Origin: Orbicella franksi
Lineage: Eukaryota
Assembly (NCBI GenBank): GCA_964199315.1
Contig: OZ116699.1
Span: 26,102,001-26,166,000, forward strand
Direction of reading: 5' to 3'
Length of the DNA stretch: 64,000 nt
Shown here: in pieces, positions 1 to 64,000 of the stretch
Layout: every line of letters starts with the position of its first letter
Position numbering within the stretch: position 1 is the stretch's first letter
The notes under the pieces: model-generated
Told to the model about the DNA's origin: nothing
Databases searched by the model: none
The model's input: the letters and a program-made list of their open reading frames with translations, nothing else
Position numbers and translations under genes: made by a program

Positions 1-288
1 CAAGTTAAATAAAACAAGTAACAACTTTAAAAGGTGTAATACTCGGGTGCAGGCTGATTTGAGACTCGTTTAGAACGCTTGCCTAGTGGGAAGGGGTGTA
101 GTACGACATAATAATCTCCTGTCATGATCTGCTCCTTAAATTTTGTCTATATTTCACTGTTGTTGTTTTCATGGTAGTTGTGGAGGTGGTACGCACACGT
201 CATGATCATGCCATACTGATTTTTGACTAATTAACATTTTCATGAAAGCTGACAAATTACTTAAAGCATCTTCGATTTATTTTGTCAG

Positions 289-3200
289 ATTCGAAACCAA
301 AAGCAATGGAAACTGACTCTGGCATAGTGACCACAACCTTAACGTTATCATCATCTGCCATGCCACAAAGTACTAATGCGTCAATCAAATATATTGGCCT
401 GGAATTCACTCCATCACTTTCTGGTAAGTAATCATCAATTATCGTTTTTGATATGTATTTGTTTTTCCACGGCTGTGATGAATTGCTCCAACAAAAAGAA
501 ATCTCAAAATTAAATCATTTTCCAACATGTATCTTTAAAAACATATACGAGAATGTTTTACTTTGACCTCGACAAGCTGTAGAAGCTTATATACACCCCT
601 TAAATAATAGTAAAAGACTTGAATATATTAGGCAAATACGATTTGGTTTCGCTTTTTTTTCTCTCAGTTGTACCAAGTAAAACAGATGATTATAGTATAA
701 GACAGAGTTCAGTCTTACCTACAGTTACTGCCAGTGCGACTGCTTCAGCCGGGTCATCAGTCTCTCAAAACGGAATTAGTCAGCGGACGGTACAGGAAAT
801 TCAAAAAGGTAATTTATTTATTTACTAATACTTACTAAAATTAATAAGGAAGTATTCGTTTACAACTGAAGATAATAGCAGCAGCACATCGAGACCTCTA
901 TTAGGTGATACATGAATAAAGTAGTTGGTGAGGCTGACCGCCGAATCAACCGATCAACTCATAGACTTTGAGAGCAAATTACCGAATTATTTTAATATAA
1001 TTTTACCCAAATATCTAATTGTGTGAGATAGCTCAGCCAATAGGATTACAGCATTTTTGCTAAATTGAATACTTAATACGGTAAAATTCAAGTGATTATG
1101 CCCCTCATGTACAAACCAACAACTAACGATGTAGTGGCTCTCTGTTTCAGATCTGGATGATCTCCTCAGTTTTAATATCTCTTCTATCGATATAAAGGAC
1201 ATTGCTAAAATTCAGGTGAGATTAAATAGAACTCATCCTAGATTTCTGTAGTCTCCTGTCTTCTTCTTCCACGGTAATGAGCCACAATTTCCGTAGATTT
1301 CTCCAACAATGAAAATACGATGCCAACTGTAGCCCAGTGGTTACATTTCCGAGCTTCGGTTCGGAAGGGCATGGCGTTCAGCCCCCGGTTGGACTCCACT
1401 GATGTTCCTTCGTACAATCTTCTTTTTTTTTTTTTTTGAACCAAGTTTGGTGTGAAAAGACATTTTAAGGAAGGACATCAAACTTCCCTGACCCTAAATT
1501 AAACCCATCTTGCTATGTCTTTTTTCGTTTAAGCCGCTCTTTATTAGCTTGTATCCAATAGGCAAAGATCTGCAAAACCACTGATCTTGGGAGGTTATAT
1601 TTTTTTTTATTTCGGAAAGATTTGATAGTCAGTGGATTTCAAAAAACTCTATAACTTAAGCAAGGTCTTTTATAATTTTCACAGGACTTATTCCAAAGCA
1701 CGTTTGGGATGTCAATAAAATCTACATTTCATATGCATATAGGTACCATTAAATTTGCCAGGCAATTCAAGGAGTCTCCCTGTAGCCCAGTGGTTACATT
1801 TCAGAACTTCGGTTCGGAAGGGCATGGCGTTCAGCCCCCGCAAGGGGACTCCGGTTTTTTTATTATTTATTTTTTTTTTTCCCTTCATATTTCTGTTGGA
1901 CTCCATTGATGTTCTTTCGTACAATCTTCTTTTTTTTTCCCTTTTGAACCAAATTAGGTGTGAAAAGGTATTTTAGGGAAGGACAGCAAACCTAACTGAC
2001 AGTAAATTATACCCATCTTGCCATGTCTTTGCATTTAAGCCCCTTTTTATTAGCTTGTATCCAATAGGGAAAGACCTGCAAAAGTACTGATCTTACTTGG
2101 GATGGCATTTTTTTTATTTGGGAAAGATTTAATAATGGTTTAAAAAAAAATTCTATAATCTTAAGCAACGTCTTGCATAATTTTCACAGCACGTAATCCA
2201 AAGCAAGTTTAGGCTGTCAATAAATCTACATTTCATAGAGGTACCGCTAAATTTGCTACCTAATTCAAGGAGTATCCCTGTAGCTTAGTGGTCACATTTC
2301 GGAGCTTCGGTTCGGAAGGGCACGGCGTTCTCCCCACCCTCCCCCCCGTAAGGGGACTCCGTTTGTTTTTTTCATATTTCTGTTGGACTCCATTGATGTT
2401 TTTTCGCACATACGATGTTACCAGGCCATATCAATTTGTCAATTGTTTTACTTTAGATTTTCTTTTTGACTTGTAGAGCTTTGTTAGTTTAGCCGGGGAT
2501 CTCCTGATAGAGAGTCACAGAATTCCAAACGCCTCAGAGGTACGTGTGTCTGATTTCACAAAAAACTGTAAGGAATTTAACCAAAGAAGTCACAGAGTTG
2601 AAAGAACTAAGGCGACCTTTTTATTTTGCTGTTTTCAAATAATCATCAACAAATATTATAAGTGCTCCGGCAATATTTCGTCCTCAAAAAGTTAATTTTA
2701 ATTACTGAAACGCGTTGCTTTTTCTTTTTTGCTAAATGATAATATAATGTATCTGAAATGCTCTATTCTAATAACGGAAGTAAGCTGGTTTTGATTCAAC
2801 CTCTTCAGCGTGGAATTGAGTTCATGTTAGTGACAAAAGTTGAGGAAATTGGGTTTACCGTAGCAGAGCAAGTGAAACCTACAAGTGATGGTTATAAAAC
2901 AATAACACTTTCCTCTGGAAAAGTAGGTGAGTCACTCAATACTGTCTTTGTTCTACCTATAATATGTTATTTACCTTACCATAAAATAGCTTTGTTTCTT
3001 TGTCTGTAAAATCTCACAACATAATTCCTAAGAAGACCAAACGTACAAACTGGCTACAAAAATCGAAACCAGTGGCGGATCTAGGGGAGGGGCCCGGGTG
3101 GTCCGCCCCCCTCCTCCCTTATTTTTTGGGGAAAAAAAAGAGAAAATCGCAGGAAGAAAAGCCGGCAGGGCAAGCAATACAAACTGGGGCCCCACTACCT

Positions 3201-6200
3201 TAAGTTCTGGATCCGCCACTGGAAATAGCCTTTATGAACGAGATTGTCAGTTTCATAAAGTTAAAGCACAAACCCAATCAGAAAAACCCGGAACGTTGTT
3301 AAAGATGCTGTTAGTTTTTTAAAAGGATCGTCTAAATATCGAATCCATGCTAAGTTTGTCACTTATTTGCCACCAGCTTTCAGAGAATTCTCGAATCGTC
3401 TGGGTAACTAATGTTAACTTCAATCACTACACATCGTATCGCTCGTATCGCTAATTAGTATATACCACACAAGTGAATAGTGCTTCTCGCGCGCTCTGAT
3501 TGGTTAACTCGGAGGTGATTAGCAAGTACTATTCACCTCCGAACAGCCGGCGCGAGAGATTTTAAAATTTCCGACCGCTTGTCACACATAAAATAACGTT
3601 TCAGTCCGCTAATTATTCAGCCTGTGTGGTATATACTAAAATAATTATTCATCTCAGTGTCGGTGAAAGTGGTGGATATTTAACGAGCCGCGAAGCGGCG
3701 AGGTAAATATCGATCACTTCACTATTCACTATTCACTATTCACCTCCACTTCGGTGAATAATTGTCAACTATTGACATTAATCATTCACAGTTCGGGCTG
3801 GTTACCCTTGACGATCGCAAACATTCTTATATCGAAAGCTGGTGCCCAGGCTTCCCTAGGTAACTGGAATGGCAATTGCAAGTGGCATCCCCACAATACG
3901 TTTTTCTTGTTTCAAAACTTGCCCCATGGGTGCTATCTAGCTAGAAAAAAAAAAAGAAAGAAAAAAACGCATGGGTTCTAATTTTCATACCAATTAGTCT
4001 TGAGGTTCACATGATCTCTTGATATGTTAGTTTGAGGTCAAAATCAGGCTGGTGCTTAACTAAGTTTCCCTAGGTTTGTTTCGCCCTCGATATGGGAACC
4101 TCTCGATCACGAAAGGAGCTCCGTATCCATAACGTCACAGCACCTCGTGCCTCCCGGGAAATCATTTGTTATTTCGATTTAGACTGCTAACTCCGGAATC
4201 CAAGGGTCTTGTAGAGTTACAGTTGTCCAACAAACACCAAAAAATTTCCTGTTCTCAGAGCAAAATAAAGGTTTAAAACTCATACTCGTTCAGAAACTTT
4301 TCAATACTCTCAGATCACATTCACCATATCTCAGGTAAGCTCTATGACACCATTTTAGTTCCCTTGGGATCCTAATGAACACGATTTTACCCTTCTTAAT
4401 CAACATTCGCATTTAAATTGTGGCTAATGAAGTTCGGTTAAGTCGAACGAAATATTCTTATGATATCTATGCGTCTATTTTTTATCTACAGATATGGCGG
4501 TGGCGTCTGTGAATCTAACGCGAAAGAAAGAGCTACGATTTCCAGACATTCTTGACGGTGATTTCGAGAACTATTCACGCCACGACTTGAGTAGCGTTAT
4601 GCTTCCTCGAGAAGCCTTCCCTTCAAATGCATCAGGTAAATTTATACTAATAAAATAAAAAGTGGGGAAGTCGTAGGAATGTCTTTTCTCAGTTGAAAAA
4701 AAGGATTTGAGGATAGTGAGTTGTTGGATCTTTATCAATTTTTATTTGTAGCATCCGAAATTGACTTAAGAGATATTGAAATACTACCTGCAATTTTGAT
4801 TATCATAAACGCGTTATTACTACTTGTGCAAATATTACACAGTATTTATCAATTTTTAATGTTCTTTGTTGTTACACGCCAATTACTTTTCTTTCCTTCT
4901 TTTCTCTCATCAGAACTTGGTAAGGTGGTGTGGATGATGTTTGACTCATTAACAGCTATGAAAGATGCAACGTGAGTGTTGATCTTAATAATTAGTTAAA
5001 TCACGACACAGTTCGACTATACCTTGGGAAAAAACATTGTGAAGTCCTATAACTGTACAGAACCTTTGAATGACACCAACATGTTCATTGTGATCAATTC
5101 CACAGTAGCAATCAAGAGGTAGGAACTCGCATTATGAATATCATCACCAGACCGCAACGCAAAGGAGAGTTTGAAAAACCAGTCAGGATGAAATTCTGGC
5201 TTTCTAAGGTAAAACTTTCTGCTTGTGGGATAACTAATACAAACTTATAATCAGAAAGTCATTTTGAGCATGCGTACGTGTGTCTAACGGACATTCAGAG
5301 CACGTTGCCTGGATCAAACTGAGATCTAATTAAGTATCTTTGATTTTCGACGTAATGTTTTTGTTAATTGCTTTTTTGAGTGTTTGTTTTGTTTTGCTTT
5401 CCTTTGTTTTTAATTTCCTTTAGCCTGCAGTGCAGGCGTCTTATTAGACGGTGTTAGACGGTGGGGGACTCCTCCCCTATCCTTCCTCTTGCCTATCATT
5501 CACCCCCTTGGTAAAACTTTCTTTCTCTCTCCAGTCTTCCACTGCATGAAAAATTCAAGATGGCGGCTAAACTTTTTACGATGTGAGCGCTCGCTCGATA
5601 AATTCTCGCCTGCTCTGCAGGCTAAATTTCCTTTAAAATGCTTTTTTTTCCCAATGATCCTTCTTCGCTGTTTTTTCATAGCCAACTCTCAGCAACACGA
5701 ACTGCGTATTTTGGAATCAAAGTAGTATGTAAGTTACATCTTTATGATATTAATTTGTTTAAATCAATTTAAATCTTGTGGAGTGATGAATTCCTGTTAA
5801 CTCCAAAGGCACAACATCATCTTTAATTATTTCAAAACTCAACTTGACTCCTTATTCCTTTAAATAGAATATATCTAGCTTCGTTCCATTATATGTTCCT
5901 ATCTCTTTAAAAAAAAATCAAGGTATAAAATACCTGTACACCTTTCGGAGTCAGGCAAATTTTGTACCTTTTGAAACACCGACAGAAAGTTGCACAGAAT
6001 CCACAAAAAACTCACCACTTTTTGCTCTATCACCAGTCGAGTGATTTCTTTTCTGACAAAAAAGTAATTTATTTAAACTACAGGAAGGAACACGGTGTTT
6101 GGTCTACAGAAGGCTGTACAGTTGTGCAAAGAAACTATTCAACAGTCATGTGTCACTGCGATCATCTGACCAGTTTTGCTGTTCTGACGAGGGTCACTCC

Positions 6201-9200
6201 AAATCAGGTGAAATATTGTCCAACTTTTCATTATAATTTTAACAAGACGACATCAGTTTTCCATACGCCTGTCCCGTTATTGATCATGAATTTCGTTACA
6301 CCATTGTCAAAGTAGCTTTGGATCTAAGAAGCGATAATTGATTGGTCGATTGATCGATCGATTGGTTGACAAAGTGACCGACTGATTGCCTGTCATGCTA
6401 CTTTTGTTTATCTTTTCAGTCCGGCAAACAACACGAACTACCTCTAACAATTATCACCTACGTAGGCTGTGGTTTGTCCATCTTGGGATGCATTCTGACA
6501 ATCATTACATACGCATTCTTAACGTAAGTTATGCAGTATACAATTGATCCAAGTATGTATATGAGAAGGCCAAGAAAGGCAGCGTAGCTACTATAACCCA
6601 CCCTTTACCCCTTTGCCATAGTTCCACTATGCAGCGCAGTAAAGTTCTCCTTCCCCTGCCTCGATCCTGGACTTTGAGTTCTTTTAACGTTCAATCCTAG
6701 CAATATCTGCTGAAGTATTTGTTCGGCTGACCTCGTTCAGTTGTTTTGTTTTGGCCTCTCTCGCTTTCTTTTCCCTAGTCAGTACTAGAAATGGGTCTGT
6801 AATCAGCTAGGGAGATTGTGATTAATTAAATAATTGCATATAAAGAGAATTTGAAGCCAATATAGCTAGGTAACTTGTTCGAATAGTTATACACCCAGTG
6901 TGGTCCTTTGAAACATCTATTTATACTCTGTTCGGATGTTCAAAGATACCTTTGTTAAATTAGAAAATGAAGCTCATGTTTTCCGTATTTATTTCCTTTA
7001 CAGAAGCCTTCGGTCGCAGAGAATTATTATTCATATAAATTTGGTGACTGCTGTTTTGCTTGCTCAAGTCTTATTCCTTGTGGCAGCTTTTGGAGTGAAA
7101 CCACAGACATCACAGGTAAATAACTGAGTGATTTTGATCAAGTTTAAATGTGATTTAATTAAACGACATACATACACAGTCAAATAATGTCCACAGGTCG
7201 ATAACAAACGAACATAATGTACGTTATTTGGCTTGAAGTCTTTAACTCAAAATAAGCTGATGATAAATTGTTAACGTAAATGATTGGCAACATTAGTCGT
7301 GGAACACTCTATACATTTCTTCTCTGATCAGAAGCCACTAAAACGGGGGAAGGGTAGTAATCTTTATCAAGTGGAACAAAATTGTATTTTCTCAATATTA
7401 CTATTGTCAGGTTTCATTCGTTTCTTTTGTACGCGATTGGATAACTCATTCAATGGATTATTCTCTTGTAGGTTGCTTGTTACGCAGTCGCAGTTGGGCT
7501 CTTTTTCTTTTTCCTATGTGTTTTTTCGTGGATGCTCGCAGAAGGAATCCATATTTACTTCATGGTGGTCAGAGTCTTTGAGTCAGGAAGAGGAAGGAAT
7601 CTATATTACACGTGTATAGGATGGGGTAAGGTGGCATCGTTTTCTTAAACTTTATTTTCTTGACTATGTTTTAGATTTTTGCCGATTTGTGGTCAATTAT
7701 GCTTAGCTAATGTAAAGACACTATTTTGCGGTCCCTGTAGTAGCTTAGTACAGTTTTAGAGCAGTTTTCAATCAAGTGTCAAAAATAATCAGACGATCAC
7801 TTTGGTTTTTGTTGTACTAAGAATACGGTTTGAGATATGCTGAACAGTCTAATTCAGTAACTGGTTTGGTTTTGGTTTTACGACACTCAATTAAAAACCG
7901 CTCTAATCAGTGTGTGCTATTGTTGAGGTTAGTGCTGTTCAAAGGTTGGACATTCTGCAGATTTTTGCCCATTTACAACTCATTCTGGTGATTAACATAG
8001 TTTCATTTTTGCCAAGGTTTCCCATTCACCGTAACTGTAATCGTCGTTGCCATTTTTCAAAAGAGGCTTCTTTCAAAGGAAATGTAAGTTCAAACTGAAA
8101 TTATTTTTCAACAGTTACGTAAGAAAACCGTCGGAGGTCCACTCCACTGCACTCCATGGTGAAAGCGTTACCTTCTGTTAACCTACTGTAAATTCTTTCT
8201 CAGTTGCTGGTTGTCAGTGGAGACAGGAGCTATTTGGAGCTTTGTTGGTCCAGCCATCTTTGTCATGACGGTATTGCACATCCTAATCAATTTTGTTAAT
8301 ATAATTACACAGTTCAAACAATCCAAGGTTGTTCCACTGTATGTGTCAATTTCATTCTCATGCATACCTTCTCCATTATATTCTTTAGATTAATTTGGGC
8401 ATACTCACAATGGTAATGAGAGTAACCTCAAAAATGTTAAATGAAGAATCGCCATCTAATGCTAGGTAAATATTTAATAAACTATATAATAAAACTAAAT
8501 AAATAAAACTCAGTACTATTTCCATTGTTTCCTTAACATAGTAATATATAGACTTAGATTTAAATAGATTTATTTTGGCCCTATGTGACCATGGTTGGTA
8601 TATAGACCTAACCAAGCCTAAAAGCAGAGCACCTGATTTGGCTTGAACCTGCGATCCAACCCAAAACCTGTACCTGGGCAGCGATCAACTCCAAAAAAAA
8701 AGCAAGTAACATCTATGAGCTCTAAACATGAGCCCGCGATAGGGTCACGTATTACTTTTCAGTATCAATTAAACATAACGTGGATGCCCAAATTTTAAAG
8801 TAAAGACGTACGCTGTAAACCTGCCTATCTCTTGGGGAAAATCCCTAGGAACAAGGTTGTTTTAGAGTGACATTTCACATTGATTTACATGAAGGGGCGT
8901 ACTTAGGGACAAACGGACGCACGTACGGACGTAAGTACGGACGAACAATCACATGAAAACCAAAATATTTTAGCTCGATGGGTTACCAAAGCAATGGGGC
9001 TCCGCTCATGCGCCTTCAGCGCGCTGGAGCTCTGCTATTAACAATGCCATTTAAATGAGTGGTCTTTTGTCTATTGCTTGTCTTCTTTAGTCTGAATTTT
9101 TGGTGTTGTTATTATCGTTGTTTTGTCCTTTTTTTTTTTCTATTTTCCTTCTGTTGCAGTTTATGTAGCAATCATTTTATTCAGTTGCTTGTGTAAAATT

Positions 9201-10295
9201 TGACGTTTATGTTTGCGAATCGTGCGCCGTAAGTTAACCAGTTACCATGTTTACGGTGATCTACATGTGAACATAGAGCAGTTTGCAATATTGGATGCAA
9301 TAACATAAAACCAATTGCTCGAGCCAGTTACATAGGACGCAGATGATCTAATTAACCAAACACAACTCGAACTGAATACATGTAGCAGACGCGAAGCTCG
9401 GGAAACGTGTTCTGATACGATGACAATGTGACGAGAGCCAATAGTGTCACATTAGTAATGGAAAACTAGAGCAAATGCGAACCGCTCTACACACATTTGA
9501 GTTATTGTTGTTGCTCTGTAATTTAAAGGTCTTTGGCAAAAGCTTTTGTCACTCTTCTTCCAATTCTGGGTCTGACGTGGGTATTTGGACTTCTTGCTGT
9601 TAACAACAACTCTGTGGTATTTGAGTATCTTTTTGCCATATTCAATTCCTTACAGGTAAGTTGTCTTCTTACGTTACACAGGAGTTGAAGTACCCTTGTT
9701 TTTTCACGTGGTTTTATCCACATCATTTTCAACTAGACTAATTGGTTTACTTTGTTGTTGTTGTTTTCTGAGGCTTTATAGCTACGATTCAAGACAAAAG
9801 TAAAAAAAACATTGCTCACTAAAATTTTCATAATGAGCCTCCAATATAGCTAGGGAGAGAGGGGGCCTCCTAAATAGTTAGCAAAACTTACTTTGATCAG
9901 TTTTCCAGTTTCTTTTGTCTACCCAGCTCAGGTTTTCTTTCTGGTTTACGTTTTTTATTAGGGCTTTCTTATCTTTCTCTTCTACTGCCTAAAGAATACA
10001 GAGGTGAGTTACACAACAAAGGCCTAAGGACCGTGTTTGTTTGTTTCCTTGTTTTTTGTTTGTTTGTTTGTTTGTTTGTTTGTTTGCTTGTTTGTTTATT
10101 TGCTTTGTTGGTTGGTTGTTTGGTTGCTTTTTAGCACAATTCCTCGTTTGATTCATCATTTAATCTTTAATCTGTCCTTATACACGGTATAAAGTTCATC
10201 AGGGTTTACAAATACAATGAATATATCATTAAAATTCATTTGCTACTATATTGCTTGTTTCAGCTCCCTGTGTACTGTTTTCTTCTTCTTCTTCT

Positions 10296-10327
<32 letters not shown>

Positions 10328-10592
10328 CTCTTCTTTATTCGTTCAGTTGATTGTTTGCTCGTTTCTGTCTTTATTTCATCCGCGTTCTTGTTTTTTGTGT
10401 GTGTGTGTAACATTGTAGGTCAGAAGAGAGTTCAAAAGGAAACTGCACAATCTTGAGGCACAAAGACATCCGAACACTTCTTCAAACCCTTCGACCACCC
10501 CAAAGAACCCGCCACCGGAAATTAAAAGTGATCATCATCGTACACTACAAGAAATGATGGCAAAAGAAACAAGTTTTGAGACCAAACTATGA
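289..10592 (+). CDS. Adhesion GPCR (GAIN/GPS + 7TM, ADGRD/ADGRL-like), 5'-partial, 19 visible coding exons
   Basis: AG/GT-bounded exons that mostly join in phase: about 289-423, 668-808, 1151-1215, 2457-2540, 2809-2926, 4493-4636, 4914-4972, 5109-5208, 5681-5727 (CVFWNQS), 6084-6207 ([23 protein letters not shown]), 6420-6523 (TM1 [15 protein letters not shown]), 7004-7115 (IHINL, TM2), 7473-7626 (WMLAEG, TM3), 8018-8084, 8204-8270 (CWLS..WSFVGP), 8390-8466, 9529-9655 ([17 protein letters not shown]), 9962-10003 ([14 protein letters not shown]), 10419-10592 (VRREF..., TGA). The start lies upstream of the window. Confidence 0.93.
1327..1387 (+). pseudogene. Truncated copy 1 of the vault-RNA-like unit
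   Basis: Same A box, cTTCGg hairpin and B box as copy 2. It lacks the 5' GGAGTC strand, and the 3' stem/terminator segment is deleted relative to copy 2. Confidence 0.55.
1771..1861 (+). ncRNA. Vault-RNA-like Pol III gene, intact copy (copy 2 of 3)
   Basis: GGAGTCTCC (1771-1779) pairs with GGGGACTCC (1844-1852). Also present: A box TAGCCCAGTGGTTAC, a central hairpin with a cTTCGg loop, B-box-like GTTCAGCCCCCGC, and a T7 run at 1855-1861. There is no tRNA D-stem or T-stem. The vault identity is inferred from architecture. Confidence 0.6.
2269..2372 (+). ncRNA. Diverged copy 3 of the vault-RNA-like unit
   Basis: GGAGTATCC.../...GGGGACTCC closing stem with one mismatch, A box TAGCTTAGTGGTCAC, cTTCGg hairpin, a C-rich insertion in the B-box region, and a T run at 2366-2372. 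Confidence 0.45.
3070..3221. mobile_element. MITE with CAGTGGCGGATC terminal inverted repeats
   Basis: CAGTGGCGGATC at 3070 and GATCCGCCACTG ending at 3221; no ORF. Confidence 0.8.
3456..3765. mobile_element. Composite palindromic non-autonomous repeat
   Basis: TAGTATATACCACACA (3456) / TGTGTGGTATATACTA (to 3638) inverted pair, followed by an AATTATTCA..TGAATAATT-bounded module with CACTATT microrepeats. Confidence 0.6.
5421..5624. mobile_element. Mutator-type MITE with 9-bp target-site duplication
   Basis: TIRs TAGCCTGCAGTGCAGGCG / CGCCTGCTCTGCAGGCTA, flanked on both sides by AATTTCCTT. A 9-bp TSD is typical of MULEs. Confidence 0.8.
10034..10130. repeat. (TTTG)n microsatellite
   Basis: Seen directly in the sequence. 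Confidence 0.95.
10279..10336. repeat. (TTC)n microsatellite
   Basis: Seen directly; it accounts for the poly-Phe ORF 10217-10456. Confidence 0.95.
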
Positions 10593-10783
10593 ACGAAGCT
10601 CACTCAATTCAATATGCTTATCACAGGTCACGTACCCATTACGTGCTGATAATTTTAAGAGATAGAGAATAAATTTACTCGGTATCAAATTTATTCTTCA
10701 AGTCACGTACCATTATCAGATTGGCCTTACGCCAAGTCACGTCCATTACATATCTGGAAACACTTTTTTATGTATCTCAATAA

Positions 10784-11103
10784 GGCCCCGCCCACACTAC
10801 GCCGGAGGAATTTGAAAAAGGAGGTTTCACACTGAAAACGCATCAAATGTTTTGCGTCCACATTACGCCGAAGGAATTTAAAAACAAAACAATCAGCGGT
10901 CATTTTGGATTTGAGTTTGGGGAAAATTGGGTCAGGGAAATCGCATGAACACGAAAACGAAAAGCCGACGTTTGCAAATTCTTCCGATTTGAAATGCCTT
11001 TTCGAAAAGCTCCGTTTTCGTGACGGATAAGTGTGGACGGCAGGTCCAACCGTGGAAATAAGGCTGCGTTTTCAAATTTCTCCGTCGCACTATGGAAGCT
11101 GTC
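10784..11103. mobile_element. PIF/Harbinger-like MITE with a degenerate right end
   Basis: Begins TAA|GGCCCCGCCCACAC and carries internal CCACAC / GTGTGGAC motifs. The right TIR is decayed. Confidence 0.55.
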
Positions 11104-14100
11104 TGCGAAAACAGAGAAGAAAAGAATTCATTGTGCCACAGCCGCAATCATTACAGGGAAAAAAAGAAAATGTTGGTAGCCAAACAGATTAGGGGGACCT
11201 TTACTGAGATAACAATACCCCGCCAGAAAGGGCAAAAATTGAGAAAGCATTGTTAACCTTTTTTCCAAAACTGATAACTGTTCTTTTATATATGCTTAAA
11301 AATAGAAAGCGCCCAGTGGCTGACGTTTCCAGTGATAAGATCTCCATCAGTCTCAAAAACCTTTCTACGATAGAGCGAGTTTCATATGACCCTGAAGTGA
11401 TTACAGGCAATGTGAATAGAGAAAAATGCAGACAACAACAAATGGCAGTGTTTTGTCTAGCGAATGTAGAAATACAAATGCTCTCTTGACCTCGCAGTGA
11501 TTCCCGGGTGGTGATTTCACCGGTTTTGATTGAGTCCATATCGAACAGTGCATTTCTCTTCGAAAACAAGAGAATCCAGAGAAACGAGCGTATCCGCGTT
11601 CAGCTATTGGCCGGCGTGTCACAATTAAGAAAATTCGAGATAGATCAAAAGTGACAATCAACGTAGTGTGTGGACAGACTTTCCAAAATGTAAAATGTAA
11701 AACAGTATACGCCTGGATAAATATAACGATGTTAATTACCTCTAATTACTTATAACATGATAAAAATAGATCCGAATAAGAGCACTGTCTCCTTATGTAC
11801 TGATCATAGCTACAGTTCGAGATAGCAGATATATAATGTTGTCTTTTCAGTTTCTTTAGCGCTCGAATGGAATCCCTTTTCTTTTTTTTTTTTTTTCGAG
11901 AGCTCTTTCTCGGTGCGCCGCCCGGGACCTTCTTAGGTTCACTCATATTAAATGTTAAATATTAACCGTTCGAAACAACAAGAACTATTTGAATAAACCT
12001 TTGATTTTCTTCTGATGTATTGTGATAACAAGATAGACACGCGCTATCCTCTCATAGAGAGAACCTTTCTTAATGCCAAGTTCATTACATTGAAAACGCC
12101 GGCTTCCTCAGTCATCCGATAGTCACGGAGTAAGCTCGTAATAAAAGGCTTTTGAAGGAGAATGAACAGGCCTGGACTTTTTCTCAAGATTCTACCGATC
12201 TCTTTTGCATCCGACTAATTAGACCGGTTCTATGGGCAGGCCGCCGGGCGGCAGCGCGGCAAGTGCCGCCAGCAATTAATTACTTTAAAGGGGCGGGATC
12301 TGCACAAGCCGAAAAGATGCATAATGCTGGCCACCAATGATGAGTGAAAATGACGGAGGGTAGCAGAAATACAAAAAAATCCTAGAATAAATAAAATGAA
12401 ACTACCACCCTGAACAATATATCCTTGAGTGGGCATCTGCGAGTGTCAAGGAAATGAGAGACAGAGGAGTCAGCCTGTAAAAATGTAACCCACGTGGGCA
12501 CTTCAGTCTCCCGCAAAGGCTAGCCCTGGAATCTAATCTACTCTTTTAAAGTTTGCTTCTCGTCGTTCGATTGATCGGCAATCCAGCAGGTTCGAGACTG
12601 TGTAGCAAGCGATTTCGTTGCGCCGATAGCAAGGCAGGCTGCTCATTATCGAGCGGGTCCCCTCCTTTACTATTTTTCCATCATATGACAAGCCCAATAG
12701 CTAAGCAGGACAGTAGCCCCACGAAGAGAAACGGCAATGTCGAAATGGCGCTTTAGCAAGTTTGACAAACCTGATGCCATCATCTGATAAAAAGATGAAA
12801 AAGGACTTTGGAAAGTGGGATGCCAAAAACCTTTAATCATCCAGTCACTTCCTGAACTAATTCTTACTTGCCCTGGTGAAATAGAATGTATTAACTTATT
12901 TCCGGCCACTTATTAGCCGGAAATATTGGTCTCGTGCCAAGCTCGTCTGATTTGTTAGGCTATTCTTAGTCTGCTCAGATCTGCGTAAAACATAAAAGCT
13001 TGGTCAGCGCTTTTTTTCTCTCTCAAGTAACAGCTCCCTAAAAATATGAAACAAAGGAACTTTTGTGTGGCTACAGACGACAAAACAGTCTATGAAAAAA
13101 CTTAACGACGAACTCAAAATACATGTTATAAGACCTGGTTTAATTCAATGTGAAAGCAGTAGTGGAAGTTGCTCTCGGAGGGATATTTTCAGACTTGAGG
13201 TCTTAATCGAAGAGACTTCTGTAAAGAACAAATGAGCTACTCGGCCATGGACTGTAGGTATTGATCATGCGACGAATCATGAGGTCCATGAGTATACACT
13301 CTGTTAGACGATCACCTTCCCCCATGGGCGAAAGTGTCATGCGTGAAATACGTTCAATATGGCCGATGTTTACAGTGAAATGACTTGTTAGAAGCGACAG
13401 TTACTTGACCCGTTTTGGTTCAGTAAGAAGCTGATATAAAGCCATAAGGAACTTCGACGAAAACAGGCCTAACCAATTACTAATTAAAATTTACTATTTA
13501 GCGGTTCCAAAAAAACACTGATTATATTGCACTTCTGACAAATATTGATTCAACTGCGCGATTTACAAAATAAACAAAAAAAATGGTTTCTAAACTCCTT
13601 TTCAATCAGCAGCGGCCCAGTAAAAATGAACGATATTTCTGTACACAGACAGATAGGATATTACGGGGATATTATTGATTATTAAGAAGCTGGAACATTG
13701 AATAATACAGTTCAACAGTTTTCATTGGCTTAGCCGCTCCGCTTAGCCACTCAACTCTCCGCGCTGTCTCCGAACGCCTTTGTTTTGGGCCGCCTGGCTT
13801 CTAGGACAACTACAGGTTTCCAGTTTGATCTTCAAAATCTTTCTTTTGTTTCTTCGCATATGTTTTAACATGGAAGGGAAATTATTACTGTAGTTTAATG
13901 GCCCTTTCCTGGGATCCTGTTATGATTTTTACCTAATTACAGTCGTTCAGAGGCCTTCAATGGGAAGCCTGTTACTTCAGAGTAAACACTACTAATTAAG
14001 TTAGATTTTTTCTCTCTAGTTTTTGTCACTCATTTGTATTCATTCCGCTGAGACGTTGTTCAAGACAAAACTTCCAGAAATTCACTGCTAAGCTTTTTAC

Positions 14101-15034
14101 TTTCACGTAGACATGACCATAAAATCTGTGGTATCTCTAAGGGTCGCGATCGTGGTCTTAAAAGCATACCAAACATATAAATAATCCTAAAAGTATGTCA
14201 ATAGCTTGGTTTGAGTTGTTTGACTACTGCACTGTCGGTCTGTTTGTGTTTGCCATCTACTGTGCAGTTATGTACATTAATTTTCTGACACAGCACCATG
14301 ATCAGCTGTTATATTGGCTCACTTAGTCGTACAAATAGTGGCTGTTTCAGTTTATAAAATAATAGGATTTGGTTGAGCGCCACAGGATATCGAGCAGTCG
14401 GGGGTAAGCGGCTACTGGAGCGGAAAGAGTGTGCAAATAATTCTGTTGAAAGAAGACAGGCGCTCGAAAGGACATATTTAGCCGAAGCAGTGCCAATTTT
14501 AGTCTAAGCATTCAAGGCAAATGTAGTCGGGCGACTTCTGTGACGCGAATTTTGAAAGTGATATTACCAAGTCTATCAGTTAAGCTGGGGTTTAATTTGG
14601 AGGCGTGATGTATGTGAACCATTAAACCGCACGCTTTCTGCTTTTGTTTTAATTTCGTTTCTTTGGTTAAAGAAGAAAAGTTGAACTTTGTAGCGCCCCA
14701 TCGAATAGTTAAAACGTTAATTAAGAGCATCTAACCGGTTATCAAGGAGCGTTACAACCAACCGCATGTCCCTGGAGACGTAAATTAGCTTAGGGTGTGC
14801 TATTGTGACGTCATTCCGTCTAAGTGAAAGTTTCAATGGGGTCAGAGCTCGGGTCGGAACAAAACAAGTGCTTCAAAGGAAGTCATTTGAAATATGCATA
14901 CCTCCACGTGTAATATCAGCCGATTTGATTACTATGACAGTGTTTTGCTCGACTGATTCTTGCTGCGATCCTGTTAGTGTTTGCGGTTGTCCTGTTTCTG
15001 AGTGCGCTTTACTTGAGCCACTCTGGCTATAGAC

Positions 15035-15760
15035 ATGACTAAGGAGAGGCGGACTCCTTCACCTGTTGAACAAGGATCGCATTTACACATGGCAATCAAG
15101 CTGTTGAAAGCGGAAAACGCGAATCTCGAGAAGATAATAATTTTGCTCAAGACCGAGAATCAAAACATGCAGCGTAAGATGAAGGAGCTTGAATATCAGA
15201 ACGACAGATTTAAAATCACTCAAAATCAGCTAAAAGCCGAGTTAAAGAGGGAAAAGGAAATGGTACGATATTTGCACAATTTGAACAAGAAGTACGAGCG
15301 AACGCTTCAAAAGAAAGAAGCGGAGAGCAGACAGCTGCGGAAAGAAGCTAAAGAAGCTGAGTTGAGGAGTTTTAAAAGAGTCGACAGCAAAGACGTGAAC
15401 AATAACGCAAAGGAAATTGGTAAAGAAACGGAAATCCGAAGACCGCAGCCACCGAAACGCTCGGACTCGTTCAAACGAAACAAGGACCTTGCAGCTATAA
15501 AAGACCAAGGGATGACAACTACTAGCAACCAAAATGCAAATTTAAAACCAAAGCAGCCGTCTCAAATCACGCCAGCCATCAAACAGTCGAACTCGAGCGA
15601 TGATATAGCGTGCGAGTGGGAAGATGTAACGGACGTGCTGGGCTTTTTGAACGAGAAGGTCAATCAGTTTGAGCGGTTACTCCTGGAGACTGGAGGCTCG
15701 AGTAAGTCGGGCTCGGGTTCGGGATATTCTTCGTCGGATTCCATGACATCCACCAAGTAA
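15035..15760 (+). CDS. Intronless orphan coiled-coil protein (241 aa)
   Basis: ATG-initiated 241-aa ORF with heptad-rich N half (LKAENANLEKIIILLKTENQNMQRK..EKEMVRYLH) and Ser-rich tail; paralogous to 21514-22257. Confidence 0.8.
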   Translation: MTKERRTPSPVEQGSHLHMAIKLLKAENANLEKIIILLKTENQNMQRKMKELEYQNDRFKITQNQLKAELKREKEMVRYLHNLNKKYERTLQKKEAESRQLRKEAKEAELRSFKRVDSKDVNNNAKEIGKETEIRRPQPPKRSDSFKRNKDLAAIKDQGMTTTSNQNANLKPKQPSQITPAIKQSNSSDDIACEWEDVTDVLGFLNEKVNQFERLLLETGGSSKSGSGSGYSSSDSMTSTK

Positions 15761-18700
15761 AGTGTGTAAATAGTCGTTTGCTTTCAACTTATGTTTTGTT
15801 GCTAATTCTGCATTTGGAACACACATTTCGGCAACGTAGAGCAAAACGGGGCAAAATTGACGAAAGCTTTTTTTTTTTTTTTTTTACTTTAGGATTTTAT
15901 ATTTTGAGTTCGGAAAGTACAGTAAATTCGACTTTTGTTCAAAACAAATAACAATTGTTTTAAAGTGTGCTTGTATGTGACATGTTACTCCGACTGTCAA
16001 GAAACTTATTGACTCGCACTGGGGTAAAACATTTACTGATAACAGACGAAAAGGATACCTCTTGGAGGAAAAGATTGCATGAAAGGTCAAGATGATTTTT
16101 GCTGCGGTTGGCTACCAGTTTAAGAGTTAGGTTTCGTCACGTCTCGGTTGGAGAATCATTAACATATTTAGCACCATTGCAAAACGTGCTTGTTGACCTG
16201 AAATTAAAGGATTTTGCTGGATATTTATACTGATGCCGAATGACTGATTTGCAACTACGTGCTTAAAGGTTGTCGCATTCTATTGTAAATATGAACACAA
16301 CGCGCGACAGAAAGGTTCGTATTGTGTAACGCAATCAAGTCGAAACACTGTGTCTATTTTTAGGAAGTAGCGAATGCTGCCTGCTTTGTATATTAGATTT
16401 TACGTAAGACATACAGGAGATAACATGATTATTAATCTCTGACGATATGATTTCTATTTTAGCTGTAGATTAAATCTCCACGGAATGTTCCTCGGGTCTG
16501 TTTGTGTTTGCTGGCTACCTAGTGCGTGTATATTGTAGTGTGTTTTGCAAATTTATGTTATGACTGAATGAGAATTTAAGGAATTTGTCTGGAGCCGAAC
16601 AAAGTATTTGTTTGTTTTGCAGGCTACTCAGAATTGTTATTAACGCATCGTTCAAAGTCCATCACACATGCCAAGCTTCCCGTACAAATTTACATCCAAG
16701 TCAATTTGAAGCGCTGGTCACTTTTACATTAAAGGGAAAGCACTGCAGAATTCGTGCCTCTTTCATCTCAGTATGGGGCATGGGGGCTTTATTCATACGC
16801 TGTAACAACTGTAGCTCAAGGCCCGTGACTAAATGAGAGTTATTTTGTTCTCTTATCCATTTTTAAATCACACAATCTATTTATCTTTGGAGATTTAAAA
16901 TTCAAAGAGAGGCACGAAACACGAGAAAAAAAGTGGCAGCAGCAAGCTTGTTTGTTGTTTAAAGGAGCATGAAACTCCATCTGATGTTAGAGACAAAATT
17001 CAAACTGTCGAAGGAAACCAATACTCAAACTAAATGAACAATTAGCAAAGTTACCTTAGAGCATTTTTAACTATTGCAAAAACTCTGCCTTAGAGATGTG
17101 TTCGCCTTAAAGTTAATTAAGGTTTATAGTTTCCATTCTCTAGCCATGCCAGTAAGTAACTTTACTGATTACGTGTCAAATACATCTAAAACGATAGGCG
17201 TTAATTGGAGATTCATAATCTGCTTTCAGATTTCCATAATCCATATTGTTTAGTTTTCTTACTCGCTAGAACAAGAAAACACTTAGAATCAGAGTTTCTA
17301 TCAACGTAAGTTGCCGATCTAATCCTAAAGTTTACGTAGTGCAACGATACTAACTTTCTGAAACGAGATCTAGAAAACATGGCCAATCCGGACGACTCTG
17401 TTTCATTTTTTTTTTACGTGGATTCTTCAAGCTGAAATCTAAGATGAGGGGTTTCTTTCTATAAATGGAACCAAGATCGAATCTTCAATTTCAAAATTTG
17501 TACTAAATTTAGATAATGGGAACACTTTGTACTTATGCAACTGACGCACGAACTGCAGAACCCACTTACGCAGATTGGCTTAAACGTTTTCCTTTCTCAC
17601 TAATACAATCATCCAATTAGTTCTTTTGATTTGCTGGTTATATTAGTAAAATGACGAAAAAAAATAGGAGAGAAGCGATTTTCTAACTAAAGCCACCATA
17701 AGTTTAATTGCGAGTGTGATGATGACGAGCGATCGAAAGATCCGCTTGGTAACCTTTCAGGCAAATGATAGTATTACAAGCTGCATGTCAAGTTGGCTGT
17801 TTCGCTTTTTGGAGTCAGCTACCGAGGAAGTTATTTAGCCAACTTCCCGGTTCCATTTTTGCCTTTCTTCCAAAGTGACCCATCAGATTAAATATATGGA
17901 TTTTTTTCAAACCACCTGGCATGAAATCTGTTAAGCTCTTTGTTCAAAGCATGAACTGACGACAACGGATAATAAGATTTGCATCCACTGAGGAAATACT
18001 TCGCTCTCGATTTCCTTCCAGCCCTGCTTTCCCGGCTTATTACAAGTTAGAACGCAGGCCAGGAATCACCTCCCATGAGATGTTTATACTTCCTGATGCT
18101 GAACATCATAGAAGGCGATTAAAAGACGCCAAAATACAAATGACGAGTCTGTTAACACGATAAGAAACCTAAGAGTTTCGAATGATACCAACATAAACAA
18201 ACAAAAAGTTCAACCCAATCCACCAGTGCCCGTTAAAAAGCGCTCCAGTGGGAGGTTATCTTGCATGTGCACTGAGAGCAAAAATCGGTGTGAGAGCAGG
18301 ATCAGCAAACATTGTAACAAGCGTATCAAGCGTTCCGCATTTTGGACACGTAAAAACTTAGGCGAGAGAAAAAAAAATAGGGGAGAAGTAGTGTCCAGAA
18401 TACGGAAAGTTCTGATTTTCAGACGAGAAATAAGTATAGGAATCATTACCAGAGAGAACGCTTGGAAGCAACGAAAGAACAAGCCAGAATACAATGGAAT
18501 ACAAGAACCCGAGTTTAGTAGTGCTATATTTTTATTAATCTTCTTTTTTTACCATTTTTAGATTTAAGGAACCGTTCATTTTTTATGAAGGAGGTGGGGG
18601 CTGGTGGGATTTGGGAAGCACCATTTATAAATCGCATGACCCCCCTCAGCTTACCAATTTTTTCACATGCCCCCCCCCCCCCTTATAGCAGTCATTTTTT

Positions 18701-18857
18701 GGGATGACCCCCCCAAAAAAAAATTAAACAAACAATTTTTAGATTTCAACTTTTTTAATATTTCTCTATTATCACCCCTACTTCACGTTATTGTGCTCAC
18801 TATGAAGACAATATTTACAATCCCTATACTACAGAGAGCTGTTGTTTAAAAAACAAA

Positions 18858-19560
18858 TCAAAAGAAATAGAAGTCAATTTCGGATCTCCTAGTTATGGCT
18901 CGCCCTGAGCGTGTGGCGTTTGGCCTCTCATTGGCATCTTCCTCATCTGAATTGATGAATGCAAGAATGACGTCACCAGAGTCATCTTCTCCCCCAGAGT
19001 CAATGGCATCACTGTCATACGCATCATTGTCACTTTCATCCGTTTCACTGCTGTCAGCACTTGCTCTGTTGTCATTTTGTGTCAATGTCCTGGCATTTCT
19101 CAGTGTTGGTTGGCCAGCTCTGAGAGGACTCTTCTGCTGCAAGCATGAATGTCTTACAAATGCCTTTACTTTCTCACTCTTGCTGCTTTTCAAATGCTGC
19201 TTCAGTCCGTGGTGGTTCAAGTACTTGTTTAGTTCTGGAACACGTAGCTTTTTAAGCTTGGTTAGATCTTCGCACAACTCCGTCCAAGGATAATCCTAGT
19301 ATGATTTATCTTTTGCGTCCCTACTTAACTTTGCCTTTTCTTCTGCTCTCTTTTTCCTTTTAAATTCCAGCACTTCAAGATGCTGAAGATAATCCACCAC
19401 AAACTTTGATTTGACAATAAACTTATCTGCAAATAGAGCAACGCTCTCTGGGTGAGAGCACAGAGCAATGGTGGAAAAGTTGAATGTCATATTGAAAGAT
19501 GTAAAGGAACACGATTCCACCCTCTTTCAGTCCAATGGGCTTGCTTTAAAGTAGGGCGAA
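18858..19560 (-). pseudogene. 3' remnant of a transposon-borne gene with a SAP-like motif and acidic tail
   Basis: ORFs 19296-19520 and 18858-19277 are in the same frame, separated only by a TAG (..KDKSY*DYPWTELCEDLTKLKKLRVPELNKYL..). No 5' part is present. Confidence 0.65.
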
Positions 19561-19611
19561 GAATTTGCCCACAGTTTTAATGTAAAACAGATTAAATGTA
19601 TAGAAGCTAAG

Positions 19612-20154
19612 TTGACGAAGGTCACGCAGGACATGGAAGCACTAGAAAATAAGAAGAGCAATTATAACAGCATATTCAAGGGCATACTCAAACAGCTCAT
19701 CAACAAAAGGAGAAGGAAAAAAGAAAACCGCAGAAAGTCAAATGAAAGAAAGAGGAAGCGAACTGAAAATAACGTCCAACGAGTTTATGGAATCTGTGTT
19801 GGAAACCCGCTAGGAAATGATCTTCCACAATGCCTTGTGTACCCTCCTAGAACGGCCGTCCCGGAAGAGTGTATTAAAGTTGAGGATGTTTCCGCGTCGT
19901 TATTTAGAAGAGATGGGCCATATATCGCACAGCTCTTGGAAGGGAATTATTTCACCAATGCTGCAAGAAGCACAATCACTACCAACCTTGAGCAGGAAGT
20001 CAGAGATTATATTTACACCTTCATGTGCCCTGAAGAGAACACTCTAATCGAAAGCATTGCTGCTTCTTGCAGCATTGGTGAAAGAGACTCCCATAGCAGC
20101 GCAAGCGGCGACGAAGAATTCGACGACAGCGAAGATGAAGATGAGTGCCAGTGA
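19612..20154 (+). pseudogene. 3' remnant of a second element-borne gene (basic NLS-like stretch, acidic tail)
   Basis: 180-aa open frame inside the TIR element with KRRRKKENRRKSNERKRKR and a DEEFDDSEDEDE tail; family not recognised. Confidence 0.5.
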
Positions 20155-20640
20155 AAGTTGCATTTGAAAATAACAGTGTTAAATACTTCTTTTCAGTAGC
20201 TACAAATGGTTTTTGTCGCCAAACGTTTTTTTAAAGCAGAAGCAAAGTTTGTAATAAATTTGTATCCTGCCTTCTATGTTTATTCTATAACAATTTATTT
20301 GATATTCAAACATTATGCCATTTTAAAGTTTTACTAAAATATTTCACGTGACCCCCCCTTTTTCCCTTATTTTTTTGGGATGGCCTCCCCTCAAAAGCCA
20401 TTTTTTTTCGCATGGCCTCCCCCCAAATCCCACCAGCCCCCCCCCCCCCCACCTTATAAAAAATGAACGGTCCCTAAGACAATGTGTTAATTTCCTTCTC
20501 GATCAGTAAGCCATTTCGAAAAAAAAAACATGGAAAATTATTTGTTTATATTAGTTTGTTTCAGACTTCATCTTAGAATTGATTTTATGACTGAGTATGT
20601 TGCCTAGTTGTTGTTCAGTTGGCAACTCTTGAATCTATAA

Positions 20641-20942
20641 AGCCCTGGCCAAACGCCTCGAGTGGTCATTAGTAGCCGTAAGTTGAACTTGCTTAGAGAC
20701 TATATCCTGTATTTTATTGTCTAGTAGGTTGCTTTGACAACGAATGGATGTCACTCAACTTGCGTTGACTTGATTTGGGTGGCCAAACGGGGAAAAAAGT
20801 TGCGTCGACTTGCGTGCAAATTTGATCCCGACCGAGGAGGGCGCAAATCATCGCAAGTGCACGCAAGTCTTGGCCAAACAGAGTCGCAAGTAGACCCAAG
20901 TTTTCAACTTGCGACTACTTGTGACTCCGTTTGGCCAAGGCT
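20641..20942. mobile_element. Harbinger-type MITE
   Basis: TAA|AGCCCTGGCCAAACG ... CGTTTGGCCAAGGCT|TAA. Confidence 0.85.
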
Positions 20943-21513
20943 TAAGAAGCCTATTATTTCCTAGCACTGTGAGATCGACGTATTGTTGAAATGAGAGTCG
21001 AAATTTCTTGGCGCGAAAACGCAATAGAATGGGCCATTTCCGCGTTCCCTTGTGCCTCTCTCAAAACGAGTCTTCGTGCAAGTATGAAAATGAGTTTGAT
21101 TTGCATGAAAACAAATGAACCCGTAGGGGAACACGTTTTAATAAGAATGTTTTGCAAGAAGACTATTTTCGACACAGAGGCAAAAGGCAGCTCGAAAATG
21201 ACCTCTTTTTTAAAAAGAACTTCCCAGAAAATAAAATAGTGAAGGGGAACAGGCGGGACGGCCGGTGAACCTTGCGAATAAAGGGAGCAAAAATTCTACG
21301 AGAGATAGGAGATGAACGGAAGGGAAGTGGAATCCTACGTTGTTATGCCGCGCGCAACGTGGATAGGAGTTAATGAATAACTTAAAAATCGAAATTCCGT
21401 GACTGTGTCGAATTTCAAACACGTATTCTGCCATCTCTGTAAAACTTGTATCTCTGGCGATCGCTGCTGCTTGCCGCGCCGTGGTCTGGAATATAACAGT
21501 TAATTATTCACAT

Positions 21514-22257
21514 ATGGATGATCACCTGGAGTCTCTTAGAACTGAGAACAAAAAGCTACGAGGTAAACACAATGAACTGGAGTCGAATCTGACTGAGGAG
21601 AAAGAAATGGTCAGGTATTTGCATGGCGTGATAAAGAATTACCAACAGCTGCTGAAGATACCTGAAACGACGCGACATCTTAAGAGTGCATCTCTCAAGA
21701 AAGTACGTCGATCTCACAGTGCTAGACGCTTAGCTTGTCAGGAAGATGTGGAGGAAATTTTCGTGAAGAATTTGGTCAGTGAAATGAGTAATGTTCGTAC
21801 GCCGGAAAGGAAGGAAGAAGATAACGAGCAGTTCGTGCCAAATGATAATGACCGATGCGTGGTTCTAGACACGTCCGACTGTGAAAATAACGACAGAATC
21901 AATAACAACAGCCAAGTATCTGAAAAAGCCTTATCAGCCATCGATCACGAGAAAGCAGAACTTTCTCCAGACACAAACAAGACGTTCTGGGAAGTTAAGG
22001 GTCAGCGAAGTTGCGGTCCCCGACGAAATACAAGCATTTCTTTAGAGAAAATATGTACTGAAAGAGACACAGTTTTAAATCATTGCGATAGAGAGCGCAT
22101 TCTACAAGAAATGACACATACATTGGACTCCATGATGGCGAAAGCAACTGTACTCGAGAAAAGTTTAAAACAAAAGGACAAACATTTGAAAAAAATGGAG
22201 CGAAGGTTCGAATACTTGGAAAGCATAGCGTTAGGGGAAGAATCTGAATGGCTGTAA
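21514..22257 (+). CDS. Intronless orphan coiled-coil protein (about 247 aa from the first ATG)
   Basis: Open frame 21481-22257 with first ATG at 21514 (MDDHLESLRTENKKL..EKEMVRYLH); a second coiled coil lies near the C-terminus. Confidence 0.75.
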   Translation: MDDHLESLRTENKKLRGKHNELESNLTEEKEMVRYLHGVIKNYQQLLKIPETTRHLKSASLKKVRRSHSARRLACQEDVEEIFVKNLVSEMSNVRTPERKEEDNEQFVPNDNDRCVVLDTSDCENNDRINNNSQVSEKALSAIDHEKAELSPDTNKTFWEVKGQRSCGPRRNTSISLEKICTERDTVLNHCDRERILQEMTHTLDSMMAKATVLEKSLKQKDKHLKKMERRFEYLESIALGEESEWL

Positions 22258-22529
22258 CTCTACACTGAATACTTTGCGTGACCGTTACCAGCTGCAGCAT
22301 GGGTTATGCATTATGGCCAAAGAAGGAAGTAAACTGTGCGTCACGTCTCTGCGGTGAGCCATAACTTTTGGAAGTAACGAGCCTACGGTTACTTTCGGAG
22401 GGTCCGGCGCAACTATTAGGGGGTCGTTTGTACTTTCGGGTAGCTATTCATAAAATAAAAAGATTTTTTTTAATATACAGTGAACTTAAAACTGAGGAAA
22501 AGTGTAAATAAAAGTAGTTTCAGTATATA

Positions 22530-22890
22530 GCTGGTTTTCACATGACGTCACTAAAATTCGAACTTCAAAACTATTGATCTTCCTGAGATTTTACTTTAAT
22601 GATGTATAAGAGCGGCTGAAAACTAATATTCATACAACAGATGTTTCTGTTGGTTTCCGGCCGCTATGTTGGTGCCCATACGGATGGGCACCAGCATGGC
22701 GTCTCCATACAAATCTCTGTAAATTTGGGTAAAAAATTTCTTCGCATATCTCGCATAAGAAAAATTGCTGTGACCAGAATTTTGGCGAAAGTCTTTGCAT
22801 ATTTACCTTCTTTCATTTCCCAGATTCTGGACTTTATCTATTGACCGGTTTTAATTTTTATTCTGATCTATTTTGAATTGCGTGACACAC
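22530..22890. mobile_element. Internally deleted copy of the GCTGGTTTTCA-TIR MITE
   Basis: High-identity reverse-complement match to 28346-28926, lacking a central segment. Confidence 0.8.
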
Positions 22891-24960
22891 AGTTTCACCA
22901 CACGCAATTGTGAAAGATGATTTGACCCTCATGGCGATATTATAAAGTAGCTAAGGTAATTAACTGACGGATTGTCGTGTTAAAAATAGCATTAAAATTA
23001 AATAAAAGCTCTTTTTTGGGGTAAAAAAAGGTAATATTTTTAATCTAATTTTAGAGGGTAGTGATACTGCGAGGCTATTTTAGGAAAGACACCAGATTGG
23101 TCAAATTAATACATGACGTAATATCATTTAAGGCTTGGTTTTGTTAATCAAATATGCAAAAAAAAAAAAAAATGCACCTCGATTTTCGGAGCGCAGTCTG
23201 TAAGGAAAGGGGAAGAAAAATTTTAACTGTCCGGCGCTTTGAAAGAGCTTTCCAAAGAGATCTTTTTCGCTTTAATCCTTTCAGTACTTTTCAGGAAACC
23301 AATTTCGACCGTGTTAGAATGCAATTCCTGTCAGCAACCATGGAGCCTCATATTCTCATGAACAGGAATGGCAAGATTTATTTTTAGGGCTTTCCACAAG
23401 CTGCTCGGCAACGTTTTGGCAACTTCCTTGTATTTCGAGCAACTTTTCGTTTCGAGCAACTTTTTACATTTTGAGCCATTTCTAGTTTTCTATCATTTCT
23501 GAAAAATCGGAGCAGCGTTTGGTGCTTCAATTGGCCTTGCTTCCATATTTTACAATGTTTTAGTAGACAATTTATTAATTTCCTGTGAAAAAGAAGCCAG
23601 ATCCCCCTCAACCCCCCCCCCCCCCCACCCTCCCTGGGGCAGATGATGGGTACTAAATGTATGCAGCCGGGCTGCTAGGTCAGCGGGGTTTTCTAAAAAT
23701 TCAAAATGGCGGACGAAGATCCACACTCGACTGAATCGAGTGTCTCAGGTGAAGAATTTTTGCAAAATTAATATTAATATTATGTGTGGTCTTACTCATA
23801 CATTTTGGGGGCTTAATTGAGGACTACGTTATTTAGCAACGTAAGTTATGCCGCAAAATTGTGGAAAGCCCTACTTATTTTCGAAGTAAACAGCACATAG
23901 AAGATAATTTTCCTATCCAGCGCTTTGAAAATGATTTCCAGATAGACATTCTGCATTGCAAACAGTGCAGTAGTTCAAAACAACCTGAGTTTTTTTTCTC
24001 TTAACGCGGTAGACTTTCAATTTCGAATTCATATGGACGCGACCCGCTGACCGTTGTGCATTCTCTACGCAATCATGGGACCGAGACTAAAAGTAACTTT
24101 CACAATGGGACGCGATGTTTAGAATAGATTTTTAAAATGATCACAAGGAAACGGGGATGTGCTCTGTTAGATCATCGTCTACGGATTGGTGTCCCACATT
24201 CTTTTTCAGTTACAAACTATCAGTCTATCAGTCCACTTAGGACAACTAAGCCGCTTTCAGTCATTGTCTCAATTAGCAATAGATCGTCTCTGTGTGTTGA
24301 TGGAGGAGCCGAGTCATCAGACAAATAAAGCTGAGCATAATTGGTGTCAGGCTGCTGGTTGTCTTCTCCCAAAATCATGCAGGGAGTATGAGCCAAGACT
24401 GTGACCAGATGCCATCAGTCGAAGGATATGCAGGGTCAAATCTGGACTAAATTATGAGTCTAATTTACGGACATGGCTTTGCTTTATATACCGGACCCCC
24501 TGACACGACTTGACGAGCATTTCTTTTCTCGCCGATCATGTATTCCTGTGCCTTTGTCTCTTTTTGGCATCGCACAATAGGCAATTAGCGTTTCACATCC
24601 TCTCTTGTTCTCCATTGTTGAACTCAAACAAAGCGATACCATGATACCGTACCTGTAGCCTGCGTGCGAGTGCTTTGCTTCAGCGTCAGAGCAGCTAAAT
24701 AGAGCGAGGAAATCGCCTGAGTGGGGAGAAAAGAAAGTTGAGACATTATCGAGAACTTTCCGCATACTGTTTGCGACTGCGTTCGCCGTGCCGCTGCCCT
24801 AATCAAGGACTCGCGAAATTGCGTTGTCGGCATTTTCTCACTTCTTAAAATAAGCAACTGGCAATCCGTTGTAATCGCAAACAAAGGAGATGCCCCGATA
24901 CCGCGCACTGCTCAAGTAAAAACCACGCCACTAGTCTCATCGCAAATCCAGATCTTCATC

Positions 24961-25833
24961 ATGTCTAGCATCATGTGGTTTTGGTATTTGGGTTGGTCCT
25001 TCACCACTTTAGCACTGATTGGAAATGGCCTCGTGATCTTCCTTGTAATCTCCAAACGGATTCCGCGCACTACGACGAACTGGCTCATTGTGTCGCTTGC
25101 AGTTGCAGATTTTTGTTCTGCGCTGACCTTCTTACCACCCATGTTTATCGCGAACTTTTACTACATGATAGATCTTAGCCATGCTGGTTTGTGGTACAAG
25201 ATATGCTATACCTTTATGTACTGCTCTACCGCGAACCTGTGTGTTCTAACAGCGGATCGCTTTGTTGCCGTAGTCAAACCGCTGAAGTATGCCTCTTTGA
25301 TGGAAAGGAGAAGCCCGAGTCTGCTGATTTGTATGCCGTGGCTTACTCCATTGATATTCTTCACCCTGCCGTCTGCTTTTTCTTACCAAGGAAATGAGTC
25401 ATTCACCGCGACATTTGAGATCAACAGAGTTTTTATGTTTCAAGTTATTCCCTCCATAGTCTTTGTGTTGGTCACTTGCATTCTGATTTACATCGCCAAC
25501 AAGCTTCAGCGCCAAACCGCTACACTCGAAGCTCAAGTTCGCTATAATTATGCTTTTCCAAAGATCAATGTCATCAAGAAGACGCGACATCCCGAGAGGA
25601 GAGCAGCAGCCATGACCATTTTGATTATTACGCTGTTCAATGTCACTTACGCCGGAGGAAATTACATTTGTTACTGCTTTATAACCACAACATGCGTTGT
25701 TCCTCACACATTGTATAGGGCAATTCATCTTATGTTTATCATCAATGTTGCAGCAAATCCAATTGCATACGCCTTTCTAAAAAAGGACATTAGGAAGGCT
25801 ATTCTCAGATTATTCATTTACAACTACAACTAA
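24961..25833 (+). CDS. Intronless class A (rhodopsin-like) GPCR, 290 aa
   Basis: GN (TM1), SLAVADF (TM2), DRF (TM3), W/P in TM4, NPIAY (TM7), seven hydrophobic segments. The ligand cannot be assigned. Confidence 0.95.
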   Translation: MSSIMWFWYLGWSFTTLALIGNGLVIFLVISKRIPRTTTNWLIVSLAVADFCSALTFLPPMFIANFYYMIDLSHAGLWYKICYTFMYCSTANLCVLTADRFVAVVKPLKYASLMERRSPSLLICMPWLTPLIFFTLPSAFSYQGNESFTATFEINRVFMFQVIPSIVFVLVTCILIYIANKLQRQTATLEAQVRYNYAFPKINVIKKTRHPERRAAAMTILIITLFNVTYAGGNYICYCFITTTCVVPHTLYRAIHLMFIINVAANPIAYAFLKKDIRKAILRLFIYNYN

Positions 25834-26146
25834 AGCCATTTGCTCCACCCTTATGAGAGATTCTCATGGCCACTTTCCTTAATCAAGCCATAACATGACT
25901 GTTCATAAACTCAAGTGAACGGTTAACGACTCGCACACCAGTAAAGCGGAGAAAACTTTGATATTGACTAGAGAGGGGTCATTTTGTGGATCATTGGAAC
26001 ATATTCGTTGTGCACAGGCGTTCTTGTTTAATACACATGTTAGTCATGTTCGACGTCTTATTTCTTAATCTCCTTCTGCGTGGAGCTGACCGTTACACTG
26101 CCATCGCAATTAACAGTGAGAATTTGCAAAGCAAAGTTTCCATGCT

Positions 26147-26178
<32 letters not shown>

Positions 26179-26735
26179 CAGGAACTGAAGATCAAAGACG
26201 TAACTATCTCATCTTTATGATTCTTTTACCATGTTAGATTGTTAAAAATGGAGATTTCATGACAACTTATTTTCTACGAGCTTTCGTTAACGTTTTGTAA
26301 TTATGCGGTTTTACAGTGAAAAGCATTCGCTGTTTCATTAGCTATTGTAATAGAGACGCTTTCATCTTTTTTGCCTATTTTTCATACTTCAAAGTAGTTG
26401 TGAACCTTACCATTCAAGAGGAATAATTAGCTACACAATACAATTTTTTAACTCGATTTTTTACATCATTAGTTTCGATGCACCGCAGCTTTTCTGGCCA
26501 TTAGACTTTATTGTTAAGATTTACCAGTGTTTAAGTTTAAAGTAAAATTAAAATCAAAAGTGTAGGGAAAATAAACAGTTTTTTTTGTCAAGTAGAATCC
26601 GTTTACCTTTATGTTTTAATTAGAAGAACTATTTCAGTTGAACGTTCACAAAAGCGAAGTGAGAAACGTAAATAAATGTTTACCTTTGGCGCGCGCGTTT
26701 ATCGAGACTGGATCAATTTATCAGCTAGATTAGAA

Positions 26736-26931
26736 AGACTACGAGAAGTCCGTCTTTCCCTTAGTCCGTCCGGCGAGACGTGAGAGAAAAACCGCGAGAG
26801 AAAAATATGGCCGTTAGAAATCCTTTGGGGAGAAGCGCGCGACTTTCGCGCGCTTCTCACCCCCACGATTTTCCTCGAGGTTTTCTTTCACGCATGACGG
26901 ACTGAGCGAAAGAGGGACTACAGGTTGTCTA
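26736..26931. mobile_element. MITE with AGACTACGAG-type TIRs
   Basis: AGACTACGAGAAGTCC ... GGGACTACAGGTTGTCTA, a degenerate inverted pair. Confidence 0.55.
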
Positions 26932-28133
26932 CAGGTTAGAAAGAACCATAACAAGAAGTATTATATTGAACTAGGAAGTTCTGTCCGTATTAGAGAAATG
27001 TGTTTCGAGATCTTTTTTTTTTTCGCGAAAAAAAGAACTCGACCAATATTTCTCCAAACGCCAAGAAGCGGCCGTCATTTTGTCAACAAGCGCACACTGC
27101 TACGCTACTCACTAGCTATCGCAGAATAGATAAATAGTGGCGGAGCCAATCAGAGAACGGCATTCGTGATACGACGCTAGTAGATTTATACTAATACGCG
27201 ATAGAAATCTCAAAAAAAATCAGCGCGCGTATTTTCTTTGGGCTATTTTCTAATAGGATAATTTTACTTCTCTTTTAAATTTTATTTTCTACACGGCCCC
27301 GCAAGTTTGCAGCTTTACTCCTCACCGTGTTTAAATAAAGTTTATTGTATTGTATTGCTGTGTCATATCCGGCTATTGTGGTATCTTGAAGAGAAACCCA
27401 TGTTCACCAGCCTCACCTGTGTAGTTGTTGACAAGTGTCATGCCATTGCTTCACACACTTATTTCACACCCCCGCTTTCTTTCGACAGTCTCATTATTAT
27501 TTCTTGACGTTACCTGGGTTGTCTTTATGATTTTCTGGTGCCGATGTGAACAGTGCAGAGACGAAGCCGTTAGCCGGTGCGCAGTACTCTCGTTGCTGCG
27601 GCCAGTCGTAAGCGCATCGAGTAAAAAGACCTTCTGTGGATCAATTCGACAATAAACCTGCGTAACACAGCCCCAAGATTGAGGAGATTTTACTATCATT
27701 CAACAAATTATCAGTCAAACAGGATTCATTTTGAAAATTTGATAGTCTAATCTGAGGATGATTGCTCAAAATGTACGGAACTGAGCGACCTGAATTGCGA
27801 AGACGGATCTGTCAATCATGTCCTTGTCTCAGTCAGACAAATAGCAACAGCTATCAACCATTTTATTTTGCCAGATTTACAAGATATGAAAAAGAACTAC
27901 TCAGAATAGAGTGTTTATCTGCACAGGGTAGTGTTGTCCTAAGCTACGTCAGGATTTCAAATCCTCGGCGACACCCCAATGCCCAAACATGGATCAAATA
28001 TCTCCCCAGGGCTTTAAAGGCGATTTTAGGAGCCCTGTGCAGCTCTTTCGTCATATGTTTTCAGGCTTGTTTAGAATAGATATTTTGAATGCAAATAAAT
28101 ATAAAGCTCACTTTGAAGCCATTTACTGTGTAA

Positions 28134-28494
28134 AGGCCGCCGCACATTAGCCGATTATTTGTCGGCAGACAAAAAATCTTCACTTGTCGGCTAGTGTGCG
28201 CTGAATTCAGACAAGTCTGCGACAAGATCGGGGCTTGTCGGACGATATCTGACAGTGCTAGATCGTAAAACGTCTTGTCGGGCCTTGTCGGCTAGTGTGC
28301 GGTGGACCAAGACAATTTGTCGGAGCTCGCGCGCTTCAGCCAATTGCTGGTTTTCAGTGTCACGCAATTAAAACCGGTCAATAGATAAAGTCCAGAATCT
28401 GGGAAATGAAAGAAGTTAAAATATGCAAAGACACTCGCCAAAATTCGGTTCACAAGAATTTTTCTTATGCGAGATATGCGAAGAAATTTTTTTC

Positions 28495-28528
<34 letters not shown>

Positions 28529-28574
28529 CTAGTGCCCATCCGTATGGGCACCAACATGGCGGCCGGAAACCAAC

Positions 28575-28606
<32 letters not shown>

Positions 28607-29133
28607 CCGTGAATTTATCCCTCGAGGGACTCTAAAACTTTAAAATAATACTTTTTCTAAGACATGAACTGTTCAGATAGCCAAGTTCCCCGAAATAAGT
28701 CAGTTTTTTAACCATAATGACAGCTCACTAGGCCGTCATGTAAATGCCACGTCACGCAAAAGCTTGGAAATTCAAGCGTAGTGTATTACAAAACCAAGAA
28801 ACCATTCGGAGCGAAAATTTGTATGAATATTAGTTTTCAGCTGCTCTTATACATCATTAAAGTAAAATCTCAGGAAGATCAATAGTTTTGTAGTTCGAAT
28901 TTTAGTGACGTCATTTGAAAACCAGCTTTTAGAAAATGTCTTGAGAGTCACGTCAGTGGAATAGACGTCATCTTGATTTTGGATGACTCGGCCTCAAGCC
29001 TCAACGCGGTTAGTCACGACAAAAAATCGGCTAGTGTGTGGCAAGCTGATGGGCCGACAAATTTTAACCCAATTTGACTCCGACAAAAAATCTGCAGTTC
29101 TACGACAAAAAATAGGCTAGTGTGCGGCAGCCT
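28134..29133. mobile_element. Harbinger-type MITE (1.0 kb) with a nested MITE
   Basis: TAA|AGGCCGCCGCACATTAGCC ... GGCTAGTGTGCGGCAGCCT|TAA, with internal GCTAGTGTG and TTGTCGG repeats. Confidence 0.85.
28346..28926. mobile_element. GCTGGTTTTCA-TIR MITE nested in the Harbinger MITE
   Basis: GCTGGTTTTCA ... TGAAAACCAGC; a second copy lies at 22530-22890 in the opposite orientation. Confidence 0.8.
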
Positions 29134-29479
29134 TAAGCGTAAAAGTAATCCTGTGGGAACTTGCACGGTGTGGAGAAGTTCTTATCTGATTAAACGCAAC
29201 TGCAGGTTTAAACGCCGCTTTGAAAAAAATAGTTTTCAACTAGTGTTGAGTTCTTTCGCTCCCTCGAAAGTGTAGTAGGGCGCCTCAAGGGCTTGTTTTC
29301 TCCTGAAGGGACGACACAGAGTACAGGAATAGGAAACGTCCTTGGAGCAAGTCAGTTATCGTAAAGAAGCACCGAATGAAAACAATAGCACCAGTAGTTG
29401 TTTCCCTTTGCAGACGTCTGGAATAACTCACTCAGCAAAGGTGTTTTGTTTTCATCTTCATAACGCCGCCTGGAACTTG

Positions 29480-32400
29480 CTAATTTACTTCGCGGTCTAT
29501 CTTTACCATACTAAATATTTCCGTCGACCCAAGCCAGCCTTTTTTTGTTAGGCTTGACCTCTTCTAACGGTAACTGAGATACACGGGCGGTACTGAGAGA
29601 GGAGGGACTGGTAGGACTCCGCATCCAATTCAGATGGGAAGCTTTTCTTTGAAATTCGTGCCGTACCTGCATAGCAATCACAAGGCCAATATCAGTTAGT
29701 TAATTTTGCCAATCAAGATTTGTTCAGTCACTAATATCCTCTTCAGCTGTTCTACTACTAGGTTCTTATAATAGTCACTTGTAGCAATATATGTAATGTA
29801 TACAGAAGGTAAATGTAACTCGAGTTTCACGCACTAAGCGATCATCACTAGTGCGTGAAACTCGAGTTACATTTACCTTCTGTCTTTATATCTTTATATT
29901 TTGCTCTGCATATACTTTTTGTATAGTACACTCTTAGGATGAGTGACACAGTGAATTCACTGTTCATCGATTTATGTTTTCTGTAATGTATTTTCAGTAA
30001 TGTATTCTCCTGTAATGTACTTTTGTTCTACCGCATTGAGCTTAACGTGTTGTAACCGACTATGGTTACATGCAAGCACATACCTTTTTGTTGTTTTCCA
30101 TCAACAAATGTTTCCTTTTTTATATTTATGATACTAATATAAACCTTGTAAATAGTGCAAAATGATAAAGAAGTTGAAGTTGAAGTACTACATTACCTCC
30201 GAGTTGCCAATGCAATGGAATATGAAAATCAGCAGTCCCTGCGAACGGAAGTAATATAAGTAAAACCAAATGTGTGGCTCAATAAAAAAATCTACCACGA
30301 ACCTTTAGTAGACCTTAGTAGAAAGCAAGATAATTGACCATGATATGGGTTACCAAGAGACTTAGTATTTCAAACTTAAATGGAAGCTGCAGTTGAGCAT
30401 ACTAATGCTCCTGACTTGTGGAGATAAAATAGCTGTAAGTATAATAACACTTCATAATCAATTCACGTGTCACCTGCTCGACAATTTTGTAGGAAATTTA
30501 GATTTTGTATCATGTGGTAGAAATTACTCAAATTTACTTACAACGTAAGAATGTTTACCTGTAATGAGTTGGATATTGTAAAAATATACTGGAACACAAC
30601 ATAGTGATCATTTACTGCTAATACTCCAAAAAACCAAGAGATGCCAAGAAGAGGTAGCAAGACTAGGGAGACACGTGCACTTGTTCTAAAAAAAAGAAAG
30701 ACATAATCTGAATTAAACTTATGAGGCATTTTACCAGCACCAGTTCGGCGTTTTCACTAAGAGTATACCTGTACTATCGGCCTATACTTTATATACGAGC
30801 CCCAGCCATAAAGAACGACTCTTTTGTTGTTTTACCTGCCTTATACGCAGCTAAATAAATGTCAATCTCTCTCCAAGTTTTTTTATTAGTACTCTCTTAG
30901 ACACAAATGTAAGTAGGAGGTGTGTCGAATTATTTTCGTTCATTTTTACGGTCCCATCCGAGATATTCTCCGAATTTATTCGCTATCCCCAACTGGGAAC
31001 TTATAGTTCTACTTTTCAATGAAGGTAAAAATAGGTGTTAACAATCGTCCATAATAAATAGATCATTGACTGGTATTACTGACTGGCTCAACTCGAAAAT
31101 TCTTGCAAAGGGAGCCAGCCTAAGGAAAGAGTACGAACTGAAAATTCTCACCTTAATTGAGCCCTCAATCCTTCTCTCTTGCTGATGTTAATTCGAACAC
31201 GAAGAACACAAACCAACACATATAAGTTGATCTATTTATAGAGGGAGAATTCAGAATCTGTTTATCCAGCCACACTAGTTAAGTTTTATGTTATCAAATG
31301 AGAAATGCAGTTTGACTTGAAAAATGCGTTCAAGACGCTGGCATGCAAATATATTAAAGCCGGAGTTAGGATATGTCAGTAGTCATTTATTGTGTTCATT
31401 ACAATGGTGTAGTGTCACTCAATGACATTTACCTCCATAGGTAATTAAATAACAGTTCTTTTCATAGGCTATTCCTCAATCGACGCGGAGTTCCAGCTGG
31501 CCTCAATATCAGCCTTACTTTCTTATTATTCGGCTATTGCGGGTCAGTGAGAAAATTAACTACAGCTTAAAGGCTTAGCAAAAGACTTTTTCTTGCTAGG
31601 CGTTTTTTTTTTGTTTTTTTGTTTTTTGTTTTTTGTTGTTTGTTGTTGTTTTTTGTTGTTGTTTTTTTTTTTACTTTTTGTTAAGCCGCGAGGCCATACA
31701 TCCACACCATAAACCAGGAAACTTCACGGACATAAACAGCAGACCTACCCCTATAACTGCAACCGCTGGTCCAACAAAGCCCCAGATTGCACCACCCACT
31801 GGAGATAACCAACAACTGCAATTTAGAGGGAAAAAATTAACAATAGTTAAGTGTGACAGACATGAATCTACATTACTGAGATGTCTTCTTAGTGACTTGT
31901 AAATTTTGCAAACAATTGGCAGGAGCGACACCCACAACCTGAACCAGTAACGGAAGCAGTCCTAAAACAAAATCTAGCTCGGTTGCGTTTAATAAGCTAA
32001 TTGGCCAAAAGCGACGGAAAGTGCTTAGTACTCACAAGTTTGACGTTCCAAATCCGTCTCCTGCGATGCTTGTAACAATTACAACAATGCAAGCAGGAAG
32101 ACCTGTAAACAGTTATTTCTCTCATTCAGTAATAAGGTTAGTCCTCGAATTTCTTAGGTTAAAACAGTATATGCACACTTTATTGGGCGATCGCTTTCAT
32201 TCAGGCCCATTAAACAAAGATTTGACACAAGTAAAAGTATTCAGAAACTGAGATGGCAAGAGGTTGACCAATTACCGTTGTACTTGGAGTGTCCGAGGAC
32301 TTAACCTAGGCCAGAACTGCATGCGGACAAAAGATGGAGGGAAATTGAGATTTTACTACCGCAACGAGACAAGTGCCTCAAACTACAAGCACACCCTATT

Positions 32401-35400
32401 CCCATACAGATTGCAAGCGATTAATGTTATATAAACGGTAGAGTAGTAAAACTTAGACGCATCATGCACTGACAAGTCTGTTGAAGGAGAAAACTATAAA
32501 GCTGTATGAGAAAGGATTGAAGAAATCTGCTCTAGTTCAAGAATCTTCCCTGTCCAAACCCAAGTCCTAAAACCCTGCTAAGCCCAGAAAACGAATATTA
32601 ACAGATGTCAGATTTTACGCCCTAGGTGGTGAGAGGAAACTTACCCCAGCCAAGAGTGAAATAAAATCTGATCATGCTCCGGCTGACAAAAGCTATTACG
32701 ATCATTTGATAAAGATGCACTCCTTCAACGAACATCCATGTGAATACAGCCATAAAGCAGTAGAATAGCAATCCAGTGTAGAGTTTGCAGATAACCTATT
32801 CAGTGAGACATTAACTTAATTCGAGATCAATGAATGTATTAGTATTAATATATTGTCTTTTCTCCCCGTCATTCTGTTACTATAATTGAGCTGTAGCAAT
32901 GATAGTGTGTCAGCAGCCTCTCAGAGTGCGTAGGTCGCGTGACCAAGCTATCCAGGTGCTTGTCATTCGCCCCGATCTATCTGAGGTAAAAAGATTGGAG
33001 TGTTTTGAACTCATTCTTCCTTCCCAAGTCCTATACGCTTGTTTTTGCATTGGTAGGCAATTTTCCACGGGTTTTCTTGGTCCGCACCTTCACTTTGCGA
33101 AATCTTGTATTAAGAACTAATCATGAATTTAATGTCCCGATTAACCAAAAGTGTATGAATTCCTTCATCGAGCCAAATTTTGCTCGTTAGAGGCTAAGAA
33201 TGGTCAATTGGACCGAATTGTGGCGAAAACGAAAGTTTTGGAGAAAATTTGTGCTCTTCTTTAAGGCGGCCATGGTCCTCTCGCCCAAAGCTACATTTGT
33301 CTAACGTGATCCGCCTTATACGATCAAAAACAAATCTGATTGGCCTTCTGTACATCTTATGCATCGCGCGGTTGGAACATGATCAGTTCAGCGTCCAATA
33401 ACAGATGTACTGATTACAGCATCTGTTAAACTTGTTGAAGGATCGGGGTTTTTTTTGGTTTGAAATCCTCGTATGGGATCGTTTTGGTATCAGTGTAGCC
33501 TTTGGCGCAGATAACAATTGTTCCTTAAATCAAGAACGTATCTACGCTATTACAATTAAATTATATAAGGTAGAAATCAAACAGATCAATGAGATGCTCT
33601 TTTGATTACCCCACGCTGAACAAGATTTTCAGATCCCGCTGCCAAAAAGAGGACTTGTGCAACTCCAACGGCGATTGACAAATTCAAATGAATCTTTGTG
33701 ATGTCACATTTGATTACCCTACAAAATAAAAAAAAACAAAAAAATCAATAAGGAACTTTTAGCACAGTGACTTCTGTTTTATTAAAACTTCTTTCATTCA
33801 GTTGTCTATTTGGTGTTTTCTTAGTTTGTTTACTGTAGAGAAAACAAAATTCAGTAGAACCTCGATTTAACGAACCTCTATATAACGAAATCCTCGGTAT
33901 AACGATCGATATTCCTCACACCAGTAATAGCAAAATGTATGGAGAAGAACCTCGTTATAGCAAACATATTTTGCCTGTGCCTTAGCCCTTCGTTATATCG
34001 AGGTTCCACTGTTGTTGTTGACTTCGGGCAGGAGAGGCTAAATTCGAGCCAATTAAAAACCGAGAATAAATTATATTTGCCACGGTAGGTACTTTTAAAG
34101 TAGAGAAATCTGTTTTATGCACTCACGGTAATGACAAGAAGGTGATAGCAGTAAGGAAGACGCCAACAATGGAAAAAGAACATCCAACGTAAGTCAGCAC
34201 ACTTAATATGTGTTCATCCTTGGCGCATAGGACCTATGATGTTTTAAAAAAAAAACGGCCGTTTACGAATTTACTTTATGTAACATATTTTACATTTTAT
34301 TTTGAAGTCAACCACATCATAAGCTAAATATTTAATGGCGTAGAAACAAGTCCAATCTTCTGCTTTTTCTATGCGATTATAAAGAATCAGGGTTAACAGA
34401 ATGTTTCAATCTTCATATCATTGTCCTGTACAGAGGATATTACATGGCGGCGACAAGATATGAATTTCATTTTAGTGTGGTAAAAACGATATTTTACGAT
34501 CGAGCGCATCTAGTGGGTAAAATATTGTTTTTAGCACGAGAAAGTAAAATTCGTATCTTCAAGCCTCCGTGTAGTTTTCTTTTCATCCTATAGACAAACT
34601 GACTGTTTGCACAAACAACCGCGAAAAAGGAGGAAATGACGTCATCAATATTCCCACTAGTAAGGATATGGAAAATTCGCTACTCGGGTCCCGGATGTAG
34701 TTTCGTATGGATACTACGAGTGGTGTATTTTCAAGTACGATACACGTGTCTATACAACATTAAGGGCCCATTAACCGATTTATGCGCGCGCTCGCGCGCG
34801 TTGCTAAGGAGGTGAAATTTCACTTCCGGTTACTTACGTCAACCTGAGCGTAGAAAATAAAAAGAGCTCAATAACTTCCAAATTCGCTCACATTTTAGAT
34901 GTTTTTCTTTGTGTCTCTCAAAATGCAAAGTAAAAAAAGTAAAAGCAAAGACAAAAAAACAAAGACAGAAAAACAAGAGCAATAGAAAGGGAAAAGATAA
35001 CTCCGTGTAGCTTTGTTTGATCTTACCGAAGTGTGCTGGTAGTGTAAATTGCGCACGCGCTGATAGGGTAACTTCCAATATATATCGAGCGCACTTCCAG
35101 TTTCTTTAAATGCTAAAGGAAACGCGGTTTTTCTATAAATCCAGCCTTTTTTGACGGATTTCGATTAAAGCCAACGTTGGAAACATAGCGATGCATTCCT
35201 TTTTCAAAATCATGCTTTTTTCAGAAAATTACGAACTTTTTAATATTTTGAAATTCTCTCAAAATCTGACCTTTTAAAAATGAAACAAAATCGATGCATA
35301 GCGTAATGAGGATTTAAATTAAAATAATAAATCAATGAAAAAAATCCCGATAAAGTAATTTGCTAGGGAGCCTTTGCGTTTTTTCAGTATTAGTCACATG

Positions 35401-38400
35401 ATCATGGGCATGGCCTGATGACGTCATCACTAGTGTTGCTGATCATGAAAAAGTTAAAACACATGAAATAACTCTGAAGTAACTAGAAATGACGAGGTTA
35501 TATGAGAATAAATTTTCCCTAGCAACGGCTCGAAAAGATCGGTTAATGGGCCCTTAAATAGACATAAAAAACAAGCGGGGTTGTAAGCTACAGCGTTCAC
35601 CTTTGTTCGTTCAGTCCAGGAGCCCATGGGCTCCTGTTCAGACTGAGTCACTTTTTTGCTATTTAAACAATATTTTAAACTCGATATACTTAAACCTGTT
35701 TTGTAGTGCCCATGAGCACTGCGTAGTTGGTCATGTGATCACAGTGGCACTCTGTGTGTCCCTCATTACTAGAAAACACATAGCAGCCTCGTTTGGACCA
35801 TTCCCCAAATGGAGTACGCGCACTCCTGCAAGAAATCAAAGGTACTATGCAAACCAACGTAATGGCACTAATAATTACTTACACAGCAGACGGCCTTATC
35901 GAGAAGAACGCTCAGCTCATTCGTTAGGCTGAGAGAATTGATAAAGTATCAGAAGGGGAAAAACTTAACAGTTACACATGAGGATTATGATTACCCGGTA
36001 GTAAAATAAATTGACTGAGGTAACGTCCTCGGAGGTCTAAGGCACGACTCACAGTCCTTGATTGAACAACTCATCCCCACCCCCTACTCTCTTACCCTCC
36101 CTGGTGGGATTGTAGTCCATCGCAGATAACCCCCTTTCTAAGGTTTCCCTCCGGTATTATTTTATTTACACTCCTGGGTGAAAAGAGGCATTATATGAGT
36201 GAGTAACTTTTCAGCAAAAATAACACAATGCAACGTCCCAGACCAGCGCTTGCACCCGGTCTGCTGGTTCCGGAGTCTAATGCACTAATCGTCTGCCCAG
36301 CTTGTCTCCCACCACGATTGAAATGAAACGGAATTACACTGAAATGGTACCGTGGTTCGAACCTTTGTGTATAGTCCCAGAAAACACACTGAGGAGTAGA
36401 GTAGTCATTCTAAATAGGAAAACAAATTTAACAAATTATTAACGTTAAAAACATCTTACACGAAAACACTATGGTTTTACTACATGTAACTGTGAACAAG
36501 AAATCTAAAATTCTACACTGCGCATGCCGAGTCATGTAGGCAACATAAGTGGGAACATAGTTAGTAGAAGGGAATGGTTATAAAGCCCAACAAACATCAA
36601 AGGAGCAAACAAAGATGCCAAGATTTATGTTGGAAGGTCCAGCGAGCGTTTTGCGTTCATACACTATGCATGAGTTACGTAACCAAAACGTTTCTATTGG
36701 TTAGTTCCTCGGCCAGTAGGAAACAACTATTGTGTTTTGTGCACGGTCAAGGACAAAAAAGAGAGCAAAAACATACAACAAAGAACTTTGCCGAGTTTCA
36801 TAACCATTCCCCTCTATTAACCATGGTGGGAATCATGAGTTGTTCATGTATGGAACTGAGAAAATATAAGCTAATATGCGGAGTGATCGTGTGGTTGCTA
36901 TACTCACTTTATTGTGTTTCATATCAATTTTAACTGGTCTGGACAATTGACTTGGTGGTGGTGGCTGTGTGAAGACATTAACAACCTTACTTGCCACTGT
37001 CTGGTTATCTTCAGAGCTATAACAGTTAATAAGAAGAAAATAAACTAGCAGGACAATCAATAATTTTCCGGATTGTTATCCCATAAAATCTATTTTACAG
37101 ACTTTACATTTTTAATTAGTGCGCGTGATTTCGTTCCTCGTGACTTAAAAGCGAACTTCGAATATTCTGATTCTTCACAAATGGTCAACAAATGTCAAAC
37201 TTGTCTATTTCACGTCTCCTAATTCTATTATGGGTATAACTGGGTTTCTTAGTCAGAAAATTCCGTAAATAAAAAACTTGGGAAATCTCAACATGTGACT
37301 CCAAATGATGGTGGAATCATATCTAGGCCAGGGCCATTGTCGTCTTCTTTTAATGTCATGGTTTTCCTCATTAGTGACCGCTAGTTTGTTTGCAACCAAT
37401 ATTGGCTGTAAGCAAAAAGTCTGGGAAAATATCTGATCGTATAATAAATATCGTTTAACAAAACTTACTTGTCAAATGTGTGGGGATCCTGCAGCACTTG
37501 GAATGGATCAAACACCAGACTAACCAACACGGCGGTATCTATGAATATAAAGACTTCAAGCTATCCCTTACAGCGTTTATTAATGGCAGCTGGTCAGTAA
37601 TAATTATTATAATGGTATTTAAACATAAGGAGAGAGGGAAACCGTTTTTCGCCCTTCGGCTCGAATACTAAAATAACAGTTGTCAGTCGCACAGTTCCTT
37701 TACAATAGACACTTTACATAAATGGCACCCATATTTGAATAACAATAGACCAATTTCGATATATTAAAATTCAGCCTAGAACAATAGACCTCAATACGAG
37801 GCTCCGGGGAATAACTGCAGAGTTTGTGGAGTTTATTCCCTGGAGCCTCGTGCTGAGGTCTATTGTTTTAGGCTAAATTTTAATATATCGCAATTGGTCT
37901 ATTCTTGATACATCCTTAGCCTCGTATTGATGTTTCCAGACAAAGGAATTTCACTCGAATATGAGGCATGATGTATTATTATTGCCATTCAAATATCGGC
38001 GCAAATATTTATACAAAGTGTCTATCGGGTAGCTGGGTTGCAATAGGTGCACCGCGTACACATGTGGAGACATTGTCACTGATAGCTTGCTTACCTTTGA
38101 TTGCATTGCCAATCACGTGACTAAATACTTCTCTTGGGAAAAAGACTGAGCTGTTATCTGCGTCAAGAATTCCTAACTGTATCCCTTGAAAGGTAGATAT
38201 GTTGACTAGCAGAATGCGTGACACTTGGAAGGAATGGAGAATGGCTTCATGTTAAATATAGATACAAATTCATTGCTGCAACAAAACGTAGCTTGCTAAA
38301 GAAGGTTCACATTCCAACCCTCAAAGTAACTAGAAACAATATTTTTTGTAACATACCAAGGCCCCCTGCATGAAATTTTAAATCGCCGGAATTCCTAACG

Positions 38401-41400
38401 TTTTTCTTTCTTATTGCTTCTCCAATCATTCCAGTGAACTTCTCCAAAGCATGGAGAACGTCCAACGGAGTTGATATCTGTTTAAGTGGAAAATATACTT
38501 AAATCAATATAAAATTAATGGTAATCACGTAAAATTGTTCTACTAAACGCATTACCATCATTTTGAATTATTTCAACTTACTAGACGAGATACGTTCGTA
38601 ATGCTGTCCAAAAAGTCTCCAAATTGCAGAAGGGATGCAGATTTTCTAAAATAATCCTGCAAAGTAAAAGAAAGTTTGCAATTATCGAAGTTGGAGACAA
38701 TAAAGTAACCTGAATATGGTGCATTGTGAGTAGGTAATGAAATATAACATTTCGTAAGTGACAAGTGTAAACCAGCAATGTAGTTTATTGCAAGTAGATT
38801 TAGGTTGGGTGTTGTCAATAGCCAGCATTGTAATCTAAGTAATGTACTGTAAATGTAGTGTAACATACGCAGTGTAAATAAAAAATAAAAATGAAGTAAC
38901 TGCAATGACCTACCAATAATGGCATGACTGTAGGAATAAAAATTAGCTTTAGAGCATCCGGCGATCATATCAGTGAACGACATTCTGTGCTTAGAAGTTT
39001 AACTATTTGTATTCTCTAGTCACAAGAGAACACAAACGTTCGTAAAGAAAACGAAATACATCCATTGATGAGTGCTAACCTCGAGAAATGTGCTGTTTTC
39101 GACGTCAATGTGTGTGTTGTTGAAGTTCAAGACAAATCTACGATCTGTGGAGAAAATATTAAACTTGCTAGGTCAAGTAAAACAACATAAAACCAATAGA
39201 AGATATTTCACCACACATGAAAGACCTACATTCATTTCATGGAGTAGGCACATTCTTAAACTAGTTCCAATGACAGTTAAAACAAAATTTAAAATAGCAA
39301 CTAAACACAAACGATGTCTTTCTGAACTTTAAGTAAAACTCTTACTCTTGGCATAATTTTTGACATATATCTAAAAAAAATACAAAATAACCAGCCGTCT
39401 TTACAACCGCTCTAGGATCAAGAGAGAAAAGAAACCATAAGTCGAAGTTTCTATTCGTTTATCATAAAAAGGTCAATGAGCTTTTTGCATACCCTCCAGC
39501 AGTTTCTTTATAAGGTCTTCTCTGTCCTGATTGGTTCTCGACGCCATAACCGTAACTTCGACTGTCGTAGAAGGTGCAATTGTAACAAGGTTTATTAGTT
39601 GTGATGTGTTCGGTACTCTTGCGATTGAGGCAACATCCAAAACTTGCGTTTTGTTTTTTTCTCTAAAAGACGTCATTAAATTTGACGAGTGTGAAACGCT
39701 GGAGACAAAAACTGTATGAGTCATTTCATTCATAACAGGCTGCGTGGTAATGAAGGAAACGTTAAACACAGAAGTCATGAGAGGTGGTCCGGTTAAAGAT
39801 GTATGCTGCGTTGATTGTTCTGAAGACATTCTAGTTTCACTTGCTGGTGAGGTTAGAGAAATAAAAGCTGATGAAGACGCAGAAACATAGTTTGCACCGC
39901 TAGGGATGCTTCCAGATTCCTTGACAGAGCTACGATAGATCTGGATTGAAGTTGCCGTTGTTTTGGTTGAACTGGATCTGGATCTGGATATCAAGGCTAC
40001 AAATACGAAATAACGATCAATAGAATAAGGTGTAATAACCAGGGTTCAGATTTTAAAAATAACAAGATACGGGAAAGGATTGATTCCAAGGGTTAGTATG
40101 GGAGATGGAGGCTCCGGGTCATGGGCTCCTGGAATAACCTATTTCAAAGTTCTGTATATGCTTATCAGTTTTATTCAAAACATCGCGTCCTTCGGCGATT
40201 TGCGTGCCGTTCGACTTCGAAACTTTATGAATGCCCCTTTCTAATGGCTAATTTCCTTACGTGACGCGCCTGCAGAGGATCGTGGTAGCTGTAGTCTTTA
40301 TAAAAAATGTTAATAATATTTGTACTCAGAATATGCATCGATATGCATTATTCGTTCATTTTCATTAATTTCAAAAGTAGTTAGATTATACCCTTCAAGA
40401 ATAAAAAGGAGACAACCCATATGTCTAATTCTGAAAAGTAGATGTTTTAGTCAAAAAATTGGTCGAGACCTCGAAACTTCGAACCTGAACTGGGATTACC
40501 CGGTCAGATCATGATGACTCCGAAATACGAATGCTTTGAACAAGAGTTTTTTTAACACGCATGATATTTTCTACAGTATCGTCAAGTCATTAAAACGCTT
40601 ACCGTAACATAGTGCCTCCGTAACCATGTCAGACACTGAAGAATTATAAAAGTCGTCGGAGTCAACAACATGAATTACATCGTGAAAGTCAGCAATATCT
40701 CTGATATTACTTGCTTTATCAAAAATGACAGCAATCTTTTTAACTCCTCCAAGCTTTCCATCAGGGACTTTAAACCCCTCTGGGTAGATTGAATTTACTT
40801 CCCTTTTCAACATCAAGAATGCCTCTGGTGTCCTCGTGAACGTAGTGTTGAACAGTTTTTCCAAATCGCTCCCGCTGGATACCGGTGTCAGACGCAACAG
40901 ACTAGAGACAGCATTGTGCAAAGGCACAAATTCGTGAAACTGACCAAACGTAATGTTTACGTGGACGTCTGTATTATAAAGTACGACAGCAACATCAGCT
41001 GCATTCCCCTCCAGATTCAACACAACCGTATTGATCAAAATTCGTTGATTTTCAAAGTCTATTTCGGAGATTGCCTGGGACGACTCGATTGCAAACACGA
41101 TCCTTGGAGTGTTTTGGCATTTTGTGTTTGTGACTGTGGAGAGGAATGATCATTGAGTTAAAAAATGAAATAAAGTAAACTTTACAATTTTGCGTATAAG
41201 AATGAGAGTATAAATAAAATTGAAGGGCTGCCAGTCTGGTGCAAACTTGTTATTCACGTTTTGCTAGTTTTTCTTAATCCTAATCTTAATCTTAATCTCC
41301 GAGTTAGCGATGGAAAACGATCTTTAAATTTAACCTGCCGTAAGGTTTCTATTTAATTTTTATTTTTTATTTTTTTATTTATTTCATTATTATTTTTTTT

Positions 41401-42383
41401 TTTTTTACTTTTCAGCCTACTTTTTGTTCTCACCTTTTCAAAACTTCCCGCTTTTGTGCTTAAATCTGTTAAATACCGGCAAAAAACCTCCTCCTTGTCC
41501 TTGAGCAATGTATGAATTAATCAATTTCGTATGCGGGTGTGTTTGTCTTTCACCTGTCTGTTTTACAATTTTTTAATGTCAATCACCCTGCATCGATTAA
41601 AGATAAAGCACTATACTAAGTGTGCCTTTCAATGTAAATTCGTCGTCATTTTTTCCTTCTCCGCCGACTGTTTGTCGTATATATACCTGAACGATGTTAA
41701 TAAATCTTCTGCTAACTACATATTGTTATAATATGAGGTTTTATTTTATTTTCGCGAGTTCGAGATAGCGGGAATAGTCCAAAAGTTCATCTTATGACAG
41801 ATTTCCTTGCAGCTGAATGAAGCTAACTACCCTGATGCAAAGAAATCTAACTGGTGAATCCCTTGTAACAATCCGTAGGTAAAGCCTGCATACGAGCCAA
41901 GTGGCCCATCAGACCGGAGCTTATCCTGGTTTCTGTAGCATGAAGCGACTAGGAGTATTTTTACTCCCCTCTGGATGGGATGTTAGTCCATCGCAGGGTT
42001 ACCCCCAGCATTAAATTCGCCGATACCCATTTATATACCTAGGTGGAGAGAGGCACTGTGAGAGTAAAGTGCCTTGCCCAAGAACACAACAGAATGTCCC
42101 CGGCCAGGGCTCGAACCCGGACCGCTCGATCCGGAGACGAGCGCACTAACCATGAGGCCATCACAATCCATATTTTTCCTTATTTTTCTCTTTCTGTATC
42201 ATTTACTCTATTAATTTACTCCACTGTGATTTCAACACACTTTGCACTGATAGCCATGAATGAGCTTGAAGAGCTTGAGCAAGAACCTCGAAACAAAACA
42301 GAGAACAAAATAGGTGACAACAAACCTGGACATGTAAAACAACCGATGAGCAAAATGAGTATTATCCAGTCCTTAAATGCCAT
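29480..42383 (-). CDS. Complete adhesion GPCR: signal peptide, VWA-like domain, S/T-rich stalk, GAIN/GPS, 7TM (20 coding exons)
   Basis: Phase-consistent exons in gene order: 42383-42326 ([19 protein letters not shown]), 41133-40603 ([19 protein letters not shown]-like), about 39996-39492 (S/T stalk), about 39147-39083, 38657-38581, 38478-38357, 38223-38095, about 37538-37468, about 37018-36907, 36409-about 36350 (CVFWD), 35825-35696 ([21 protein letters not shown]), 34233-34127 (TM1), 33718-33610 (IHLNL), 32795-32645 (WMFVEG), 32102-32036, 31815-31749 (CWLS..WGFVGP), 31231-31152, 30685-30559 ([17 protein letters not shown]), 30238-30197 ([14 protein letters not shown]), 29666-29480 (VRHEF..., TAG). 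Confidence 0.93.
29802..29883. repeat. Perfect 35-bp inverted repeat with a 12-nt loop
   Basis: ACAGAAGGTAAATGTAACTCGAGTTTCACGCACTA (29802-29836) is the exact reverse complement of 29849-29883. Confidence 0.95.
29890..30186 (+). mobile_element. Probable LINE 3' end
   Basis: UTR-like sequence ending in ATAAAGAAGTTGAAGTTGAAG, a short tandem tail of the kind seen on CR1/L2-type elements. Confidence 0.45.
33852..34011. mobile_element. Tc1/mariner (pogo-like) MITE
   Basis: TIRs CAGTAGAACCTCGATTTAACGAA / TTCGTTATATCGAGGTTCCACTG. Confidence 0.8.
34764..35553. mobile_element. Non-autonomous DNA transposon with TTAA TSD and GG..CC ends (Kolobok-like)
   Basis: TTAA|GGGCCCATTAACCGAT ... ATCGGTTAATGGGCCC|TTAA. 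TTAA targets with purine-purine termini fit Kolobok better than piggyBac. Confidence 0.75.
36010..36310 (-). mobile_element. Degenerate tRNA-derived SINE
   Basis: Patchy similarity to the SINEs at 41878-42160 and 53686-53987 (tagtccatcgcag, ctgggtg..gaggca, aacacaatg, gcacta). Confidence 0.6.
37744..37903. mobile_element. Palindromic (foldback) MITE
   Basis: AATAGACCAATTTCGATATATTAAAATT ... AATTTTAATATATCGCAATTGGTCTATT; near-perfect inverted arms over the whole length. Confidence 0.85.
41878..42160 (-). mobile_element. tRNA-derived SINE
   Basis: Reverse complement of the 53686-53987 family, with A/B-box head (GGTTAGTGCG, GGTTCGAGCCC) and TTTACC tail. Confidence 0.9.
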
Positions 42384-45300
42384 ATTGACAACTTTGTTTG
42401 ACCGTAACCAACTTGAAACCACATAAAAACTGCAGTAAAATCAATGTATCTTCAACAGCAACTGGCCGCATGGTTGGAGATAAAATTTCAAACCTTGCAT
42501 CACATAAGAAAAGTGGTTGTTTACACAGTATGAGAAACTTCATCTGTTCATAATTAAACCTTCAAGAAGCTTTCAAAGGGACATTGATGAGGTTTTAAGG
42601 GAAAAGACTCAGATGTCGGAAGTTTCTAAACCAACACTCGTTCTTTTCTGGATCTTGTATTTGTATTTCATGACAGCTTTTTATTTGCCATTTTAACACA
42701 AAAGCGGTGACTGTTGCGCCCTTGACGAAATCAAAACACAGCTTGAAATCAAGTTATTCAGACCCAATTGTAATTGAAAATTTTATTTTAATGGCAGTGA
42801 AAATCAGTTGGAAGTTCGAAAATTAAAAATGTATTATCAAAGCAAATGATAGTTGCATGCATTCGGCAGAGAAATGAAAATGAAGGGAGTCTTGGTGTTA
42901 AGTAAATGTTAGTTCACTCAGAAGAAACTTGCGGCAATGACTGAACATGAAAGAGCCTTTATTGAAAAAAGGGAACAAAACCTAATTGAGCTCTTGACGT
43001 AAAATGTCCTCTTTACTTTGCTTTGCGATTTCGAATTTTAATTTGTCATATCAGTTGCACACACATACTTTTGTTCAACGAAAAATAGATCGGAAAATTA
43101 AATGAAAATACGAAAATAATAAAACGGGATAATACATTGAAAAAATCAAATTAAAATCGTGGAAACTGTTATTATCAATTCATATGTTTAAGTTATCCTT
43201 AGATTCATAGACCCGATAAAATCTCCTCATGTATGCTTTTTGGAGACAGCTTAATCCGTATAGTTTATGGACAAGGGGGTGGCGACGTTTACGAAGCAAA
43301 AATGCTTCCAACCTCCAATGTTTTATTTAACATACATGAATTATGGACCAAGTGTGAGGTCAGGATGGCAAAATATCGGCTACAAGTGGAATAAAACATA
43401 CCAAAATCGCACAGAACCCTTACTCATTAATAAAGACATCAGCAAAATTAGCCAAATGGGTGGCCGAATGGTGACGAGTGAAATTGGGAAATAATTTCAC
43501 GGGCGTTTTGTCAAAATTGTAATAATTTCCCAACTCTTCAGGCGAGGGAAATTATTTGAATTTTGACAAAACGCCAGCGAAAATGTTTCTTAATTTCACG
43601 AATATACTATTTGATTACTTTTTAATATCATGGGTGGAAGGTGTCGCTTGCAATCCTGGGTTTTTGACTTGTTTATTGTATCGAGAAATTCTGCGCCAAC
43701 GTTGCCATGGCAATTTTGTAATTTCACATGTGACATAATGATTAACGCTGAAGTCTCGCGTCAAAATTAAGGAGCAATTTGTCACCCATGATATATGTAA
43801 TGAGGACAGCGGTCCTTCGTGACTTACTTAAACCTAAATCTCTATTCAAAAATTAAAGGGTATTCATATGCTGCTATACAGTACGATGAAAAGCAAGCTT
43901 AATCAGACACTCATTAAAAGAGAGCAAGTGCAAAACATTAACTTACCAAAAACAGGTCTTTTTGTAATTTGTTATGAGCGAATTCGTCGTGACGTCATTG
44001 TTGGCCTCATTAGCATATGATTTTGCGTGCAGAAGATATCATACCCTATGATCCATCAAGTATTTTCCCTCGCACACGACTGGTCTAAACTCGTCACGTC
44101 CCGAATTTTCAAATTTTGCATGTTGCAAAAAGTATTTCAAGGGTAACAAATATAAACACAATCTCCATTTGACTTTCAATATATGCTCGGATATTTTTCC
44201 TGTTCCTTGAAGCTCGCAGTTTTCCTCGAGTTTCGCTCTCGCAAAACTGTTCCTTTTTCGGAACAGATATTCTCCGAGGACAAATATCCGAACATGTGAT
44301 CATTTGAAAAGCAATGTTCAGTAAACGTTTTAGCTCTTACATGTTATATTGGAGAATATATTTGCTTCCAAAAGCTGTAAAATATCTGGGGAAAAAAACG
44401 CCAATAAGCCTACACATTCCTTGGAAAATTTTGAAATTTTTATCCCGGATCACATTGCATATTTATAACGTTATTTTTCCAAATTTCATTTCTTGATTTA
44501 TTTCCTATATGGATTTGCATTTCGTTGCGAAACACTATGTTTTGGATAAATCTAAACGTTTCCAACAACTCCAGCTTAAGAAAAGAGAAGGTAAACGAAA
44601 GGCAGTTTATTTTGTTACAAACAAAGATAGGAGGTTTTTTTAGTTTTTGTTAGATACATTTTTTTTAAAAAATTTACTTTTGTTTCTAACAAATAAATGC
44701 GGACGTCTGGCATCCACAGAAACAAAGAACCGTCAATGCCTGTTTCACTGGTTTTGATTAAATACTTGAAAAGCACAAAAAGTTCGTGCAACACGATTTG
44801 AATCACATGCGATAATTGTTGTCGGAACGATCACTGAGATCGCTGGAGAGTGGTCTCCACATGCATGATCGATAACGCAACGATAGCTGAACTTTACGAT
44901 CGTAATAATCATTTAGGAACCAGCCTATAGTAAAAGCCTTTTTCCTCGTAGAATTTAAGTTTTTTTTTCCTTTTTTGATTAAAAAAAATACAGTTATTTG
45001 ATCAGCATATAAACAACACGCTGTGACAGTGAAATATCCCGTGCGGCTCTCGCAGCGTGAACCAATCACATTCCTTCTTTTGCCAGTGAAGAACGTGCAG
45101 TAAGACAATTGGCGCTCAACTTGAATTTGTTATCCCAGTTGCTCATGAGAGGGAACAAAGGAGCTAGCGAATATTTCGATGCCTAAAACATATGAAAGTA
45201 GTGAGTCCACGTCGGTAGACCCAAGATTAAATAGTACCAAGGCTGTAGTTCTATACTGTTAGCTGACAAAGATGAGCCAGGTAAGGCAGTGCTTTAGTCT

Positions 45301-48274
45301 CAATTCAAAAGAACCAAATTTTCTGATTTTGAGAGAGTTGAAGTTATGTTTGAACCAGTGAATAATTTCAGTCCTAGCAACATATGTTCTTGGCAAACTG
45401 TAATTCTGTTAGTTTTCTTTGCTTTTTTCAATTCAGAGGAAGCCATTGAAGGAATTACGCCAAGCCACAACAAAACGGAGCCTATTTCAATCACTCGGCC
45501 TCGCGAATTATTCATGGTTGCGAGATGCGAACGTTTTCAATCTCCCGATACTCATGTCAGGTACATATGCGTTTGTCTGTAATTTGTTTGGTTTATTTTC
45601 ATCCGTAATTTTGCCGCATGCAATGTAGCGTACTTTCCCCAAGTTTTTACGTTGTACTTATGACAAATCTTGATAACATTTTACAGCATAAACTTTGAGC
45701 GCAAGGAAGGTGTGTCAGAATTTACGAATTAGAATGACGGATCTGAAATCAAAAGCCCCTGAACAAAACTTGCTTTTTCATTTCACTTCCATATCTTTTA
45801 TTTGAGACAAATGCTGTTCGACCAATCAAAATCGTGTGAATTTCGGCAAAAATTCCATATAACACAATATTAAATTGTGCATACATTTTTTCAAAGTTGT
45901 TCTGCCCGTATATCGGGAATACTTTGAAAGAAATTGTATATGTGATCAAGTAAAGGCTATGTGGAAATTTCAGTTCAGGGTAAAAATTGGCTCTTAGTTG
46001 TTCTTAAGCCTCGATTTTTTTTCTTTTTAGGTTAGTTCCCGCTGACGTCGTCCAGCATTCAGTCTATTGTTCTGAGGTAGAAGTCCATTCCAGTGGAACC
46101 ATTCCAATCGCCCAATATTTTCAGCATCGCCTTGGCAACGTCAGACATCAGTCTCTCTTCTGGTAGTGGTTAGTGCAGTTCTTTGTGGGCAGGGTAGGGT
46201 GGGTAAATAGGAGCTCTGGGTGAACCTTAAATTCGGCAAACGTTCAGCCGACATTCGGCTCACATTCGCTCATATTCGATTGATCCGGCGTAACTTATTT
46301 TAGGCAACTTAGTTAGCTTTGGGTGGTTTGGGTTCGGGCCTCCCCTTTCCTTCCTTGGGTTTCATGATTCGGCCTTCGTATAATGATTGGCTCATTCAGT
46401 AGTTCTGCAAAAAAAATAATGTTCGGCTTTTCTTCGGTACAGTTCGGCAGTTGTTTCGGCAACAGTTCGGCGTCCGCGCAATCTCCCGCTTAGTGTCTTC
46501 TAATTGTGAAAAAGAGTTTTCTCTTTTCTTAGTTTCTGTCAATGACAGTGCTATCACTGTTATTGTCAGGCACTTTTCCTTTTAATGACAGCATTGTCGT
46601 TGTTATTAATAGGGTCTTTTTTCGGCTCAAGGTTCATCCAGAAGTTTACAATAATTTTAATTCATTACAAAAATTAGCAAACTAGAGACCGACCGCTAAG
46701 TGGGTATCTGGGACAAAACATACACCTAGATAACTGGCTTACTTAAAGTTTAGCGTAGGTAGCCTCCATCTGCCGGATACTTGATCACCAAGATGGCACC
46801 ACTGCTGCACGGAGATCCTCATCTATCAAGAAGGTGTACAGACAGCTATAGCAAAGCCTGGAAGTTAGTTAAAACTTCCTGGGAGGCTTATCTCGCTCAC
46901 AGGCGACGTTAACAACCAGATTTGCACATGTCTCTTTGCTAACGTTGCCTCGTGAGACGAGTCTCTTCAAGGAATCCGCTTGCATTGCACTTAGCAGGCG
47001 CAGGAAGCTTAGACCGTCTACAAATCGTAGGCGTTGGTAGACTTCACAACCGGTGGAGCAACTGGAGCACGTATTGGAAGACTGGATCGAGTCAAGCTCA
47101 CTCGAAAACAATTGAGGAGACCTCTTAAGCACTAAAGCTTGGATAAAGAAGAGCCAATTTATCGCGGACTAGCAAGACAGTTTTGAGTAAATTAGTTAGG
47201 TAGACGCATTGCCGGCAAAACAACAGGAATCTGAACAACTGGAACAGCAAGACAACATCATCGCATCTGAATTGGTCCGAAACAAGATGGTGTAGGTAGC
47301 ATAGACGATAATCATATAACTCAGTATGTACCACACTGGTGAATATTGGTTCGATTTCGGACGCTAGAATTAATTGGTTGATCGATCGATAAACAAACCC
47401 ATTGGATTCTTTTAAGCCAATCTGGAATGATTTCACTAAATGACTACATGTTCACATTTTCCTTACTCGCTGACGTGGTACATGCTCAATTAACAATTAT
47501 TCACTCTGAGGTCGGTGTCTGAATAATTGTTAACATATATTTATGATGTTCTTTAGGTAATATTAAATCGTATTTATGAAATAATAGCATGAAGGTTGTT
47601 GTGGTTGTCCTCTTTGCCAAGCGCGCGAATGAATGCTGTAGGGCATTGGAATATAGCGCACCCTACTGGCCACAATGTTTGTTTCCATTCTGAGTCGACG
47701 GCTTTCAATTGCCCATTGCATAAACTGATAATTACCAAATTTGTTCTCGTACTTAACAGCAATGCGGAACAAGCAGTGTGGATTGTATTGTGGAGTGAGG
47801 TTGTATTCCAATGTCAGACAGCCTTGCCTCGCTTCGGCTCCGGCTCGGAGAACTTTTCGATTCGGATCCTTTCGGTCGATGATCGGTTGTCCGTGGCTTT
47901 CGGTCTCAACCGAGAATCTACGACAAGGGCCTGGCATCGCGGCGTTTTACTCGATAGCAGGCCAATACAAACCCCATATGGGTGTCCCAGCAACCCTGGG
48001 TGTTCCATAGTTTGTCGACAGTGGAACATTCATGGTTTACCTGGGCACGTTTAAAAAACATCAGGAGCGCACCCCCTCATGGATTACTGTAGGTCCTGTG
48101 GAATCATGCAAGCTGACGTAGCTAGAAGTATTGTAATTTGTAATAGTACAGACTGACTTTTGTGGTGACTTTTTTGAAGTAATATTTATAAACTGTTTGG
48201 TTTACAGTATTCTATAATTAAGTTGTGGTAGTATCAAGTTAGAAGGCTAATATTTTAATCTTATTCTCGTTCGA

Positions 48275-50800
48275 GCTCATTTTCGGGAGCAAAAGCCACT
48301 AGCCCGTATAAGACTTTGAAATAAAGATACTCTTTTCGCAAACAGTGTGTTCTGTATCTTGTTTGTTTCTTTTATCAATAGCTAACTCTTAAGACAAAGA
48401 TATTTTAAGGCCCTTTCTCGGCTAACTTGTTCGTAAATTGCCGTACGTTTAGTTCGCAAAGGTTGGCAAACTTTCGCTTGACCACTTTCGGGGACGTGTT
48501 CGTATAAATCTTACCTTGCCAATCAGCATTGCACCTTCAGAGCTCATTTTCTGGAGCAAACTCTACTGTTGTAACATGGACTTTAAAGAATAAAATCGCT
48601 TTTGATCAAGGAGTGTGTTCTGTCCTTATTTTGTGTGTTTTTTCGTTTCGGTCTGAGTAAATCAGTATTGCGCTGTCAGAGCTCATTTTCGGGAGCAAAC
48701 TCCATTGTGGTAGCACAGACTTTAAACAATGAAATCACTTTTGAACAAGGAGTGTGTTCTGTACTTATTTTATGTGTTTTTTCTTTTCGGTCTGAGTAAA
48801 TCAGTGTTGTACTGTCAGAGCTCATTTTCGGGAGCAAACTCCATTCTTGTAACGCAGACGTTAAAGAATAAAATCACTTTTGAACAGTGTGTTTTGTCCT
48901 TAATTTGTGTGTTTCCGTTTTGGTCTGAATAAATAACTACATTGTAATTTGCTAACTCTAACACATTTCTACAGGCTCACAGCCTCAAAATTATATTTTC
49001 CCATGTACATCCTCTTCGAAAACTTTCCTATGAGTTATGCCCGTTCTGCAAAATTGCGCCCGTCCACTTTCGGGAACGTCTTCATTTAAATTATATCTGT
49101 GGCAATGGACTCTGTCAGAGCTCATTTTCGGGAGCAGTAGGGACTGATACAGTTACACAACACAGACTGTGCGATTAAAATTCATATTTGAACAAACGAT
49201 GTGTTATGTCTTTATTTGTGTTTCTATGAACTATGCGAAGCCTATGTATCTTTTTTTCTGGACCAGTTTGACGCTCACTACAACAGCGAACAGTTTTTCT
49301 GTGTTTTTGTTTCAGATTTGTTTCCTTTATCTCAACAAATAGCTAATTCCGTTTTTTGGATATTTTTTTCGTAAATTACTATACAGTTCTGTGGAAGGTT
49401 GGCAGACTATTGCTTGTCCAGCTTTCGGGGACCTTTTCGTTAAAATTTTACCCGTGACCAATTCGCACCGTACTGTCGGAGCTCCCGCTTTAATTTTCGG
49501 GAGCAAAATCTATTGTTGTACCACAGACTTTAAAGAATAAAATCACTTTTGAACAAATAGTGTGTTCTGTCCTTATTTTGTGCTTCTTTTTGGTCCGAAT
49601 AAGTAACTACATTGTAATTTAACTCCAAAAAATGCACATTTTTACAGAGCTGCAGACTCGCCGCCTCGCATATTTATTTTTTCCCGTCTAAGCTACGTTG
49701 CTTGTTCTTCTAAAACCTTTTCTACGAGTTATGCCTTGGTTGCAAACTTTCGCCCGTCCATTTTCGGGAGGTCTTCATTTAATCATATCCACGGCTATAG
49801 AACTGTGTCAGAGCTCATTTTCAGGAGCAGCAGAGACTGACAATTGAATGCATAACACAAACCACGGAAATAAAATTCACTTTCGAACAAATGGTGTGTT
49901 GTGTCTTTGTTTGTTTGTGTTTCTTGAGTCTCGATAAAGAACTAGGCCGAGTGTATGTTGATTTCCTCTGGATTTGACGCTTTCAACGACACAAAGTTGT
50001 TTATGGCCCTGTCTCTTGTAAGATGTTCTTCGGAAAATGTACGTTCCATATAATTTTGAGAGGGCCAAAGAATTATGTTAAGTTTGCAAAACTTTAGCTT
50101 CAGTGCAATCACTTGTCCATTTTCGGGGACGTCTTAGTTCAAATTTTATCTGCAGTTGTTGAACTCTGTTGGACTGAGCTCATTTTCGGGAGCGGAATCG
50201 ACTTGTATAACGCAAGTGTAGACTTTGAGAGCAAAAATCATCTTTGTGAAAATGGTGTGCTCTGTTCTTATTTAGTGTGTTTGTTTCAAGTTCTGAATGA
50301 AGGACTGCAACGCATACAGCTAACTGGCCGTAACTGATTGTACAGCATTTCTCCGAATATTTCAGTATATATGTAATTAGTGACGCACTCAATTTGAGAA
50401 TAAAGTTTGAGAATATTATACAAAAAGCTTGCTTTGTCATATTTTGTGTCATTTTGGTAAGAATACAATAAAAGAAACTAAATACAATTCTACAGCCTTT
50501 TATTTTCAGAGATTTCTACACAACCAGAGCGCAATTTCATTTTTACTATCGGTATTGTGAGGTAACTAAGTACTGCAAAATATTCTTTAATATTTCAGTT
50601 TGAGGACTTAACCGAGCGTCCATTTTCGGGGACGCAGCAAGCACGTTCAGTTGTATCCGAAGAGAAATTTCGAATTATCAGAACGTGACGAGAACTTTTT
50701 TCAAGTTTGCAAGAAAGTCAGAAAATGAATTGTCACTTTCGGGGTTGACTTGAACGAGTTAGCTTGTCCTGTTATTCTGAATGCGCCACTTTCGGCGGCG
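48275..50800. repeat. Hierarchical tandem array of about 16 mini-hairpin motifs (loop AYTTTCGG)
   Basis: GCTC-ATTTTCGG-GAGC type at 48275, 48542, 48681, 48820, 49120, 49481 (variant), 49813, 50178. GTCC-AYTTTCGG-GGAC type at 48480, 49062, 49416, 49756, 50115, 50617, plus variants at 50732 and 50784. Periods of 139 bp and about 695 bp are visible. Confidence 0.9.
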
Positions 50801-50809
50801 TAAAAAAGA

Positions 50810-53800
50810 TGAGACGAAGGAGCAAGCGAGTTTTGGTTGCTGACGAACGTAAACGGACAAGGGATGAAGTTGACAGTCATCACCAGAAGCATTTCTCCAG
50901 ATTTGAATTAAAAGAGCTCGTGCTGTTAAAATCGGATGTAAGTTACTACATGTCGTAAATGGTGATCTCATTTTTTTTTTTTTTTTTTTTTTGCTTGAGC
51001 TACAGGTAGAGACACAACGAGTAACCATCTGCAAACCATCCTGCACTACACCACCATGTTTTTTAACGGAGTGAATTTTATCGCAAAGGTAAGTGGGCAA
51101 GTATTACTCTTTAGTTTCAACAGTTGAACGCGCTTGATATTTGTTTTTGTTCAAATATTTGGCAATTTTACTTAGCTAGTCTTTTTCATGAACTTACTAA
51201 TTATAACCATGCGTACAATGCCAGACAGCTGGGGGAATAAACACATGATCTAAGTGATAGAAAACATCGAGGCAAGTGAAAGTGATCGACGTGAGCAATA
51301 TTTTCATAATTGATAGTTCATGTCGTAGTCCAGTCTTTGTAGGTTTTGCTTCCTTTTGATGCTGCCCCAATGATGATGGGAAGGAGACTGACAACAACTT
51401 CCAGATCGTAAGCAGGTTTAAAAGATGGATCTTTCTCCAGTGATGCTTAATTTGTGAGTATTACAAGGAATTTTCGTCGACCACTATTCTGTACAGAGGG
51501 AGTAGAGAATTATTGCACACCTTGACTTACCAGGTGAGAAGAGTAAAGAAATCCTGAATGAATTAACTATGAACAAGATATTATTTCTATTGATGTGCTA
51601 CCAATTAAATTCTCTGCAGAAAAAATCGATTAAAGAAAATAATAAGATCAAATGAACAGCAACGAGCACATTGTCCCTAAAGGAAGCTAATTGTAAAGCA
51701 GACGGTTTACAAGATTAAAAAAAGGTCTTGCAAATTTGAGAATATTGTCTTGATGGTCCACCAAGGTCTTAAATCTAATATTGATTGTACGAGTCTGGCT
51801 AAGGAGAATTGATTGGTTCGTTTTCAGAGGTAACAGAGTGAAATCTGGCTGTGTTTTTTGTCAATGTACTTCGCTCAAACTTTACTGTTACAACTGCTCA
51901 GGAAATAGCCTTTAAAAATGTCTCGTCAAGAAAAGATTACACCAAATTGTACTGCTGATTGATGCAAGTCGGTGTGCCTTTCAGATATCCCTTATAACTC
52001 CTAGTGCTATTTTTGTGATATTTACTGATGGTTCTATAAAGTTTTTTTCACACTTCGGCTGCTATTAGATGACTGAACTACCACCCTTGAACTGGTTGAA
52101 AACCATGTCAATGGCTATGTTCCCAGAAAGACCAGTCATCTTGCCATTGCGGTGCATAGAGAACTCTCGGACAGTCTGCTGTTTAGCCAGTGACATTCCC
52201 ACTCTTCTGATGGTGAAGAGTACAACAAAAGCAAAATCAGTCACCTGGAAGTTGAAGTTACAGCACTGTTAGAGATATTTAGACTGAGAGGATCGGACGG
52301 GGGAGCTCTCTGGCTACTTAGACAAGCAGACCTGCTGTGTGCATAGACATTCACCCTTGCACTGGACAGAAACTCATCATGCAAACAGTATCCTTTAAGG
52401 TGTTGTTAAATTTACTGGAAATATATCAGGGTGAAGTCGCAACTTTGCTTATACGGAATCTCACTGACATAAAATTTTTTATGGGCCTTAAAGCCATCAC
52501 GTATCTTCAACGGAAGACTCTGAAGAGCTGGTACGGGGGCCTTGTAGCTTTTGAAAAAGAATCAACAGAGCCAGATCTCCTTAATCAGTCTTATAAGATA
52601 TTCAGATGACTCCCTTTTCAAAAAAACTACTTTTATCTTCAGCATATGCGAATTCATGAACAGAAATGTAAGGCCAAAATATTGAAGTTATAATATGTCT
52701 CGTCTTATTGAAGCAATATATGCCGTATGCTTGCCAAGAAAAGTCCTGACTTGAATAGTTGGGTATACGTGCTGCATATCATATTTTTCAGCTTAGCGTA
52801 ACCAGCATAATTCCAGCTACAAGTCCAGTCCAGTCTACAGACTGCTCCACCTGGATGAGCTGATCACTGCTTTAACATTCAACAGAGCAACTGGTAATCT
52901 GCAATCTTAACCCTGTTTAGCCTATTAGTGAGCCTGAGGGCCAGTGAGGGGTGGTGGGCAACTGAAGACCCGATCTTTCTATGTATTTCTCGTAAAGTTT
53001 TGACTCAGTGGTTGCCAAACTTCCGTGGCATGTAAGGCATCCACGCTAGATTACTGAAGTGATAGCCACATGACGTTGCATCACACAAGTGATAGTCAAA
53101 GAACTTCACATTACGCATACATGACGTAACAATCTTGGATTTCAGAGATATCAGAATAGCTCCAGAATTAATTTCAAAAAATCAGGAAAAAATGAAACTA
53201 CAAAAACTGTAAAGATTTAGAATAAAGTCTCTACAAAATCAAAATTCTCAATAATTTAGATATTACAATGACATAATTACAAACACCCTCTGAAAACATG
53301 GTTGCCATAGAAACGTCCTAAACATTTTGGCCCTAATAAATTTTAAGAAAAGTTTCAATGTTTGACCACTATAGCTTGGATCTTTCTACATGTAAGTTGC
53401 AAAAGTTTGAAATCAGTGTGAGCACCTTGTACTCTTTCTCTCTCTCTCTCCAGGCTTAATAGGGTTACAAGACGTCCACATTGGCTGGCAGAGTACCAAT
53501 TCCTGATGAGGCGAATCAATTCTACAACGGTACTCCTTGCTGAGTTTTGGCACCGAGGATCGTCTTCTCCGCTACCAAACAGACCATCTGCTGCCAGGGA
53601 AATCGTCATCTCAAAACTGACTCCTCTTAGTAAAGACACGGGTGAGTTTGGAGTTGTATATATTTCCTTCATGTACTATTTGTATGGAGGCGCGGTGACC
53701 TTATGGTTAGTGCGTTCGACTCCGGTCGAGCGGTCCGGGTTCGAGCCCTGGCCGGGGACATTGTGTTGTGTTCTTGGAGAAGACACTTTACTCTCACAGT

Positions 53801-54325
53801 GACTCTCTTCAGCCAGGTGTTTAAATGGGTATCAGCGAATTTAATGCTGGATGAACTAGCATCCCATCCAGGAGAAGGGGGGGAGAGTAGAATTACTCCT
53901 AATCGCTTCATGCTACAGAAACCGGGATAAGCTCCGGCCTGATGGGCCACTTGACTCGTATGCAGCCTTTACCTTACCTTTTACCTTCCTATTTCTCTTG
54001 TCAAGAATTATTAAGCAAAATTATTTCTACCTCTCACCCTTTGTTTTCAGCTGATACAGCGGCGCTCCCAATTATCAATGCCCTGTTAAAAACAGTTATT
54101 CTACCTACGTCTGGTCAGAAATTTAACGTACTACCATCTGAGAGCAGCTATAAAGAGAAACAGATCTGCCACGGACCTATGAGCCTACACCTATGTTCCC
54201 CAGATGGGGATCGAACTATCCAACGCAAACGGAATTTAACTATGAACAATTGGTGTTCTTTCAATGGACAAAGCATGCGCTATGATGTTTTTAATTACGA
54301 TCGACCATGCGAGGCGTTTTCATGA
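50810..54325 (+). pseudogene. Possible decayed spliced transcription unit
   Basis: Exon-like AG..GT segments at about 50810-50936, 51006-51088, 53454-53641 and 54050 onward, plus a stop-interrupted frame at about 52060-52609. No intact protein can be assembled. Confidence 0.3.
53686..53987 (+). mobile_element. tRNA-derived SINE
   Basis: Head GGAGGCGCGGTGACCTTATGGTTAGTGCG..GGTTCGAGCCCTGG (A/B boxes), conserved body, and (TTTACC)-like tail. Confidence 0.9.
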
Positions 54326-55045
54326 TGATGTCACGACAGCCATGTTAGTGTTCTCATACAAAGACGTTTCTATATATTGTAATTAATTATTCTGATTAGT
54401 CAAAAACCCGTGTTTTATCAGATTATAAAACACTGAAAAAGCGTGTTAAATAAATGAGATCTGATAGCAATATAAGGCATAAGTTTTCTGCACTTTAAAG
54501 ATATCAGTATGAACCCATATAAACGCTTTATTGGTTCAGCAGACAATTGTTTGTGTTTGTAGAATAAGGGATGGCAAAGGGTCAAAGTCGAACTCTTAGA
54601 ATTTGCAAACGCATCAGACAATATCGTCTAGTTCAGATTTTGACTCGTTAGTTGACATTTTGTTTAAGATCGAGATGTGTTAGGGTGAAATGATCTTCTG
54701 ATCACTATAGTTAGAGTCAGGTTCTAGCCCGCACCATTTGCTACCTTTACATTTCGTGTAAGGTAATATTTAAAGAATCCACAGTAGAGAGCGGTTTTCC
54801 TTAATTAATTGGGACTAATCGTCGATACTACTCATTAGATTAGGTTAACCGGGTTAAGAAAACTCCTCCTACAACGATTGTAGTAAAGTCTACTCGATAG
54901 ATATGAGAAATTTATACCATTATTATTACTATATTACATATTACTCGGTAGCTATGAACGAATTTAAAATACAGCGCTTGTCAATAACCAGATGCAGACA
55001 CACAACTGAACATAAATCGTCATTAAAAATTAAAGCTTGAAAAAT

Positions 55046-55059
55046 TAATAATAATAAAG

Positions 55060-55094
<35 letters not shown>

Positions 55095-55106
55095 AATAAT
55101 AATAAT
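55046..55106. repeat. (AAT)n microsatellite
   Basis: Seen directly in the sequence. Confidence 0.9.
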
Positions 55107-55304
55107 GGCACTTTTATAGCGCATATTAACATGGGGATATGATCACATGGGGTTTACAAAATCATTTTTTAAACTATTGACAAAATAAGAAAATGAAAAT
55201 GAAAACTTGATGATGAGATATGACACGCATCTAAAGACAACTAGGATGAAATAGGGCCATAAGGTATAATTATAACATGAACTATGCATGTGGTGTTCGT
55301 GAGC

Positions 55305-55620
55305 AGTGGTGGTGATGGCGGCGGCGGCGATGGTGGTGGTGTTGGTGGTTGCGGTGAGGGCGGTGGTTGGTGGTGTTTGTGGGTGGGGCGGAGGCGGTGT
55401 TGGTGTTGGTGGTAGCGGTGGTGAGCGTTGGTGGTGGTGGTGTTTGTGGGTGGGGCGGAGGCGGTGTTGGTGTTGGTGGTAGCGGTGGTGAGCGTTGGTG
55501 GTGGTGGTGTTTGCGGGTGGGGCGGAGGCGGTGTTGGTGTTGGTGGTAGCGGTGGTGAGCGTTGGTGGTGGTGGTGTTTGTGGGTGGTGGCGGTGTTGCT
55601 GGTAACGTTGTGTGGTGGTA
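55305..55620. repeat. GGT-rich 67-bp minisatellite, about 3.5 copies
   Basis: GGGTGGGGCGGAGG recurs at 55381, 55448 and 55515. Confidence 0.95.
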
Positions 55621-57589
55621 GTCTTGCAAAGACGTGATACAATAAGACGTTTCTTTGATAGAAACTAAAACGAATGACGTTTCCGTCCCTCTGAGGTCGG
55701 AGGAGCCCAGGCATCGTTCGCTTATATAGTTTTAATCGTGAAAGACCCGCTGGTAATAAAAGTAAACAAAATAGAATAAAGACTTCTTGAAATAAAAACA
55801 ACAACATGCACACAAAGTTTAGTGAAACACGCAAATGTTGTATAGAGTAAAATGACGAATAAAAAGGGTAGTACGGTAAGTATCGTATTCATGTGGTATG
55901 AGTCCTGAATATATGAAGAATATTTTTAACCGTAAAGAAGACAAGCAAATCAGTAGCCGAATTCAATAGAAACGATAATAGAAACGATCACTCAAGTACT
56001 GTCAGAAGGACGCCAGGGTGTCGAACTATTCCGAAAGATCTCGAACTGAATCACGTCCGAGGATTAGAAAATATCAGACCAGCAATAAAACTTTCTGATT
56101 AGCTTCATGTAGTTCAGTGGTGTAATTATTACTAGGCATATTTGTAGGACATTAAAAGAATTTAAATTGAACACTTTGTCTTGTCTGTTTCTTATATCGT
56201 AAAATCCTGTTCCGAGCTTGCCCAACTATTGGGGAACGTGGTTTGGGGTCTTTTGATAAGGCCACAAAGTGCTTTGTGAGAACATACGCTTATGATTTAC
56301 AACGAAGCATTCACTGATTCTCAAAGTGAAATAGTCAGCTGACTATAACAACGAAGTGCTTTATGGCTAAAGATGAATGCGATTGTAATTATTCAATATA
56401 ATGACACAAAGCGCTTTGTGATCTTTAGGCCGCATATTACAAGTCTACCGATAGTTCATCGCTTCATATAAGCTTTTTCGTATATTTTCAATGGGGACTG
56501 AGCATTAAGGATAGGCTTGATTTCTCTCTTGTTCTCAGAGTTATTTTGCTTAAAGTGTCTATACGGTCGGCAGGGTTTTTTGTGGTTTTGGTATCTCTAT
56601 AATGTGTAAAAAGGTATTCTAAGAAAAAAAATTGGATTCCGACATTTTAACGCCCAAAGATCTAACTAACTTTCAAGTTCCCGCTTCAGCCACGCCCAAT
56701 GAAGTTGACCGTGAGTCAGTGCAAAGAAAGAGTCTGGGTTTCTGAATGGGTCGTGACGTCAAGTAAGGAATTGTCAAATCCTCCTAGTTCAGGTCACTGT
56801 TGTTGTTAAGAGTTTTCGTCGACAAAAAGCAAACAAACCGAAGTTGGGTAAAACAATGCGGTCGTCAATCAAGCAAAATAAAAACATGAGGCTTTTAGAT
56901 GTTCCTGAAGTGACGTTATTCGTCAGCAATCTTTCATTACGAGGTCAACTTCATTGGGCGTGGTCGAAGCGGGAAAATTTAAAACTTGATTTCATGGCAA
57001 AATGTATGAATAAATTTTTAGATGTTATAGAGATACAAAAACCCCGTTGGCCGTATAGACACTTTAAGGATAACTTTAAATAGCTTTTCTGAAAATGGGA
57101 TCGTGGCCCATTGCAACAAGCTTCACTCCTAGCTCGGAGATGCCACTTTGTTTGTCTTAAGTTTGTGGCTTTTTAACTTTAAAATAGCTCATCCTGTCAA
57201 ATTTCGAACAACAAGATAAAAGCAGGAGTCCATTGTTGCTCAAAAATATTTGTATGTGTAATCGTATGAATACTAGTGCAATTTAGAATTTACACTACTC
57301 GTGATATTTGAAAATTCTTTCAAATTGCACTCATCCAAAGGCTGGTGCAGTTTTGAGAGAATATTCAAATATCGCGAGTAGTGTAAATCCTTAATTGTTC
57401 TGGCCTTCATACGATTTCTCATTTTATTATATGACTGAGAAAACCACGAAAGCGAGCGCGTCATTTTGCACTGCAGTGGAAATCCTGGCCGAGAAACTAC
57501 CGTGTCGTTATGGGATTTATAACAGTTTATAAGCCAATGTTCTTTTATTCACGACAACTCCGGGGCTGCTTTGTCGTCGTCGTAGTTTA

Positions 57590-58054
57590 GGGACTGTGCA
57601 ATAATTACTTGGAGGGGGGGCTGGGAAATGGGTGAAATATGCCCCAAAACTAAGTCATACCCCCCTCTCATTAAGCAAAAATTAATTTTAACCCCCCCCC
57701 CTCACATAATGATAATATTAAAGCTTACCCGCCCTCCTTAAAAAAAGTCACCTCCCATACATATAGCAGAGGCATTCCTTTCCTACTGCGTGACAGATAG
57801 GAAAACAACAGTTCATAGATCAGAACACTTTAGAGTTGATAAATTTGTCACTTTTATTCTAATGTTAGTATTTAAATTTGAACTCTAATAACTCTTCCAC
57901 TACTTTTCCAGTTTGCAAAAGGAATGAAAAAGTAATGCCCCCACTGTATGTATTAAATGTTACATCCAACCCCCCCCTCTCTTGTTGTCATTTTCTCCTA
58001 TGCCCCCCTCTAATTTTCCAACCCTCCCCCTCCAGGTAATTATTGCACAGTCCC
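57590..58054. mobile_element. Harbinger-type MITE
   Basis: TTA|GGGACTGTGCAATAATTAC ... GTAATTATTGCACAGTCCC|TTA. Confidence 0.88.
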
Positions 58055-58424
58055 TTATTTTCTTCAAAGTTCTCATTATGCAACGCGGAAACAACACTGA
58101 AATAAAGAAATGGTTAAGGAAAGGCCAGGTTTCTTGGTCAAATATTGCTACCACACCCGACTCCCTCGAGTAATAAATGTGCTTGAAGACCGAACTGCAA
58201 CCAGAGTGCCTGTACCAGTCTTGATCCTTACTTTACTTACAATATGAGCTAATATGGTTGGTCCAGCGAATCACGTTACGTCTGAGAACCTGTCTACCAC
58301 AGAGGACATAAGTGAAATGGTACAGATGTCATTGATTGCTACGCGCTCACAAATCACAACTTTTCGCGCCAAAAGGCCTTTCTAAAATACGACCGCGCGG
58401 GCCTAAGTACTTTACTCTAAACAT

Positions 58425-58545
58425 TTACCGGAAGTGATTTCCTTGTTTACACCATCGAAATACAACTGATTGATCGCCATGGTAAATCGACTACATTATT
58501 CATGATCCTGGTGGCTCTCGAAGTTTATTTTGCTACATTACACAG
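58425..58545 (+). promoter_or_regulatory. Candidate promoter / first exon of the Dkk3-like gene
   Basis: ETS-type CCGGAAGT at about 58428, followed by a short hydrophobic frame (MILVALEVYFATLH) ending at CAG|GTAATA. Linkage to the Dkk exons is not demonstrated. Confidence 0.3.
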
Positions 58546-60019
58546 GTAATAGATGGATTTCGCTAACGTGTCTACATCTTTGCTGCCACCTAATTAAGGT
58601 CATGTGACCAGTCCTTTGGGATTTTACAATTGTTCTGTTTGCACATACTCCCATGTAATCAGTTGCGTGTGGCAAATTGCACAATTGTAACCTCCCAAAT
58701 GAATTATCACGTGGTCTGAATTGCGTGGCAACAAGGATGTAAACACGTTAGTCGAATCCGTCCATAAAACAGACGACGCTGGCATCCATGGATACCAGCA
58801 TCGACAAAAACTGTAAAAACCACCGACCTCACAAGGCATCTTGAAGGACTACAAATTGTTAACAGCATGAATATCGAAGGACGATCGCTAATAATTGCCA
58901 AGAGGTTTTTGGAGACCGAGCGGGTGATTATCAGGTGCTCCATTCTTTGTTCATTGGCGTTAAATAAGTCCCAGAGGCGCCATTTATATCATTATCTAAT
59001 CACAGTCATTAATAACTTATAGTTTTGTTGAGCCAAGGAGAACTGTCACCAGAAAACGATCGCTTTCTCAAGCGAAAAAATAGGAAAAAAGAATTACTAC
59101 TTATTTCCTGGGACATGAACATTTGAATCATAAGCGATATGGCTGAAAATTCTAGACTGTCAAGGCTGTATCCACTACTGTGGTTGTTTTGTTTATATTT
59201 TGCCTTCACAACGGCCAGTAAACTACAAAGACGGACACCGGCCGATGACTACAAGAGCGTTATAGTTAAAAAGGTCAGAGAAATCTAAACTTTACATTTA
59301 CTAAACAGTGGAGTTTCCTAAACTTGTAGTTGTGCCAGTGTAATTTGATGGCCTGTGCGAACATTACAAAAGAGAACATTTATGCCCTGATGCTCTTCGC
59401 TTTGTTTTGAAGTCATCTGCCATTTTGAATTTTGACCGTTAATTTGATTTGGTTTGTTTTCATTGGATCCATAACCAATGAGGTGTCAAACCCCAAAATA
59501 AGGGAATATATCAGCGATATCAGTAATTAATTTAGCGTTGTTTCTTAGTTTGACTAGTGGATACTTTGGCTTGCTAAAAGAGATTAGCTGCTCATTTTGA
59601 TATTAAATTTATTTCATGATCAGTTAACTTAATTTTATAATCATTGAACGTTGTTGTATAAATACCATCCGAGATTCGAATGAAAGCTATTTTAGCTTTG
59701 ATCGATTATACTTCAGAAAAGCATATCAACCAAACTCCAATCCACCAACTTAGAAGAAACCTTTAGTCCTCACACCTTCAAACTCTTTCACTCAAGGGAT
59801 CTGTGAGTAACTTAAGTACAAAACGTCTGGGAAGAAATGATTTAAGGGTTGTTAGGTTGTTAATCGTTATTCAATGGATAATGCATACACAGCGTTTTCA
59901 ATGCTTTGAACTGCTGGGTTCTGCAATAGTATAGAAAACTAACAGTAATATTGAAAGCGTTTCAGTCCACTCCAGCAAGAGAAAATTATAACCACCCGTG
60001 ACAAGAGCCATAGAAATTC

Positions 60020-61408
60020 ATGCTTCGTTTTGTTTTGTTTTTGTTTCGCTTCGTTTTGCAGATGATATCGCCAGGTTATTACTCCCAAGAATGCAATGCT
60101 CACAAGCAATGTAAAGACCCAGTAAAATATTGCCACATGTTTCTTTGCGTCGACTGTTTGAAAGAAAATGTAGCCTGCACACAAAATGGTCAGTGTTGTC
60201 CTTCATCAGAGTGTATCTACGGACGTTGCAAGACTGGGGCTACCGCCGGACAAGCAGGTGAAAGAAATTATCTGATAAAAAAAGTCTAATTTTTATTTAA
60301 CGATGTAGCACATATACGCTCGAGTTGCCTTCAGCTTCTTTACCAAAGCGAGGCCTGGTGCACAACCATTCATATGAAAATGAGTTTAATTTGCATGTGA
60401 ATGAAAATTCATCTTCATGTGAAAGGATGGGCACCAAGATCCGCTCTGAGAAGAGGCCAAAGGTAGTTCGGGAATAGCCTATTGATCATGTAAATGTTGA
60501 TTCATAACAGGCGCCTTCTGTGACAGGCAAAGTGACTGCAAAGACCAGGATCTCTGTTGTGTCCGTGAAGCTGCCATCAATCCCGCCATCTCGATTTGTA
60601 AGCCTGCTCTAGACGAACATCAAACTTGTGGACCGTACAATCAGTACCGTACACTGTACATTGGTGGTACTGTGCAACCGGCCTGTGGTCCATGCAAGCA
60701 AGGATTGACTTGCAAGCAAGTAGGGTAAGGAAAACGTTCAGGAAGTGGTAAAATGAAAAATGGGAATTAGTCGACAAGTAATATGGTTATCATCGTGTTT
60801 GTCCTACACAGAAGTTGCTTACATCCAGAGGGTGGTGCACCAATCTCCCGATCGGTGAAACACTTAGAAAGTCGAACTGTCGACTAGATCGCGAAAAACA
60901 CTAGCTCAGATTCTAGCAATCCGGCCACGGTACAATGCCTGTATGGCGTCCAAGTCGACACATTTTCTACTTACCAAAACGGAAAAAAAGAAATTCTTGC
61001 CTTGTCCATTCAAAATAGGAAACAAATGAAATTTTAGCGAGCTGGGAAACTATGTTAGTAGTAACCCCAGTCCAGACATTAGAGAATATCAGACCTGAAA
61101 TTATTTGTTCTCTCAAACTCCTAAAACTCAATGTTATCCAAACAACGACAACTTGAAAGTCCATGAAAAAAATCTTGACAAACTACTGACTAGAGTATTC
61201 GGATATTTCAGTTTCGGGTAGCCAGCACCGGCCCTATTATTTTTGTTTTTAATCTATAGCATTGTAATAAATTATTTTTCACTCTTGGAAGAAATAAAAG
61301 TTGTTTGTTTACAGCACTAATCATTGTATTATTGTTTTCGATTTTACAGTATATTCGGCGTTCATCAAGTTTGTCTCCCAGAAGCAGCTCCGGGTGGAAA
61401 GAAGTAAA
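60020..61408 (+). CDS. DKK3: Dickkopf-3-like secreted protein (two Cys-rich domains); N-terminus uncertain
   Basis: Exon about 60062-60257 (ECNAHKQC..YCHMFLCVDC..ACTQNGQCCPSSECIYGRC, Dkk N-terminal CRD), exon about 60511-60724 (AFCDRQSDC..CCV..ICKP..CGPCKQGLTCKQV, colipase-fold CRD), exon 61350-61408 (IFGVHQVCLPEAAPGGKK*). The short inter-CRD linker matches Dkk3-type proteins. Confidence 0.85.
60320..60483. mobile_element. Short MITE-like interspersed repeat in Dkk intron
   Basis: Shares TATGAAAATGAGTTT-ATTTGCATG with 21025-21135 and ends GGAATAGCCTATT. Confidence 0.5.
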
Positions 61409-64000
61409 TCAGAGTTGATAACGAACAGACCGCCTCAGAGGCAATGATCATGAAGCAACCTCGGAATTAAAAAAAAACCTTCCTTGTGTGCAGCCAGCAT
61501 TGCCGACCTGCAATTGCTTAGCAATAAACTTTTTAAGTGCGCGTCTAATCAGCGTTTCGCTTTTCTATAAACGAAAATCAATTTGTAACAGTGTTTAGTG
61601 TATGCATCGTTCACTTAAGCGAGTGTTATTCAAAGGACTTCATTTTGATTAATTCAAATTGTCTGGTAACTTTGCAACAATAAGAACGGTCTTCTGATAA
61701 ACGTAATTGAGTGTGTCTTCGCAGAGATACTCACTGCAAGATGTCGAACGACATAATCAAAATAATCGGAGCAAACATGCATTTATTCTTAAAATTTCCA
61801 GGAGCTAAAAATTTGAACAAATCAAGACTTTCAGCCGTAGTTTCTGCTTTAAATTCAAATAGTTTCCTGGGCTTATCTGCGTGTTATAAGTGGTACATTA
61901 AACTGACATTTTTTACCTCATCTAGTATGTGATACATAATTTTTAAAACCTTAAGTTATTAAATTGATGTCGAAAAAGAGTGATATAAATAATCTATCTA
62001 ATCTTATTACCCTACAGCAGAAACGTTTCTGAATGTTTCTTTTCTGTCTCGATAACAATGAAGTAATATGTCAAACACGAAAGACCGTGTTTGACCACAT
62101 TTCCAAACACCGAGAAGAGATTTGAAAATACGACGCGCAGCGGAGTATTTTTGACGAACTTCGAGGTGATTGGAAATGTGGTCAAATACGGTCTTGAGTG
62201 TTTGATAAATCTTCTCAATCGAAACTTAAAACTAAGGAGAAAACGGAGAAATAAAATCGTCAAAATCTATGCTAATTAAGATCAGATAACCACTCACCGT
62301 CACGGTCATGATTTCCTTTGCTCAAACTTGATGAATTATTAATGAGTTCCAGAAGTCGATATAACTGGGAAGATAAAACTCATTCACGTATAATTTTTGA
62401 TGGTATTTCATGGTATCATCAGTTACTAAAAGGCAAAGTGCAGAGCTGTTACTCTGTTCAAACATGTCCTCAAAACGCAGATTAGTGGTCCGTATTTTTA
62501 AAGTGGTCCCCGAATTCCAAGACAATTCAAATTTACCCTGCTGAACAACTTCATACAATGATTATTTCCAAAAACAAATTAATAGGCACTAAAAGAAAAC
62601 CTGATATACAATTCTGGACAATTTGGACAAACTTGAATCTAGTTTACTAGATGCAGCAATTTAGCAATACAATCTAAATGACTCAGCGCACTCCGCAAAA
62701 TGTAATTCCCAATCCACCGTGGGGGAAAAGATAACGACTGGTACATCTACACCATTAAAAGGCACAGAAAACGTCTAAAAGTTTCAGCAAAGACAGAGAC
62801 AAAGTATCACTTTCTATTTACCTAACTGGCTGTGTTATTCTCGCAAGGCATTGCAGTAAAATGTACAGCCGCCATTATTTTTCCCTACGGTGGATTGCAA
62901 TTTAACATTGGTTAGCCTAAAAGTCAAAGAAAACCCGCATTTTGCATCGCATGTTCCGGTTTAGTATGCGATAAAAGCATGATAAATGATAAGCGCGACG
63001 GGTCCATCATCAAGACTTTCATACTAGGAAAGAGTTTCCTTTAAGACACTTTTTAGTTCTTGTTTATAAAAGAGCCAGTTAGACACTGGATGAGCTAAAT
63101 TTGTGTCTTGAATGCTCGTAGTCTTCACTTTCCTTGCAAACGAGATGAGCAATCGAGGTGATCCATTTCGTAATGTGCAATGTGATGGGTATTTTTGTCA
63201 AAGGGAACAAAAAAAATTAAATGGCTGTTATTGCAGTTGAGTCTGCGATCAAATATTCTTTTGTTTTAAAAGACATGTAAACGAGGCGAAAGGTTCAAGA
63301 CAATGCAGAGTTGACCCTTCTGCCTCGTTTGTGTATCAAGCCGCTGATAACTGCAATAACAGCCATTGAAAATTTTTAAGACAATTCTAACCGCAATCCC
63401 AGAAAAAAACTCAGTTTTGATACAAAAACAGTGCAACACCATTATAGGAAAGGTGACTATATTTTCTAGTAATTTTAACTTTTAAATTACTTCAAGTTAA
63501 TGTGGATAATCAAAGCTTCATTAACTGCTATTAAAAGATTTATTGTCAACTTATAAGAACTAATGGCAAAATGACAAATCTACCAGATGGAATTAGAAGC
63601 AAAGCCTGCTGCCGAGATTGTGCTATAAAAATAATTCTTTAATCAACTCCATGCAACTTTTTTACACAATAAAAATAACGGAAATATCTACTGGTGTTTG
63701 TCGATGACTAATGGACTCTTTTGCTACTATACTGAATGATTTGTACCCCTGGAGATTTTGAATTCCAGACTTTCATAAGATGTAACACAAAAAAGGAGCC
63801 GACAGATAATGAAGAGGATAGATTACTTGAAGTAAATTCTCCCGCAAAGCTCTAACTTGATTTAAGGTGTGTTGCTTAAGATGTTCATCAGGTGTTAAAT
63901 TTGCTCCAAATATCTTTGCAATTAGAGGGAGTTGGAAAAAAAAGCTAGTCGATAAACGATCTTCTTGTCATGTAGGAATAAACAGCAAAAACTACAGGAT

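Follow-up and report, generated by a model that had tools for sequence, protein, structure and literature searches.

A probable family of arrayed Pol III small-RNA genes in the coral Orbicella franksi, and the doubtful case for calling it vault RNA

The window—the whole 64,000-nt stretch of Orbicella franksi DNA analyzed here—contains a compact 82-nt unit with promoter-like boxes, paired ends and a T-run. A preliminary description proposed that this unit might be a cnidarian vault RNA gene, which raises two questions: whether the unit is a gene at all, and which RNA such a gene would make. We find that it is a real, slightly worn copy of an arrayed coral small-RNA gene family. In the wider reading, which we hold with good confidence, the family is a new, conserved and expressed class of Pol III small RNAs in corals, encoded by about 400 arrayed genes among which the window copy is peripheral and mildly degenerate. 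The family RNA is no tRNA, and it is not demonstrably the vault RNA.

Direct reading of the + strand confirmed every element that had been described for the unit: the 9-bp closing stem with one G.U pair, the perfect A box, the cUUCGg hairpin, the B-box-like motif and the T7 run (Table 1). The B-box-like motif falls one base short of GWTCRANNC, which GTTCAAC in other family variants matches in full. Compared with the family consensus, the window copy has four changes, which leave the closing stem and the UUCG hairpin weaker. Bases particular to the window copy are T at 1777, A at 1803, A at 1806 and A at 1843. Genome searches returned the copy itself at 100% identity and the best other copies at 89–95%. 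Its own expression trace is very faint, consisting of four sampled words in one RNA run.

Table 1. Features of the window copy and of the mini-array around it (positions in the window; offsets in parentheses relative to the predicted start)
Feature	Position	Strand	Remarks
Direct repeat, 8 bp, ATACGATG	1315-1322 and 2410-2417		borders the mini-array
Mini-array of three units	1323..2409	+	periods 453 and 498 bp
First mini-array unit, truncated	1328..1386	+	C2:26103329 is window position 1329
Upstream promoter region of the window copy	1711..1770	+	conserved; alignment of 80 copies with flanks
Upstream block ATATAGGTACCATTAAATT	1737-1755	+	window version of the family block at −34 to −16
TATA	1738-1741 (−33 to −30)	+	within the upstream promoter region
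Small-RNA body	1771..1852	+	full but mildly degenerate family copy; 1771-1779 pairs with 1844-1852
Closing stem, 5′ half GGAGTCTCC	1771-1779		9 bp, one G.U
Closing stem, 3′ half GGGGACTCC	1844-1852		pairs with the 5′ half
A-box string TAGCCCAGTGGTTAC	1783-1797		
A box TAGCCCAGTGG	1783..1793 (+13 to +23)	+	perfect against TRGCNNAGTGG
Central hairpin	1800..1819	+	8-bp stem with UUCG tetraloop; one A.G mismatch in the window, perfect in the consensus
CTTCGG	1807-1812		
3′ string GTTCAGCCCCCGC	1829-1841		
B-box-like GTTCAGCCC	1829..1837	+	one mismatch against GWTCRANNC
GG spacer	1853-1854		separates the closing stem from the T-run
T7 run	1855..1861	+	putative Pol III terminator; read directly
Third mini-array unit	2269..2372	+	A-box base changes; insertion of about 10 nt in the 3′ domain; interrupted T-run at the end

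The unit is beyond chance because it recurs about 400 times across the 497-Mb genome. These copies answer the call for a genome-wide count with a family that is arrayed rather than dispersed: they lie in head-to-tail arrays, found on seven or more large contigs, whose periods are about 288, 485–500 and about 680 bp and which pack 2 to about 25 units into 10 kb (neighboring segments together reach about 40). A first look yielded 431 candidates genome-wide, and the 41 that were scored were 85–100% identical. With up to three mismatches allowed, a 53-nt core matched 157 times in the genome and a 31-nt core 397 times; the reversed cores used as controls in both searches gave 0 matches. Truncated and rearranged units are common, and many copies are decayed.

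Decay is also evident around the window copy, the second of three units in a decaying mini-array. The first unit lacks both closing-stem halves, the promoter and the terminator, and its 53-nt core is identical to the family consensus. The third unit folds no better than its shuffles (z −0.18). An 8-bp direct repeat borders the mini-array on both sides, and the GT/AG borders of open segments, which resemble splice sites, suggest that the whole sits in an intron of a + strand gene. The window copy probably came in within a three-unit array fragment inside this intron and is now decaying.

Gene signals are retained across the family. When 80 copies were aligned together with flanking sequence, a conserved block common to the family copies was seen ahead of the gene, in which TATA occupies −33 to −30; 60–170 nt of upstream promoter are shared. 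Of the 162 full copies, 82% have an intact A box, 81% carry the B-like GTTC[AG][AG] and 78% keep an upstream ATAGGT motif intact; CTTCGG is intact in 74% of copies. A run of at least four T's lies within about 14 nt past the 3′ stem in 128 of the 129 copies whose 3′ stem is intact. Together these motifs suggest Pol III transcription and a start site. The gene's working parts would be an upstream TATA block at about −34 to −16, the A box at +13 to +23, a B-box-like element at about +59 and a T-run terminator 0–4 nt past the closing stem; the predicted transcript is an RNA of about 83–90 nt with U's at its 3′ end. The original proposal of a Pol III-type small-RNA gene is supported, at the level of sequence, by the retention of A box, B-like box and T-run.

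For consensus-like copies of five variant types, folding energies run from −44 to −51 kcal/mol (z −5.3 to −7.2) and none of 200 shuffles did as well; the window copy (1771–1855) folds at −37 kcal/mol (z −2.9; 2 of 200 shuffles as good). The minimum-energy fold is a cloverleaf-like four-way junction with a 6-bp/4-nt hairpin, an 8-bp UUCG hairpin and a small 3′ hairpin, contrary to the earlier statement that tRNA D- and T-stems cannot form. In the predicted consensus fold, a 10–13-bp closing stem would enclose three hairpins: the 8-bp cUUCGg one, which is invariant, and two smaller ones. The stem covariation that the preliminary description proposed to examine did not rise above shuffled controls among 113 distinct copies (paired cells, 90.2% versus 90.1% shuffled), and nothing above shuffled controls was seen in the same copies for a second, vault-like structure. 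Pair 9 of the closing stem is C-G, C.A or U-A across array types, and many individual copies carry stem-breaking changes. With covariation no higher than in shuffles, individual copies therefore drift like neutral repeats.

Comparison across taxa points to constraint on the gene. A metagenome contig is collinear with C2:18.716–18.720 Mb at only 75–78% identity over most pieces, and another taxon's arrays match at 67–74%; the evolutionary span is judged from flank divergence alone. By region, cross-taxon identity is 89–96% in the RNA, mostly 78–89% from −45 to −1, and 62–77% in the spacers. The other taxon's consensus RNA is identical to one RNA type of this genome, and copies from distant taxa retain the −34 to −16 block although their upstream sequence differs otherwise. 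Unequal crossing-over alone does not account for an RNA and proximal promoter that outconserve the spacers between diverged taxa. As part of the reading favored above, we consider the gene to be probably under purifying selection across corals with diverged spacers.

Data recorded as RNA contain the family unit in 11 runs from several studies. For four RNA libraries, summed contig depth over the 5′ half of the gene was 31,000–42,000, 12,600–21,800, 310–740 and 21,800–26,200, and in the spacer just past the T-run about 100–140, 21–25, 11 and 0, respectively, a difference of about 30 to 800 times; these values come from assembled contigs only, which carry no RNA ends, strand or true abundance. 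Within a family unit, depth collapses right past the T-run. It also climbs 30–45 nt upstream of the predicted start, which may reflect contig-averaging smear or a longer precursor. Contig depth in the four libraries, taken as contig data only, supports an abundant family RNA.

Arrays, gene signals, depth (from contigs only) and above-spacer conservation are all found here, as in a lineage-specific arrayed Pol III small-RNA class. Our best guess is that the product would be a stable small RNP RNA, made by Pol III and bound by La, like the vault, Y, 4.5SH and snaR RNAs. Searches for a named identity gave nothing: the Y RNA model (RF00019) had no match at E ≤ 10 in the window copy or a consensus-like copy, and in 124 kb of arrays no family copy reached the gathering score of any Rfam model, whereas a neighboring tRNA-like gene did and served as positive control. 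Y RNAs bind Ro60 through a lower stem that has a bulged C. Rfam searches at gathering score and at E ≤ 10, which covered the window, the unit itself, a consensus-like copy and the 124 kb, otherwise gave noise matches to CRISPR repeats, RUF6, and miRNA and snoRNA fragments, and these were dismissed. Literature searches on the motif strings, coral SINEs or coral Pol III arrays found nothing relevant. Separately, U6 genes were located in the genome, for example at C6:7475217 and C10:9623471.

The vault reading holds that the family is a scleractinian vault RNA, bound via a TROVE-type protein and packaged in MVP vaults like vertebrate vtRNAs. We regard it as unlikely, and its appeal lies in a shared general build. 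Vault RNAs are likewise small Pol III RNAs (about 85–100 nt); their A and B boxes, the TATA upstream, the pairing of the 5′ end with the 3′ end and the terminal run of U's all recur in the roughly 85-nt coral unit. Judged on sequence features, the putative gene has the outline of a vault RNA gene, which measures about 80–150 nt, carries its A and B boxes internally and ends in a T-run. Checked against the Rfam consensus, the family has every strongly conserved letter of the Vault 5′ motif, UAGC..AG.GGUUAC, and also GUUC....CCCGC within the 3′ motif. These shared motifs are, however, generic Pol III A and B boxes. MVP repeats are encoded at C12:15.836–15.843 Mb and C2:2.647–2.649 Mb, and the genome has one TROVE-domain locus; such findings make vaults plausible in this coral but say no more.

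A competing canonical candidate was not found either. A strict vertebrate-type A-box…B-box vtRNA pattern had 0 matches genome-wide, and the best genome-wide RF00006 match was poor (22.3 bits); only 49 of about 32,650 candidates were scored, so a canonical vtRNA may have been missed. That 22.3-bit match, at C10:26281342, was judged to be chance, with mismatched stems and no terminator context.

Against the vault reading, the Rfam Vault model RF00006 had no match at E ≤ 10 on window positions 1650–1950 or on the consensus-like copy at L024:1490–1605, and at its gathering score (34 bits) it found nothing in the window or in the 124 kb, which hold well over 100 family copies. The vault-type panhandle joining the A-box and B-box regions reaches −23.4 kcal/mol, compared with −48.4 for the best fold—the four-way junction with its 10–13-bp closing stem—and shows no covariation; the GUGG/CCGC pairing put forward earlier belongs to a fold about 25 kcal/mol worse than the best. 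Vault RNA genes usually number 1–4, unlike the roughly 400 arrayed copies here. TEP1_N repeats were not found in the genome, a weak test given that the repeat family is short. By model, fold and copy number, then, the vault identity proposed at the outset is not supported. The preliminary description knew of no cnidarian vault RNA, but Rfam/Infernal lists Vault RNA for Hydractinia, where the same RF00006 model reportedly finds 3–4 loci, and these are not among the ncRNAs listed as arrayed (PMC11067881). Were the vault reading true, the family would be a strongly diverged, massively amplified vtRNA invisible to the vertebrate-trained Rfam model. It would also be the first such RNA open to experiment beyond deuterostomes and trypanosomes, and would imply that vtRNA genes can form arrays of hundreds of copies.

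A second alternative, to which we give low probability, makes the family a selfish satellite or tandem repeat. Its core would be a tRNA-derived Pol III unit, similar to the head of a SINE, that serves no host function and is transcribed by virtue of its promoter. Such a repeat would fit the hundreds of copies, their variable periods and the decay of many of them, the frequent truncation and rearrangement of units and the lack of covariation among copies, and the window mini-array with its 8-bp flanking repeat resembles an inserted array fragment. This account is opposed by the far better conservation of RNA and proximal promoter than of spacers between diverged taxa. The flanking repeat, moreover, did not generalize: around 12 other small arrays (18 boundary segments) only one 7-mer, likely due to chance, was seen, and none was convincing. 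The preliminary description had named dispersed copies with TSDs as the mark of a SINE; the family is instead arrayed and, apart from the 8-bp repeat at the window mini-array, the flanking repeats around the 12 other arrays are unconvincing. A terminator directly past the stem means that no SINE body or tail is transcribed, and copies that have the upstream promoter in common would have spread as DNA and not by retroposition. Head-to-tail arrays, an upstream promoter and a terminator directly past the head led us to reject a tRNA-derived SINE.

A tRNA, tRNA-Sec or tRNA pseudogene is effectively refuted. The likenesses, shared also with BC1-type RNAs, are the A box TRGCNNAGTGG at +13, a B-like motif about 35 nt downstream, the cloverleaf-like fold and a long acceptor-like stem; an upstream TATA element is found in tRNA-Sec genes too, and the 9–13-bp closing stem with the 6-bp/4-nt first hairpin recalls the 9/4 shape that tRNA-Sec has. 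Yet ARAGORN found no tRNA in the window or in 33 loci, the Rfam tRNA and tRNA-Sec models had no match at E ≤ 10 in the window copy or a consensus-like copy, genuine tRNA-Sec genes elsewhere in the genome score 79–81 bits, and where a canonical cloverleaf has a 7-nt anticodon loop, the coral RNA carries an 8-bp stem capped by four nucleotides, UUCG, and so lacks such a loop. On this point the preliminary description, which did not read the unit as a tRNA, holds.

We return to the preferred reading, a coral family of arrayed Pol III small-RNA genes. Outside deuterostomes, few vault, Y and similar small Pol III RNAs are known, since their rapid evolution defeats homology search (PMC2655684); the roughly 85-nt coral RNA is an obvious candidate for tests of binding to La, TROVE proteins or MVP. 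In coral RNA-seq, the family will absorb reads and complicate assembly, and it is also usable as a marker; its promoter could drive guide RNAs in corals as a native Pol III promoter.

In genomic layout, the family resembles arrays described in other cnidarians. In the genomes of Hydractinia and Nematostella, tens to hundreds of small-RNA genes stand in arrays at even intervals, separated by similar spacers; these arrays encode the known RNAs rRNA, tRNAs, U1, U2, U5, U6 and U3, and that study did not find RNA arrays in other cnidarian genomes (PMC11067881). The coral arrays are likewise tandem ncRNA arrays, which thus extend from Hydractinia and Nematostella to scleractinians; unlike those RNAs, the coral RNA matches no Rfam family.

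In the way the RNA would be produced, the family is like rodent 4.5SH and primate snaR: an abundant RNA from many near-identical head-to-tail genes. Rodent 4.5SH is an RNA of about 90–120 nt encoded by tandem near-identical genes that arose in one animal lineage from a Pol III-promoter-bearing ancestor. Primate snaRs are likewise RNAs of about 90–120 nt from tandem arrays, with Pol III-promoter ancestors in one animal lineage (PMC3045588). The coral sequence is unrelated to either; 4.5SH and snaR derive from 7SL/Alu-type elements, whereas the coral family has tRNA-type boxes, and its array units, at 0.29–0.7 kb, are much shorter than those of 4.5SH and snaR.

The 82-nt unit in the window, as read from the sequence, is a genuine but decaying, outlying member of a family of arrayed, Pol III-type small-RNA genes in corals. 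The preliminary description of its stem, boxes, hairpin, and T7 run was accurate, and each element can be read directly in the sequence (Table). The unit is full length, but its closing stem and UUCG hairpin are weakened by four differences from the family consensus; as a single strand, its predicted fold reaches −37 kcal/mol (z −2.9). Its A-box string has two further occurrences, an exact one at 1330 and one with three mismatches at 2281, and direct repeats at spacings of 453–508 bp tie positions 1283–2410 together as a three-unit mini-array, whose third unit has a predicted fold no better than shuffles (z −0.18).

Coordinates of the window unit, its mini-array, and the ~680-bp-period arrays of the genome assembly
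Feature	Position	Sequence	Remarks
First unit of mini-array	1328–1386		truncated; without closing stem, promoter, or terminator
Middle unit of mini-array (window unit)	1771–1852		full length
Closing stem of window unit	1771–1779 / 1844–1852	GGAGTCTCC / GGGGACTCC	9 bp, one G.U
A box	1783–1793	TAGCCCAGTGG	perfect
A-box 15-mer of the preliminary description	1783–1797		
CTTCGG tetraloop hairpin	1800–1819		stem and loop
B-box-like region	1829–1841	GTTCAGCCCCCGC	
3′ end	1853–1854, 1855–1861	GG, then T7	
Third unit of mini-array	2269–2372		A-box changes, ~10-nt insertion
~680-bp-period array	C2:19340116–19347411		
~680-bp-period array	C2:19080035–19087684		
~680-bp-period array	C2:19799840–19804217		
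~680-bp-period array	C11:27308163–27313328		

The GT/AG borders of flanking open segments suggest that the mini-array may lie in an intron of a plus-strand gene. An 8-bp direct repeat, ATACGATG, brackets the mini-array (1323–2409) at 1315–1322 and 2410–2417 and resembles the target-site duplication that insertion of an array fragment would leave, with a chance origin of roughly 1 in 100; it may be fortuitous, because 12 other small arrays (18 segments) yielded no flanking direct repeat beyond one likely chance 7-mer. In what would be the next intron, a 16-nt inverted repeat (CCAGTGGCGGATCTAG at 3069–3084 and CTGGATCCGCCACTGG at 3207–3222; 94% complementary) encloses 122 G+C-rich nt, and the 3069–3222 structure looks like a MITE-type element. 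Two tandem repeats, at 48521–48934 (139 bp, 3 copies, 85% matches) and 55332–55593 (GGT-rich; 67 bp, 3.9 copies, 94% matches), are unrelated to the small-RNA unit.

A DNA search of the 497-Mb O. franksi assembly returned 431 first-look candidates for the family, and all 41 that were scored showed 85–100% identity across the full 91 nt. Exact-count pattern searches allowing up to three mismatches gave 157 genome matches for a 53-nt core and 397 for a 31-nt core, with none for the reversed control of either. In twenty regions examined, the copies stand head to tail in arrays with 2 to ~25 units in each 10 kb, and adjoining segments of C2, whose positions 26,102,001–26,166,000 form the window, contain ~40. 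At least seven large contigs (C1, C2, C7, C11, C12, C14, and C15) carry arrays or small clusters, with array periods of ~288 bp on C1 and 485–500 bp on C1, C2, C11, and C14. Arrays of ~680-bp period, also on C2 and C11, share 70–78% identity (mostly 71–74%) with two-unit stretches of a metagenome array and probably contain more diverged copies uncounted by the pattern searches. Upstream of the C14 array, at a distance of ~0.8 kb, lies a tRNA-like gene followed by a T-run (C14:8527571–8527643; L052:571–643), unrelated in sequence to the family and conserved in a metagenome contig (L094:3848–3920); ARAGORN did not call this gene, whose anticodon arm seems irregular.

Copies aligned with their flanks show that the conserved unit exceeds the RNA, with ~60–170 nt shared upstream. 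This homology spans even the 288-bp and 485-bp unit classes, increases toward the gene, and includes GCATATAGGTA, whose TATA occupies −33 to −30, and then GTTAAATTT. At its 5′ end the RNA consensus reads GGAGTCCCCCTG and at its 3′ end CAGGGGGACTCC; in several array types these pair perfectly as a closing stem of 12 bp. A T-run begins 0–4 nt past the 3′ end. Among 162 full-length copies, 82% retain an intact A box, 81% the B-like motif, 74% cUUCGg, and 78% the upstream ATAGGT motif; T4 or longer follows an intact 3′ stem in 128 of 129. The layout is that of a Pol III gene combining type-2 internal boxes with an upstream TATA element; polymerase and start site are predicted from sequence organization.

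Copies close to the consensus, representing five sequence types from O. franksi and metagenomes, have folding energies of −44 to −51 kcal/mol (z −5.3 to −7.2), which 0 of 200 shuffles matched. Across the predicted folds, a 10–13-bp closing stem and an 8-bp UUCG hairpin are invariable, and the 3′ hairpin is retained despite sequence change. The preliminary description held tRNA D- and T-stems to be impossible; the best fold is a cloverleaf-like four-way junction with D- and T-like, non-canonical hairpins. On the consensus sequence, the panhandle implied by the GUGG/CCGC pairing of that description reaches −23.4 kcal/mol vs. −48.4 for the best fold, ~25 worse.

That the family represents a vault RNA, as first proposed for the window unit, is unlikely. 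The Rfam Vault model (RF00006) matched neither the unit nor a consensus-like copy at E ≤ 10, and at gathering score it matched none of many copies in 124 kb, a search in which the tRNA-like neighbor scored 47 bits with the tRNA model. In favor, the genome encodes MVP and one TROVE-domain locus was found (C1:16430542–16431993, within a stop-free open frame of 563 aa), and the family shares the strongly conserved letters of the Rfam vault consensus (UAGC..AG.GGUUAC and GUUC....CCCGC); the shared letters, however, correspond essentially to the A and B boxes. TEP1_N repeats were undetectable in the genome. No better vtRNA candidate emerged genome-wide: the best RF00006 match among the 49 scored of ~32,650 candidates was a poor 22.3 bits, and a strict vertebrate-type vtRNA pattern had 0 matches. 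Vault RNAs have been described as largely unknown outside deuterostomes (PMC2655684). The preliminary description knew of no cnidarian example, but three to four Rfam vault RNA loci are already listed for Hydractinia, not among the ncRNAs given as arrayed (PMC11067881).

The family unit is present in 11 runs recorded as RNA, from several studies. Four RNA runs, all as assembled contigs, were placed on L024:1400–1720, from a C1 array, where the gene occupies 1501–1592. Summed contig depth over the 5′ half of the gene and over the post-T-run spacer (1598–1630) was 31,000–42,000 and ~100–140 in X1, 12,600–21,800 and 21–25 in X2, and 310–740 and 11 in X3; in X8 it was 21,800–26,200 and 0 (spacer 1598–1608). 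Gene/spacer ratios thus range from ~30 to 800, in contig depths that carry no ends, strand, or true level. A few-fold difference in copy number between gene and spacer would be too small for such ratios, and DNA carry-over is incompatible with the depths; since neither explains them, the assembled contigs indicate that family RNA is produced and abundant. Depth climbs gradually 30–45 nt upstream of the predicted start (L024:1455–1500) and falls 2–10 times below the 5′ part in the 3′ third of the gene (1554–1597), which may reflect contig averaging, a 5′ leader or precursor, or stable 5′ fragments. X8, a single-cell run, shows a second peak ~20–60 nt past the terminator, in T-rich spacer sequence (L024:1609–1663); the peak is weaker in X1 and X2, and it could come from internal priming or read-through or mark another small transcript. 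For the window copy, the sole expression evidence is the presence of its four sampled words in one RNA run.

A degenerate 38-nt pattern, run against metagenomes, picked out 50 contigs belonging to several projects. Among those from the same or a near species, L064 and L071 contain the window copy's orthologue together with its flanks; L055, clearly more distant, is collinear with C2:18.716–18.720 Mb at only 75–78% identity in most pieces. L101 arrays match O. franksi arrays at 67–74%, and the consensus RNA of that taxon is identical to one O. franksi type. Against the O. franksi long-unit consensus, identity is 89–96% in the RNA, mostly 78–89% from −45 to −1, and 62–77% in spacers; for the copies that diverge most (L055, L086, and L089), upstream homology is confined to a TATA-containing block at ~−44 to −15. 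Such a gradient from RNA through proximal promoter to spacer would be expected from purifying selection on an expressed gene, and unequal crossing-over alone does not yield it. In an alignment of 113 distinct copies, covariation did not exceed shuffled controls for the cloverleaf (cells paired, 90.2% vs. 90.1% shuffled) or the vault-like panhandle, so single copies drift like neutral paralogues; the one suggestive site is closing-stem pair 9, where some array types have C-G, the C1 arrays C.A, and a divergent taxon U-A. A purely selfish transcribed satellite is, on balance, quite improbable.

A tRNA or tRNA-Sec is rejected by zero ARAGORN calls in the window and 33 loci, a central arm with a 4-nt loop, and true tRNA-Sec genes elsewhere in the genome, and the SINE head raised in the preliminary description by arrayed copies with a common upstream promoter and termination right after the head, which together indicate spread as DNA rather than by retroposition. 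The family is probably a new, conserved, abundantly expressed set of small-RNA genes of stony corals, with inferred transcription by Pol III. Its closest functional analogues are rodent 4.5SH and primate snaR, which are lineage-specific arrayed Pol III RNAs.
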